Part shown: positions 1 to 56,230 of the stretch, in pieces
Position numbering within the stretch: the first letter of the stretch is position 1
Layout of the letters: every line of letters begins with the position of its first letter
NCBI GenBank assembly: GCA_035559535.1
Contig: DATMBG010000016.1
Coordinates: 1-56,230, forward strand
From: Candidatus Limnocylindrales bacterium
Lineage (GTDB): Bacteria; Moduliflexota; Moduliflexia; Moduliflexales; JAUQPW01
Length of the DNA: 56,230 nucleotides
Direction: 5' to 3'
Translations under genes and position numbers: made by a program
The notes under the pieces: model-generated
The model's database searches: none
What the model saw: the letters and a program-made list of their open reading frames with translations, nothing else
What the model was told of the DNA's origin: nothing

Positions 1-3
1 GAA

Positions 4-1278
4 GTTGGAAGGCCGATAAGAACCAAACAGGGATTGAAACCTGAAATGTATACCTTTTCTCCCATTTTTTTTTCTAGGTTGGAAGGCCGATAAGAACCCA
101 ACAGGGATTGAAACTATTGACCAGCCAGACCCCCTCATTAAAAAGTTGGGTTGGAAGGCCGATAAGAACCCAACAGGGATTGAAACTTCTTTTTCTTCTT
201 TTATATTCCTGTTCCGTCTCGTTGGAAGGCCGATAAGAACCCAACAGGGATTGAAACAGCTCTACCGATTTTGAGAAAAAATGAACCAAACCGGTTGGAA
301 GGCCGATAAGAACCCAACAGGGATTGAAACTTGAATAGTGCCAATGCGCCGGAATATGTGAAGGAGTTGGAAGGCCGATAAGAACCCAACAGGGATTGAA
401 ACTCTTCTAATTCTTCTAAAAAATCCATCCAGGTCATGTTGGAAGGCCGATAAGAACCCAACAGGGATTGAAACACCTCTTTAGCTACAGAATATGCTCA
501 GTTAAATGCTGCGTTGGAAGGCCGATAAGAACCCAACAGGGATTGAAACTAAAATCAGCCGGCCCATTTTCATTGATTTTTTTCTGGGTTGGAAGGCCGA
601 TAAGAACCCAACAGGGATTGAAACCATCTCAAAATGCCGCTCCATTATTCTTCCGGTTTAGTTGGAAGGCCGATAAGAACCCAACAGGGATTGAAACGCC
701 TTTTTTATGATTAGCGGGATTTGGGGCATTTGGTTGGAAGGCCGATAAGAACCCAACAGGGATTGAAACATCTTTCAACTTCTCTCTACCATCAATAAAG
801 AACTTGTTGGAAGGCCGATAAGAACCCAACAGGGATTGAAACGGAAATCCAAAAGGGGGCGTTATTAAAGCTCTTTGCGTTGGAAGGCCGATAAGAACCC
901 AACAGGGATTGAAACTACAACCGCAAGGCTAGCCGTGGAGGGGAGTAGCAGGTTGGAAGGCCGATAAGAACCCAACAGGGATTGAAACTTTATAAGTTTA
1001 GGAGGTACCAGGAGTTCTGCGGGGGTTGGAAGGCCGATAAGAACCCAACAGGGATTGAAACATTTTTTTCACAAAAAAAAAGAAGGGCTGCTTTCCGTTG
1101 GAAGGCCGATAAGAACCCAACAGGGATTGAAACGAAAAACTTGGAATCCAAATCCCAGGGGAGTGGAAGTTGGAAGGCCGATAAGAACCCAACAGGGATT
1201 GAAACTCTGGACCGATTTTGGATTATATTCCTATTCCTTTGGTTGGAAGGCCGATAAGAACCCAACAGGGATTGAAAC
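4..1278 (+). CRISPR. CRISPR array, 18 repeats / 17 spacers, probably truncated at the left window edge
   Basis: 37-bp repeat GTTGGAAGGCCGATAAGAACCCAACAGGGATTGAAAC at 4, 78, 150, 221, 294, 366, 438, 513, 588, 661, 733, 806, 879, 952, 1025, 1097, 1169 and 1242; unique spacers of 34-38 bp. Orientation inferred from the 3' ATTGAAAC handle. The first copy has one C>A change. Confidence 0.99.
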
Positions 1279-1338
1279 TGAAAGCTTAACGTTTGTCAGT
1301 TGCCCTTTGAAGATCTACCCAGGTGGAGTAGAAGCGAA

Positions 1339-1370
1339 GAGTAGGGGCGCATGGCTGTGCGCCCCTACTC
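1339..1370. repeat. GTAG-type REP-like palindrome (family A)
   Basis: GAGTAGGGGCGCATGGCTGTGCGCCCCTACTC; related copies at 2082, 2673, 6814, 12842, 15367, 17747, 17941 and 17997. Confidence 0.85.
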
Positions 1371-1386
1371 TATTTTAAGGGGAGAG

Positions 1387-1911
1387 TAGTACTTTGTTTA
1401 CCTAGTTTTGTTTAACGTTTAAGTGGTCCTCACCCCCGGCCCCTCTCCCACGCTGCGGGAGAGGGGAGCTGGGGAGTGAAAGCAGCCCTATGAGGCCAAA
1501 ATTAAGTAAACAGTGTAGTAGTGCTTTGTAAAGTTAATTCTGTGTGATTCCCCTCACACCCCCAGACCTCCATAAGCACCAGGTTAAGCTGAAAAGCCCT
1601 GTCAGGGACGAACTGCCAGAAATTGGTTTCTCAAATCGGTAGCCCCCGACTTGCGTCGGGGGTTTCGGTCATCTGTGAAACAGGTCCCCCCGCCGAGGCT
1701 AACCGACTTGTCAACCGGGGACGGTTAGCCTACTTATTCCGCTCCCATCCCTCACCCCCAGTTCCCCTCTTCTGTAGGGATGAGGGGCCCTTCATCCCTA
1801 CAGAAGAGGGGGAACTGGGGGGCCGGGGGGAGGATAGGGGGAGGGTGAGGGGAGAAGGGCCGAAGGTCAGGGCCACTTAAAAGTCAGGTAAAACTAAGTA
1901 AACAAGGTACT
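1387..1911. mobile_element. MITE-like composite element with ~47-bp imperfect terminal inverted repeats
   Basis: Left end TAGTACTTTGTTTACCTAGTTTTGTTTAACGTTTAAGTGGTCCTCACC is the near reverse complement of GGTCAGGGCCACTTAAAAGTCAGGTAAAACTAAGTAAACAAGGTACT (1865-1911). A short sibling lies at 49431-49494. No transposase inside. Confidence 0.65.
1579..1662. repeat. Bipartite hairpin repeat (CGTCCC../CCCCCGAC family)
   Basis: CCAGGTTAAGCTGAAAAGCCCTGTCAGGGACGAA plus CCCCCGACTTGCGTCGGGGG; inverted sibling at 52027-52090 and partial copy at 18027-18049. Confidence 0.75.
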
Positions 1912-1921
1912 CAAGATGACC

Positions 1922-1950
1922 TTGTAAAAGTCCCGGTTTATCGGTATACT
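1922..1950 (+). promoter_or_regulatory. Putative sigma70 promoter upstream of the hyp cluster
   Basis: TTGTAA-N17-TATACT. Confidence 0.45.
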
Positions 1951-2081
1951 TTAAGTAAGGCTTTAAGGAAAGAGGAAATGAACCTGGATCTGAATTTCTC
2001 AATGACCTCTTTGGAATGGGAAGCGAATTGATGGGCTGATGGCTTTAAAGAAGGGGACTTTATCCGATGCAGAGCGGGCAC

Positions 2082-2112
2082 AGTAGGGGCACGGCGGCGC
2101 CGTGCCCCTACT
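2082..2112. repeat. GTAG-type REP-like palindrome (family A)
   Basis: AGTAGGGGCACGGCGGCGCCGTGCCCCTACT. Confidence 0.85.
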
Positions 2113-2315
2113 TCTCAAATTTCTCTACTTCAGGATAGAGGGAATCAGATCATCAACAAACCCATGGGGAAATGAAAGTCAGGGTAAAAAAGAGCCGTTC
2201 GATCAAATAAAACCAATTTTAATTTGAAACTTGTGATGTCTATATTAAAAATTAGATCCCTGTAAAGGTTCAAGGCAAAGTATGAAGTATCAAACAGATC
2301 ACGAAAGAAATCAAA

Positions 2316-2672
2316 ATGCATGAGATGGGACTCGCTAAGGCTATTTTAACCGTAGCACTGAATGCGGCAGAAGGTCAAAAAGTGCAACGAATCTGTTTGC
2401 AGATTGGAAAATTGCAGATGGTGGCGCCGGATAGTCTTGAGTTCTCATTCCAATTGGTGGCCGAGGGTACAACAGCAGCAAAAGCTGTGCTGGAGATCGT
2501 GGAAGTCCCTCCTTGCCTACGCTGCAAGCAATGTGGAGCCCAAAGTGAATTCAATCATCCGCCGTTTACCTGCACACGCTGCGGTGTTTCTGATATGGAG
2601 ATTGTGTCAGGAAACCAGGTCTTAGTAGATGCCGTGGAGCTGGAAAACGGTGTTACCATCAAATGCCGATGA
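2316..2672 (+). CDS. hypA: Hydrogenase maturation nickel metallochaperone HypA
   Basis: N-terminal MHE motif, two CxxC (CKQC, CTRC), context of hyp genes. Confidence 0.96.
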   Translation: MHEMGLAKAILTVALNAAEGQKVQRICLQIGKLQMVAPDSLEFSFQLVAEGTTAAKAVLEIVEVPPCLRCKQCGAQSEFNHPPFTCTRCGVSDMEIVSGNQVLVDAVELENGVTIKCR

Positions 2673-2731
2673 GAGTAGGGGCACAAGGCCTTGTGCCCCT
2701 ACTCAAGGCACAAGGCCTTGTGCCCCTACTC
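2673..2731. repeat. REP-like palindrome with 27-bp tandem duplication
   Basis: GAGTAGGGGCACAAGGCCTTGTGCCCCTACTC followed by AAGGCACAAGGCCTTGTGCCCCTACTC. Confidence 0.85.
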
Positions 2732-2773
2732 AAGCCTATCATCTGTCAGACGATCATCAACGACCTGATACCC

Positions 2774-5236
2774 ATGAGTCTTAAAGAAATTAAGAAGATC
2801 CAGAATAAAGTCAAAATAGAAGGGAATAGACGTCTCAAGATTATTCTACGGGGAGCTGTTCAAGGGGTTGGATTTAGACCTTTTATCTACCGCCTGGCAA
2901 CCCAACTCGAACTTCAGGGCTGGGTCTTAAACTCTCCCGAGGGAGTGCTTATTGAAGTCGAAGGTAAAGAAGAAAATTTAAATGCCTTTTTGCTCCACTT
3001 AGATAAAGAAAAACCACCCAGATCAATAATCCAAAGCCTTGAGTTCTCTCTTCTGGACCCCGTGGGTTTTAATAGCTTCGAGATAAGAAAAAGCGAAGCA
3101 ACAGGGGAGAAAAGAGCCCTTGTTCTCCCTGAAATAGCTACCTGTTCTGAATGCAGGGAGGAAGTATTCGACTCTCTCGATCGTCGCTTTCTTTATCCGT
3201 TTACAAATTGTACAAACTGTGGCCCCCGCTTTACTATCATTGAGGCACTTCCCTACGATAGACAGAACACCTCCATGAAGATCTTCAAGATGTGTCCAGA
3301 ATGCCGCGATGAGTACGAAGAACCCCAAAATAGGCGGTTCCATGCCGAACCAAATGCTTGTTCTGCATGTGGACCAACCCTGGAACTCTGGACTCCGAAA
3401 AGAGAGCCTATCGCAAAGGGACATAGAGCCCTTATCGCTGCAGCCGAAGCGGTAAGAGGTGGAAAAATTCTAGCCCTAAAGGGTTTGGGCGGATTTCACC
3501 TTATCGTAGATGCAAGGAATGAAAAGGCTGTAATTAAACTTCGTGAAAGGAAAGGACGAGAAGAAAAACCTTTTGCCCTTATGTTTCCGTCTTTGGATAC
3601 GGTAAAAAAATATTGTGAGGTCTCATCCTTTGAAGAACGCCTTCTCTGCTCTCCGGAAAGCCCTATTGTACTTCTTAAAAGATACCCCACAGGAGTCCGG
3701 CAAACCGGTTCCCTGGCTGCCAGAGGGAAGTTAAGAACGATGAACAAAAAGATAGCTCCCAGTGTAGCTCCTCATAACCCTTATCTGGGTGTCATGCTAC
3801 CTTATACGCCCCTTCACCATCTCCTGATGCAAGAACTTGGCTTTCCTGTTGTGGCTACAAGTGGGAACCTGACCGATGAACCGATCGTAATTGATGAAAA
3901 AGAAGCTCTGATCCGCCTTCAAGGAATTGCCGATCTCTTTTTGGTCCATAACCGTCCCATTATAAGGCATGTGGATGATTCCATTGCACGCGTAATCCTG
4001 GGAAGAGAGCTCCTCCTCAGACGTGCAAGGGGATATGCCCCTCTTCCCATCCGCCCTGTACAAACCCTTAATGGTAGCCCCCCTCTTCCTTCCCCGTCCA
4101 CGGGGAGGGTAGGGTGGGGGCTATCGGGGGGAATTAATCGTGCACCCTTGCCTAAAATTCTGGCTGTAGGAGCTCATCTAAAAAATACCATAGCAATTTC
4201 TCTGGGAGACCAGATATTTATGAGTCAGCATATAGGCGACCTTGAAACACAGGAAGCTTATGAGGCTTTTCAAAGGGTTATAAGGGACTTTAAAAAGCTC
4301 TACGAATTTGAACCTGAAGGGGTTGCCTGCGATATGCATCCGGATTTCCTTTCTACTAAGTACGCGAAAAGCCTGGGCCTGCCTGTGATAGAGATTCAAC
4401 ACCATCACGCCCATGTGGCTGCCTGTATGGCAGAGAATGAGTTAGAAGGTCCTGTTTTAGGAGTCTCCTGGGATGGAACAGGATACGGTACTGATGGAAC
4501 TATCTGGGGTGGTGAATTCCTTTGGGCTGATTATATTTCATTTCGACGGGTTTACCACTTTAGAACCTTTAGACTCCCCGGGGGGGAGAAGGCAATCCAT
4601 GAACCAAGAAGGACAGCTCTGGGGATTCTCTATGAACTCTTTGGTGAAGAAGCCGAACAGGTTATGGAAAAAAAGGAGATCCCCTTTCTTCGAACCTTTT
4701 GTGAAGAGGAGCTTAGAATTCTCGGGCAGATGATAAGGAAAGGGATAAATTCTCCCCTTACATCAAGTGCTGGACGTATCTTTGACGCCGTAGCTGCTTT
4801 AATAAACTTGAGGCAACGGGTGAGTTTTGAAGGACAGGCAGCTATGGAACTTGAATACGTGACCAGAGAGGGAATCAACTCCTCCTATCCCTTTGAAATC
4901 ACAAACCAAGAAATTATAGATTGGACTCCAATGATTTTAGCCCTCTTAGAAGATCTTCAAAAAGGAACGTCAAAGGATGTGATAGGAACAAAGTTCCATA
5001 ATACCCTCTCTGAAATTATCCTGCAGGTAGCTCATCTTATGGGTATGGAGAAAGTCGTGTTAACAGGAGGTGTATTTCAAAATCGATACTTAACCGAGCG
5101 TACCTGGAGAAGACTTGAGGAAGAAGGATTCAAACCCTATATCCATCAGCGAGTACCCCCCAATGATGGGGGTATATCCTTTGGACAAGTCATGGTAGCT
5201 GCTTCCCGTTTTTTGACATCCGTCCAGGGCTGTTGA
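2774..5236 (+). CDS. hypF: Carbamoyltransferase HypF
   Basis: Acylphosphatase motif GAVQGVGFRPF, Zn fingers CxxC x4, KGLGGFHL, QHHHAH, WDGTGYG, PPNDGG. Start moved from 2663 to ATG 2774 because the upstream in-frame part is REP sequence. Confidence 0.97.
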   Translation: MSLKEIKKIQNKVKIEGNRRLKIILRGAVQGVGFRPFIYRLATQLELQGWVLNSPEGVLIEVEGKEENLNAFLLHLDKEKPPRSIIQSLEFSLLDPVGFNSFEIRKSEATGEKRALVLPEIATCSECREEVFDSLDRRFLYPFTNCTNCGPRFTIIEALPYDRQNTSMKIFKMCPECRDEYEEPQNRRFHAEPNACSACGPTLELWTPKREPIAKGHRALIAAAEAVRGGKILALKGLGGFHLIVDARNEKAVIKLRERKGREEKPFALMFPSLDTVKKYCEVSSFEERLLCSPESPIVLLKRYPTGVRQTGSLAARGKLRTMNKKIAPSVAPHNPYLGVMLPYTPLHHLLMQELGFPVVATSGNLTDEPIVIDEKEALIRLQGIADLFLVHNRPIIRHVDDSIARVILGRELLLRRARGYAPLPIRPVQTLNGSPPLPSPSTGRVGWGLSGGINRAPLPKILAVGAHLKNTIAISLGDQIFMSQHIGDLETQEAYEAFQRVIRDFKKLYEFEPEGVACDMHPDFLSTKYAKSLGLPVIEIQHHHAHVAACMAENELEGPVLGVSWDGTGYGTDGTIWGGEFLWADYISFRRVYHFRTFRLPGGEKAIHEPRRTALGILYELFGEEAEQVMEKKEIPFLRTFCEEELRILGQMIRKGINSPLTSSAGRIFDAVAALINLRQRVSFEGQAAMELEYVTREGINSSYPFEITNQEIIDWTPMILALLEDLQKGTSKDVIGTKFHNTLSEIILQVAHLMGMEKVVLTGGVFQNRYLTERTWRRLEEEGFKPYIHQRVPPNDGGISFGQVMVAASRFLTSVQGC

Positions 5237-5247
5237 ATATTCAACAT

Positions 5248-5276
5248 GGCAGGTCAAACGTCCCATTTGACCTGCC
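5248..5276. repeat. REP-like palindrome (family C, AGGTYAAACGTCYCRTTTGAC)
   Basis: GGCAGGTCAAACGTCCCATTTGACCTGCC; relatives at 8816-8835 (reverse), 24545-24591 (two copies) and 41906-41930 (reverse). Confidence 0.7.
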
Positions 5277-5339
5277 ATATAAGGGTAAAACTAACTTAAT
5301 CCCATACCTTTGATCCACGACTAAAAAGGAGATGAGAGA

Positions 5340-5597
5340 ATGTGTCTGGCAATTCCCGGAAAAGTAGTTGAAATTTTCCATGAAAACGGGCTTAAAATGG
5401 GTAAGGTCGATTTTGATGGGATCACCCGAAAAGCCTGTTTTGAATATGTACCGGATATACAGCTTGGGGATTATGTTCTGGTTCATGTAGGATTTGCCTT
5501 AAGCAAGGTTGATGAAGAAGAAGCCAAAAAGGTTTTTGAGTTCCTGGATCAGATGAATGAACTTGGAGAACTTAGAACCCTCCAGGAAGACAACTAA
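5340..5597 (+). CDS. hypC: HypC/HupF hydrogenase chaperone
   Basis: MCLAIPG N-terminus, GDYVLVHVGFA. Confidence 0.98.
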   Translation: MCLAIPGKVVEIFHENGLKMGKVDFDGITRKACFEYVPDIQLGDYVLVHVGFALSKVDEEEAKKVFEFLDQMNELGELRTLQEDN

Positions 5598-5629
5598 AAA
5601 TAGAGGTCATTTTTAGTAGGGTTTAAACC

Positions 5630-6739
5630 ATGAAATACCTTGATGAATATAGAAATGAAGAGACCATCTCTCGCATGGTAGATAAGATCCACCAGTTGGT
5701 GAAGCATCCCTGGGTTATCATGGAAGTCTGTGGCGGGCAGACCCATACGATTGTTAAATACGGAATCGATGAACTTCTTCCCAAAGAAGTTACGCTGGTT
5801 CACGGTCCTGGATGCCCGGTGTGTGTGACCTCCCTTGAGATGATCGACAAAGCCTTGGAAATAGCCTCTCGCCCCGACGTTATTTTCTGCTCCTTCGGAG
5901 ATATGCTGAGGGTTCCAGGTTCCAAAAGAGACCTCCTTGCCGTTAAATCGGAGGGAGGAGAGGTAAGAATCGTTTACTCCCCCCTGGATGCTCTGAAGAT
6001 AGCCCAGAATAATCCCCATAAGAAGGTGGTTTTTTTTGCTGTGGGTTTTGAGACAACGGCTCCGGCAAACGCCATGGCAGTATGGCAGGCCAAAAAGTTA
6101 GGGATAAAAAACTTTTCCCTCTTGGTCTCCCATGTCCTCGTCCCTCCTGTAATTGCCTCCATCCAACAGTCACCCCAGAATCGTATTCAGGGATACCTGG
6201 CTGCCGGACATGTCTGTACCATCATGGGGTGGAAAGAGTATGAACCGATTTCAGCCCATTATAAGGTTCCCATTGTAGTCACCGGGTTTGAACCTTTGGA
6301 TATACTCCAGGGTGTCTACCTGGTCGTAAAACAATTAGAGGAGGGAAGGGCCGGGGTTGAAAATCAGTATGCAAGAGCTGTAAAGCGCGAGGGAAATATA
6401 TCCGCTCAAAGGCTCATATTCAACGTTTTTGAAGTCACAGATAGAAAGTGGCGAGGAATAGGAATTATTCCGAAAAGTGGTTATAAGCTGAGGCATGAGT
6501 TCGGGGAATACGACGCAGAACGACTCTTTGAGGTTGATGAGATAAAGGCCCAGGAGTCTCCTGCCTGTATAAGCGGCCAGATTCTAAAAGGCTTAAAGAA
6601 ACCGCATGAGTGCCCAGCCTTCGGTAAAGAATGTACCCCCGGACATCCGCTGGGAGCCACCATGGTATCTTCGGAAGGAGCATGCGCCGCTTATTACAAC
6701 TATGGCAGATATTTAAAGCTACCAGCCATGAGTCCTTAA
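5630..6739 (+). CDS. hypD: Hydrogenase formation protein HypD
   Basis: [22 protein letters not shown]-terminal Cys cluster and [12 protein letters not shown]. Confidence 0.98.
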
Positions 6740-6982
6740 TTGCCAACCCCTAAAGGATCCAAAATCTAAGATAAGAGACTCGTAGTCACAACAGGGAAGT
6801 GGAAAAGGCCGTTAGTAGGGGCACGGCGGCGCTATACCCGAACTCAGTGGGACGCCCATGCTCCCAAGCTTCCTCATCCCCCGCTTGCGGGGGATGAGGG
6901 GGAGAGAGAAGGAAATTATCTAACTTCTTTCCTCACCGACTTTTCCATAAAAAATCGGTGATTCAAAATAAAGAAGGCTTCA

Positions 6983-8038
6983 ATGTCCGAAAACGTCGAA
7001 TTCGTCCTTAGTTGTCCTTTACCAATAACAGATTATAAAAATATACTTCTCGGTCACGGAAGCGGAGGAAAACTATCCGCGGATCTGATAAAGAAAATAT
7101 TTCTTTCGCAATTTAAAAATCCCTATCTCGGACCTCTTAACGATGCGGCTGTTTTTGAGGTAAATGGAACAAGACTTGCGTTTACAACAGACTCCTATGT
7201 GGTAAATCCTATATTTTTTCCGGGAGGAGATATTGGAAAGCTTGCGGTTAATGGGACTATCAATGACCTTGCGGTAAGTGGTGCAAGACCTCTTTATATA
7301 AGTGCAGCCTTTATTCTTGAAGAGGGCTTTCCCGTAGAAAACCTATGGAAGATCGTTCTTTCCATGAAAAGCGCCTGCGAAGAAACCGGGGTTTTACTGG
7401 TTACAGGAGATACAAAAGTAGTAGATAAAGGAAAAGGAGATAAAGTTTTTATAAATACCTCGGGTATAGGGATAGTCGAAAAGGATATCCAGATCTCTTC
7501 TGACCGGGCAAGACCGGGGGATAAAGTCATCCTAAGTGGTGCAATAGGAATTCATGGGATTGCTATTCTGTCCGTCAGAGAAGGACTGGAATTTGAGACT
7601 CATATCTTAAGTGATACGGCCCCGTTAACCTCTCTGGTCATGGATATGTTGAGTGTAAGTACAAAAATCCATTGTATGCGGGATCCCACACGGGGCGGGA
7701 TTGCAAGTGCCCTCAATGAGATTGCCTCTAGCTCCAAAGTCGGAATCAGAATAGAAGAAAATAAAATCCCTATACCGAGAGAAGTCCAAGGAGCCTGCGA
7801 GATGTTAGGGTTGGACCCTCTGTATGTAGCCAACGAGGGAAAACTCATTGCCATCGTGGATAGAGAAGATGCCGAACGTATAGTTGAAAAGATGAAGACC
7901 CATGCTTTAGGTAGAGAAGCCGCTATTATCGGAGAAGTCCTTGATGATCACCCCGGTATAGTTTTTATGAAAACCCGAATAGGCGGTACACGGGTGGTTG
8001 ATATGTTGACCGGAGAGCAACTTCCAAGAATTTGTTGA
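6983..8038 (+). CDS. hypE: Carbamoyl dehydratase HypE
   Basis: HGSGG, TTDSYVV, GDTKVV, RDPTRGG, C-terminal PRIC. Confidence 0.98.
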   Translation: MSENVEFVLSCPLPITDYKNILLGHGSGGKLSADLIKKIFLSQFKNPYLGPLNDAAVFEVNGTRLAFTTDSYVVNPIFFPGGDIGKLAVNGTINDLAVSGARPLYISAAFILEEGFPVENLWKIVLSMKSACEETGVLLVTGDTKVVDKGKGDKVFINTSGIGIVEKDIQISSDRARPGDKVILSGAIGIHGIAILSVREGLEFETHILSDTAPLTSLVMDMLSVSTKIHCMRDPTRGGIASALNEIASSSKVGIRIEENKIPIPREVQGACEMLGLDPLYVANEGKLIAIVDREDAERIVEKMKTHALGREAAIIGEVLDDHPGIVFMKTRIGGTRVVDMLTGEQLPRIC

Positions 8039-8142
8039 GAATAGCTACCCCTCGCCCCTGGCGGAGCTGGCTGATACCCATTAAAAATTGATATAAATAC
8101 CAAACCTTTTTCAGAGTCGACAAAAAGGAAAAATACACGGAA

Positions 8143-8763
8143 ATGAAAAGGTTATTCCTCTGGATCTTCTTTTTATCATCAGGATTATGGAGTTGTTCAA
8201 AATTACCCCGGGAATCTCCAGGACCTCTAACACCTATAACCCCGGAAGGAACTCTTGTGATTCGCTTCCAGGAATATGGGGCCTCTTTTACCAAAACCCA
8301 GAAAAACACCATTGAAAATTATGCAAAACCTATCCGAAGAATAATCCCGGCAGGGGAAAGCTGGATCTTAATTGCAAATTCATACTCGGATGAGGAATGG
8401 TTAAAAGCTTTCGGAAATTACTGCTCAGGATCAGGCCTCCTTAAGTCTAAAGGAGGTATTTTGATAGACAGGTTCTACGACGCTCATATCTGGATCGGGA
8501 TCTCCCTGAAAAGTGACCGATGCCTGAAGGCTTTTCAAGCTTATAAGTATTTGAAACCTGTCATCTCTAACCATGAGTCTCTCTTTAACGAAGAAATCAA
8601 ATACCACTTCTCTGAAATTTATAATCGATTAAATATAACCTGGACTCCCACCCTGTCTCCCCCGTCCATAGGAAGGAATAAGATGGAAGCTATACCCTAT
8701 ACCCTCAATAAAGAAGTCGCTAACCGCCTGATGTGCACAGACTATTGCTTTGATAAGTTGTAG
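8143..8763 (+). CDS. Hypothetical lipoprotein
   Basis: 206-aa ORF with signal peptide ending in a lipobox-like LWSC; no recognisable family. Confidence 0.7.
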   Translation: MKRLFLWIFFLSSGLWSCSKLPRESPGPLTPITPEGTLVIRFQEYGASFTKTQKNTIENYAKPIRRIIPAGESWILIANSYSDEEWLKAFGNYCSGSGLLKSKGGILIDRFYDAHIWIGISLKSDRCLKAFQAYKYLKPVISNHESLFNEEIKYHFSEIYNRLNITWTPTLSPPSIGRNKMEAIPYTLNKEVANRLMCTDYCFDKL

Positions 8764-9005
8764 CAAACTCTATCTGCTCTCCTTTATGCATCAAAAGCTA
8801 CACCAAAACCTCTTATCAAACGAGACGTTTAACCTCCCTGCGCTCTACCTTCCAAAGGTATAAAAACTTCTTGACGAGATATAGGGAAAAATAGTACAAC
8901 AAGTAATTAAAGCAGCACAGGGCACTATCAAAGTGCTTACAGGTCTTACCAAGGGGGATCTTTAATTATCATCGTAATTTCTTCTAAAGGGGAGGAGGAG
9001 GTACC

Positions 9006-12000
9006 ATGAACAGTAATTGGAAGGTGGCAACTTTTGTCTTTCTCTTTTTGTTTGTTCTTACAGGCGGTGGCTTTTACTGGAAGTATCTGGAAGCTTTCGA
9101 AAAGGGGAATCGGTTGAATCAGCTTCAAACCAGAATGCAACAGGATAAATCAACCCATTTAGAAGAAGTCAATGCGCTTAAAAAGCAGATCGATAATCTG
9201 AAATCGGAAAACCAGACTCTTTTAACAACCCTTAAAGCTAAAGCAGAACAGGAAGCTCTCTTGAATAAAAGTACCCAACGCGTTAAGGATCTGGAACAGG
9301 AACTGTCGGATTTAAGGACAAGACTCCAGGAAGAAGTGGAGGGACGGGAAAAGATCATATCAGAACAAAATGAAAAAATCCAGGGGTTGACGGAGCAATT
9401 AGAGGAAATGGAAAAAAATCGGGCAAACCTGGAAAATCAGGTCTCTGAAGGGACTCAAAAACTGTCGGCTTTGGAACAGAAATATCAAAAGGAAATAACT
9501 GCAAAAGAAACCGAGCTTGCCACGGCAAAGGATAAGATCAATCAACTGACCAAACAACTGGAAGAAATACAAACCAACCGCTCGGATTTAGAAAAACAGA
9601 TCACAGATCTGAAGGAAAAGTTTAAAGCAGACCTGGCCGATAAAGAAAATTCCCTTATAGAAGCCAATACTAAAATCGATCAACTCACAAAACAACTGGC
9701 CCAGAGCGAAGACGCCCGCTCTAAATTGGAAAAACAACTCTCAGACCTGAGCCAGAGGTTTCAAACCGAGGTCTCAAAACGTGAGGCTTCCCTCGTTGAG
9801 CTGACTAAAAAGGTGGGAGATCTGAATACTGCAAAGCTGGAAGCAGAGAAACGGCTGGCAAATCTCACAGAACTGCAACGGAATATTAAGGAGAAAGAAA
9901 AGCTCATAGAAGATCAGAAAAAACAGTTGGACCTGTTAAATCAACGATGGGAAACCACGGAAACAGAAAGATCTGAACTGGCCAAGCGGGTGAGTGATCT
10001 GGAAACCTTGTTGGCAGAAAAGACAGACAAAATAAAAAACCAGGAAACGGCTCTGGAGGAGAAAATTCGAGAAATTACTTCGCTGACCCGACAACTGGAG
10101 GATCTGAAGGCCGTTAAATCGGGCCTTGAAGCTCAACTGGCAGAAGCTCGCTCGGGTCTGGAAAATGAAATTAAAAATAAAGGAACCCTCATCGAAGAAC
10201 ACAATAACCTGGTAGCCTCCCTTACCCGACAATTAGATACGCTTAAGTCCGGAAAAGCTGAATTGGAAAAGCAAGTAACAGAACTTAAAACGGCCCTGGA
10301 AGAGCTCACGAAGAATAAAGAGGCCCTCGCAGAGGAGCTAAAAAAGAAAGAAGAGGCCCTCTCTGAACAGAATAGTCAAAATCAGGCCCTCAGGAGACAG
10401 TTGGAGGACCTCCAAACGGCCCGTGCCCAATTAGAACAACAACTGACAACACTAAAAGAAAATCTCCAAAAAGAATTGAAAACCAGAGACGCCTTAATCG
10501 AAGAATATGAACGTTTGATTACTTCGCTTAAAAAAGAGCTGGAGGAATTGAAATCCAGTAAAGCCGCCCTGGAACAACAGTTGAAGAACCTTCAATCTAA
10601 ACTGGAAGACCTCATCCAAAGCCGGAAAGACCTGATCCAGGAAGTAGAAAGAAGAGATAATCTTCTCAAGGAACAAAACCAACGCCTCACTGCTCTAACC
10701 CGAGAGTTAGAGGAAACCCAGGTTGCTAAAGGCCGATTGGAAATTCGGCAGATTGAGATAACCCGACAATTAGAGGACTCAAAGTCGGAGAAGGATAAGC
10801 TGGAAACTCAACTCCAGGAAGTAACGAAGCAGCTAGAAGAAGCCCGGGTAGCAATGGCCGATAAAACCCGACAACTGGAAGAAACCCAATCGGCTAAAGA
10901 TAGGCTGGAAACTCGATTAACCGGCCTGACCCAACAGTTAGAAGAAACCCAGGCCGCTAAGGATAAACTGGAAGCCCAACTGGCCAATAAAACCAAACAA
11001 CTGGAAGAAGCCCAATCGGTTAAAGACAGGCTGGAAACTCAACTGGTCGATAAAACCAAACAATTAGAGGAAACCCAGGCCGCTAAAGACAAACTGGAAA
11101 CTCAACTGGCCGATAAAACCAAACAACTGGAAGAAACTCAATCGGCTAAAGATAAGCTGGAAACTCAATTGACCAATCTAACCCAACAGTTAGAGGAAAC
11201 CCAAGCTGCTAAAGACAAACTGGGAACTCAACTGGCCGAGGTTGCCCGACAACTCCAGGACATCCAACTGACCAAAGATGGATTGGAAACTCAACTGGTC
11301 GATAAAACCAAACAATTAGAGGAAACCCAGGCCGCCAAGGATAAGCTGGAAACTCAATTGACCAATCTAACCCAACAGTTAGAGGAAGCCCGGTCGGCTA
11401 AAGGTAAATTGGAGGCTCAGTTGGCTGATCTGAAAGCAGCCTTTGAAAAGGATGCCCTGGTTCGGGAAACTAAAATCCAGGAACAGGCAACCCGAATCGC
11501 TACTTTGGTTCAACAGGTGGAGGAAGCCAGGGCCGCAAGATCCAATCTGGAACAACAATTTAAAGAGGTCAATCAAAAATTGGATGAGGTTATTAAAAGT
11601 AATGAAAAGCTTATCCAGGAACTTAAAAATAAAGAAAAAACCCTGGCCGAGCGTGAAAAGAAAATAGTAGACTTTGCTATGAAGGTAGGATATATAGCCG
11701 ATGTCAGTTTCGTTAAAGAAGATCTGGAACAGCAACTGGCAACCCTTACAGCCTGGTTTACCCGGGAGATTCAGGATAAAAAAGCTTTGATAGAAGCCCG
11801 TGAGAAGAAAATTGAGGAATTGACTACTCAGATTCGTGAGATTGAAACTAAAAAATCTCATTTAGAGAATGAGCTGGCCCGACTTAAAAAGGAATTGGAG
11901 GAGGAACGGAGTAAACAAGGAGTACGGGTTGCACAACTCACGGCACAAATTGAAGGTCTTACCAGGCAGATTCAAGAGATGGAGCGCATCCGAGCTGACC

Positions 12001-12869
12001 TGGAAAAACAATTATCCGATCTCAAGGTAAAGTTTGACCGGGAAATCGGGGAGAAAGATATCCACATTGCAGGATTACGCCAACAGATCGAAGAGAAGGA
12101 ATCTCAGATCACTTCTCTTAAAGAAAAGGAAAAGGAACGGGAAGCTTCTCTGGAACAACAACGAAAAGAAATTGAAAACTACAAGACCCAGATTGAGCAA
12201 CTTCAAGCCAAACTGGCTGAGCAGGAACAGGAAAGCCAGTATAAACTGGAGAAGCTGGAAGCCGTTTATAGTGAGCTCCTGGAAGAGCTCGGCAAAGGGA
12301 TAGAAGCCGGAAACATAGAGGTAGCTGCTATCCAACAAAAGCTGGCCCAACTGGAAGAAACCAGAAAAATTAAGATGGACCGGCTGAAAACTACCTATGA
12401 AAGTCTGGTCAGAAACCTGGCAGAAGAGATCAGACAACATACAGTAACGGTGGAACGAGCCAGGGAACAACTCTCGGTGAACATTATCGATCAGATTCTC
12501 TTTGACTCGGGAAGTGCAACCATTAAAAAAAGTGGCATTGAGGTTCTCAATAAAGTCGGCATGCTCCTGAAAAACCTGGACGATAAGGCTGTTCGAATCG
12601 AAGGACATACCGATAGCCGCCCCATTGGACCTGATCTACAACCTATCTTTCCGACTAATTGGGAACTCTCTGTGGCCAGAGCCGTAAACGTGGTGAGATA
12701 TTTGCAAGAAAAACTTAAACTGGATCCTACAAAATTGTCTGTTGCCGGCTATGCGCAGTATAAACCTGTCGCCAGTAACAGCACGGAGGAGGGAAGAGCT
12801 AAAAATCGACGGATTGAGATCGTGGTCTATTCGCTTCCACAGTACGGGCGCAATGCATTGCGCCCCTAA
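9006..12869 (+). CDS. Membrane-anchored giant coiled-coil protein with C-terminal OmpA/MotB-like peptidoglycan-binding domain
   Basis: Strong SD GGAGGAGG; N-terminal hydrophobic helix; ~1100 aa of heptad-rich E/K/Q/L sequence; C-terminal LFDSGSA, IEGHTD, NWELSVARA, RAKNRRIEI. Confidence 0.93.
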   Translation: MNSNWKVATFVFLFLFVLTGGGFYWKYLEAFEKGNRLNQLQTRMQQDKSTHLEEVNALKKQIDNLKSENQTLLTTLKAKAEQEALLNKSTQRVKDLEQELSDLRTRLQEEVEGREKIISEQNEKIQGLTEQLEEMEKNRANLENQVSEGTQKLSALEQKYQKEITAKETELATAKDKINQLTKQLEEIQTNRSDLEKQITDLKEKFKADLADKENSLIEANTKIDQLTKQLAQSEDARSKLEKQLSDLSQRFQTEVSKREASLVELTKKVGDLNTAKLEAEKRLANLTELQRNIKEKEKLIEDQKKQLDLLNQRWETTETERSELAKRVSDLETLLAEKTDKIKNQETALEEKIREITSLTRQLEDLKAVKSGLEAQLAEARSGLENEIKNKGTLIEEHNNLVASLTRQLDTLKSGKAELEKQVTELKTALEELTKNKEALAEELKKKEEALSEQNSQNQALRRQLEDLQTARAQLEQQLTTLKENLQKELKTRDALIEEYERLITSLKKELEELKSSKAALEQQLKNLQSKLEDLIQSRKDLIQEVERRDNLLKEQNQRLTALTRELEETQVAKGRLEIRQIEITRQLEDSKSEKDKLETQLQEVTKQLEEARVAMADKTRQLEETQSAKDRLETRLTGLTQQLEETQAAKDKLEAQLANKTKQLEEAQSVKDRLETQLVDKTKQLEETQAAKDKLETQLADKTKQLEETQSAKDKLETQLTNLTQQLEETQAAKDKLGTQLAEVARQLQDIQLTKDGLETQLVDKTKQLEETQAAKDKLETQLTNLTQQLEEARSAKGKLEAQLADLKAAFEKDALVRETKIQEQATRIATLVQQVEEARAARSNLEQQFKEVNQKLDEVIKSNEKLIQELKNKEKTLAEREKKIVDFAMKVGYIADVSFVKEDLEQQLATLTAWFTREIQDKKALIEAREKKIEELTTQIREIETKKSHLENELARLKKELEEERSKQGVRVAQLTAQIEGLTRQIQEMERIRADLEKQLSDLKVKFDREIGEKDIHIAGLRQQIEEKESQITSLKEKEKEREASLEQQRKEIENYKTQIEQLQAKLAEQEQESQYKLEKLEAVYSELLEELGKGIEAGNIEVAAIQQKLAQLEETRKIKMDRLKTTYESLVRNLAEEIRQHTVTVERAREQLSVNIIDQILFDSGSATIKKSGIEVLNKVGMLLKNLDDKAVRIEGHTDSRPIGPDLQPIFPTNWELSVARAVNVVRYLQEKLKLDPTKLSVAGYAQYKPVASNSTEEGRAKNRRIEIVVYSLPQYGRNALRP
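10690..11430 (+). repeat. Intragenic 63-bp (21-aa) tandem repeat, about 11-12 units
   Basis: Units like LEETQAAKDKLETQLADKTKQ; near-identical DNA units at 11031/11283 and 11157/11346. Confidence 0.9.
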
Positions 12870-12896
12870 TACGGGCGGACGGCCGTCCGCCCGTAC
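12842..12896. repeat. Two adjacent REP-like hairpins overlapping the stop codon of the OmpA-domain gene
   Basis: GTACGGGCGCAATGCATTGCGCCCCTAA and TACGGGCGGACGGCCGTCCGCCCGTAC. Confidence 0.75.
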
Positions 12897-12964
12897 CCAT
12901 CCCTCGTTAAATTCGTGGGATAAGCTCCCAAAGGAGAAATATTTTCTCGGAGATTGAAATAGAG

Positions 12965-15181
12965 GTGCGTGTTATGAGAAGACTTATCGGTTACGTGTTT
13001 ATAACGATGGTGTTTATTATCGGAACATTAACAACGAAGATTTCTCTAGGCGAAAACTTAAAAGATGAGCCGATTGATCTGGATCTAAATACTTTTATGC
13101 CGGTAGAAGAGGTCAAACCTGGAATGAAAGGAATTGGTAAAACGGTCTTTTCAGGTACACGGATCGATGAATTCCAGGTTGAAATCGTGGGGGTACTAAA
13201 AAATATAACCCCTCGAGGGGACATGATTTTGGCCAGGGTAACCGGAGGTCCTCTTCCTTTAGAACGAACCGGCGTTATCGCCGGTATGAGTGGTAGCCCT
13301 ATCTATATAAACGGTCGATTGGTAGGGGCTTTGGCTTATACCCTGAGCATTTTTCAAACGGAGCCCATGGCCGGAATAACGCCCATTCTGGAAATGATAG
13401 CAGAGTATGAACGGAATAAGGCAGACCTGGAGGGAAATAGAGGCCAGATCTTGAAGGCCGACCGCAAAGAGGAATCCTGTGTGAACAAATCTTGTGCATC
13501 CACCCCTCGGGATACCGCTTCCCTACCGACCTCTATGCTGGGAAGTCGGATTAAAATGTTCAATTTTTGGAACTCTGTGATGAATCCTTGGGCGCAGGAA
13601 TGGAACCTTTCAAGTCGACTCGGAACCTTTGAGGCTTCCCTTGAGGATCTGGATGTTGAAATTCAAAAATTAAAAGAATGGTTTGCCCTCCGTAATCCAG
13701 GATTCTCCTGGCCCATAGATAATAACCGACAAACCCAGGATTCCGAACCCTGGAGATTTTCCTTCCAGACATCGGGCCCGCCTGTGAGTGGGTTACCCTC
13801 TTCTTTTATACCTATTAAAACCCCCTTGACGCTGTCCGGCATCGATGAACGGGTTCTGAAAGAAATAACTCCTCTACTGGAAAGTTACGGGATTGTTCCC
13901 GTTCAAGGAGGCGAAGTAGCCGGTTTGTCGGGATCCATACAGGAAACCTTGACCCAAAACTCCTCTGCCTCTGCATCTTCAGCGGTGGAAATGCTACGCC
14001 CCGGTTCTTCTCTGGGAGTTCAACTCATTCGAGGAGATTTAACGGCAAGTGGTTTTGGTACCGTCACCTATGTCAATAAAAACCACCTGATCGCCTTCGG
14101 ACATCCTATGTTCGCAGCGGGTAAGGTAGATATCCCCATGACCACCTCCTACGTCCATATGGTTATGGCAAATCAAATCAACTCCTTTAAGATCGCATCT
14201 CCCCTTACCGTCATGGGAAGTATTCGACAAGACCGACGTACCGGTATTACAGGAGTCATGGGAAGTCCTCCTCAAATGGTGCCTTTAAAAGTGGTCGTGG
14301 AATCTGAAAAGGATCATCGAGTAAATGAATACAATTTTGAAATCATCAATGATGATTTCTTTGCACCGCTCTTTGTAAGAATCAGTTGCCTGAATTCACT
14401 CTTTGCTTCCTTTAGGGCCATCGGAGATGTTACCATTAAGGTTCAATCGGAGGTTTACTTAAAAGATCGGCCTCCCCTGATCCAGAAGAACGTTTTCTCT
14501 GGAGATGAAGCTTCGGTATTGGCTTCTTTAGCCTCCGTCAGGCCAGTAGGGATCTTGATGAATAACCCCTTTGAGGATGTTCAGGTGGAGAAGATTCTCA
14601 TTCACCTGTCGGTGTCGGAAAAACTGGAGGTGGCTAAGATCGAGGGGGCTCGGGTAAGCAGAGACGTGGTTAAACCGGGAGAATCTACCCGCTTGACGGT
14701 CTTTATCCAGCCTTTCCATGGTGAGTTAATTGCAGAAAAGGTCGATGTAACTATCCCAGAAAGCTCACCCCGGGGGGAATACCGATTGATGGTTTGTGAT
14801 TCGCAAATCATCAATACCTTTGAAAAATTTAGAGCCCCCCTGAACTTCGAACCCCAATCCCTGACCCAACTCATGAGCTTATTGGAAACTGAAGAACAGA
14901 ATAATGAAATTATCGTTCAGTTGATTCATCCGAAATCTGGAGTCACCATCAAAGGCCGGGAATTTTCATCTCCTCCGGTGTCCCTTCTGGCTATTATGAA
15001 TTCCTCCCGGCACGTGGGGGAAGGAGGCCCGACCCGAGGAACCATCTTCACACGACAGCGTATTCCTACCAACTATATGATATCCGGGTGTGAACTCCTC
15101 CCTATCACCGTAGACGACAAATATGGAATAGACTTAAATACGGACGGCAGTCCTAAAATTAAAAAAGGAGATAATCTATAG
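12965..15181 (+). CDS. SpoIVB peptidase S55 domain-containing exported protein
   Basis: Signal/TM N-terminus; GMKGIGKTVF, GVIAGMSGSPIY, GTVTY, IAFGHP, QDRRTGI motifs. Confidence 0.88.
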   Translation: MRVMRRLIGYVFITMVFIIGTLTTKISLGENLKDEPIDLDLNTFMPVEEVKPGMKGIGKTVFSGTRIDEFQVEIVGVLKNITPRGDMILARVTGGPLPLERTGVIAGMSGSPIYINGRLVGALAYTLSIFQTEPMAGITPILEMIAEYERNKADLEGNRGQILKADRKEESCVNKSCASTPRDTASLPTSMLGSRIKMFNFWNSVMNPWAQEWNLSSRLGTFEASLEDLDVEIQKLKEWFALRNPGFSWPIDNNRQTQDSEPWRFSFQTSGPPVSGLPSSFIPIKTPLTLSGIDERVLKEITPLLESYGIVPVQGGEVAGLSGSIQETLTQNSSASASSAVEMLRPGSSLGVQLIRGDLTASGFGTVTYVNKNHLIAFGHPMFAAGKVDIPMTTSYVHMVMANQINSFKIASPLTVMGSIRQDRRTGITGVMGSPPQMVPLKVVVESEKDHRVNEYNFEIINDDFFAPLFVRISCLNSLFASFRAIGDVTIKVQSEVYLKDRPPLIQKNVFSGDEASVLASLASVRPVGILMNNPFEDVQVEKILIHLSVSEKLEVAKIEGARVSRDVVKPGESTRLTVFIQPFHGELIAEKVDVTIPESSPRGEYRLMVCDSQIINTFEKFRAPLNFEPQSLTQLMSLLETEEQNNEIIVQLIHPKSGVTIKGREFSSPPVSLLAIMNSSRHVGEGGPTRGTIFTRQRIPTNYMISGCELLPITVDDKYGIDLNTDGSPKIKKGDNL

Positions 15182-15185
15182 TTAA

Positions 15186-15445
15186 CCCGGAGTCCTTAGT
15201 CTGGAATCTGCAGTTCCCCGATATCCGGCTACCAGGGAAGAAGACAGATTGTGACGTGGGGAATGGATGACGGGGGACGCGGCGACTATCTTCGTCGTAT
15301 CTTTCCTGTCCCCACATTCCCATGTCCCTGCCTCCCCGTGTCCAATTCAGGAGGGGTATCTTTGGGGTAGGGGTGCAATGCCTTGCGCCCGTACTAGTTT
15401 TCCTGAAGAACACCAGATCCCGGATCCTGGACCCCGGACAACCAA
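15186..15445. repeat. Nested intergenic repeats (7-mer-like outer arms, purine/pyrimidine inner arms, REP)
   Basis: CCGGAGTCC../..GGACCCCGG arms, GGGGACGCGG../..CCCCGTGTCC arms, and family A REP at 15367-15394. Confidence 0.5.
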
Positions 15446-15455
15446 AATTAGAAGT

Positions 15456-17636
15456 ATGAAGAAGTTTGTAAGGGCGAACCCCTTAGCATCCTCAAGGCAG
15501 GTCTGGGTGTTCGCCTTTTGGGTCATAGTCCTTTTGCTTTATCCGGGCCCGTTTTCTGTAGAGGCCGTGAATACCATGTTCTGGGAAACCAGATCCCAAC
15601 GGGATTTTAGTAGAGGAGAAGCCGATGGGGTCTCCATTACCAATGAAGGAGAGGTAGTGTTGTCTCCCAAATTAACGCCGGTTCTTAATACAGAGGATAA
15701 AGAGTTGTTCGTTTGGGCACTGGCTATGGATGCCGATGAAAACCTCTACGCGGCCACAGGAAACAACGGGCGCATCTTTAAAATCTCCAAGGAGGGAACC
15801 CCCTCCCTTTTTTTTGATTCTCCAGAGGTCAGTATCCTGAGTTTAGCCCTTGATGCACAGGGGCATATTTACGCTGGTAGTTCCCCCGATGGGGTCATTT
15901 ATAAAATAGATCCCCAGGGAACCTATCGAACCTTTTTTAATACCGGTGAAACCTACGTATGGGCTTTGGTTGTGGACACTTCCGGAAATATCTTCGCCGC
16001 TACAGGGGATAAAGGCCGAATCTATAAAATCTCCCCCGAAGGTAAAAGCCGTATTTTATTCGACTCCGGACAATCCCATATTACCGCACTCATCCCAGAT
16101 GGGCAGGGAGGGTTCTATGCAGGCAGTGAAGGGGATGGAATTATATATCGGGTAAGTCCTGAAGGAAAAGTCTCTGTCCTCTATGACGCGGAAGAAAACG
16201 AGATCCATGCCCTGGTCTTAGATCGCCAGGGAAACCTTTATGCTGCTGCCTTGGCCAGCCGAACGACAACCCCTGTTTCCAGGGATAAAAAACCCCCTGA
16301 AGAAAAGGATACTAAAGAAAAGCGAAGCATTAAAACCTCCAGCATTTACAAGATCACCCCGGAAGGAGCCGTTACAAAAATATGGAGCTCTCCCTCCAGC
16401 TTCGTCTATTCCATGATCCTGGATAAAAATGATAGACTCCTGGTTGGAACTGATGACCGAAGTACGGTCTATGAAATCTCCTCAGATGGAGAATTTACAA
16501 CCCTTTTCCGTACCGATAAAACCCAGGTCCTCTCCCTCCTTCAAGGAGCAAATCAGGATATCTACCTGGGAACCGGAGATACGGCCATGGTTTACAAAAT
16601 AGATCTACACGCCCGCGAAATGGGAACCTTAATATCCCCAACTTATGATGCTCAAATCATTTCAAAATGGGGAAAACTTTCCTGGAAAGGGACCCCCCAG
16701 GGAATAAAATTTATGACCCGAACCGGAAATACAGAAAAACCGGATAGTACCTGGAGTCCCTGGTCTGAGGAATATACCGATAAAGATGGAACCAATATTA
16801 CCAGCCCACCAGCTCGCTTTATTCAATGGAAAGCTATCTTAGAACCAACTCCGGACATGGATTCTCCGGTGCTCAAAGAGGTTACGATTTCTTATCTCCC
16901 AAAAAATCTGAGTCCTCGAATCAATCGACTGAATGTGATCTCCTTCCGGGAGGAACCACCGGCACCTCCTCCTGTAAAGGAAATCAAAAAACCCGATGAG
17001 AAGGATGAGAAAAGCGAAGAGAAAACGCCCCCTCCCCCAAGCCCCATCCGCCGGGTTAAAGTAGAACGAGGTAAAAAACTTATTACCTGGGTGGCCGAAG
17101 ATCCCAATAATGATACCCTGGCCTATGAGCTTTATTTTAAGGGAGAAGAGGAAAAAAATTGGAAGTTGCTGGAGGAAGATATCCGAGAAAACTCTTATCT
17201 CCTGGAGACCGAATCTTTACCCGATGGATGGTACCAGATCAAGATTAAAGCCAGTGATGCTCCTTCCAATCCCGACGATAAGGCGTTGACGGCAGAGAAA
17301 ATCAGTGAACCCTTCTTAATCGATAATACCCCTCCCGTAGTAAAATCTATTTCTACGCACCGAGATGCAACGACCGGGGATCTTCTGGTTTCCGTTCAGG
17401 CAATGGATAATGCAAGTCCACTTAAAAACGCACAATATTCCCTGGATGCCGGAGAGTGGAAAACCGTTTTTCCAAAAGATGAAATATTGGATTCGAAGGA
17501 AGAAGAATTCGAGATTTCTTTAAAAAACCTCTCTCCCGGAGAGCACACGCTGGTCTTTAAGGTCACAGATACCTCGGGAAATGTAGGAGCCGGAAAAACC
17601 GTTATTCAAAGCCCCTCCCCGCTCTCTCAAAAGTAG
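15456..17636 (+). CDS. Exported beta-propeller repeat protein with C-terminal Fn3/Ig-like domains
   Basis: Repeated [LV]xxDxxGNxYAxTGxxGxIYKI blades; TRTGNTEKPDxTWSPW; DNTPP and YSLDAGEW Ig-like motifs. Start moved to ATG 15456 because the upstream in-frame part is repeat DNA. Confidence 0.85.
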   Translation: MKKFVRANPLASSRQVWVFAFWVIVLLLYPGPFSVEAVNTMFWETRSQRDFSRGEADGVSITNEGEVVLSPKLTPVLNTEDKELFVWALAMDADENLYAATGNNGRIFKISKEGTPSLFFDSPEVSILSLALDAQGHIYAGSSPDGVIYKIDPQGTYRTFFNTGETYVWALVVDTSGNIFAATGDKGRIYKISPEGKSRILFDSGQSHITALIPDGQGGFYAGSEGDGIIYRVSPEGKVSVLYDAEENEIHALVLDRQGNLYAAALASRTTTPVSRDKKPPEEKDTKEKRSIKTSSIYKITPEGAVTKIWSSPSSFVYSMILDKNDRLLVGTDDRSTVYEISSDGEFTTLFRTDKTQVLSLLQGANQDIYLGTGDTAMVYKIDLHAREMGTLISPTYDAQIISKWGKLSWKGTPQGIKFMTRTGNTEKPDSTWSPWSEEYTDKDGTNITSPPARFIQWKAILEPTPDMDSPVLKEVTISYLPKNLSPRINRLNVISFREEPPAPPPVKEIKKPDEKDEKSEEKTPPPPSPIRRVKVERGKKLITWVAEDPNNDTLAYELYFKGEEEKNWKLLEEDIRENSYLLETESLPDGWYQIKIKASDAPSNPDDKALTAEKISEPFLIDNTPPVVKSISTHRDATTGDLLVSVQAMDNASPLKNAQYSLDAGEWKTVFPKDEILDSKEEEFEISLKNLSPGEHTLVFKVTDTSGNVGAGKTVIQSPSPLSQK

Positions 17637-17746
17637 CCAGGGTTCAGGATTTCCTTCCTGCCAATAGGGGCCTGTGACAACAGGTCCCTACTCCTTCTTG
17701 TGGAGTGCAGGCCCCTTGCCGACTTCTCTTTAGACCGGGGAAGAAT

Positions 17747-18110
17747 TCAGGTAGTAGGGGCACAAGGTCTTGTGCCCCTACTACCTGATATCCTGTAAAG
17801 TTGATCCTGTGTAATTTTCTACCCTTGCCCCCGACTTCCATACGCGCCGGGATAAGAAGGTTAACCCCAGCGGGGCAACCTGTTTAACAGCTTGAAAAAT
17901 TCTGATACTTTATCCCTCGACGAAAATGGGGGGTTACCTACTAGGGGCGCAATGCCTTGCGCCCTTTATCCTTCGACAAAAATCGGGGGTTACCTACTAG
18001 GGGCGCAATGCCTTGCGCCCCTACTACGTCCCTGACAGGGCTTTTCAGCCCCTACCCTGTGCCTCCCCGTGGACGGGGAGGGAAGAGGGGAGGAAGGGGG
18101 GAAGGGAATT
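17747..18110. repeat. Cluster of REP-like elements between convergent genes
   Basis: TCAGGTAGTAGGGGCACAAGGTCTTGTGCCCCTACTACCTGA; ~56-bp tandem duplication at 17909-18026 carrying family A REPs; CGTCCCTGACAGGGCTTTTCAGC; CCTCCCCGTGGACGGGGAGG hairpin. Confidence 0.8.
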
Positions 18111-18785
18111 TCATGTTTTCTTCTGGATACGTTGAGAATAATTTTTATCCAACCCCTTCTCAAAACTCCCATAGTAAATCTTCCGACCTTCTTTCCGATA
18201 CTTGATTTCGTAGTTACTAAGACCTTCTTTTTCTAAAACCCTCAGAGGGTTTTCCTCAGCCTGTGACGTATCGGCTGTTGTAAAGGGCCAGGAATGATCG
18301 ACCGGAGACAATTGGGTATACCGGGTTATCAGATCCAGGATGACCTGATAATAGCTCTCAACATCGGTAGCTATATTTAACCGACCTCCTGGAACCAACG
18401 TACGTTCCAACTGAATCACAAAATTTTCTTTGAAGAGCCGCCTTTTGGCATGCCTTCGCTTTGGCCAGGGATCCGGAAAATAAATGTGATAGGCAGATAT
18501 GGAGTTATCCGGGATAAATCGAGGAATAAATTCCTCAGCAAGGGCCATAACCAGTCGGATATTTTTCAGCCCCCGTTTTAGGATACGCTCACGGGTAATT
18601 CGAAAACATTTACGAGATCTTTCGATACCTAAATAATTTTTCCCGGGGTTTTCCCAGGCAGACCTGAGCAAAAATCGGCCTTTGCCAAACCCGATTTCGA
18701 TTTCCACAGGATTGGTATTCCCAAAAAGACTCTCCCATTCCAGAGGCTGTGGGAGTTTGGTAAGATCAAGCTCCAATTCTTCCAT
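18111..18785 (-). CDS. trmB: tRNA (guanine-N7)-methyltransferase
   Basis: EIGFGKGRF, GIE, FPDPWPKRRHAKRRL, ATD, NYE motifs. Confidence 0.95.
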   Translation of the reverse strand: MEELELDLTKLPQPLEWESLFGNTNPVEIEIGFGKGRFLLRSAWENPGKNYLGIERSRKCFRITRERILKRGLKNIRLVMALAEEFIPRFIPDNSISAYHIYFPDPWPKRRHAKRRLFKENFVIQLERTLVPGGRLNIATDVESYYQVILDLITRYTQLSPVDHSWPFTTADTSQAEENPLRVLEKEGLSNYEIKYRKEGRKIYYGSFEKGLDKNYSQRIQKKT

Positions 18786-19386
18786 CTTCTTTCTTCAAAC
18801 CTCTCTTTCGTGCTTTTGGAGATTTCTCTTTCCATCTCGGCAAAAGAGGATAGTCTATTTCAAAATAATCCAGAACCCTCCCCAAAGTTTGATTGACAAC
18901 GTCTTCGATGGTTCTTGGTTGTGTATAAAAAGCCGGAGCCGGGAAAAATACTAAAGCCCCCATTTCAACCACGGCCAGCAGATCCTTCAGGTAATCGGGC
19001 GAGAGAGGGGTTTCCTGGATGAGCAAGGCCAGTTTTCGCTTTTCCTTTAAAACTACATCGGCAGCTCGGGAAATAAGGGTATCAGATAGGCAGTTGGCGA
19101 TGGTAAACAGAGTATCTCTGGAGCAGGGAACCAGAATCATGCCGAGGGTTCGAAAAGATCCACTGGCAATACTGGCCCCGATATCCTGATTATTATGAAA
19201 AACATGGGCCAGGGCTTTGACCTTCTCAACTTCCCAGTCGGTTTCCTGTTCAATCCGTCGCTCCCCTTCTTTGGAAATGATCAGGTGAACCTCTAGCTTC
19301 GGCTGCTGTCGAAGAATTTCAAGGAGACGAATTCCATAAATAACTCCCGAAGCTCCTGTAATACCGACAATGATTCTTCTTTTCAT
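18766..19386 (-). CDS. ubiX: UbiX-family flavin prenyltransferase (divergent)
   Basis: VGITGASGVIYG, IASGSF, RAADVVLKE, ETP, PAFY, RW. Confidence 0.9.
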   Translation of the reverse strand: MKRRIIVGITGASGVIYGIRLLEILRQQPKLEVHLIISKEGERRIEQETDWEVEKVKALAHVFHNNQDIGASIASGSFRTLGMILVPCSRDTLFTIANCLSDTLISRAADVVLKEKRKLALLIQETPLSPDYLKDLLAVVEMGALVFFPAPAFYTQPRTIEDVVNQTLGRVLDYFEIDYPLLPRWKEKSPKARKRGLKKEDGRIGA

Positions 19387-19435
19387 AGGATATAGTGAAG
19401 GGTGATGTATAAAAATACCCGGTCCGTGAGGATGG

Positions 19436-21610
19436 TTATTTTAATATATCTGCCAAGGACTCTGAAAGGCTACTCAATTTTGCAGGTTCAGGAGGTTCTT
19501 TGTCCGTCATCCCTCCATCACCTGCATAAAGAAGAATCAGCTTTTCCACACGAAGCACGCTATCTGCCAACTTAAAATCCAGAGGAAGGGTTCTATACAG
19601 GCTTATTTTTTTTATTTTCATCGGCTTTTCCAAATCAAATTGAGCATAATAATTATAACTTTCAAACCAGGGGCCTTTGCGGATATGGGTCACCCAGGCA
19701 GTATAAATCATGGCCCGATTGTGGGCGAGAAAAGGTTGAATATCCGGATTCCCGAAAGCCCACTCTGAGGTATGTTCGCCTACCAGAATGGGAAAGGATT
19801 GGATCTCTTCCTTATCCGAAGACAGGGTTAAGAAGGCTATGGCATTGGATTGGGGAAATCCTACGGAATTAGCCAGACTGGAGACCAGAATCAGGGACCT
19901 GGTCAAAGGAATCGAGTCCTCTTCTAATTTAATTTCCCAGGCCGGTTTATTCAAGGACAGGTAGAAAGGGGGTATACCCGGAACAGAATACCGGCGGGGG
20001 GCCTTGATGAACAGGAACAGGGGAATCAAAAGGAAAAGAATCCCTATACCGATTCTCCTTACCCTCTTGCTCCCCCCCTCCCAAGCCAGGAGAGGAGGGA
20101 TCAGATATCCCAGACATATCAGGAATCCAAATACCGGTACCCAGACTCCCCAGGAGGGCCAGAAGGATTCCGAGGCTAGGGTAGGATAAAAAAACAAAAT
20201 TTCTCGACCGAGATTTTCCGCCAGATCGACCTGGAAATTTCGGAATTTTCCTATCAAAGAGGGAATGTTACAATATCCCAGCAGGAGAGAGATCACCAGA
20301 CTTAAATTCACCAGGAAAACGATCAAGACAGGCCCGAAAGAGAAAGGAATGGGGCTATGGAAGGATGATCCGTCCTTTTTTCCAAACATGCGTCCAAAAA
20401 ATAACGCCATAAATCCTCCCAGGGCAGGAAGGAGGGGGATAATATCTTCCGGGTCAAAGGGTCTGACCAGCTCTGAACTGAAGGGACTGGCCGGAAAACC
20501 GTAACGGATCAGGCAGAGGAGAAGGTAAGCGAATAAGGCCGGGGTTAAGACTAAAAATTTCTTATTCAAACCTTCCCGGAGAAGAACGCCTGCGCCCAGG
20601 AAAGCCAATAGATAGAGGGGTGCATAGCTGAAAAGCCCGAGTTGTCTATCGAGAAGGAGTGCAAAGACGCCTTCCAGAAAAGAAGGGGGGTGGAAGGTCG
20701 GATTAGGAACTATAGTTTTAAAGGCAAGACCTAAAAGAACCATCATCAGAGCAAACAAAATCGCCCGGCTTTCGATGCTTGTTTGGGCAAGTTTTTCCAA
20801 AACCCACCATTTCCCCACCCTCAACAGGTACCCCAATAGATAGGCCCCCCCCAGAGTAACCCATCCCAGCCAGAGGGGTGTAAAACGTAAAGGAATCTGG
20901 ACCAAAGGAAAGTTGAAGGTCACTGAAAGCCAGACCAAAAACGAAGCGGTCAAAGAGCCGGATAAACTCAGACTTAACAGGAAAACTCCTGGAGTCAGGC
21001 AGGCAATCAAAAGGGTCTTAATAAAGAATCCCCCCACCCAAGTAAAAGGATAAGGAGAGGTTTGGGTCAGAGGGACCAGAAGGATATAACCTCCCAGGTT
21101 CAGGAAGAAAAGAAATAAAATCAACTTTCTCAAATCCAGATCCGGCTTTTCCAGGTTAGAAGAAACCCGCTGATCCAGGGTAAATAATTTAAGGCTAAAA
21201 TAGCTTAAAAAAATTCCTTTGATAAAAATTAAACTCAGCAAGAAGAGTTCAAACCAGAAATTAAAATCCCGGAGTCTTTCCCAGAAAAATTCCAAAGCCA
21301 GAAACGCAAGGGCGAAAGGATAGGTAAAGAGATCGACTTTCCGAGCAGTTCCTTTTATTTCTTGCCGGGTTCTAATTCGGAACAGCCATTCATAGAAGAA
21401 GAGGAAAGTAAGATAGACTAAAGGGATCCAGACCGCATACAGATAAGCTGCGGGAACGGGCAGAAAATTCTGAAAAGCAAGGTTCTGGGAAGGGGGGAAC
21501 AACCGGTATAGAAAAATTCCCAGAAGTACGGAAAAAATCAGGTTAATGAAAGGGTTAAACAGCTTCAAAGGGAACTGCTTGTTTGTAGGTCCCACCCCTT
21601 CCCTCTCCAT
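19436..21610 (-). CDS. Polytopic membrane protein (possibly GT-C-like) with C-terminal soluble domain; start uncertain
   Basis: More than 12 hydrophobic segments; LLLDRQLGLFSYAP motif; annotated ATG lies within a palindrome. Confidence 0.75.
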   Translation of the reverse strand: MEREGVGPTNKQFPLKLFNPFINLIFSVLLGIFLYRLFPPSQNLAFQNFLPVPAAYLYAVWIPLVYLTFLFFYEWLFRIRTRQEIKGTARKVDLFTYPFALAFLALEFFWERLRDFNFWFELFLLSLIFIKGIFLSYFSLKLFTLDQRVSSNLEKPDLDLRKLILFLFFLNLGGYILLVPLTQTSPYPFTWVGGFFIKTLLIACLTPGVFLLSLSLSGSLTASFLVWLSVTFNFPLVQIPLRFTPLWLGWVTLGGAYLLGYLLRVGKWWVLEKLAQTSIESRAILFALMMVLLGLAFKTIVPNPTFHPPSFLEGVFALLLDRQLGLFSYAPLYLLAFLGAGVLLREGLNKKFLVLTPALFAYLLLCLIRYGFPASPFSSELVRPFDPEDIIPLLPALGGFMALFFGRMFGKKDGSSFHSPIPFSFGPVLIVFLVNLSLVISLLLGYCNIPSLIGKFRNFQVDLAENLGREILFFYPTLASESFWPSWGVWVPVFGFLICLGYLIPPLLAWEGGSKRVRRIGIGILFLLIPLFLFIKAPRRYSVPGIPPFYLSLNKPAWEIKLEEDSIPLTRSLILVSSLANSVGFPQSNAIAFLTLSSDKEEIQSFPILVGEHTSEWAFGNPDIQPFLAHNRAMIYTAWVTHIRKGPWFESYNYYAQFDLEKPMKIKKISLYRTLPLDFKLADSVLRVEKLILLYAGDGGMTDKEPPEPAKLSSLSESLADILK

Positions 21611-21652
21611 GGACGGGGAGGGAAGGGGTGGGACCTACAAACAAGCAGTTCC
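21571..21652. repeat. Perfect 35-bp inverted repeat with 12-nt loop (family B core)
   Basis: GGAACTGCTTGTTTGTAGGTCCCACCCCTTCCCTC at 21571-21605 and its exact reverse complement at 21618-21652. Confidence 0.95.
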
Positions 21653-21713
21653 TGACTACACCAAAAGAAAGGAGCCACATATTTTACCATGGGCCCTGAC
21701 TTTATCCAAGGTA

Positions 21714-24128
21714 CTATTTGCCACCAGAAGCCGACACGGGAAGATCTCCGGCCAGTCCCCAAAACGATACCATGGGGAAAGCGGTATTGAACCCGGAGGA
21801 GGAGGTAGCAATATGCCATATTCCAAACCCAAAGGAGGTGTTAAAAATTCCCAGATCGGTTTTCCCATCCCCATCAAAATCCGCTGGAACTGGAAGATCT
21901 CCCTGGGCTCCAAAAACTCTTTGAACGGATTTACCGTTTACCAATGCGATCCAGGCTCCGGTACCGGGTCTCCAGACTGCTACATTGGCTTTAGTATCCC
22001 CATCGTAATCTGCCGGGACCGGTATATCTCCACTTTTTCCAAGATTGAAAATTTGAACGCCTCCTCCGGAGTTCAGGATAAACCATTGCCCCGTTGAAGA
22101 TCTGAAGACGGCCAGATCATCCTTTCCATCCCCATCGTAATCGGCAGGAGCCGGTATATCTCCGGCTTTTCCCCAGTTTAAGACCACGGGTAAACCCCCA
22201 CCGGAGGGAAGGATATACCAGTCTCCGGTTGAAGGTCTCCAGACGGCAAGATCGGTTTTCTGATCGCCATCATAATCCTTAGGAACCGGAATATCGCCTG
22301 ACTGGCCCCAGGTGAAAAGATTGTCCACTCCACCCAGAAGGAGATGCCAGTCTCCGGTTGAAGGTCTCCAGACGGCAAGATCTGCGATTCGGTCTCCATC
22401 ATAATCCCCCGGAGTTGGGATATCACCTGCAAGCCCGAAGGGAAAACCGAAAATGGAAGTTCCCTGTATAAACCACTGTCCGGTGGAAGGGGTATAGACT
22501 CCGATATCCGCCAGATTATCTCCATTATAATCTGCCAGGCCTGCAAGGGGGACGGATAATTCTGAGGGACTAATCCCTGATCCTGTATCGTTGAATAGTC
22601 CAGTTCCTCTGGCATTGGCCTTAAACTGGGGCCAGGGGAGTACCGACCCTCCTCCGGTTTGTTGCAAAATCTGAAGACTGGTCCCCTCGACCACGATCTC
22701 CTGACGTCCATCTCCATCTATGTCCCCAAGGGCAGGGGTATTATTTAGCAGGTTAGGAATAGAGGTACTGGAGAGAAGGGTTCCGTTGGCCCGAACGATG
22801 TTTAACTTTCCGAAAGCAACAACGATAATTTCAGGGATTCCATCCCCATCCACATCTCCAAGAACCGGGGAAGCCAGAAAACCTGTAGCCCCAGGTGCTG
22901 CTTTATCTAAGGTTACCGGAAAACCCGGAAGCAAAGCACCGGTATTTCCTTTAAATCCATAGAGCTTATCATCATCACTCCGGACAAATACCTCCAAAAT
23001 CCCATCTCCATCCACATCTCCCACAGCCGGAGAACTGGGAACCTGAAATCCTCCTGTGGTTCGACTCCAGAGGAGCCGACCCGTTTTGGTATCATAGGCA
23101 AAGACGGTTTGATTGGTCGCTCCACTGGGGGGTTGTTTAAAAGGTCGACCCGTTCCAAATACTATATCCAGACGACCGTCGTTATTTATATCGGCAAGGG
23201 CCGGGGTGGAATTAAAGACTTCATCAATATTGACAACCAGGTTGACCTTAGCCGGGCATAAGGGACAGAAAGGGTCGGGAGGACAATTAGCGGGTTTCAC
23301 AAAAGGGGTATTGGTATCGAATTTGCCGGTTTTTCCATCAATCACCAAAAGCCCACCCCCAGGCTTTGCCAGGGTAAAATTGACGGCGGCTGCACAGGGT
23401 CTTGCATCGTTGGCCTCAATTCCAAGAATAACTTCGGGTTGTGGATCATTATCAATATTGGCAATAACAGGTGAAGAAAAGATGGTATCTCCGGTTTTTA
23501 TCCCGTTATATAAAGTGGGTACACCCTGTTCATCCACCAGATCAGACCAAAAGGTGTTTCCATTGATATCCATCGCCCTGAGAATCTGATCGAAACTCCC
23601 CACTACAATGTCTAAAATTCCATCTCCATTTAGATCTCCCAGAGCAGGCGATACAATACTGCTATCCGGGACGTTATCCGGAGGATCTATACTCCGATTA
23701 TCAAAGACAAAAATCTGCCTTTGTAGAGGGGGAAGCAACCCTCCGGTATCCAGTAGTTTCAATAAAATCACACCCCCCGGACTCGTGGATTGAAAATTTA
23801 TATTTCCGGTTGTAACTACAATCTCCAGAAGCCCATCCCCGTCCATATCCGCTACAGCCGGAGTTCCTTGAACCGAAGTCGGAAAGCCGTTTATCCGCAA
23901 AGGAACCTGCCAGAGTAATCTGCCGGTCCCATCAAATCCGTTCAAATTACCGGCTTCATCCCCGGCTATAATCTTCAAAGTGGCGGGATTATTATCCAGA
24001 TTCACAATGCGAGGAGAGGTAAAAGGAGCCCTTCCAAGGTTATTTTGGGCAAAAACCAGACCCTCAAAAGCCCAGATGGCCAGAAGCATCCCTGCAAAAT
24101 AGCCCATAACTTGTCGCTTTGAGATCAT
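21714..24128 (-). CDS. Secreted FG-GAP/VCBS repeat protein
   Basis: Signal peptide; many PAxGDxDGDGxxEI and PVPADYDGDGKxDLAVWRPSTGxW repeats. Confidence 0.93.
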   Translation of the reverse strand: MISKRQVMGYFAGMLLAIWAFEGLVFAQNNLGRAPFTSPRIVNLDNNPATLKIIAGDEAGNLNGFDGTGRLLWQVPLRINGFPTSVQGTPAVADMDGDGLLEIVVTTGNINFQSTSPGGVILLKLLDTGGLLPPLQRQIFVFDNRSIDPPDNVPDSSIVSPALGDLNGDGILDIVVGSFDQILRAMDINGNTFWSDLVDEQGVPTLYNGIKTGDTIFSSPVIANIDNDPQPEVILGIEANDARPCAAAVNFTLAKPGGGLLVIDGKTGKFDTNTPFVKPANCPPDPFCPLCPAKVNLVVNIDEVFNSTPALADINNDGRLDIVFGTGRPFKQPPSGATNQTVFAYDTKTGRLLWSRTTGGFQVPSSPAVGDVDGDGILEVFVRSDDDKLYGFKGNTGALLPGFPVTLDKAAPGATGFLASPVLGDVDGDGIPEIIVVAFGKLNIVRANGTLLSSTSIPNLLNNTPALGDIDGDGRQEIVVEGTSLQILQQTGGGSVLPWPQFKANARGTGLFNDTGSGISPSELSVPLAGLADYNGDNLADIGVYTPSTGQWFIQGTSIFGFPFGLAGDIPTPGDYDGDRIADLAVWRPSTGDWHLLLGGVDNLFTWGQSGDIPVPKDYDGDQKTDLAVWRPSTGDWYILPSGGGLPVVLNWGKAGDIPAPADYDGDGKDDLAVFRSSTGQWFILNSGGGVQIFNLGKSGDIPVPADYDGDTKANVAVWRPGTGAWIALVNGKSVQRVFGAQGDLPVPADFDGDGKTDLGIFNTSFGFGIWHIATSSSGFNTAFPMVSFWGLAGDLPVSASGGK

Positions 24129-24258
24129 AAGTTTCCCTTTACTCTAAAGTACGCCTTCCGATATCAGCAAATCCCATACATCCTTTGCCTTGCCGTCCAG
24201 CGTATGGTTAGTTTATCTTGACCTATAGACAATGACTTTGATACAGTTTTTGATTTAT

Positions 24259-24274
24259 AGCAAACTTAGTACCA
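24259..24274 (-). promoter_or_regulatory. Putative sigma54 (-24/-12) promoter
   Basis: Minus strand reads TGGTACTAAGTTTGCT, matching TGGCAC-N5-TTGCW spacing, 130 bp upstream of the FG-GAP gene. Confidence 0.6.
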
Positions 24275-24374
24275 GAGTCTTCAGAAGGTTAAACAAAGTG
24301 AATTATCTCCGGCTTACCCAACCCCTCTAAGCCTCCGGAAACTCATGCCTTGTAAAGCTGATGGGGTATAGTTC

Positions 24375-24705
24375 TCTTCCCTCACCTCCGGCCCCCCTAC
24401 GCGCCAGGATAAGGGGTCCCCACCCTATCCCTCGCCCGTTTCACAAGGAAGCCCCCCTTTCCTCTATATCCCCCCGCACGTGGGTGGAAGTGAAGGGAGG
24501 AAACTTCGCTTCAAAGTCCCTTCCCTTGCAAAGCGGGGAAAGGTTAGTAGGTTAAACGTCTCGTTTGACTCCCCCAAACGTCTCGTTTGACATTAAGGAG
24601 ATCCTTCTCAGGGATCTCACTCTTATCCTGGCGTCTAGGCTCCAGGCCTCTCTCCCAAGCTGTGGGAGAGAGGTGTAGGGGTAAGGGCAAAAATTTAACC
24701 CTACC
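24375..24705. repeat. Cluster of GC-rich CCC../..GGG hairpins (family B) and family C REPs
   Basis: CCCCCGCACGTGGG, CCTCTCTCCCAAGCTGTGGGAGAGAGG, duplicated AAACGTCTCGTTTGAC. Confidence 0.65.
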
Positions 24706-24741
24706 CTAGACTGATTTTTTCAGGACAGAATCCCAGTATAT

Positions 24742-25974
24742 TTAGTTGGAGTTGTCAAGAGATTTTTGGACTACTTCCATCTCTTTCAGTTTCTTGTAAA
24801 TAAACTCGGCTGCCAGTCGGTGACCTTCCACATTCCAGTGCCCATCAGAGGCGTAATGAAACTGTATGGGCCGATCGGCTTTTTTAAGATAATCCCGAAA
24901 CAAGGGGGTCAGGGCAAGGAAAGGAATCGAATGCTCCTGACAGAAATCCTCCAGAATTTTATCGGGTTTGTCGATGTCCCAGTTTACGGAGGCATATCTC
25001 TTGAGCTGATCTGCAAAAGTACCATCGATAAAGGAATCCCGGTTAGTCAAGGAAACAAGCAAAAACCCGGCGTGATGGTCCCCGGCTTCTTTCTTGATTT
25101 TTAAGATCAATTTCTGGGTAATATCCCAGGCTTCCCGCCACTCCGGCGTAAGTCTGGGATTATAAAGACCCCAGAAATCCCTCTCGGTATGCTGAGGCAA
25201 AAACCATCTGCGAAGCCCGGGAGCAGTACGGATTTTTTGTAAAATAAATCGGTAAGTATAAAGATTCTCCCAGAAGGGAATGCGGATTGCCCGGGGTGGA
25301 ATGAGTTTCAGGTCGCCATTGCCATCTGGAATAAAGTAAGGACGATAGGCCCGTTCCCATTCGGTTCCTGCCATGGATTTTTCCAGCTTTAAGGAATTAT
25401 TTAAAACATCATTTAAGGATAAAAAAGCCAGAATAACAAGATCCGGTTGATAACGGAGTCCATATTCTTTAAGAAGTAGATATTCCTGACCGGTCCCGTA
25501 GGCCGCTACGCCTAAATTTAACACTTCAAATTTTTTCTTAGAGGGATTATCCTTGACCATGTCTCCATTCAAAAGGGTTTCCAGTATCTTGGCAAACGTC
25601 TGCTCCAACGGAACTTGAAGCCCTTCCGTCATGGAATCTCCCAGTACAATAATTCTAAAAACCCCCTCCGGTTTCTCCAAAGAATATTCCAGATCCCGAA
25701 ACCCGGCGGAGTTGATTCGGATCAGGTTGGAAAATTCCTGATTTTCCCACCGACCTTCTTTATTGGGAATCAAAGACCAGCCTAAAGAAGGATGGGGTTG
25801 CCAGAAGCTGGTCGGAGGTCGTTCATGGGGAGGCAGGGATACCAACAGCCGCAGGCCCACTTCCAAAAATAAAAAGCAGAGAAAAAGAACCCCGGTTAAT
25901 AAAAAAAGATTCTGTAAAATGGACTTCAAGTTCCTATAAAGGGCTCCCTTCATGGGAAGGTTTCGTGTCTTCAT
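24742..25974 (-). CDS. Membrane-anchored SGNH/GDSL hydrolase family protein
   Basis: LGDSMTEG, NLGV, ND, DGHWN; N-terminal TM; INSAGFRD. Confidence 0.9.
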   Translation of the reverse strand: MKTRNLPMKGALYRNLKSILQNLFLLTGVLFLCFLFLEVGLRLLVSLPPHERPPTSFWQPHPSLGWSLIPNKEGRWENQEFSNLIRINSAGFRDLEYSLEKPEGVFRIIVLGDSMTEGLQVPLEQTFAKILETLLNGDMVKDNPSKKKFEVLNLGVAAYGTGQEYLLLKEYGLRYQPDLVILAFLSLNDVLNNSLKLEKSMAGTEWERAYRPYFIPDGNGDLKLIPPRAIRIPFWENLYTYRFILQKIRTAPGLRRWFLPQHTERDFWGLYNPRLTPEWREAWDITQKLILKIKKEAGDHHAGFLLVSLTNRDSFIDGTFADQLKRYASVNWDIDKPDKILEDFCQEHSIPFLALTPLFRDYLKKADRPIQFHYASDGHWNVEGHRLAAEFIYKKLKEMEVVQKSLDNSN

Positions 25975-28588
25975 ACCTGATAAATCGGATACGCTTAAAA
26001 TTTACCCCCAACTTCCTCATCTCCCCATAAATGTTTGGGGATATCCCATAAGCATACGTGAACTTAATTTTATTAAGGGCTTTTACCTTTTCCGCCGGGA
26101 AGACCACTTCATAATCCTTGTAAACGGGAGAATCTAAAACTACGGTATCGACTCGACTCCCATTAAGATAAATCTCCAGGGTTTGTACTTTATTAGAAAT
26201 TCTAAACGGAAAAGCCGTTATCAAGACTTTGTAAGGTCTATTTTCTTGAAGGGGAACGATCAATTCAGATTCCATTCCATCGGACCACCGGGACCGGTTA
26301 TCCTCCTTACCTTCCGGGCCGGAAAACCCGTTTAACAAGTAAATCGAAGCGCTTTTATCACCCAAAACGATCTCTTCCACTGTAACGGGATTTAAGCTTA
26401 AATAAGTTATTTTGTCAACTGTTACATAGTGTTTAAAGAATTTTCCATCGGGTAACCGAACAGGCCCTTCTGGATCCACCCGATCTATGAGAATTTTATC
26501 TTTTAATGAATAAAAAGGTTCAAAATCAGAGATTGTATCTCCCACCACACAGATATTCTTTAAATTTAGGACATTTCTGGTATTGGAAAGGGATCGATCC
26601 AGATCTCCTTCGAATACCGTCGCTTTCATTTTACCCAATCCACCTAGCACATACACATAGGAATTCAGGTAGGTTCCGATCACGGCTTCACAGCCGGAGT
26701 TACTAAGTACTTCTCCAGATTGAAAGGTTAAAGAAGTCGATAAGAACATCTCTTCTTTTCTCTCTTTCAGGAGATGGTTGCCTTTTCCCAGGGTCGTAAA
26801 CAAGGCCAGAAGTATACCTGTGGTACATAGACTAAATAGAATTTTTCTCTGGCCGATTAAAAAAATTCTCCAGACGGCCAATATGCTCACCGAGGAAGCC
26901 AGAAAAAGTAACTGGATCCCGGTTACAAAATACCGGGGATGGGCCAGGTTGGCATAAAACCATCCGTTAAAGAGGGGGATGATCAGACCGGAGACCCCCA
27001 GGATCAGCAGGCTCAACCAAAGGAAAAAATAAAAAATAGAAATCGCATCGTTTATCCTGTACCGAAACCAGATATAAAACCAGAGTAAAAAAAAGAACAT
27101 ATGGAGAATCCCAATACTTAGCCATACAGAAAGTGGAAGAAAATGATAGAGATTATAAACGGCTTCTCCCAAATAAGGTCGCACCTGATTCCAGGTCGCA
27201 AAACCCAGATACTCGGCATGATAGGGCGAAAGGTTTTTGAGGAGTGATACCCCTCCCAAAGAAATACCCCCATTCCACCAATACCACATCCTGATCTTCT
27301 TATTTACAAAGAAATCTACCATGGTAAAGGCTACAGCCAATATGGCCAGAAATAGTATCGTCAGATCGTTTATCCAGGATGCCAGAGCAGAAAAAACCAT
27401 CAGAGGAAGAAATCCTTTAGAAGAATGGATAAACTTTCTTAAAGCCAGGAGGATGGTCATACTTAGCAGAAACAAATACTCCGGGGCGAAAGCAATATCC
27501 AGGGTGGCATACTCCAGGGTATGGATATCTGGAATGGGGATAAAGGTAGGAATCAAAAAGATAAAACCCAGAGGCAGGAAAAAGAACTTCCATTTTCGGC
27601 CGGGATCCTCTAAGAAGAGGGGAACGGAAAAGCCAAGGGTAATAGAAAATGCCAGTAATAATGTGATAAAGGGAAGCAGACCGGTCGTACCCAAAAGCCC
27701 GAAATAAATTTTTGCCAACCAACAGATAAGATTTCCTCTTCTGGCCTGGCCCCAGTAGTAAATATTCTCAGCCAGAGGCGTATTTTCCACGATCATATTC
27801 AGTACAATGGCCGAATCTGAGTTAAAATAAACGGCTTTGGTGGGGTCTACAAAAGGGTAGATAAGAAAGGTAGTTATTATCACCGGAAGCGAAGACAAAA
27901 GATAATATTTCCAGGGTTGTTGGGGCCATAGGGTACCCTGTAAAGACCTTTTGAACAGGTAAAGTCCTGAGAAAGAACCGAGGATCCCCAACCAGGTCCA
28001 CTTAAGGAACTCCTTACCTCGATGAAATCCCTGTCGAAGTTTATAATCCCGGTTGTTGAAAGGATAGGGCGATAAAACGGAAGAAGGGATTTTTTCCAGG
28101 GGCTGATCTCCCAAAGCCCAGAACACATCCATACGATAGAAACCCCCGGCCTGAAAATACCTTATGTGGATGGGATAAACCCCGGGCTCCAGATTAATCT
28201 GACCTTTAACTTCTTTTAATCCATGGAGGCCCCCATTATCTACAACCCGCCGGTTATTCACAAAAAGATCGGACCCATCATCCGAAGCAGTCATAAAGGT
28301 GTAAGACCCGGGTTTCTCTATCCAGATGAACCCCTTCCACTCAACACTGAATTTATTTTCTGAAAACGCCCTACGACGCTTGTTTAGCACAGCCGTGGAA
28401 ATCTCAGAGTCTACGGTTATCAATTGAGGCTCCCCCTGCCAATTTGGATTTGCATAGTATTTACCCTCTAATCCAGAAGGGATTGCAAGATAGTAGGCCA
28501 GCAGATAGACCGTCCAGGATATAAGAAACAGGCCTGTGAGATAGAGAGTTTGCAGCTTTTTTAAGGGTATTTTCTTTAAGATTAACAT
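25934..28588 (-). CDS. PA14-domain polytopic membrane protein (possible GT-C glycosyltransferase)
   Basis: GLEGKYY, FSVEWKG, SDDGS, DNGGLH PA14 motifs, then many TM helices and a beta-rich C-terminus; ATG 28588 preferred over 28621. Confidence 0.85.
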   Translation of the reverse strand: MLILKKIPLKKLQTLYLTGLFLISWTVYLLAYYLAIPSGLEGKYYANPNWQGEPQLITVDSEISTAVLNKRRRAFSENKFSVEWKGFIWIEKPGSYTFMTASDDGSDLFVNNRRVVDNGGLHGLKEVKGQINLEPGVYPIHIRYFQAGGFYRMDVFWALGDQPLEKIPSSVLSPYPFNNRDYKLRQGFHRGKEFLKWTWLGILGSFSGLYLFKRSLQGTLWPQQPWKYYLLSSLPVIITTFLIYPFVDPTKAVYFNSDSAIVLNMIVENTPLAENIYYWGQARRGNLICWLAKIYFGLLGTTGLLPFITLLLAFSITLGFSVPLFLEDPGRKWKFFFLPLGFIFLIPTFIPIPDIHTLEYATLDIAFAPEYLFLLSMTILLALRKFIHSSKGFLPLMVFSALASWINDLTILFLAILAVAFTMVDFFVNKKIRMWYWWNGGISLGGVSLLKNLSPYHAEYLGFATWNQVRPYLGEAVYNLYHFLPLSVWLSIGILHMFFFLLWFYIWFRYRINDAISIFYFFLWLSLLILGVSGLIIPLFNGWFYANLAHPRYFVTGIQLLFLASSVSILAVWRIFLIGQRKILFSLCTTGILLALFTTLGKGNHLLKERKEEMFLSTSLTFQSGEVLSNSGCEAVIGTYLNSYVYVLGGLGKMKATVFEGDLDRSLSNTRNVLNLKNICVVGDTISDFEPFYSLKDKILIDRVDPEGPVRLPDGKFFKHYVTVDKITYLSLNPVTVEEIVLGDKSASIYLLNGFSGPEGKEDNRSRWSDGMESELIVPLQENRPYKVLITAFPFRISNKVQTLEIYLNGSRVDTVVLDSPVYKDYEVVFPAEKVKALNKIKFTYAYGISPNIYGEMRKLGVNFKRIRFIRYEDTKPSHEGSPL

Positions 28589-28712
28589 AACTGCCACAAT
28601 AAATCCTTCTTGACATGCCATCTAAAATATATTAGATACTTGAAGAACGTCCAGTAAACTTTTCAGGAAAACGAAAAACAAAGAAGGTTTTTAGATAAAA
28701 AAGCGCAATTTC

Positions 28713-30731
28713 ATGGAATCCAGAATATCTTCCCAGGAAAGACCTCGAATTCTTATCATATCCAGTGCCATTATTGACCAACAGATGTCCGGTCCGGCCA
28801 TTCGGTGTTTTGAATTTGCCAATGTCCTCAGCAAATCTTTCCAGGTAAGCCTAGTTACTCCTTCGGCCGGTAACCTGTCTTCAGAGCGGTTCCAGATTTT
28901 GACCTGTGAGCGCCATGAGGAAGATAAAATGCAAAAAATCGTGGAACACCACGATGTGATTCTCATCCAGGGGCAGGTTCTCGAATTTTTTCCTTTCTTG
29001 AAGGAGACTGAAAAAGTTTTAGTGGTGGATCTGTATTGTCCCTTTATTTTAGAGGAACTTGAGAAACAGCGAAGACTTTGGAGCAATGCTGCAACCGGTT
29101 CCCTCCAGGCCCTTGAAGAGCAACAAAGGATTCATGAGACTATTTCCAGAATTGTTCGGGATCAACTTTTGGCAGGGGATTATTTTCTTTGTGCCCATGA
29201 GCGGCAGAGGGATTTCTGGTTAGGGATGCTCTGCGGGCTGAATCGGGTGAATCCTTACACCTATCATCAAGATCCCTCTGCACGCCGTCTTCTCGATCTG
29301 GTTCCCTTCGGGATACCTTCTGAAAAACCCATACACTCCCGGCAAGTCTTAAAGGGGGTCTATAAAGGCATTACCGAGCAGGATAAGGTCTTGATATGGG
29401 GAGGGAGTATTCTGAACTGGCTGGATACCCTCACCTTGATTAAAGCCATGGATCGGATATCCCAGATGAGAAAGGACGTAAAGCTGTTCTTTATGGGTAC
29501 TGAACATCCCGACCAAATTCGAGAGAAGATGCTGGCCGATACCCTTAGCTTAAGCAAAAAGTTGGGTCTTACGGACAGAACGGTCTTTTTCCATACCTGG
29601 GTCCCTTATACCGAGCGGCAAAACTATTTTTTAGAAGCCGATATAGGCTTGAGTACCCATTTTTCCCATCTGGAAACCCGGTTTTCGTTTCGGACGCGTA
29701 TTCTGGATTACCTGTGGACGGGTCTTCCTATCATCGCAACCCGGGGGGATTACTTTAGTGAGTTGATTCAAACCCATCGCCTAGGCCTGACCGTCGAAGC
29801 AGAAAATGTAGAGGATTTAACCGCCGCTATCCTTAAGCTTGTGGAGGATCAGGACCTTCGCCAAAATTGCTCGGAAAATATCAAAGCCGTGGCACCCCGG
29901 TTTACCTGGGACGTTGTGACACAACCTCTGGTAGATTTTTGCCAGAACCCCGCCAAGGCAGCCGATAAGTGGCGTTGGAAGGCAGAACAAAACCTGGGAA
30001 TTTTCTCCCTTGAACAATCTGCAGGATTACCCATAACTCCCTGGAAGAGGGCTACCCTGACTTCCAGAAGCCATTTAGATAAACTCTACGAGCAAATCAT
30101 AACCAACCTTCGGGCTCAAAAAGCCGAAAAAATTGCCCTGCTGGAGCGAATTGCCGATCTCGAAGATAGGTCAAGGATGCCTTCAGGGAGTCCAGGTAAG
30201 TTTAAGGTTGGATCCTACCTGGTCTGGGCTACGAAGGGTGGGAATCACGTCCTGGGGCTGTTTAAAAACCTTCGGGCAGAGCGACGACGAAAAAAATTGA
30301 AGCTAAGCCAGTATCCTTCCTGCGAAATCCAGGGAGCAGATACGGTGGGGGAAAGTTTTATCGCTGTAAAGGATAACCTTTATCGGATCGATATTAAATT
30401 TGCCACCTATCTACGTCAGGTTCGCCATGATCTCCTCTTTCATCTCAAAGAAGACCGTAACGCCAAACAAGATCTCGCCTGTCTGAAAATCCCTACCTCT
30501 CAACTTCGGGATAATGCTTTTTATTCCTTTATTTTTCCTCAACAGATTCTCTCAGAGCGGAGATCCTATTATTTTTATTTAGAATCCCCGGATTCGGTCA
30601 AAGGGGACGCGGTTTCCGTTTGGTGTACCGAAGAAGCTCCTCCCGATCAGTTTCACTGTCAACCCATCCAACGCTATGAGCGGGGCTGGAAAGTTGGAGA
30701 TCACATTGTTTTTAGGGTTTATTATGTATAG
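28713..30731 (+). CDS. Glycosyltransferase family 4 protein with C-terminal extension
   Basis: MSGPAIR, WGG, SFRTRILDYLWTGLPII GT-B motifs. Confidence 0.88.
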   Translation: MESRISSQERPRILIISSAIIDQQMSGPAIRCFEFANVLSKSFQVSLVTPSAGNLSSERFQILTCERHEEDKMQKIVEHHDVILIQGQVLEFFPFLKETEKVLVVDLYCPFILEELEKQRRLWSNAATGSLQALEEQQRIHETISRIVRDQLLAGDYFLCAHERQRDFWLGMLCGLNRVNPYTYHQDPSARRLLDLVPFGIPSEKPIHSRQVLKGVYKGITEQDKVLIWGGSILNWLDTLTLIKAMDRISQMRKDVKLFFMGTEHPDQIREKMLADTLSLSKKLGLTDRTVFFHTWVPYTERQNYFLEADIGLSTHFSHLETRFSFRTRILDYLWTGLPIIATRGDYFSELIQTHRLGLTVEAENVEDLTAAILKLVEDQDLRQNCSENIKAVAPRFTWDVVTQPLVDFCQNPAKAADKWRWKAEQNLGIFSLEQSAGLPITPWKRATLTSRSHLDKLYEQIITNLRAQKAEKIALLERIADLEDRSRMPSGSPGKFKVGSYLVWATKGGNHVLGLFKNLRAERRRKKLKLSQYPSCEIQGADTVGESFIAVKDNLYRIDIKFATYLRQVRHDLLFHLKEDRNAKQDLACLKIPTSQLRDNAFYSFIFPQQILSERRSYYFYLESPDSVKGDAVSVWCTEEAPPDQFHCQPIQRYERGWKVGDHIVFRVYYV

Positions 30732-30732
30732 T

Positions 30733-30792
30733 CCGCGGTCTGTTGTCCGATGCCTTCAAGTTCCGAACAACGGACAACGAACAACGGGCAAC
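30733..30792. repeat. Heptamer (ACAACGR) STRR-like inverted array
   Basis: TGTTGTCCG ... ACAACGGACAACGAACAACGGGCAAC. Confidence 0.65.
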
Positions 30793-30803
30793 CTCTAACC
30801 AAA

Positions 30804-31913
30804 ATGAAAGCAGCGGTTTTATACGAGTTAAATCAACCCGTTGTTGTGGAAGAATTAGAACTTGAAAAACCTAAAGAACGGGAAGTACTGGTTAAAATGG
30901 TAGCCAGTGGAGTCTGTCATAGTGATCTCTCTGTAACCAATGGTACGATTCCCTTACCTCTGCCTATTGTGTTGGGACATGAGGGAGCCGGCATTGTAGA
31001 AGAAGTAGGACCTGGAGTGACCGCTGTAAAACCAGGAGATCATGTCATTCTCTCCTGGGTACCGAATTGCGGTCGATGTTCTTTTTGTGCGACAGGAAAA
31101 TCCTATCTTTGCGAAGCCAGAGCGTTGACCCGAGGAGGGACCATGCTGGATGGAACCCGGCGGATCCATAAGGGGACGAAGGAATACAATCATATGTTGG
31201 GGGTTTCAACCATGGCAACCCATACCGTTGTCCCTGAGATCAGCCTGGTGCGTATTGATCCGGATATTCCCTTAAGGGAAGCCGCCCTGATCGGTTGTGG
31301 CGTCATGACGGGAGTTGGGGCGGTGATCAATACTGCCAGAGTGGAACCCGGCAGTCGCGTGGCGGTATTCGGAGCCGGAGGAGTCGGACTTAATGTAATC
31401 CAGGGGGCTGTTCTGGCCAGTGCAGAAACCATTATCGCGGTAGACCTCCTGGATCGTAAGCTGCAATTCGCCAAACAATTCGGAGCTACCCATCTTATCA
31501 ATGCTTCCAGGGAAGATCCCGTCCAGAAGATTAAAGATCTTACCGGGGGAGGTGTCGACTACGCCTTTGAAGCCATTGGACATGGAACCGTTATCACACA
31601 GGCTTACCAGGCTACCCGTCGCGGTGGAACTACGGTCGTTATTGGCGTGGCCGCTCCAGGAGTCCAGGCTTCGATACCGGCCAATACGCTGGTCCTTGAA
31701 GAAAAAACCCTTAAGGGTTCTTATTACGGCTCGGCTCGGGTTCAGGTCGATATTCCCAGGTTGGTTCGCCTTTATAAGTCAGGCCGGTTGAAATTAGGAG
31801 AGTTGATCAGTAACACCTATCCTTTAGAAGAGATCAATAAAGCCTTTGAAGATCTACAAAAAGGTGAGAATGCACGGGGCGTCCTGGTTCATTCCCAGGC
31901 AATTGACAATTAG
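30804..31913 (+). CDS. Zn-dependent alcohol dehydrogenase (MDR family)
   Basis: GVCHSD, GHEGAG, CxxCxxC..C, GCGVMTG, GAGGVG; start moved to MKAAVL at 30804. Confidence 0.96.
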
Positions 31914-32027
31914 CAATCAACCCATTCACAGTCAGCAATTAACAATTGACAATTAGCAATTAATAAACCTTAAGGGGTTAGTTCTCCGTTGTTAATTGTT
32001 TATTGTTCATTGTTCCATTGTTAATTG
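31899..32027. repeat. Heptamer (CAATTRA/TTGTTHA) STRR-like inverted array
   Basis: CAATTGACAATTAGCAATT... followed by TTGTTAATTGTTTATTGTTCATTGTTCC. Confidence 0.7.
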
Positions 32028-32032
32028 AAACT

Positions 32033-32443
32033 ATGTCGGTGATAGATCAAGGTTTGGTTATAAATGGAGATATTTACGGAGATGAGGATTTACGGGTCAA
32101 AGGACATATTAAAGGAACAATTTTTCTCAAAAACGGAGGGATTTATATTGAAGAATCCGGGAAGGTAGAAGGAGATATTCTGGCGGTTCATATTTCCATT
32201 ATGGGTCATTTCCAGGGTAAAGCCATTGCTTTGGAAAAGCTAAAATTATCCTCCACTGCCCGAGTTGAAGGTGAACTCCAGGGAGCTCTGGTAGAGATTG
32301 AAGAAGGGGCTTTTTTCAAAGGTCAGTTGAATATCAAACAGATAGATCCGGTTGAGGCAGAAATAAAGGATTTTAAATCCCTCTCCGAAGAAGATTATGA
32401 GAGATTACGCCAGTGGCGGGTCCGAAATAAGATTACCGTATAG
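32033..32443 (+). CDS. Bactofilin (polymer-forming cytoskeletal protein)
   Basis: SVIDQGLVINGDI..LRVKG..GKVEGDI..IEEGAFFKG beta-helix pattern. Confidence 0.92.
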   Translation: MSVIDQGLVINGDIYGDEDLRVKGHIKGTIFLKNGGIYIEESGKVEGDILAVHISIMGHFQGKAIALEKLKLSSTARVEGELQGALVEIEEGAFFKGQLNIKQIDPVEAEIKDFKSLSEEDYERLRQWRVRNKITV

Positions 32444-32444
32444 G

Positions 32445-33488
32445 TCAGGAAACGGAACTTCGAAGTTGCTTGATATGTTCCAGGGTTGCACGGCATCGGG
32501 CCAGGACAAGAGGATATTCTTCCCGGAGGGTCCTTATAACCCCCTCCAGGATATATTGATCTGCTTTGAGATCTAAGCCTTGAATATCCTCTTTCCTGTG
32601 AACACGTTCATACTGACGGATCAGTTGCTCGGCTGTGCTGATGATAATGGCTGTATGGAGTTTTTCGGTTATTTGATTTAGATCAAAGGGAAAATTCTTG
32701 GCGTAATTCTCTAACTTTTCCTGGATGACTTGCTGATACTCCTCGTAAATCTCTATGGCGTTCTCCTCGCAGTAGGTCTTGAACAATTCGGGATCTTCCC
32801 CGGAGACCAGGATGATCTCTAAATCCTCTAACAGCAGCTTGTAAAACTGAAGTTGTTCCTTAAAAAAGGACCTGCCGATTTCCTCGGTGGATAGCCCCCA
32901 AAGTTGGGAACAGACATCCTGAGCCAGCTTGATTCGACCCTGGATGGCTTCCTGATCTTTAGCCAGTTTAGCACCAAAAAGAACCACCGAACTTGGGTCG
33001 TTTTTCCCCTGACTGAGCAGGTGCTCCGACCAACCTGCCACTTCAATAACCATGGTCAGAAAGGGAGTCTCTTCGATCTGATTTAAAAATCCGGTTTTAA
33101 GGAATCTATGGACCTTTAAAGAAAGGGAGATAAACTGCTGGATCCGGTCCTGGGGCTTGTTCTCAGAAAGGAATCGTTCTAAAATCCACTGGGCTTTGTC
33201 TACCAAAGGAACCGGACTGAGCCCATCTAAAACCTCTGTAAGATCCTGCTGAAGAGAAATAACCTGGCTTTCGAGCTTTTTTAATTCAGCCTTACCCGGA
33301 TTAAATCGGGGCTTTAGCAGGGCTTTTCGATAAAATTCATCCAGAATGGGTAAGAGTTTTTCTATTTTATACTCCACTTCAGTATAAGCCGGATCGGTAA
33401 GATTTGGATCCAATAACTGCAGGGAAACCTTAAGACCGTCTATACACTGTTCCAACTGGCTTACAATATCATCCTCTTGAACCAGCAT
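32445..33488 (-). CDS. Hypothetical helical protein
   Basis: 347-aa ORF with protein-like composition, no family recognised. Confidence 0.8.
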   Translation of the reverse strand: MLVQEDDIVSQLEQCIDGLKVSLQLLDPNLTDPAYTEVEYKIEKLLPILDEFYRKALLKPRFNPGKAELKKLESQVISLQQDLTEVLDGLSPVPLVDKAQWILERFLSENKPQDRIQQFISLSLKVHRFLKTGFLNQIEETPFLTMVIEVAGWSEHLLSQGKNDPSSVVLFGAKLAKDQEAIQGRIKLAQDVCSQLWGLSTEEIGRSFFKEQLQFYKLLLEDLEIILVSGEDPELFKTYCEENAIEIYEEYQQVIQEKLENYAKNFPFDLNQITEKLHTAIIISTAEQLIRQYERVHRKEDIQGLDLKADQYILEGVIRTLREEYPLVLARCRATLEHIKQLRSSVS

Positions 33489-33537
33489 AATTCTGGATGT
33501 GGGTTATTTGGCTTTAACTATATCCCTTTACAAGGAA

Positions 33538-34311
33538 TTATTTCATCTCGAAAGCTGTATCAATCTGATTTAAAACGTTCTCTAATTTTGAGATTACAGA
33601 ATCCTCCCCTTGATTTACCCTGGCCATTACCGTATCAAGATTCTGAATTACCTGTTCTTTATCTGGGAGATGAGATTGGACAGCCATGGATTTGATTCTC
33701 TGAAGGTGAGATTGAAGAGTTTTATAGGAAGTACCGGTATAAATATCCCATTTAGCCTGTAAGAGAGCACTTTTAAGCTGTTCTGTACGCAGATCTGTAG
33801 CAATTTGATCCAGTTGGGTTTGTATTCGGGCAAGTTGATTCCGAACCCCCTCGAGACGGTTGGACACCTCATTTAAAGAATTAAGCCGGGGTTGAAGGGT
33901 ATTCAGTTGTTGGGTTGTTTCTCGGTAAGCTGTGTTAAGATGGGTTAAATTTTCATTGACTTTGGCCAGGTCTTCTTCGATAACCTTACGAAAGGTATTT
34001 AAGTCGGTTAGATTTTCTTCTAATTGATGGATGTTGGCGGGAATGGCAGTTTCGGTAGTTCCGGGTTCGGATTTCCCTTTACCGGTTGGATAGACGACCA
34101 CGTAGAAGGCAAACAGAAGAGCAACAAACGAAAGAGCCAGTGAGAGATAACTTGCAGATTCTGAAAAACTATCTCCGCGATAGATCGGAGAACCGTCTGG
34201 TGTATCGGGGGGGGATATAAAATCCTTTTTTACCTGACTTTTTTGCATATTCTCTAAGGCTTCCAGTTCTGCAAGTCCACGTTTCTTCATCATTTCGATC
34301 TCTTTTTCCAT
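33538..34311 (-). CDS. Hypothetical single-TM coiled-coil protein
   Basis: SD GGAGG; TM helix LSLALSFVALLFAFYVVVY followed by heptad repeats. Confidence 0.82.
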   Translation of the reverse strand: MEKEIEMMKKRGLAELEALENMQKSQVKKDFISPPDTPDGSPIYRGDSFSESASYLSLALSFVALLFAFYVVVYPTGKGKSEPGTTETAIPANIHQLEENLTDLNTFRKVIEEDLAKVNENLTHLNTAYRETTQQLNTLQPRLNSLNEVSNRLEGVRNQLARIQTQLDQIATDLRTEQLKSALLQAKWDIYTGTSYKTLQSHLQRIKSMAVQSHLPDKEQVIQNLDTVMARVNQGEDSVISKLENVLNQIDTAFEMK

Positions 34312-34617
34312 CCTGTAATCCTCCCTTCCTTTGCAAGTGATAGAAAAACCTAACTCCAGATAAAACCATGAACAGAATTTGAATAAAAACTACCCGGCAG
34401 AAAGAGAAACCCCTGGGGGATTTTTCACCCTCATACAATTTAACCGGTTCCTAGAAATCAGCAAGAAGAATTTAACTTGATGGAAGATAAATAGTCTTTT
34501 GAATCATCCAGAGAGTGAAATACTGCCGGTTCTCTCCGGTGAAAGGAAGATTTGCTTTACGACAAGATCAGAATCATATCGGGTCCTAATAAGGCTATGA
34601 TTGTTTTAACCGGGTTT

Positions 34618-35892
34618 TTAGAGAATCGACTTAAGGGATTCCAGCGTTTTACGAACTCTCCATTGGTGATACTTTTCCATCACAAATCGAATACGGGGAT
34701 ATTGTTTAACAATATCGGCCAGAGCTGTCTGAGACAGTTTTAGGAGCTCTGTATTATCGGCGATGGCGGTTGCTGTAGCCGAACGGGGTTCCCGGGTAAG
34801 GAGTGCAGACTCCCCAAAGAAATCTCCTTTTTCCAGGGTAGAGAGATAAAGTTCTTTTTGATCCTTTGCAGCTTTCTTAATCACACTCACCTCATCGTCT
34901 TCCATGAGGGTGGTATAAATTCCCACACGACCCGATTTAACGATATAGAGAGAATCTCCGGGAGTGCCTTCTTTAAAGATAATAGCGCCTTGGGGGAAGG
35001 TCTCTAAGGTTAAATGCTTTGCAATGGATAAACGCTCTTCCGGTTTCAAATCGCTAAACAGCGGGACTAAGGCCAGGGTTAACTTAAGTTCTCGGCTATT
35101 ATAAACCTCTTCCAGTACCATCCGGGTTTTCGGAAATTTTATAAGCAAAGGTTTTAAGATAGCTTCCGAGATCTCCAGGACTTTACAGGGAGTTTCTGCG
35201 ATCATGGTGGTCTGCCGACTGGTTTGGGCCAGAAGGGATAATTCTCCAAAAAAATCTCCTGGACCCAGAGGCTCTAAAGCCACAGAGGCCCCTTCTTTAT
35301 TCTTTACGCTGGTTTTAACCTTCCCCTCTAAAATAATAAAAAGTGAGGCCCTCTTCTCTCCTTCCGGGGGGATCACCTGGTTAGTGTTAAATTCCCTGAG
35401 AGTTGCCATTTTTTTAAGAAAAGTAAGATCTGAGGGATCGATATGGGATAAGAGAGAAATTTTTTCCAGGGGATAAGAAAACCCTCCCTCTTTGGAAACT
35501 TCTGTCTGGGGGGATTGCCCTGACCTGGAAATCGCCTTTTCGGGAAATCCCGTGTCTTCAAGAGGCTCAGCCCTTACTCCCCTCTGGAAATAGAGATTTG
35601 CCAACCGCTCATGGGCTTCTTTTCTGGATGGATCAAGCCTTACGATAATCTTATTAACGGCAATCGCCTTGACCAGATGACCTTCTTCTGCATACCGGAT
35701 GGCCGCTTCGGTATAAGCCTTGATGGCCGCTTCCTTATCCCCCGTTTTAGCATAAGCATCTCCCAATTTGAGCTGTACATCAATATTTTTAGGATTCTTC
35801 TCCAGGAGCTTTTTGTATTCCTCAATCTGAGAAGAGGTATCTTTTTCCTTTGAAACCAGTTTCTTAAGATCTCCTAAACCCTTAGGAAGCAT
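34618..35892 (-). CDS. TPR plus tandem cyclic-nucleotide-binding domain protein
   Basis: N-terminal TPR-like helices; two cassettes GDFFGELSLL..RQTT and GDFFGESALL..PRSATA. Confidence 0.92.
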   Translation of the reverse strand: MLPKGLGDLKKLVSKEKDTSSQIEEYKKLLEKNPKNIDVQLKLGDAYAKTGDKEAAIKAYTEAAIRYAEEGHLVKAIAVNKIIVRLDPSRKEAHERLANLYFQRGVRAEPLEDTGFPEKAISRSGQSPQTEVSKEGGFSYPLEKISLLSHIDPSDLTFLKKMATLREFNTNQVIPPEGEKRASLFIILEGKVKTSVKNKEGASVALEPLGPGDFFGELSLLAQTSRQTTMIAETPCKVLEISEAILKPLLIKFPKTRMVLEEVYNSRELKLTLALVPLFSDLKPEERLSIAKHLTLETFPQGAIIFKEGTPGDSLYIVKSGRVGIYTTLMEDDEVSVIKKAAKDQKELYLSTLEKGDFFGESALLTREPRSATATAIADNTELLKLSQTALADIVKQYPRIRFVMEKYHQWRVRKTLESLKSIL

Positions 35893-35986
35893 AACTCGAT
35901 CCTCAATCTCAAACCCTAAACTTGACTGGAAGGTAGTCGAAGCGGGAAGGTGGAAGAGGTAGTTTCTACCTTCTATCTTTCTTTAT

Positions 35987-37108
35987 TTAGTGCTTAGGGC
36001 TATAACTTTTCTTTTTAGAGATATTTTGCCAGACTACTAAAATAGGGCTTGCTACAAATATAGACGAATAGGTTCCCGTGACAACTCCAACTAGCATTGC
36101 AAAAGCAAAGCCATTGATGACTTCTCCCCCTCGAAGATACAGAATAAGGGTAACGATAAAGACCGTAAAAGCCGTTAAAATGGTTCGACTGAGGGTTTGA
36201 TTAATACTCATATTGACAATTTCTTCAAAGGGCTTACTTCGATAGTAAAGTCGAAGATTTTCTCGGATTCGGTCAAAAACAACGATGGTATCATTGACCG
36301 AATATCCAATGAGGGTTAAAATAGCGGCTACAACAGGTAGTGTAACTTCTCGATTGGTAATAGAAAACATACCGATCGTCACAATCACATCGTGGATCAG
36401 CGCGATAATAGCTGCAAAAGCGAATCGAAGATCTAAAATGATACAGACCACCAAAACTGCCACCAGGGCAACCGAAGTCAAAAGTGGAATATACATCCAC
36501 TCCAGGGAAGATAAAGCGATGGTCAACAGAGCGATTCCGGTGATAACGGCTATGGAAGTGACTGACTCGTAATCAAACCGCCAGCCTAAATAGAGGACCA
36601 TTCCGGCAATGGCAAATAAAAGGGCTAATTGAGCCTGGCGGGTCAATTCTCCTCCTACCTGAGGTCCTACACTCTCGATGCGTCTAACTTCAAAGGGATT
36701 ATCCCCCAATTTATTTTTAAGGCCCTCTACGACCTTACTCCCCACATTTTCTCCTGAAGCGCTTTGCTCTACACGGATGAGAATATCTCTATCACTTCCA
36801 AACTGCTGAATAATACTATCTCCCAGACCAACCGTTTGAAGGGTCTCTCGAATCTGATCGATTTGAACTGGTTTTTCAAAACGTACCTCGACCAGAGCTC
36901 CACCCTTGAAATCGATCCCTAAATCAAATCCACCTTTTATGATTACCGAACCGAGGCCCACAACGGCAGTAACAAGGGAAACAATAAAGGCTATTTTCCT
37001 TTTGCCGACAAAATCATAATTAATTCGTTTAAAAAGATACGAACTATAAACCTTTTGAGACTTACCCTTAACTGGGGTCTTTTCGACTTTTTCTGCTTTT
37101 GGTTGCAT
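35987..37108 (-). CDS. secF: Protein translocase subunit SecF
   Basis: LGIDFKGG, ESVGPQVG, ALIHDV, IGYSVNDTIVVFDRIRE, GTYSSIFVA. Confidence 0.98.
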   Translation of the reverse strand: MQPKAEKVEKTPVKGKSQKVYSSYLFKRINYDFVGKRKIAFIVSLVTAVVGLGSVIIKGGFDLGIDFKGGALVEVRFEKPVQIDQIRETLQTVGLGDSIIQQFGSDRDILIRVEQSASGENVGSKVVEGLKNKLGDNPFEVRRIESVGPQVGGELTRQAQLALLFAIAGMVLYLGWRFDYESVTSIAVITGIALLTIALSSLEWMYIPLLTSVALVAVLVVCIILDLRFAFAAIIALIHDVIVTIGMFSITNREVTLPVVAAILTLIGYSVNDTIVVFDRIRENLRLYYRSKPFEEIVNMSINQTLSRTILTAFTVFIVTLILYLRGGEVINGFAFAMLVGVVTGTYSSIFVASPILVVWQNISKKKSYSPKH

Positions 37109-37116
37109 TTTTTTTA

Positions 37117-37189
37117 GTCCATGGTTGCCGTCCGTTGCCGTTCGTTAATAATCCACGGATAATGGGCAACGGGCAACGGACCGATGACA
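37117..37189. repeat. Heptamer inverted array between secD and secF
   Basis: GTCCGTTGCCGTTCGTT ... GGGCAACGGGCAACGGAC. Confidence 0.7.
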
Positions 37190-38749
37190 TTAAATACTCA
37201 GCGTCTTAACATTCCTCCCTGCCAGCATAAGATCGAACATCATCTTCGTCACGGTAATAGCAGTAAATAGGGTTGTCAAAATTCCGATACTAAGGGTTAC
37301 TGCAAATCCTTTAACGGGACCTGTACCAAATTGAAAAAGGATAATTCCTGAAAGGAGGGTGGTTAAATTGGCATCGATAATGGTAACGAAAGCTCTGGAG
37401 AAACCATTCTCAACGGCAGAGCGGACGGTTTTGCCCAGATCCAGTTCCTCACGGATTCGTTCAAAAATCAGAATGTTTGCATCCACCGCCATTCCAATGG
37501 TTAAGGCAATTCCTGCAATACCGGGTAACGTCAATGTTGCCCCAAAACCGGCCAGGGCTCCCACAAGCAGAAGAATATTAATCGCAAGGGCGATATTGGC
37601 AATCAGGCCGGATAACTTATAATAGGCAATCATAAAAATAACGACCAAAGCTGCTCCCATAAGGGAAGCCTGAATACCTAAACGGATAGAATCCTGTCCT
37701 AGAGAAGGTCCTACTGTACGATCTTCCAGGATCTTAACCGGCGCCGGTAAGGCACCGGCTCGAAGAACAATGGCCAGATCCGAGGCCTCTTCGACCGTGA
37801 AATTCCCGGTGATCTGCCCTTTATCCGTAATCTTGGAGCGAATCACAGGGGCTGATTGAACTTTGTTGTCCAGCACAATAGCCAACTGCTTATCGATATT
37901 GGCTTCGGTCAACTCCCCAAATTTTCGAGAACCTTCCCGGCCGAATTCAAAGCTTACAGCCGGCATATTATATTCATCCCGACTGGTCCGGGCATCTTTC
38001 AGATCGGCCCCGGTGACCTTCGCTTCTTTTTCTAGCAAATAGTACCGGCTAACTTTCCCCTCACCGGTTTTACCGGAAGAAGCCTGGGGAAGTATCTCCG
38101 TACCCTCCGGAATCTTTCCCCCATATCGCTGGAGGAGTTCTTCCTGGCTTGCAGCCACATCTCTAACCAGTTGAAACCGAAGCTCTGCGGTTTTCCCTAC
38201 CAACTCCTTTGCACGTTCCGGATCATTGATTCCTGCCAGCTCTACAATAATTCGGTTTTCCCCCTCCCGTTGAATAATAGGTTCCCGAACCCCAAACTGA
38301 TCCACCCGATTCCGGATAGTTCTCAGGGCCTGTTGCAGAGCATTCTCCTTAATATTCTGAATGGCTTTACTCTCCAATCCAAGGACAAGTCTGGTATTAT
38401 CCGAAGGGGGAGGTTTCCTCTCAAAGTTGGGAAGATTGTCCCGAACTATCTTCATAACCCCGGATTCAGATTGGGGATCTACCAGTTGCAAGGTCAGGCT
38501 ATGATCCGGGTTAACCGACAAAAGCTGATATTTAATTTTGTTTTTATTTAATTCTTTTTCTAAAAAATCTTTGGCCCTGATCACTTCATTCTGCACCGCT
38601 TTATCCGTTTCAACTTCCAGAGCCAGGTGAATGCCACCCTGTAAGTCCAGACCCAGGTTTAGTTTCTCCCGGGGTGGATAAATAGCCCATCCTGCTGCTA
38701 TCAGTAAAAGAATAGTAAGACCTAATCGCCACTTTAAATCGCTTTTCAA
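37190..38749 (-). CDS. secD: Protein translocase subunit SecD
   Basis: LGLDLQGG, RVDQFGV, LRAGALPA, VGPSLG, GMAVDANILIFERIRE. Confidence 0.98.
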   Translation of the reverse strand: MKSDLKWRLGLTILLLIAAGWAIYPPREKLNLGLDLQGGIHLALEVETDKAVQNEVIRAKDFLEKELNKNKIKYQLLSVNPDHSLTLQLVDPQSESGVMKIVRDNLPNFERKPPPSDNTRLVLGLESKAIQNIKENALQQALRTIRNRVDQFGVREPIIQREGENRIIVELAGINDPERAKELVGKTAELRFQLVRDVAASQEELLQRYGGKIPEGTEILPQASSGKTGEGKVSRYYLLEKEAKVTGADLKDARTSRDEYNMPAVSFEFGREGSRKFGELTEANIDKQLAIVLDNKVQSAPVIRSKITDKGQITGNFTVEEASDLAIVLRAGALPAPVKILEDRTVGPSLGQDSIRLGIQASLMGAALVVIFMIAYYKLSGLIANIALAINILLLVGALAGFGATLTLPGIAGIALTIGMAVDANILIFERIREELDLGKTVRSAVENGFSRAFVTIIDANLTTLLSGIILFQFGTGPVKGFAVTLSIGILTTLFTAITVTKMMFDLMLAGRNVKTLSI

Positions 38750-38765
38750 GGAACTCTTTTATAAA

Positions 38766-38872
38766 GAGTATGGGAGTATGGAAGTATGGAAGTATGGGAG
38801 TATGAGAAAATTTACCCCCATACCCCCATACTCCCACACTCCTATACTCCCATACTCCCTATAGACTCCCCA
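38766..38872. repeat. Octamer (GTATGGRA / CCCATACT) inverted array between yajC and secD
   Basis: GAGTATGGGAGTATGGAAGTATGG... then CCCCCATACTCCCACACTCC...; siblings at 45101-45186 and 49553-49636. Confidence 0.85.
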
Positions 38873-38876
38873 TGTC

Positions 38877-39239
38877 TCATTCAGAAGTAGACCCTTCTCC
38901 GTTATTGCTGGCCTCGTTCTGGAACCCAGCTATGGCGTTGCGGGAAACCTTCACCTTCACTTGGTCAGCAATCCTGAGTTGTACATAGGAATCATTCAAC
39001 CCGACAATGGTCCCATACAGCCCACCGGTTGTAATCACCTTATCCCCCTTTTTGAGATTGGCAAGCATGTCCCTGATCTCTTTCTGGCGCTTTTGCTGGG
39101 GTCTGATTAGCAGAAAGTAGAAAATTACGAACATGATGATCAGGGGAGTAAAGGAAAGTAAACCTTCTATGGGACTCCCTCCAGGTGCCGGAGCACCTGC
39201 CAATAATTTGGCTATATCCGATAATCCTATAAGTTGCAC
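38877..39239 (-). CDS. yajC: Preprotein translocase subunit YajC
   Basis: FYFLLIRPQQKR, LKKGDKVITTGGLYG; tgt-yajC-secD-secF synteny. Confidence 0.97.
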   Translation of the reverse strand: MQLIGLSDIAKLLAGAPAPGGSPIEGLLSFTPLIIMFVIFYFLLIRPQQKRQKEIRDMLANLKKGDKVITTGGLYGTIVGLNDSYVQLRIADQVKVKVSRNAIAGFQNEASNNGEGSTSE

Positions 39240-39245
39240 AGCCTT

Positions 39246-39378
39246 TTGTCCGTCATCTGTTACCCGTTGTCTGTGGGCATAGGGTTGATGGCACTTTTTT
39301 ACGGTTTAACTTTTTAAAATTGAAGAGAAAGGATTCTCCACCCGGAACAACGGACAATAGACAACGAACAATTGACCT
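39246..39378. repeat. Heptamer inverted array between tgt and yajC
   Basis: TTGTCCGTCATCTGTTACCCGTTGTCTG ... AACAACGGACAATAGACAACGAACAA. Confidence 0.6.
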
Positions 39379-39379
39379 G

Positions 39380-40474
<1,095 letters not shown>

Positions 40475-40745
40475 TTAGGTACTCAAGTTAGGGTGAGCTT
40501 TTTCAAAAGTCAAGACCTATTTTTTTTACCGAAGCATCAGGTTTATCGGAAGGAAGCTGGGAACCCAGTAAGGTCCATAAGGGGGGAAAGGAAGGAAGTG
40601 GGGACCGAGCTGACCCTCTCCCATCTATCAGCTCGATCCATCCACCTGGTTGGTCTGGAGATTAAGAAAACTCCCACTCCTTAACCTCTTCCACCAACAG
40701 GATGAGCAGCATAAGCTTTTATTATACATCCTGCCTATTTAATGA

Positions 40746-40761
40746 TGCACACTTTATGCCA
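40746..40761 (-). promoter_or_regulatory. Possible sigma54 promoter
   Basis: Minus strand TGGCATAAAGTGTGCA, with correct GG-N10-GC spacing. Confidence 0.35.
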
Positions 40762-41252
40762 TTTTATAAAATTCCAGGAAAACCGGTTGAGTTATCCTAT
40801 CATTGGAATTCCCATTTCTAAAAGAAGGACCTTTAAACCCCGTCAGATCCCTGATCAAACCGATCTGGTATCCGATTAAAAAAATTGTAAAAATGTAACT
40901 TTACTTCCGACCCGATGAGAAATTTATACCCCCGGAGGGGTCTGTTTCTACCTGATTCGACCTGAGAGCTGAAGAATTTCAAAGGATCTTTGGGGGAGTA
41001 GATCCTCCCTCTCTATTTTTTGAGAATTAAGGGATCAAATCCAAAAATAGACCGTATATATGTTCTTAATAATTAAAGGGATAGAAAAATTCTCGTTGAG
41101 TAAGGGATCGGCACGAAAAAAGTTTCTTGACGTAAAGCCCAATTTGGCTTATATACTACCACATATTTTAGCAGAATATTTTAGCAGAGTATAAAGACAT
41201 TACCTCAAGGCTTCGGATAAATCCGAACAATTCTATAAGGGAAGGGTTATTT

Positions 41253-41900
41253 ATGATAAGGAACAATCTAAAAGAGTATATATCCCGTTCTCAAAGGGAT
41301 AAAATAAAACCTATTGCAATGATAGTTGGTAGTCTTGTCATCATCGGTATATTGGCAGGTTCTATGTACTGGGCGGCCAGGTCGGATAGCAAGAAAGACC
41401 ATGTCAGTGCAAAGGTTGAGACGACGAGTCCTGTCAAAACTAATAATCCGGAGATCAAACCAGATAGTAGAGAATCAAAGGCTGAGGTTAAAACCTCTGA
41501 TGCCAATACCCAGACCCAGGCTCAAGAGATCAAAAGCTTAGAAGACGAGATTGCGCGACTCCGCAAGCAAAATGAAGAATTGTCCTTGAAGGTAAAGAAC
41601 TTAGAAAAACAGCTTCGTGACACTGCAACTGCTACCAATCGGACTACCGTTACCAAACCTGAAGCCGTCGAAGAGAAAAAACTTGAAACCGCCAAATCTT
41701 CCGAAGAGAAAAAGCTGGCAAAATCCGTAGATAAATCCCGAGGGAAGGAAAATAAAATTTCCTATACGGTAAAAAAGGGGGATACCCTGTGGAGTATCGC
41801 CGATAAATACGGGGTCAGTGTCAATGCTATCAAAGAGTGGAATAATTTACGGGATGAAAAACTTGCGATAGGGGAAGAAATTACGGTTATAAAGCCTTAA
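41253..41900 (+). CDS. Membrane-anchored coiled-coil LysM protein
   Basis: TM helix, short coiled coil, C-terminal YTVKKGDTLWSIADKYGVSV..IKEWNNL. Confidence 0.92.
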   Translation: MIRNNLKEYISRSQRDKIKPIAMIVGSLVIIGILAGSMYWAARSDSKKDHVSAKVETTSPVKTNNPEIKPDSRESKAEVKTSDANTQTQAQEIKSLEDEIARLRKQNEELSLKVKNLEKQLRDTATATNRTTVTKPEAVEEKKLETAKSSEEKKLAKSVDKSRGKENKISYTVKKGDTLWSIADKYGVSVNAIKEWNNLRDEKLAIGEEITVIKP

Positions 41901-41942
41901 AAACATCAAACGAGGGCGTTTGACCTACTAATACAGTCTTCC

Positions 41943-43331
41943 ATGCAGGTATCTATAACTCTAAAGGCTAAGCTATGTCTGCTCATCCTGGGACTCCTTA
42001 TCCTGACTATTTTGGGCGTTGGAATTTTATTCATTCTCTCGGAAAGAGATACTTTATATACCCTTATGAAGAACCAGGGGGAAGCACTGGTTACCGACCT
42101 GGCTCAAACCAGTGCCGAACCCCTCTTAAATGAAGATGACCTGATCCTCAATTCCCTGGTGAGGAATGCAAGCTCGAAAAGATCGGTTGAAGCCGCCTTT
42201 GTTGTGGATAACCAGGGTATCGTACGCGCCCATTCGGAGGCAGAGTTTATAGGAGTAAAATTTACACTTCCTGCCGGGCTTAAAGAGGCCTATGAAGCTC
42301 AGCATCAAATTATCGCCCAACCTTATACTACCCCTAAGGGGGTTCCTACGCTTTATTTTCTACGTCCTATATTTTACAACAATCTTCAGCTTGGTACGGC
42401 CCATTTGGAACTCTCCCAGGATGTTATAAATACGGCTGTCCGGGAGGCCATTCATAGAATTATAGGATTTTTAATCGGTGCAATTATTCTCGGAAGTATC
42501 GCTTCCCTGGGCCTGGCTTCCTGGATCTTAACTCCCATCTATGATCTTATAGAAGGAACCAAAGCCATAGCCGGGGGAAACTATCAATACCGATTACCGG
42601 TTAAATCCCAGGATGAGATCGGTACGCTGACCCAGGCTTTCAATTCCATGGCCCAGACCCTTCAGCATAAGGAGCGGGTAGAACGGGCGTTTGGTAAATA
42701 TGTATCCGGCCAGATTGCAGAATGGATCCTTAAAAATCCCCAGATCTATGTGGGAGGTATCCGGCAAGAAGTGACCGTTCTGTTTGCGAGTATTCGAGGA
42801 TTTACATCCCTGGCCGAAACCATTCCGCCGGAACAAGTGGTCGAATTGTTAAATCGATATCTAACGGTCATGACCCGGGTCATCTTTGATTTTAATGGAC
42901 TTCTGGATAAATTTATGGGAGATGCCATCATGGCCGTCTTTGGAGCTCCCGTGTTGAGGCAAGAAAATCACGCCGAGATGGCCGTTAGAGCAGCCCTTAA
43001 AATCCAGGAAGAAATTCAAAAGTTAGGTGATCAGCTTCAACGGGAAGGAAAAAAATATGTTGGCGTTGGAATCGGGATCAATTCCGGAGAAGTCGTCTCG
43101 GGTAACATGGGATCCCTGGAGCGATTAGAATATACAGTCCTGGGGGATAATGTTCATATTGCTTCCCGACTTGAGTCTGTCGCCGGTAGCGGCCAAATTC
43201 TTATTACCGAGGCCGTCTATCAAAAAGTTAAAAACCTGATCGATGTGGATCCATTACCCCCCATGCCCATCAAAGGACGAACGAAACCACTCCTCAGTTA
43301 TGAGGTAAAAAAACTGAAAAACAACACATAA
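41943..43331 (+). CDS. Membrane HAMP plus class III adenylate/guanylate cyclase domain protein (degenerate active site)
   Basis: Two TMs around a periplasmic sensor, HAMP (DEIGTLTQAFN), DKFMGDAIMA, GIGINSG, YTVLGD, IKGR. Confidence 0.93.
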   Translation: MQVSITLKAKLCLLILGLLILTILGVGILFILSERDTLYTLMKNQGEALVTDLAQTSAEPLLNEDDLILNSLVRNASSKRSVEAAFVVDNQGIVRAHSEAEFIGVKFTLPAGLKEAYEAQHQIIAQPYTTPKGVPTLYFLRPIFYNNLQLGTAHLELSQDVINTAVREAIHRIIGFLIGAIILGSIASLGLASWILTPIYDLIEGTKAIAGGNYQYRLPVKSQDEIGTLTQAFNSMAQTLQHKERVERAFGKYVSGQIAEWILKNPQIYVGGIRQEVTVLFASIRGFTSLAETIPPEQVVELLNRYLTVMTRVIFDFNGLLDKFMGDAIMAVFGAPVLRQENHAEMAVRAALKIQEEIQKLGDQLQREGKKYVGVGIGINSGEVVSGNMGSLERLEYTVLGDNVHIASRLESVAGSGQILITEAVYQKVKNLIDVDPLPPMPIKGRTKPLLSYEVKKLKNNT

Positions 43332-43632
43332 CAGACGGCAATCCTATCCCAGCAGGTAGTAAAAAGAAACCACCCGGTAAGATCGGTCTCAGATTGAACT
43401 ATTTTCCTTAAAGCCGTAGCCCTCTCCGGCTCACCCTGGATGGGGAAGTACAATTTTGGCCACCGGCTCTCCAGGGAATTCGTAACTCAACAGATAAGGC
43501 GTCATTCCTGGCGAAGCCAGCTCCCGTTGATGGATGGCTTCACCACGGAGTTTATTTTGAGCCCTTCGATAAACTCAAGACAAACTTTACCGAAGGATTC
43601 TTTGCCATAACAGACTACTTTATAAGTCCAGA

Positions 43633-43884
43633 TTACGTCCGATTTTTTTCTACAAATTTGGCTAAAGAATTGATGCTGGCAAATGCCTTCATACCGGTTT
43701 CCATATCGGTAATGGAAACCCCAAATTCAGTCTCCAGAGCAACCACAACTTCCAAAGCTGCCATAGAATCGACCCCAAGCTTTGTCAGGGGAGTATCATC
43801 CCCAATTTCATGGGGGGTTAGATTAAGACCGGTCGCCTGAATCAGAATCTCTTTAAGTCTTTTTTTCAAAGCTGCGTCGGCCAC
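43633..43884 (-). CDS. Acyl carrier protein-like (phosphopantetheine-binding)
   Basis: LGVDSM phosphopantetheine motif, LETEFGVSI; start could be GTG 43884 or ATG 43926. Confidence 0.85.
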   Translation of the reverse strand: MADAALKKRLKEILIQATGLNLTPHEIGDDTPLTKLGVDSMAALEVVVALETEFGVSITDMETGMKAFASINSLAKFVEKNRT

Positions 43885-43958
43885 ACTCCGTCGGGTAGGG
43901 AACAACACGTAGCAAATAGTACTCATCCATTCTTCGCCACATGCCGTCTACGCTGTTT

Positions 43959-44399
43959 TTACGTTTGTCCTTCCTGTAAGGGACTGACTGCGATAAACCG
44001 ATAAACCTCTCCGGGTCCTACATCAAACGCAAATGAGAAGGCCCCATTGGCATCGGGAGGAGGCAAGAAATCTATATACTCCCGGGGTCCATGACCTTCC
44101 CTGAAAATCCAGAGCTCCGCACGGGGGGAATCATTCCAGATGACTCCATGGACAGAAGGACCACTTCGATAGCCACACGAACAGACAATCATGTCAAAAT
44201 CCGGTATCGTTACCCCTTGATTTAACTCCAGCTCCTCAGACCCCGTGGGAGGCGCATCGATATCTTTCCAGTACTCAACCACCAAAATATCGCTTCGACC
44301 GGAGTCCCGATTTTCAATATAAGCCTCGGAACCGTAGAACCCTTTTGTAACCCTGCGAACATTCCCCTCAGTGGACTTCCTATCCTTCTTAACGGACAT
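43959..44399 (-). CDS. Hypothetical protein
   Basis: 146-aa ORF with SD AAGGAG, no family recognised. Confidence 0.8.
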   Translation of the reverse strand: MSVKKDRKSTEGNVRRVTKGFYGSEAYIENRDSGRSDILVVEYWKDIDAPPTGSEELELNQGVTIPDFDMIVCSCGYRSGPSVHGVIWNDSPRAELWIFREGHGPREYIDFLPPPDANGAFSFAFDVGPGEVYRFIAVSPLQEGQT

Positions 44400-44608
44400 A
44401 ATTCTCTCCTTATTCCACCATACCGAAATAACGTTTATTAAAAAACAACGATTAAAATAAAACCTTTCGGTGTGTCTCTAAGCTATCTTCAACTTCCAAG
44501 TAAAGTGGCATAAAGAGAGGGATTTGTCAAGAAAAAGCTATCGAAAAAACAAAATTTGAGCAATAAAGGACCTTGTTTTTATCCCCTTTTCTCCTTTATT
44601 ATTAATTC

Positions 44609-45082
44609 ATGAATCCCTTAACCCATTTTGATGATCAAGGTCAGGCCCACATGGTAGATGTGAGCGATAAGGCTTCCACCCGGCGAGAAGCTGTAGCCCA
44701 GGGGGTAGTTTACATGAAGCCGGAAACCTTCCGGATGATTGTGAATCAGAAAATTGCCAAGGGTGACGTATTCGGCGTGGCCCGGATAGCCGGGATTATG
44801 GCAGCTAAAAAAACCAGTGAACTGATTCCTCTCTGCCATCCACTGGCCATTACAGGAATCGATATCTTTTTTAATCCCGTAGAGGCAGAGAGTAAAATTG
44901 AAATCCGGGCCGAAGTCCGTATCACAGATAAAACAGGGGTCGAAATGGAAGCCCTTACCGCGGTCTCCATTGCAGCTTTAACTATTTACGATATGTGTAA
45001 AGCCGTAGACCGCGGAATGAGAATCTCCGATATTCACCTCGTCAAAAAAACCGGGGGTAAAAGCGGAACGTTTATCGCATAA
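44609..45082 (+). CDS. moaC: Cyclic pyranopterin monophosphate synthase
   Basis: [43 protein letters not shown]. Confidence 0.99.
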
Positions 45083-45100
45083 ATTCAAGGTTAAGGAGGC

Positions 45101-45186
45101 GTGTGGGAGTGGGGGGGGGGTATGGAAGTATGGGAGTGGGGGGTATGGAAGTTCTAACTTCCACACTCCCATACCCCCATACTTCT
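45101..45186. repeat. Octamer inverted array between convergent genes
   Basis: GTATGGAAGTATGGGAG..GAAGTTCTAACTTC..CCCATACCCCCATACTTC. Confidence 0.8.
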
Positions 45187-45187
45187 A

Positions 45188-46519
45188 TTATCTCTGCTCT
45201 CCCGGCGCAGGTTGTGGGGGTTGACCGGGGGGTCCTGATGGCGGAGCCTGGCCGGTCGAAGGAGGTGATTGTTCAGCAGGCTGCCCGGGACTTGCAGGCT
45301 TCCCTGCAGGGGGTTGTACGGGAGATTGAGCTGGAGGAGTCGGAGCACCCGAAGTGGGAGCTTGAGGTGCAGGAGCCGAAGGTTGGGAAGACGGTTGGGT
45401 AGGCGTTTGGACACCGGAAGCCGGAGCTTGGGGTGCAGGAGCCGGAGGCTGGACAGACGGGGCTTTTCTCTGTGATTTTCCCGCTACAGCTTTTACTTTA
45501 GACCTCCGAAGGCTTTTCTTTTTCTTTTTGTAAGCGGGCTTCGAGATTTCTTCCTTTGCTTTCTCCGGTTTGGAAAAGCTTGCCAATCTCACCTCTTCTT
45601 GCCTCTTCAGGGCCGTCTGTAAATCATCGTAATATTCCTTCAAAGATCTCAACTGAAAGGCTTTTTGAAATGCTTCCACCGCCTGATCGTACTTTCCTTC
45701 CCGGTACAAATCCTTTCCATAAAGATGATAAGCTTTAGCTAAAAGCGTAGTCACCTCTCCATCTGAAGGATTCAGTTGAATTACCCTGTTAAACTCTGAA
45801 ATCGCCTTACCAGGGTCTTTTCGTTCAAGATAGAGGTTACCCAACAGTGTATGGGTGGCTGCATCGTTGGGATTTAATTCTACCAGTTTTAATAGGCTTG
45901 CTTCGGCTTGATCATAAGACTTATCGGTCAGATAGGTTTGAGCTAAAGAGATATAACCGTCTCTAAAATTGGGATCCAGGGCAAGAGCCTGATTAATCTC
46001 CTGGATAGCTTCGGGTTTCTTACCCTGGACTAAATAAATTTTGCCAAGGAGGAGATGGGCCTGGGGATAATTTGGATTTAATTGGAGCGCCTGGTTGCTT
46101 TCCATTGTAGCGGCATTGAAAAAAAAGGTTTTCTCGGTCTCTAGAGTGGTCTCCGGATAATTCTTGAGATTCGTCCGCTGATAAGCTATCAAAGCCTCCC
46201 CTTTTTGATAATATTTATCTGCCAATTGATAATGGGCCTCTGCAGAATTCGGATTCTTTGCTACATTTTCCTGGGCCTTCATAATTTGACCATCTAAACC
46301 ATTCCAGCCGGTATTGAGATGATTCAATTTCAGTTCTCGTAATTCTGGATTATCAATTTTACGATACTCCTGGGCAGCCTGATAATAGAGGTGTTGCCTT
46401 TCATACTTTTCCCCTTCTTCCAGAGGACCCCCCCAGGCTGTTGTCAAGCTTATCAGGCTGACCAGAAAAGGACCCGACCCGTAAAACTTCAAAGCTTTTA
46501 TTAAGATTTTTGATCTCAC
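45188..46519 (-). CDS. Exported TPR protein with Lys-rich patch and Pro/Gln-rich tail
   Basis: SD AGGAGG, signal-like N-terminus, multiple TPR motifs (LNPN..AH..LG). Confidence 0.9.
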   Translation of the reverse strand: MRSKILIKALKFYGSGPFLVSLISLTTAWGGPLEEGEKYERQHLYYQAAQEYRKIDNPELRELKLNHLNTGWNGLDGQIMKAQENVAKNPNSAEAHYQLADKYYQKGEALIAYQRTNLKNYPETTLETEKTFFFNAATMESNQALQLNPNYPQAHLLLGKIYLVQGKKPEAIQEINQALALDPNFRDGYISLAQTYLTDKSYDQAEASLLKLVELNPNDAATHTLLGNLYLERKDPGKAISEFNRVIQLNPSDGEVTTLLAKAYHLYGKDLYREGKYDQAVEAFQKAFQLRSLKEYYDDLQTALKRQEEVRLASFSKPEKAKEEISKPAYKKKKKSLRRSKVKAVAGKSQRKAPSVQPPAPAPQAPASGVQTPTQPSSQPSAPAPQAPTSGAPTPPAQSPVQPPAGKPASPGQPAEQSPPSTGQAPPSGPPGQPPQPAPGEQR

Positions 46520-46700
46520 CGTTATCCTCCTTTTAAGTAAGCTAGCTGTTTAGCCAAGGTAAAACCGCCCAGTCCATCTTTTTGTGATAGATATCTTGAC
46601 AAAACTTGAGGTAACAGTCAATATTTATCTTGTACTTTATTTTAAATAATTTGGAATCTCCATTACGTTAAATAAAACCCTTGAAACATGGGAGAGTAAA

Positions 46701-47537
46701 ATGATCACAGTTCGTATAGCTAAAAGTGCAGGATTTTGCTTTGGAGTTCGGGACGCCATCCAGATTGCTCTGGATACAGCCCAAAGTAAACAAGGGCCTG
46801 TCCACATGCTGGGACATATTGTGCATAACGAACACGTGGTTAAGTCTATCCATGAAGCCGGAGTAAAAGTGGTAAATCAGGTCCAGGATATCGACTCGGG
46901 GATTCTTTTAATTCGGGCCCATGGAGCGGTCCCCAGTATTTATGAAGAAGCTAAAAAGCGAGGACTTCAGGTGGTCGATGCAACCTGTCCCCTTGTTTTA
47001 GAAATCCATGAATATGCCCGAGAGCTTGAAAAAGAAGGCTACCGGGTGGTAATTATCGGAGATCACGGGCATGATGAGGTGATAGGAATTTCCGGTCAGG
47101 TTAAAGACGCCATCGTTATCGCCAAACCGGAGGAAGCAGATAAAGTCGGTCGAATGAAAAAAATAGGGGTCGTCGTCCAATCCACCCAAAACATTGAAAA
47201 CGTCCAGAAGATTGTAGCCAAGTTGGTAGGTAAATGCCAGGAATTAAAGTTTATTAATACCATCTGTGGGCCTACAACCGCTCACCAGAATGAGATTCGG
47301 ACCATGCCCCTGGAAAACGATGTGATGATCATTGTAGGTTCTTTTACCAGCGCCAATACCAAGCGACTCACGGCTATCTCCCAATCCCTCAACCCTCGAA
47401 CCTACCAGGTAGAGTCTGCTGCCGACCTGAATCCAGCCTGGTTCCATGGAGCCCAAACGGTTGGTGTCTCTGCAGGAGCCTCCACGCCGGATTCGATTAT
47501 TAACGAGGTCGTGGAAAAGATTAAATCGTTGGGTTGA
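46701..47537 (+). CDS. ispH: 4-hydroxy-3-methylbut-2-enyl diphosphate reductase
   Basis: AGFCFGV, IVHN, RAHG, DATCPLV, HDEV, NTIC, SANT, AGASTP. Confidence 0.98.
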   Translation: MITVRIAKSAGFCFGVRDAIQIALDTAQSKQGPVHMLGHIVHNEHVVKSIHEAGVKVVNQVQDIDSGILLIRAHGAVPSIYEEAKKRGLQVVDATCPLVLEIHEYARELEKEGYRVVIIGDHGHDEVIGISGQVKDAIVIAKPEEADKVGRMKKIGVVVQSTQNIENVQKIVAKLVGKCQELKFINTICGPTTAHQNEIRTMPLENDVMIIVGSFTSANTKRLTAISQSLNPRTYQVESAADLNPAWFHGAQTVGVSAGASTPDSIINEVVEKIKSLG

Positions 47538-47589
47538 TGATCCCAGGATAATGATCTGTTACCCACCTGCAAACCATGAACGATGAACC

Positions 47590-48894
47590 ATGGGAGTGGG
47601 AATTGAATTCCTGTTTTTTCTCTTCGGAGGGCTGGTTATCCTTGAAAACCTCTATACCTTATGGGGGGGACTGAGATATCATCATCGTATCCGACGTTTC
47701 CTAACCAAAGATTCACCTCCAACTTTCCAGTCTTGTAAGGCGGTTGTCATCATCCCCTGTAAAGGTCTTGACCCCGGTTTTAAAGAGAATGTTCAGGCTT
47801 TCTTCCAGCAAGATTATCCTGTCTATCATATTTTATTTGTGACGGCCACTCCAGAGGATCCGGCCTTTCCCGTACTTCACCAGATCATTCGAGAAAATCC
47901 CCGGATCCCTGCAAAGGTCTTGATCGCCGGATGGGGATCCCGGTGCAGTCAGAAGATCCATAATTTGAGAATTGCCATTCAGAACACAGACCCTGAAGAT
48001 GAGATCTATGTATTTGCAGATTCTGATATTCGTCCTCATCCTCAATGGCTTAGAAACCTGATCAACCCCTTGTTAGAAGAATGGGAGGGTACGCCCTTAG
48101 AAGACCAGGAAAACCTGGGTCAAATCCCCCCTTTTTCCCGTCTTTCCCTCCTCCCACCCTTCCATAAACCTATAGGTGCAACCACGGGATACCGCTGGTA
48201 TCTCCCGGACCGGAGAAATCTCGGATCCCTTCTCCGGGTTATCTGGAATGGAAATGTTTTACCCATTTTAGAAGATCCTAAGCTTAACTTTGCCTGGGGA
48301 GGATCTACGGCCATCCCAAGAAAATTATTTGAAAAAACCGGGGTCCTCCAATCCTGGGAAGGGGCATTAAGCGATGATTATGCTCTGACCTGGGCCTTAA
48401 AAAAAAGAGGTTATCGGATCTTATTCGTTCCTCAAGGCCTGACACTCTCCCATGAAAACTGTAGTTTGAGGGAATTTCTGGAATGGAGCACCCGACAGAT
48501 GGTCATTACCCGGGTCTATCATCCTCTCCTCTGGAAATTGGGAGCTTTTTCTTTTACTGTTTACAATGGAACGCTGGGTCTTGGTCTGGCTTTAATTTTA
48601 AACAGCCGAAACCCGAACATCTGGGTTTGGGGCATCCTGGGAAGTCTGGGAATTTTTCCTCTCCTTAAAAGCTACCTCCGTTTAAAGACCGTTCTTGAGA
48701 TTTTACCGACAGATCAAAAGCAGCTTAAAAAATACCGATGGAGTTATATTCTCTTATCTCCCCTGGTAGCCATCCTGAATTTTTACATTTGCCTCCACTC
48801 TGCGCTTACCCGACGCATTACCTGGCGAGGAATCACCTATGAAATGAAGTCTCCAACAGAAACCATCTTCCTGGGAAAGAATAAAAAAATTTAA
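47590..48894 (+). CDS. GT2/GT21 ceramide-glucosyltransferase-like (HpnI-like) membrane glycosyltransferase
   Basis: IIPCKGLD, SQKIHNL, FADSD, WGGS, SDD, RQ, ITWRGITY. Confidence 0.88.
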   Translation: MGVGIEFLFFLFGGLVILENLYTLWGGLRYHHRIRRFLTKDSPPTFQSCKAVVIIPCKGLDPGFKENVQAFFQQDYPVYHILFVTATPEDPAFPVLHQIIRENPRIPAKVLIAGWGSRCSQKIHNLRIAIQNTDPEDEIYVFADSDIRPHPQWLRNLINPLLEEWEGTPLEDQENLGQIPPFSRLSLLPPFHKPIGATTGYRWYLPDRRNLGSLLRVIWNGNVLPILEDPKLNFAWGGSTAIPRKLFEKTGVLQSWEGALSDDYALTWALKKRGYRILFVPQGLTLSHENCSLREFLEWSTRQMVITRVYHPLLWKLGAFSFTVYNGTLGLGLALILNSRNPNIWVWGILGSLGIFPLLKSYLRLKTVLEILPTDQKQLKKYRWSYILLSPLVAILNFYICLHSALTRRITWRGITYEMKSPTETIFLGKNKKI

Positions 48895-48918
48895 AAGATG
48901 AAAGCCTTGGCAGAATCC

Positions 48919-48947
48919 TTGACAAGGACGAAGGACTACTTTACTAT
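48919..48947 (+). promoter_or_regulatory. Putative sigma70 promoter
   Basis: TTGACA-N17-TACTAT, ending 7 nt before ATG 48954. Confidence 0.6.
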
Positions 48948-48953
48948 TTATAC

Positions 48954-49433
48954 ATGGGTTTTTTTAATCAATCAGATTTTAAATTTTATCTTCGACGATT
49001 GGAAGAGCTGCTGGATCTTTATCTGGTAAAAAAAGCTCCTTCGCTGCCTGCCGATTGGAAAGAGCTTTTTGTTAATTTTGCTCCCTGGCTCGCCATTCTT
49101 ATCATTATCTTTTCGTTACCTGTTCTGTTAATTACCTTTGGACTCGGTGCATTGATTTTACCTTTTAGTTTTTTAGGGGGAGCCAGCCGAGGCTTTCACT
49201 ATGGATTTGATTACTTTTCAACCCTGATTTTTGTGGGAAGCTCCCTGGTTTTAAATATTATGGCCCTTCCCGGGCTTTTCAAGCGAACACGAAGATCCTG
49301 GTATTTGGTTTATTATACAGCCCTTTTAAGTGGAATTTATAACATTTTAACCCTTAGTTTGATGGGTTTTATCCTGGGATCCGGGATTATTTTATATATT
49401 CTCTTTCAGATTAAAGAATATTATACAAATTAG
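48954..49433 (+). CDS. Hypothetical integral membrane protein
   Basis: 159 aa, about 4 hydrophobic helices. Confidence 0.85.
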   Translation: MGFFNQSDFKFYLRRLEELLDLYLVKKAPSLPADWKELFVNFAPWLAILIIIFSLPVLLITFGLGALILPFSFLGGASRGFHYGFDYFSTLIFVGSSLVLNIMALPGLFKRTRRSWYLVYYTALLSGIYNILTLSLMGFILGSGIILYILFQIKEYYTN

Positions 49434-49494
49434 TACCTTGTTCGGGGGTGAGGGCCACTTAAAAGTCAAGCAAAACTAAGTAAACAAGGTACTA
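49431..49494. mobile_element. 64-bp MITE-like remnant
   Basis: Ends TAGTACCTTGTT / AACAAGGTACTA are perfect inverted repeats; body matches 1869-1911. Confidence 0.7.
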
Positions 49495-49552
49495 CTAAAG
49501 TAAAAAGACATCGCGCTTTTGCAGGTTTTTATTAGTTATTGATTCTGTTTAT

Positions 49553-49636
49553 CCACGAAGAGGGAAGTATGGAAGTATGGAGGTACAGAAGTTAGAACTT
49601 CCACACTCCCATACTTCCATACTTCCCTCTTCGTGG
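49553..49636. repeat. Octamer-family hairpin with 28-bp perfect arms upstream of tsaD
   Basis: CCACGAAGAGGGAAGTATGGAAGTATGG ... CCATACTTCCATACTTCCCTCTTCGTGG. Confidence 0.9.
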
Positions 49637-49667
49637 TATCTTTGTGTCCATATAAGATGAGAGAGTT

Positions 49668-50669
49668 ATGTTAATTTTAGGTATTGAATCATCCTGTGAT
49701 GATACGGCGGCTGCGGTTGTAGAGGACGGGGTTAAGATCCTTTCCAATGTTATTTCTTCTCAAAACGAATTTCACCAAAAATATGGGGGGATCGTTCCGG
49801 AAATTGCTTCTCGGAAGCATGTAGAGTTGATTTTGTATGTTATTGATGAAGCCTTAAAGAAAGCCGGAATTACCCTGGATGATCCGGAGGCTATCGCAGT
49901 GACCTATAAGCCTGGGTTGGTAGGATCTTTGTTGGTTGGACTTTCGGCAGCCAAAGCTATAGCCTATGCACGTCGTAAACCGTTGGTCGGGGTCAACCAT
50001 ATCGAAGCCCATGCCTATGCGAATTTTATGGAACACCCGGATCTGGAAGTACCTCATCTGGATTTAACGGTGTCAGGGGGGCATACGTTATTGGTTTATA
50101 TTAAGTCTCCAACAGAACATGAGATTCTCGGTGGAACCGTGGATGATGCGGTAGGAGAAGCCTATGATAAAATCGCTAAATTTTTGAATCTGGGATTTCC
50201 CGGAGGGCCCATTATCGATCGACTTGCCAAAGGTGGAGATCCCAAAGCCATTGATTTTCCTCGGCCACTTTTGAACAGTGGAGATTATAATTTCAGTTTT
50301 AGTGGGTTAAAAACAGCCGTAACCTACTTTGTTAGAGAAGCCAAAGCACAGGGTAAAGAGGTTCGAGAAGAAGACCTGTTGGCTAGTTTTCAACAGGCAG
50401 CGGTGGATGTACTGGTTGCAAAACTCTTGAAAGCCAGTGAGGAAAAACGGGTTTCTACCGTCACTTTATCCGGCGGGGTCGCTGCCAACAGCCTGTTACG
50501 GAAAACCTTATCCGAAAAAGGCCGTGAGTTGGGTTTAAAAGTGGTTTATCCCAGTCTGGCTTTGTGTACGGATAACGCTGCCATTATAGCCGGACTCGGA
50601 TATCATCTCTTTAAAAAAGGGGTACGGAGTGGCTTAGACTTAAGTGCCAAAGCCAATCTGGAGTTCTAA
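49668..50669 (+). CDS. tsaD: tRNA N6-adenosine threonylcarbamoyltransferase
   Basis: LGIESSCDD, GGIVPEIASRKH, NHIEAH, VSGGHT, GEAYDK, SFSGLKT, CTDNA. Confidence 0.98.
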   Translation: MLILGIESSCDDTAAAVVEDGVKILSNVISSQNEFHQKYGGIVPEIASRKHVELILYVIDEALKKAGITLDDPEAIAVTYKPGLVGSLLVGLSAAKAIAYARRKPLVGVNHIEAHAYANFMEHPDLEVPHLDLTVSGGHTLLVYIKSPTEHEILGGTVDDAVGEAYDKIAKFLNLGFPGGPIIDRLAKGGDPKAIDFPRPLLNSGDYNFSFSGLKTAVTYFVREAKAQGKEVREEDLLASFQQAAVDVLVAKLLKASEEKRVSTVTLSGGVAANSLLRKTLSEKGRELGLKVVYPSLALCTDNAAIIAGLGYHLFKKGVRSGLDLSAKANLEF

Positions 50670-50678
50670 TTAGTATCC

Positions 50679-51332
50679 ATGATCCGACAACCGCCTATAA
50701 GAGACTGCCGATATGGCTTGGATCTTCAGATCCTTCAAGAAGCTGTAGAGATCCTACGAGAGGGGGGAATTGTTGTCTGCCCTACCGATACGGGGTATTT
50801 GCTGGGAGGGGATGGTCTTCGGGAAGAGGTTATCCGAAAAATTTTTGAAATTAAAGGACGTTCCTTCAATAAACCGATTCATCTGGTGGTATCGGATAAG
50901 GAGATGGCTCAGCGACTGGCCGTCTGGAATGAAAAAGCGGAAAAGTTGTTTCGAGAACTTCTCCCAGGGCCACTCACCCTCATTCTTAAAAAAAAGGAAA
51001 TCGTTCCAGACCTGCTGGTTAGTGGAACCGGAAAAATCGGATTACGGATGCCTGGAAATAATCTGGTTCTGCAATTGGTAGCGGCCGCCGGGGTACCTAT
51101 TACCGCTACCAGTGCCAATAGCTCCGGAAAGGAATCCCCTTTTACCGTAGAAGAAGTGCTCCAACAACTGGAGGAAGGACTGGAAAGGGTCGATTTAATT
51201 TTGGATCAGGGAGAGACCCTTTATCGAAGGTCATCGACTATTGTGGATATATCGGAAGAGACACCGAAGGTTTTAAGGGAAGGACCTATCTCCCCTCAGC
51301 AAATCTTTACAATTTTAGGCTCTTCCTATTGA
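50679..51332 (+). CDS. tsaC: L-threonylcarbamoyladenylate synthase (TsaC/YrdC/Sua5 family)
   Basis: PTDTGY, KGR..NKP, PGPLT, LRMP, TSAN, STIVD, LREG. Confidence 0.93.
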   Translation: MIRQPPIRDCRYGLDLQILQEAVEILREGGIVVCPTDTGYLLGGDGLREEVIRKIFEIKGRSFNKPIHLVVSDKEMAQRLAVWNEKAEKLFRELLPGPLTLILKKKEIVPDLLVSGTGKIGLRMPGNNLVLQLVAAAGVPITATSANSSGKESPFTVEEVLQQLEEGLERVDLILDQGETLYRRSSTIVDISEETPKVLREGPISPQQIFTILGSSY

Positions 51333-51358
51333 CAGAGAACTTATCTACCTCGTATATT
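51329..51358 (+). promoter_or_regulatory. Putative sigma70 promoter of the tRNA
   Basis: TTGACA-N18-TATATT overlapping the tsaC stop. Confidence 0.6.
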
Positions 51359-51376
51359 AAAACTTGCTTATCTGGT

Positions 51377-51451
51377 GTCCCCATCGTCTAGCCCGGCTTA
51401 GGACATCGCCCTTTCACGGCGGCAACGGGGGTTCAAATCCCCCTGGGGACG
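51377..51451 (+). tRNA. tRNA-Glu(TTC), CCA not encoded
   Basis: Acceptor GTCCCCA/TGGGGAC, anticodon arm TCGCC-CTTTCAC-GGCGG, T arm GGGGG-TTCAAAT-CCCCC. Confidence 0.97.
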
Positions 51452-51462
51452 TTCAATCAGTT

Positions 51463-51498
51463 AAGGGATTACCGGAGTGTAATCCCTTTTTTATTTTT
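51463..51498 (+). terminator. Rho-independent terminator
   Basis: AAGGGATTAC-CGGAGT-GTAATCCCTT followed by a T run. Confidence 0.8.
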
Positions 51499-52026
51499 GA
51501 AGGTCTTAAACCTAAGAAAGGGGTGAAAGATTCACCCCGGGATGAAAGAATTTTCAGGCTTTTATCTCTAAATACCTTACCTTTGCCTCTAACTGCCTGC
51601 ACAGGAATTCAGGAACTCTCCCCATTTACCGCTCGTCGACTCACTTTAACTACCTGGATAAGGATTAAGGAGCTGGTGTAGGACCTACCGGAAAGTCTAT
51701 TGGAAGGGCTTTACCAATAGCCGTAGCTTCAGGGCTACACTCGGAGTGTCCGAATCCACCGGTACTAACGGGATGGCCTTGAGCATTTAAGGTAATATAA
51801 TAAAAAGCATTATCGAAAGTAGAAAACGAGTTTTTGTGGACATAGATCTTCTCCTTCATTGTTTATCCCAGGGTCTTGAATTTAAAAAACCATGGGATAA
51901 TAAGAAAAATAGGAACCTATTTAAAATAAACCCAAATATCGAGGGTCTATCACCGCTTCCGCTACGTGGGGGGAGGTTTCCTTCGGAGCTTGAAACGGAG
52001 CTTGAAAAAATTCTGGATTTCTGAAT

Positions 52027-52090
52027 CCCCCGACTTGCGTCGGGGGCCACCAACCATTCGTCCCTGCCGGGACTTTTCAGCTTAACTTGG
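52027..52090. repeat. Bipartite hairpin repeat, inverted sibling of 1579-1662
   Basis: CCCCCGACTTGCGTCGGGGG plus TTCGTCCCTGCCGGGACTTTTCAGCTTAACTTGG. Confidence 0.75.
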
Positions 52091-52622
52091 CGTGTAGGGA
52101 GTTAGGGGGTCAGGTTGGTAAAAAGATACCCTTGGAAGGGGGATAGTATCGGTCAGAAGATAAAATTTTATTTAAAATAAGATAAAAAGGGATATATTTG
52201 AGTATAATTATCTAAACTTACTTTTAAAATTTATTTTCTGCTGGTTATTAATGAGGGGGAGCAGGGCTTTCAGGGGTAGTTAACCTAGAAGGCTTTTTAG
52301 AGAAAGCTTGTAGATAGGCCCCCTTTCCCGACCCTTCCCCCACTGGGGCAGGAGGACTTTGCTCCGAAGTTCCCTCTCCTGCCAAACGAGGGGAGGGACA
52401 GGGTGGGAGCGCGCTTACTAACCCGCACTTCCACAAAAACCTCCTCCAGAAAGGAGAAGCGAGGGGGTAAAGAAAGAATGGTTTTTAAATTTAACTCTAC
52501 AGGATGCTTATACGATTTAAAATTCGGGTAAAATTAGGGGCCCCTGGCTTTGAGGTAAGAATAAATCAAAACCTTTAAAGTCAGGAGTGTAGGCGTCCGG
52601 CCTGCCTGTCTCCTCTAACTTT

Positions 52623-55600
52623 ATGGAAAACCATCTAAATACCCTGATCCAACAGATCAGCTCTTTTACCAGGATCCCCATCTCCGTTTATCGCCTTCAA
52701 TTCAATCATACTTTTACCTTTCGGGATGCCCAACGGCTCATTCCCTATCTCTACGAGCTAGGGATCAGCGACTGTTACGCCTCTCCTTACATGAAGGCAC
52801 GACCGGGAAGCCTGCACGGTTATGATATCATAGATCATAATGCCCTTAATCCAGAAATCGGAACAGAGGAAGATTACCAAGCATTCGTGCAGGAATTGAG
52901 AGCACACGGCATGGGCCATATTCTCGATTTTGTACCCAATCATGTTGGAATTGCAGAAAGTAGTAATCCCTGGTGGCAGGATGTTCTCGAGAATGGTCCG
53001 AGTTCCCGCTTTGCCTCTTTTTTCGATATCGATTGGAAACCTTTGAAACCCGAATTGGAGAACAAAGTCCTTCTTCCTATTTTAGGGGATCAATACGGTA
53101 AAGTTTTGGAAAATCAAGAACTGATTTTGACCTTTGAAGAGGGTGCGTTTTTTGTTCGGTATCATCAACATAAATTACCCATTGCGCCCCGGACCTCTGC
53201 CCATATCTTAAAACATCGCCTTTCTGAACTGGAGAAAATCCTCGGAAGTGAACATCCGCACTTTCTGGAATATCAAAGTATTCTGACCGCTTTAAGCTAC
53301 CTCCCCCCACGTACTGAAAAGGATCCACAAAAAATTGCCGAGAGACATCGCGAAAAGGAAATCATCAAAAAACGACTTGCCAATCTATGTAGCGAGAGCC
53401 CCGAGGTCAGAGCTTTTATTGAAGAGAACATCCGGATCTTCAACGGTGTAAAAGGGGATCCCCGGAGTTTTGACCTTTTGGATGCACTTTTAGATGCCCA
53501 GGCCTACCGTTTAGCCCATTGGTATGTAGCCGGCGAGGAGATCAACTATCGTCGGTTTTTTGATATTAACGAACTGGCCGCGATTCGTATGGAAAACCCG
53601 GAGGTCTTCCAGGAAACCCACCGGCTCCTCTTTCAATTGATCCGGGAAGGGAAAGTAACCGGTCTGAGGATTGATCACTCTGATGGTCTCTTCAATCCAG
53701 CACAATACTTTTTACAACTCCAGAAAAATTGCCTGCTTCAGTGGGCAAAAAGTCAAGAAGGGGAGAAGGAGAGAAAGGAAGAAGGAGAAGAGGAAGAAAC
53801 CTTCCAGCACTTATTGTTTCAACGTTTCGAGGCAGAATGGAGGAAGAATCCCCATGCCCCTCTGGTACGCCCCTTTTATTTAATTGCAGAAAAGATTTTG
53901 AGCGAAGGGGAAAACCTGCCGGAGGATTGGGTTATCTATGGTACGGTGGGATATGATTTCATGAATACCCTCAATGGGCTTTTCGTGAATAGATTCCATG
54001 AAAGGGCCTTTACCACCCTTTATGCCAAATTTATCGGAACGCGGATTCACTTTCCGGATCTGGTTTATGAGAAAAAGAAGTACATTATGGAAGTTGCAAT
54101 GTCCAGTGAGATTAATGTCCTGGGTCATCAGTTGAATCGAATTTCAGAGAAAAATAGAAAATTCAGAGACTTTACCTTAAACAGCTTAACCAATGCAGTT
54201 CGGGAGATTATCGCCTGTTTTCCCATCTATAGAACCTATATAGGAAGTTATAACGATACCGTTACAGAAAGGGATCGAGTGTATATTCACCAGGCAGTTG
54301 AAACTGCTAAAAAGAAAGGACATATTATCGGCTTATCTGTTTTTGATTTTGTGAAGGATATTCTGCTCCTCAAGGATCTGGAAACATTGGATGAGTCAGA
54401 CCGTATCGAGCAAAAGAATTTTGTGATGAGATTTCAACAATTCACCGGTCCGGTGATGGCTAAAGGCCTTGAAGATACGGCATTTTACATTTACAACCGT
54501 CTGCTATCTTTGAATGAAGTGGGCGGAAATCCTCAAAAATTCGGGATTTCTGTAGATACGTTTCATAAAAAGAACCTGGAACGCCTTAAACACTGGCCCT
54601 ATTCTCTACTTTCCACCTCAACCCACGATACCAAACGGGGAGAAGACGTTCGGGCCCGTATTAACGTCCTTTCTGAACTTCCCCAGGAATGGAGGAGTTG
54701 TCTGACCCGATGGAGTCGGCTCAATAAAAAGAAAAAAATAGTCGTCAACGGTCAATGGGTTCCCGATCCCAATGAAGAATATCTGCTTTATCAAACCCTG
54801 CTGGGGGCCTGGCCCTTTCAGATGAAGAATCAGGAAGAATATCAGACCTTTCAAGAGAGAATTCAAGAATACATGCAAAAAGCGATTAAAGAGGCCAAGA
54901 TCCATACCAGTTGGATTAACCCCAATAAAGAATATGACGAGGCGGTCAGGGCTTTTGTGGCCGCCATTCTGGATAACTCTAAGCCCAATCCTTTCCTGGA
55001 AGATTTTAAAATCTTTCAAAGAAAAATTGCCGATTACGGTATCTATAATTCCCTTTCCCAGACACTTCTCAAGTTAACTTCTCCGGGAATCCCGGAGATT
55101 TATCAGGGTAGTGAACTTTGGAACCTCAGTCTGGTAGATCCAGATAATCGAAGGCCCGTAGACTATACCCTAAGACGTCAGATGCTCTCTGCCTTAAAGG
55201 AGCGGATCTTTGGATCCTCCTCATCCCCCCTTCCCCCAGGTTGGGAGAGCCAGGAGGTAAAGGGAGATCTGATCAAGCTGGTCAGGGAACTAGTCGAGAC
55301 CAGAGAGGATGGTCGGATTAAGTTATATGTGATCTATCGAACCCTGACCTATCGGCGAACAAAAAAGGAGCTTTTTCTAAAAGGGTCTTATATTCCCTTA
55401 AAAAATAGAGGGGGTAAAAAGGATCAGGTCTGTGCTTTTATCCGAAAATATGAAGACCAGGCCATCATAGTGGTTGTGCCCAGACTTCTGACTCGAATTC
55501 TACGGGCTCCAGAAGAGTTACCCCTGGGTCAGCAGGTATGGGGAGATTCTTTTCTCGTACTTCCCCATGAGAAAGCTGGACAAAGATATTATAATATTTT

Positions 55601-55703
55601 CAGCGGAGAAACCCTGGAGACCGGTCAGAGAAATGAAACCGTTATCCTGCCCCTCAATCGTATTTTTGCAAACTTTCCGGTGGCGTTATTGGAACGACGT
55701 TAA
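52623..55703 (+). CDS. treY: Malto-oligosyltrehalose synthase (GH13)
   Basis: YRLQF, GSLHGYD, DFVPNH, INYRRFFDIN, GLRIDH, EKIL, STHDTKRGED, SLVDPDNRRPVDY. Confidence 0.97.
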   Translation: MENHLNTLIQQISSFTRIPISVYRLQFNHTFTFRDAQRLIPYLYELGISDCYASPYMKARPGSLHGYDIIDHNALNPEIGTEEDYQAFVQELRAHGMGHILDFVPNHVGIAESSNPWWQDVLENGPSSRFASFFDIDWKPLKPELENKVLLPILGDQYGKVLENQELILTFEEGAFFVRYHQHKLPIAPRTSAHILKHRLSELEKILGSEHPHFLEYQSILTALSYLPPRTEKDPQKIAERHREKEIIKKRLANLCSESPEVRAFIEENIRIFNGVKGDPRSFDLLDALLDAQAYRLAHWYVAGEEINYRRFFDINELAAIRMENPEVFQETHRLLFQLIREGKVTGLRIDHSDGLFNPAQYFLQLQKNCLLQWAKSQEGEKERKEEGEEEETFQHLLFQRFEAEWRKNPHAPLVRPFYLIAEKILSEGENLPEDWVIYGTVGYDFMNTLNGLFVNRFHERAFTTLYAKFIGTRIHFPDLVYEKKKYIMEVAMSSEINVLGHQLNRISEKNRKFRDFTLNSLTNAVREIIACFPIYRTYIGSYNDTVTERDRVYIHQAVETAKKKGHIIGLSVFDFVKDILLLKDLETLDESDRIEQKNFVMRFQQFTGPVMAKGLEDTAFYIYNRLLSLNEVGGNPQKFGISVDTFHKKNLERLKHWPYSLLSTSTHDTKRGEDVRARINVLSELPQEWRSCLTRWSRLNKKKKIVVNGQWVPDPNEEYLLYQTLLGAWPFQMKNQEEYQTFQERIQEYMQKAIKEAKIHTSWINPNKEYDEAVRAFVAAILDNSKPNPFLEDFKIFQRKIADYGIYNSLSQTLLKLTSPGIPEIYQGSELWNLSLVDPDNRRPVDYTLRRQMLSALKERIFGSSSSPLPPGWESQEVKGDLIKLVRELVETREDGRIKLYVIYRTLTYRRTKKELFLKGSYIPLKNRGGKKDQVCAFIRKYEDQAIIVVVPRLLTRILRAPEELPLGQQVWGDSFLVLPHEKAGQRYYNIFSGETLETGQRNETVILPLNRIFANFPVALLERR

Positions 55704-56229
55704 AAAGGAGTCTTCTCTTCCCTAAGGGATAAACCCATATAGCGGCCAGGGTCCCACATCCTACCAGACTCAACCAGGCCCCTAATTTATAGGATACCGG
55801 CTGATACCTGAGTTCTACCCGATGGACTCCTGATTCTACATAGAGGGATCGAATAAAATAATCCGTCAGGTATACTTTCCTTTCCCGACCGTCTACATAT
55901 CCTTTCCATCCCGGAAAGTAAGCATCTCCCAATACGATAAACCCATCATGTTCCATTCTGGCCTTTAGGATGACGCGATTGGGTGTATAGGCTTCGATCT
56001 CTACATCCGATTTGTCCTCCACCGGAGCCCCGTAACCTGTTAACATCCCCACCTCTTCTACGTTCTCTTCTAAAAGGATCTGTCTTCGCAGATCAAAGGA
56101 AGCATCCTTCAACCGCTGAATCACCTCCTCAGGATCTGATACCACAAAAGCCCGATGCACCACAAAAACCCGAGGAAAGGCTTGCTCGTTGCGATAAACA
56201 TTGGCTTCTTGTTGGTAGACCAGGGTGAA
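55654..56229 (-). CDS. YfhO-like membrane protein, C-terminal part (runs off the window)
   Basis: Frame stays open to the window edge (..VYRNEQAFPRVF..); DAYFPGWKGYVDG, GVHRVELRYQP plus terminal TM. Confidence 0.85.
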   Translation of the reverse strand, partial: FTLVYQQEANVYRNEQAFPRVFVVHRAFVVSDPEEVIQRLKDASFDLRRQILLEENVEEVGMLTGYGAPVEDKSDVEIEAYTPNRVILKARMEHDGFIVLGDAYFPGWKGYVDGRERKVYLTDYFIRSLYVESGVHRVELRYQPVSYKLGAWLSLVGCGTLAAIWVYPLGKRRLLFNVVPITPPESLQKYD

Positions 56230-56230
56230 G

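Follow-up and report, generated by a model that had tools for sequence, protein, structure and literature searches.

OmpA-like domains act on peptidoglycan, whose peptide-stem diaminopimelate is held by the conserved Asp and Arg of these domains. Combined with a membrane anchor, such a domain provides non-covalent peptidoglycan binding in Pal, the Pba/PA1041 family, YiaD, YfiB and PapS, all of which have short linkers or a globular N-terminal domain and no long coiled coil. A further membrane-to-wall protein is Lpp, an outer-membrane lipoprotein of under 60 aa that is trimeric and is covalently linked via its C-terminal Lys. The passages on Lpp in two papers describe its coiled coil as joining the membrane to peptidoglycan, with a length that matters for envelope geometry (PMC5736177, PMC8824477). 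Long coiled-coil stalks that extend from wall to membrane are reported for Thermotoga Omp-alpha, OmpM and Deinococcus SlpA (PMC3387000, PMC10628300, PMC9388160). These proteins have an N-terminal SLH domain for binding to the wall, and they insert in the outer membrane. Crescentin and Vibrio CrvA, both long coiled coils, act along the cell envelope, the latter being introduced in its source as a periplasmic coiled-coil protein (PMC7695739), and PapS is depicted as shaping the cell by building a static ribbon in the periplasm (PMC11369160).

Here, a 56-kb window (the whole stretch of DNA analysed, 56,230 nucleotides) is described in which a single ORF of 1287 aa occupies positions 9006..12869 of the + strand. 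The ORF starts at the first ATG downstream of a stop, and the bases ending immediately 5' of this ATG are ...AAAGGGGAGGAGGAGGTACC. Its product, the rod protein, consists of a 6-residue tail, a 19-residue hydrophobic helix, a rod of ~1133 residues and a MotB-type OmpA-like domain. This agrees with the domain order given in a preliminary description (N-terminal helix, coiled coil, intact OmpA/MotB-type domain), as judged by the ORF, hydropathy, heptads and Pfam. The architecture of the protein is well supported, and its function is what we infer from it. The features of the gene are the following.

8985..9002 (coordinates approximate), + strand: Shine-Dalgarno-like G/A-rich run just 5' of the ATG.
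9006..9023, + strand: residues 1-6, N-terminal tail MNSNWK, probably cytoplasmic (from the need to export the wall-binding domain).
9024..9080, + strand: residues 7-25, single hydrophobic helix ending GGGFYW, read as an uncleaved inner-membrane signal-anchor (hydropathy, relatives).
9081..12479, + strand: residues 26-1158, coiled-coil rod, ~168 nm if fully extended (no Pro, heptads, all-helical AF2 models, dN/dS).
9387..10730, + strand: residues 128-575, modules of 46, 53 or 56 aa that all start with an LTxQLEE...LExQL core (repeat and motif analysis).
10731..11423, + strand: residues 576-806, approximately eleven tandem 21-aa (three-heptad) repeats, the length-variable part (TRF, alignment with the ortholog L001).
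11688..11702, + strand: residues 895-899 (GYIAD), possible hinge or short helix break (AF2 monomer break, heptad contrast).
12342..12830, + strand: residues 1113-1275, MotB-type module composed of a linker helix and the OmpA-like domain (Pfam, NCBIfam, solved structures).
12498-12809, + strand: residues 1165-1268, Pfam OmpA core (profile match).

The wall-binding domain is indeed intact, with Pfam OmpA (PF00691) matched over profile positions 1-98 of 98 (E 4.9e-20, 72.1 bits against a cut-off of 27.2). The motifs GHTD (1200-1203), SVARA (1222-1226) and NRRIEI (1267-1272) are recognizable, and D1203 of GHTD and R1225 of SVARA are both present, in alignment with the corresponding motifs of MotB domains of known structure. 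Matches of the C-terminal 150 residues to solved structures range from E 5.1e-28 to 1e-19, the wall-binding domains of MotB, MotS and PomB being the closest (6ysl_A, E 5.1e-28). The domain presumably binds peptidoglycan non-covalently. In the NCBIfam database, the protein falls far under the cut-offs of all MotB-type models (MotD, 136 vs 283; MotB, 119.8 vs 301; MotS, 113.9 vs 264), and sub-threshold scores were also obtained with the YiaD-type (105.3 vs 175) and PA1041-type (61.7 vs 250) models, along with sub-threshold PDB matches. Assignment to the PRK09039-type “peptidoglycan-binding protein” was rejected (NF006543, 108.9 vs 305; NF006542, 90.9 vs 388; NF006545, 62 vs 372). The same applies to Zorya ZorB, whose models match the MotB-type domain only (68.7 bits), with ZorA absent among the neighbors at 8143, 12965 and 15267.

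Like MotB, PomB and MotS, the rod protein has a single-pass N-terminal helix and a wall-binding domain that is dimeric, here at the level of models; unlike them, it lacks the Asp of the helix, and a rod of 1133 residues replaces the short plug or linker. Given this closeness of the C-terminal module, the protein might be the MotB-like stator half of an ion-driven motor with a MotA/ExbB-like partner encoded elsewhere, and the long relatives P0032-P0034 (718-735 aa) do combine a MotB-type helix containing the conserved Asp with ~500 coil residues. However, the helix of the rod protein contains no acidic residue, and neither the family-level scores nor the neighbors, which include no ZorA, fit a motor component. 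No MotA/ExbB/TolQ-type match was found among the 31 non-overlapping ORFs of at least 150 aa scanned in the 56-kb window; from the shorter ORFs, the scan took in that of 85 aa at 5340-5597, and its scope did not extend to 8 ORFs that overlap others, are antisense or lie at a window end. The stator explanation is accordingly very improbable, as had been expected in the preliminary description on the same two grounds, the helix without Asp and the missing motA/exbB-like partner.

In a hydropathy scan, the hydrophobic segment of the protein is confined to the N-terminus, where 19-mers starting at residues 1-13 score above 1.0; residues 7-25 (VATFVFLFLFVLTGGGFYW) contain no Asp and no Glu, which matches the single Asp-free transmembrane helix noticed earlier. 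The tail is placed in the cytoplasm because the wall-binding domain must be exported; the charges beside the helix, one Lys before it and a net +1 after it, leave the orientation undecided. The hydrophobic core ahead of the Gly run comprises 12 residues only. In the rod protein, a signal peptidase could cut at T-G-G or G-G-G.

A short core followed by the small residues T-G-G-G, and an A-S-A motif at the same place in the relative P0002, would be compatible with a cleaved Sec signal peptide, in which case the protein would be a soluble periplasmic fiber held by its peptidoglycan-binding end and decorating or thickening the wall. We regard this as unlikely. The N-terminus of P0002 is the same as that of the rod protein, and the same type of helix, ending in Gly and aromatic residues, recurs in P0002, P0085, P0053 and P0153. 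In P0153, P0164 and P0053, the helices ending GG[FY][FY][FY] are 20-22 residues long, and the Gly/aromatic motif lies within them, with flanking charges. Furthermore, residues 1-35 are identical in the rod protein and its ortholog L001, and a lipobox tethers most family members N-terminally, so that tethering itself looks conserved. From the helices of the relatives, with their same Gly/aromatic ending, a membrane anchor is favored over a cleaved signal.

The rod that follows the anchor lacks Pro altogether (no Pro in residues 1-1205), and in residues 26-894 Gly is rare as well. The preliminary impression of an almost uninterrupted coiled coil is substantiated by the heptad contrast between positions a/d and the remainder, which passes in 0.846 of the 28-aa windows of residues 31-1158, as compared with 0.068 +/- 0.024 in shuffled rods (maximum 0.131, 100 shuffles). 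Leu, Ile and Val are abundant at positions a and d, with Lys/Arg at a (position a, L 44%, I 20%, K 13%, V 9%; position d, L 50%). The heptad register runs without a break over approximately residues 478-819 and crosses the rod midpoint unbroken, shifts between the modules of the N-terminal half, and contrast is lost locally at approximately residues 898-903. In that half, the LTxQLEE motifs are spaced by 53, 46, 133, 46, 56, 46 and 56 residues, and autocorrelation of the rod peaks at 46, 56 and 102. The 46- and 53-aa modules reported previously are therefore both present, but the set was incomplete, as 56-aa modules occur too. The 21-aa modules were correctly recognized: approximately eleven units are present, and TRF detects a 63-nt tandem repeat of 8.9 copies at 10855-11413. 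A coiled coil rises by ~0.1485 nm per residue, so that ~1133 residues extend over ~168 nm. An ordinary periplasm is 20-30 nm wide, and the earlier statement that the rod would be far longer than that holds.

The rod resembles several known coiled coils only in part. Pfam Filament is matched at 65.2 bits against a cut-off of 40 in residues 91-206, a match that covers only 116 of the 313 profile positions and involves coil-biased sequence, and the crescentin rod model Rod_CreS scores 45.6 bits against a cut-off of 100; crescentin and CrvA are long coiled coils acting along the envelope, as the rod protein would be, but they have no membrane helix and no OmpA-like domain, and sequence kinship is not supported. 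Compared with Omp-alpha, OmpM and SlpA, the rod protein has the opposite polarity and an OmpA-like domain for the wall; no SLH family is present among its 15 Pfam matches at E <= 0.01. Like Lpp, the protein places a coiled coil between membrane and peptidoglycan; unlike Lpp, it has no lipobox, Cys or terminal Lys, is anchored by a helix and hence probably in the inner membrane, would bind the wall non-covalently through its OmpA-like domain, and has a rod ~20 times longer. Identity with Braun's lipoprotein was rejected on the same features, there being no Cys in the whole 1287-aa protein and the C-terminus reading ...NALRP rather than ending in Lys.

Structure models bear on whether the rod is extended. 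An AF2 monomer model of a 500-residue input consists of two helices, 227 and 259 residues long, separated by a single break at the input midpoint; a second monomer model folds back three times, with breaks at 895-899, 1023-1024 and 1101-1105 (pLDDT modest for the two models, 70.4 and 67.7). These fold-backs, together with the Gly contained in the breaks at 895-899 and 1101-1105, could mean that the rod is folded back, bringing the anchor near the wall-binding domain in a compact or half-length arm, or that two chains pair antiparallel, so that each end would carry an anchor and a domain. The midpoint fold-back, however, falls in a stretch without Gly or Pro, and this and its position suggest a modelling artefact; the breaks at 895-899 and 1101-1105 could be real hinges.

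A two-copy model, which covers residues 960-1287 only and thus not 895-899, reached a score of 0.50 against 0.00 for the best control; the benchmark comprised 30 proteins solved as pairs of one chain, of which 21 attained this mark, and 23 solved as single chains, of which 0 did. The runs agreed in at least 65% of contacts, with partner pLDDT of at least 77. In this model, residues 960-1095 form a continuous in-register coiled coil that spans the monomer break site 1023-1024, the contacts of lowest error connect residue i to residue i (1024-1024 and 999-999 among them), and residues 1197, 1216-1231 and 1241-1253 make symmetric contacts between the two domains; no confident contacts are seen in residues 1096-1196. 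At the level of models, the two chains are thus predicted to dimerize in parallel and in register, with their wall-binding domains paired; the score of this dimer may partly reflect memory of the solved MotB/PomB domain dimers. Charge pairing weakly supports the parallel arrangement, with 15 attractive and 5 repulsive g to e'(i+5) pairs among 115, 15 attractive pairs being reached in 4% of 2000 shuffles. Trimers or higher bundles are also compatible with the two-copy result. Folding into short bundles, which the preliminary description had considered, is not what the long AF2 helices and the continuous two-copy coiled coil show. With the 1023-1024 break gone in the parallel two-copy model, and with no Pro, few Gly and an unbroken register across the midpoint, a folded or antiparallel rod appears improbable.

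The ortholog L001, the only ortholog locus found, encodes a protein 86% identical to the rod protein. It lacks residues 655-675 and 726-767 (21 + 42 aa), both within the repeat array and both on one side of the rod midpoint, a change that a matched hairpin would tolerate poorly and that argues further against the folded rod. The dN/dS of the rod is 0.09-0.19 (0.153 over the whole gene, compared with hypE at 0.154 and the S55-like neighbor at 0.158). These values indicate purifying selection and hence a genuine gene, under constraint but adjustable in length. The two close orthologs thus differ by 9.4 nm in length, which speaks against a precise ruler and is hardly informative on a tether.

At E <= 1e-30, a search with the C-terminal 198 residues finds 659 representatives. 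Among the best 150 of these, a lipobox is present in 75 and a hydrophobic N-terminal helix in 52 (127/150 either), and the corresponding numbers for 120 short relatives are 79 and 24; on these counts, members of the family are as a rule tethered to a membrane at the N-terminus, with coil and domain exported. The rod protein conforms to this rule, with anchor, heptad middle and C-terminal module including the linker helix (47-58% identity to family members) all present. Typical relatives comprise ~317-330 aa, with ~170-180 residues from anchor to domain, and lipoproteins make up at least half of them. The rod protein has the longest rod among the 199 relatives fetched, and at least 400 coil residues are present in 36 of 199 domain rows. 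Long rods seem to recur across the family, since mapping them on the tree gives 15 changes, at least 5 of them forced (in a 70-row subset, 10 changes, at least 3 forced). In the metagenome-assembled genomes that encode them, relatives bear no annotation beyond “OmpA family protein” or “chemotaxis protein MotB”, and neither the matches to the C-terminal part nor the literature searched included a characterized relative, which answers the earlier concern that homologs of this length might already have been characterized. The family, as delineated by these searches, is widespread, large and uncharacterized, with the rod protein its extreme in length. The preliminary description had missed this point, namely that the usual rod of the family is ~170-180 aa, mostly on a lipoprotein anchor, and that its length readily changes.

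Taken together, the data are best accommodated by a periplasmic dimeric rod that is anchored in the inner membrane, bound to peptidoglycan and laid along the wall as a tether, a reading to which we give an even chance and in which we infer topology, extension, binding and mechanical role. The 19-residue helix would hold the protein in the inner membrane with the 6-residue tail inside the cell, ~1133 residues would form a parallel, in-register two-stranded coiled coil, and the two C-terminal MotB-type OmpA-like domains would pair and bind peptidoglycan non-covalently. Because ~168 nm equals several normal periplasm widths, an upright stance would be impossible and a lateral lie required; the rod would run nearly flat along the wall and tie a point of the inner membrane to a point of the sacculus more than 100 nm away. 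Its length would be set by the tandem three-heptad repeats, gained or lost in whole units, and the rods might act singly or bundle with neighbors into a periplasmic (“periskeletal”) layer.

Whole-unit repeat changes are also how a spacer would be retuned, and coiled-coil envelope spacers are known from the passages on Lpp (PMC5736177, PMC8824477) and on Omp-alpha as the anchor of the toga (PMC3387000). The rod protein could thus be an upright, inner-membrane counterpart of these proteins that sets the distance in a wide periplasm or sheath. This is doubtful, as peptidoglycan lies close to the inner membrane and the wall would have to be more than 100 nm off, several ordinary periplasms away, and as typical rods of the family are so much shorter; the genome paper on KSB3 uses neither the word “sheath” nor “periplasm” in its main text, which is weak evidence because a different organism is concerned. 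Among the three functions proposed earlier, the lateral option stands as the one that alone fits the geometry without an exotic envelope, and the wide-periplasm spacer finds no support here.

SecD, a single marker, places the organism nearest the candidate phylum KSB3 (59-61% identity), and named KSB3 members are filamentous gliding diderms. Rods bundled side by side could form a fiber layer stapled to the inner membrane and the sacculus, a “periskeleton” stiffening a filamentous, possibly gliding cell or transmitting force; we consider this speculative and rather unlikely. If true, the bundled rods would be the first molecular candidate for the envelope fibril arrays of gliding filamentous bacteria, of which a cyanobacterial fibril layer is described, with no protein named in the passage concerned (PMC9326267). 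On the same condition, the short lipoprotein relatives would represent a widespread class of non-covalent membrane-to-wall tethers in anaerobic phyla.

The neighbors of the gene (hyp genes, a lipoprotein, an S55-like protein and a propeller protein) do not point to a function, and the following features are given as context only.

8143..8763, + strand: upstream 206-aa predicted lipoprotein (lipobox-like LWSC at the N-terminus).
12965..17636, + strand: 738-aa S55/SpoIVB-like and 789-aa beta-propeller/Ig-like proteins (profile matches, synteny).
17665-17690, + strand: terminator-like hairpin 3' of the propeller gene, the only strong one on this strand.

The upstream lipoprotein has no Pfam or PADLOC match. 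The S55-like and propeller genes are syntenic in L001, where the counterpart of the lipoprotein ORF comprises 94 aa only.

The giant gene (window 9006-12869, + strand) is a single open reading frame of 1287 codons, the start of which is the first ATG past a stop codon and is preceded by a Shine-Dalgarno-like G/A-rich run. The encoded protein contains no cysteine and, in residues 1-1205, no proline, and glutamate, leucine, lysine and glutamine together make up half of its residues. Its sole hydrophobic stretch is located at the N-terminus, where residues 7-25 (VATFVFLFLFVLTGGGFYW) include no acidic residue. At the opposite end, a complete OmpA domain (residues 1165-1268; 72.1 bits versus a cut-off of 27.2) assigns the protein to the Pfam OmpA family, and the GHTD, SVARA and NRRIEI motifs are intact. 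According to NCBIfam and PDB comparisons, the last 160-170 residues are closest to the wall-binding modules of MotB, MotS and PomB, a likeness that takes in the helix ahead of the OmpA core.

Heptad periodicity of the intervening rod was scored as the contrast in hydrophobic occupancy between positions a/d and the other positions in 28-residue windows. Across residues 31-1158, the threshold is passed by 0.846 of the windows, compared to 0.068 +/- 0.024 (maximum 0.131) in 100 shuffles. Position a is occupied by Leu (44%), Ile (20%), Lys (13%) and Val (9%), and position d by Leu in 50% of cases. The heptad register shifts with every module in the N-terminal half of the rod and is continuous across about residues 478-819. 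Residues 576-806 comprise about eleven 21-residue units encoded by a 63-nt tandem repeat (8.9 copies at 10855-11413); upstream of these units, an LTxQLEE...LExQL core recurs every 53, 46, 133, 46, 56, 46 and 56 residues, and the autocorrelation of the rod peaks at 46, 56 and 102. The preliminary description had listed a single N-terminal transmembrane helix lacking Asp, a long, nearly uninterrupted coiled coil and an intact OmpA/MotB-type domain, all of which are borne out here; its 46/53-residue and 21-residue modules are also found, and its list has to be extended with the 56-residue modules. Coiled coils rise by about 0.1485 nm per residue, which would give residues 26-1158 an extended length of about 168 nm, in line with the earlier estimate of a rod far longer than a normal periplasm.

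Further features of the window, within the giant gene or elsewhere, are as follows; L001 denotes the ortholog locus of this gene in another genome.

4-1278: CRISPR array with a 37-nt repeat in 18 copies, 71-75 nt start to start, continuing past the 5' end of the window
2316-8038: hydrogenase maturation cluster (hypA-like, hypF, hypC, hypD, hypE) directly upstream of the giant gene
8143-8763: predicted lipoprotein of 206 aa upstream of the giant gene, matching no family
11379-11861 and 12075-12608, - strand: two antisense ORFs (160 and 177 aa) inside the giant gene
12965-15181: S55/SpoIVB-like protein of 738 aa, 96 nt downstream of the giant gene, syntenic in L001
33538-34311, - strand: protein of 257 aa with coiled-coil-type matches only, adjoining a 347-aa protein whose P-loop match is weak
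41253-41900: coiled-coil protein of 215 aa with a C-terminal LysM domain, a second example of a coil plus a wall-binding domain in the window

The hypA-like ORF (118 aa) is named from its sequence only. The 738-aa protein, with a partial SpoIVB/S55 peptidase match at its residues 47-127, a GMSGSP motif and no histidine in its first 150 residues, may be a protease that is split, permuted or inactive. A gene for a propeller/Ig protein is also found downstream. Together, the hyp, lipoprotein, S55-like and propeller/Ig neighbors point to no function for the giant protein. Rfam and tRNA scans returned nothing near the giant gene, PADLOC returned nothing beyond generic MotB-domain and coiled-coil matches, and promoter-like sites were fewer than in shuffles. 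The terminator scan gave no clear terminator from the giant gene to its downstream neighbors, and no operon claim is drawn. The antisense ORFs are probably by-products of the repetitive, purine-rich coding strand (AT skew of 0.383 over 10001-12000). The scanned ORFs of the window revealed no cas gene.

A genome scan with the whole giant protein, employing six peptide patterns and yielding at least 600 matching stretches, left four passing loci, among which L001, from a metagenome-assembled genome, is the sole ortholog. The other three (two in Fictibacillus and one in an Elusimicrobia MAG) were rejected, their matches being confined to the OmpA domain. The gene order in L001 is identical (hypE, small ORF, giant gene, S55-like gene, propeller gene, trmB, ubiX). 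The L001 protein has 1225 aa and 86% identity to the giant protein, and the only internal gaps, at residues 655-675 and 726-767 (21 + 42 residues), correspond to whole repeat units and keep the heptad frame. The dN/dS ratio for this pair is 0.153 overall; along the rod it is 0.16 (residues 31-575), 0.19 (repeat array) and 0.09 (residues 831-1158), and in the domain 0.06; the same comparison gives 0.154 for hypE and 0.158 for the S55-like gene. The rod sequence is under purifying selection, and the rod length moves in steps of about 3.1 nm. The rod of the ortholog (L001 10001-13678) carries one proline, at residue 288 (ANLPELQR), where the giant protein has threonine; the L001 counterpart of the 206-aa lipoprotein (ORF at 9574-9858) ends after 94 aa.

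When the C-terminal 198 residues of the giant protein were scored against 1.84 billion representatives, 57,047 matches were obtained at E <= 0.001, of which 659 had E <= 1e-30. Among the best 150 of the 57,047 matches, the median length is 330 aa; five reach at least 700 aa and three at least 1000 aa, and these three contain little coil. Simple rules assign a lipobox to 75 of the 150, a number that is a lower bound as the rule skips clear cases such as relative P0326, an N-terminal hydrophobic helix to 52, an internal helix to 4 and no anchor to the remaining 19, which are probably fragments. The residue after the lipobox Cys is Val in 52 of 78 cases and Gly in 12. The region between anchor and domain is mostly heptad-periodic in the best 150, with median lengths of 183 aa (lipoproteins) and 167.5 aa (helix type). 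A word-based search of proteins of up to 706 aa gave a similar picture for its best 120 matches (median 317 aa; lipobox in 79, helix in 24). These short relatives originate from uncultured Desulfatiglandales, Deltaproteobacteria, NC10, Nitrospirota and Planctomycetes, and their only names, 'OmpA family protein' and 'chemotaxis protein MotB', are automatic. The ESM Atlas contains the sequence of the giant protein without a structure; its nearest clusters, which serve as leads only, are OmpA proteins of 334-433 aa. The giant protein is a member of an unnamed family that combines an anchor, a coil and a MotB-type domain; this domain architecture is itself common in databases, and it is the function of the giant protein that we infer.

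Long relatives were sought separately among proteins of 707-2253 aa. This search identified P0002 (904 aa), with the anchor type of the giant protein and a domain 57% identical to its domain, P0007 (994 aa), P0010 (1336 aa), with an additional cytoplasmic domain ahead of the helix, and Nitrospiraceae lipoproteins of up to about 740 aa. By the heptad measure, the giant protein ranks first among the 199 proteins examined, with 1125 coil residues versus 810 and 744 for the next two. In a domain tree of the 199, 36 rows have at least 400 coil residues, and 15 changes of state are needed, at least five of them forced by well-supported branches. A 70-row tree, comprising 25 of the 36 long rows (near-identical P0012-P0027 thinned to three) and 45 random short rows, requires 10 changes, at least three of them forced. 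Resolution is poor in both trees, and long proteins are deliberately over-represented in the sample; what can safely be said is that long rods arose several times. P0106 (355 aa), the tree neighbor of P0002, was discarded as a short sister: it lacks an N-terminal anchor, starts mid-coil and is probably partial. In three further relatives, P0032-P0034 (718-735 aa), a MotB-type helix with the conserved Asp is followed by about 500 coil residues and an OmpA-like domain; these would be stator-like units on a very long stalk.

No protein with an anchor, a long coiled coil and an OmpA domain was described in the titles and abstracts of the literature searched or in passages of PMC11369160 and PMC13442872, nor did those titles and abstracts describe a characterized close homolog of such length, a case that the earlier account had named as fatal to its proposal. 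The giant gene represents an extreme of rod length within a common, uncharacterized tether family.

The rod is placed in the periplasm, since the wall-binding domain necessarily lies beyond the cytoplasm and lipoproteins, which are exported, make up most of the relatives. The N-terminal helix probably stays as an anchor. Cleavage, which would turn the mature protein into a wall-bound free fiber, is suggested by a hydrophobic core of just 12 residues before the Gly run, followed by small residues; however, in relatives P0153, P0164 and P0053, a Gly/aromatic motif like that of the giant protein ends charge-flanked helices of 20-22 residues, and N-terminal tethering appears to be the family norm, which counts for the anchor reading. 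We consider cleavage the less likely of the two, and a free wall-bound fiber unlikely overall.

An AF2 model of residues 1-500 (single sequence, pLDDT 70.4) consists of two long helices, 5-231 and 241-499, and the lone break falls at the input midpoint, in a stretch without Gly or Pro; it is read as the folding back that a lone amphipathic helix usually shows, not as a sign of bundles. For residues 800-1287 (pLDDT 67.7), helices are predicted at 801-894, 900-1022, 1025-1100 and 1106-1167, with possible hinges at 895-899 and 1101-1105, and the OmpA part is poor (pLDDT below 50). The hairpins of the monomer models, probable artefacts, were set aside as evidence of folding back. A two-copy model of residues 960-1287 scored 0.50, versus 0.00 for the best control; among proteins of solved structure, 21 of 30 same-chain pairs and none of 23 single chains attain this mark. 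Contact agreement between runs is at least 65% and partner pLDDT at least 77. The confident contacts, with 3-4 spacing over 960-1095, join residue i to residue i, and the domains touch symmetrically via 1197, 1216-1231 and 1241-1253. This supports, rather than proves, a parallel, in-register dimer; the model may borrow from solved MotB/PomB dimers. The g-to-e' charge pairs (n=115; 15 attractive and 5 repulsive, with 15 reached by 4% of shuffles) lean towards a parallel dimer as well. A rod folded back on itself into short bundles, a possibility raised at the outset, or assembled antiparallel is quite improbable, given the position of the break in the 1-500 model and predicted contacts that run straight through 1023-1024.

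As a parallel homodimer, the giant protein would have its two N-terminal helices embedded in the inner membrane, extend through the periplasm as a long coiled coil and sit on the sacculus by means of a paired MotB-type domain; it would couple membrane to wall over more than 100 nm, either singly as a tie or within a bundled layer. Because 168 nm is many times the gap between inner membrane and wall, the rod would have to lie almost parallel to the membrane, tilted by no more than a few degrees. An upright spacer in an exotic envelope is hard to credit, as a rod of about 168 nm has to follow the wall instead of crossing the periplasm, which makes it a concrete cryo-ET target. A stator subunit, already doubted in the preliminary description, is extremely improbable: NCBIfam cut-offs are not reached, the helix lacks the Asp, and no MotA/ExbB/TolQ or ZorA gene was found among the ORFs scanned in the window. 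The architecture as read is, in our opinion, highly probable; for the whole reading, an anchored dimeric rod coupling membrane to wall, the balance is even, and a mechanical role is put forward tentatively. The observations of the preliminary description hold, and its interpretation is supported in part.

The giant protein would act like the membrane-to-wall tethers Lpp, Pal and Pba, and its stalk resembles those of Omp-alpha, OmpM and SlpA, but it belongs with none of the six, having neither a lipobox nor a covalent-link Lys nor an SLH domain. With MotB stators it shares the domain type, but not the helix Asp or, as far as the scanned ORFs of the window show, the MotA partner. To our knowledge, envelope spacing and mechanics are understood for a few model tethers only, namely Lpp, Pal, OmpA and OmpM. 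The family would add a modular design in which an anchor is joined through a coiled coil of variable length to a MotB-type wall-binding dimer, a design common in uncultured anaerobic lineages and without a characterized member. The giant rod provides a test case for membrane- and wall-anchored periplasmic skeletons in bacteria, and the gain or loss of whole repeat units among close relatives supplies naturally occurring rods of graded length for this purpose.

The SecD protein encoded in the window has relatives at 83-97% identity, and its nearest named relatives (59-61%) belong to candidate division KSB3, Ca. Vecturithrix granuli and Ca. Moduliflexus flocculans; from this one marker, the organism is tentatively placed nearest to KSB3. 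The named KSB3 organisms are described as filamentous with a diderm envelope (PMC4312070) and are said to glide (PMC6390638).
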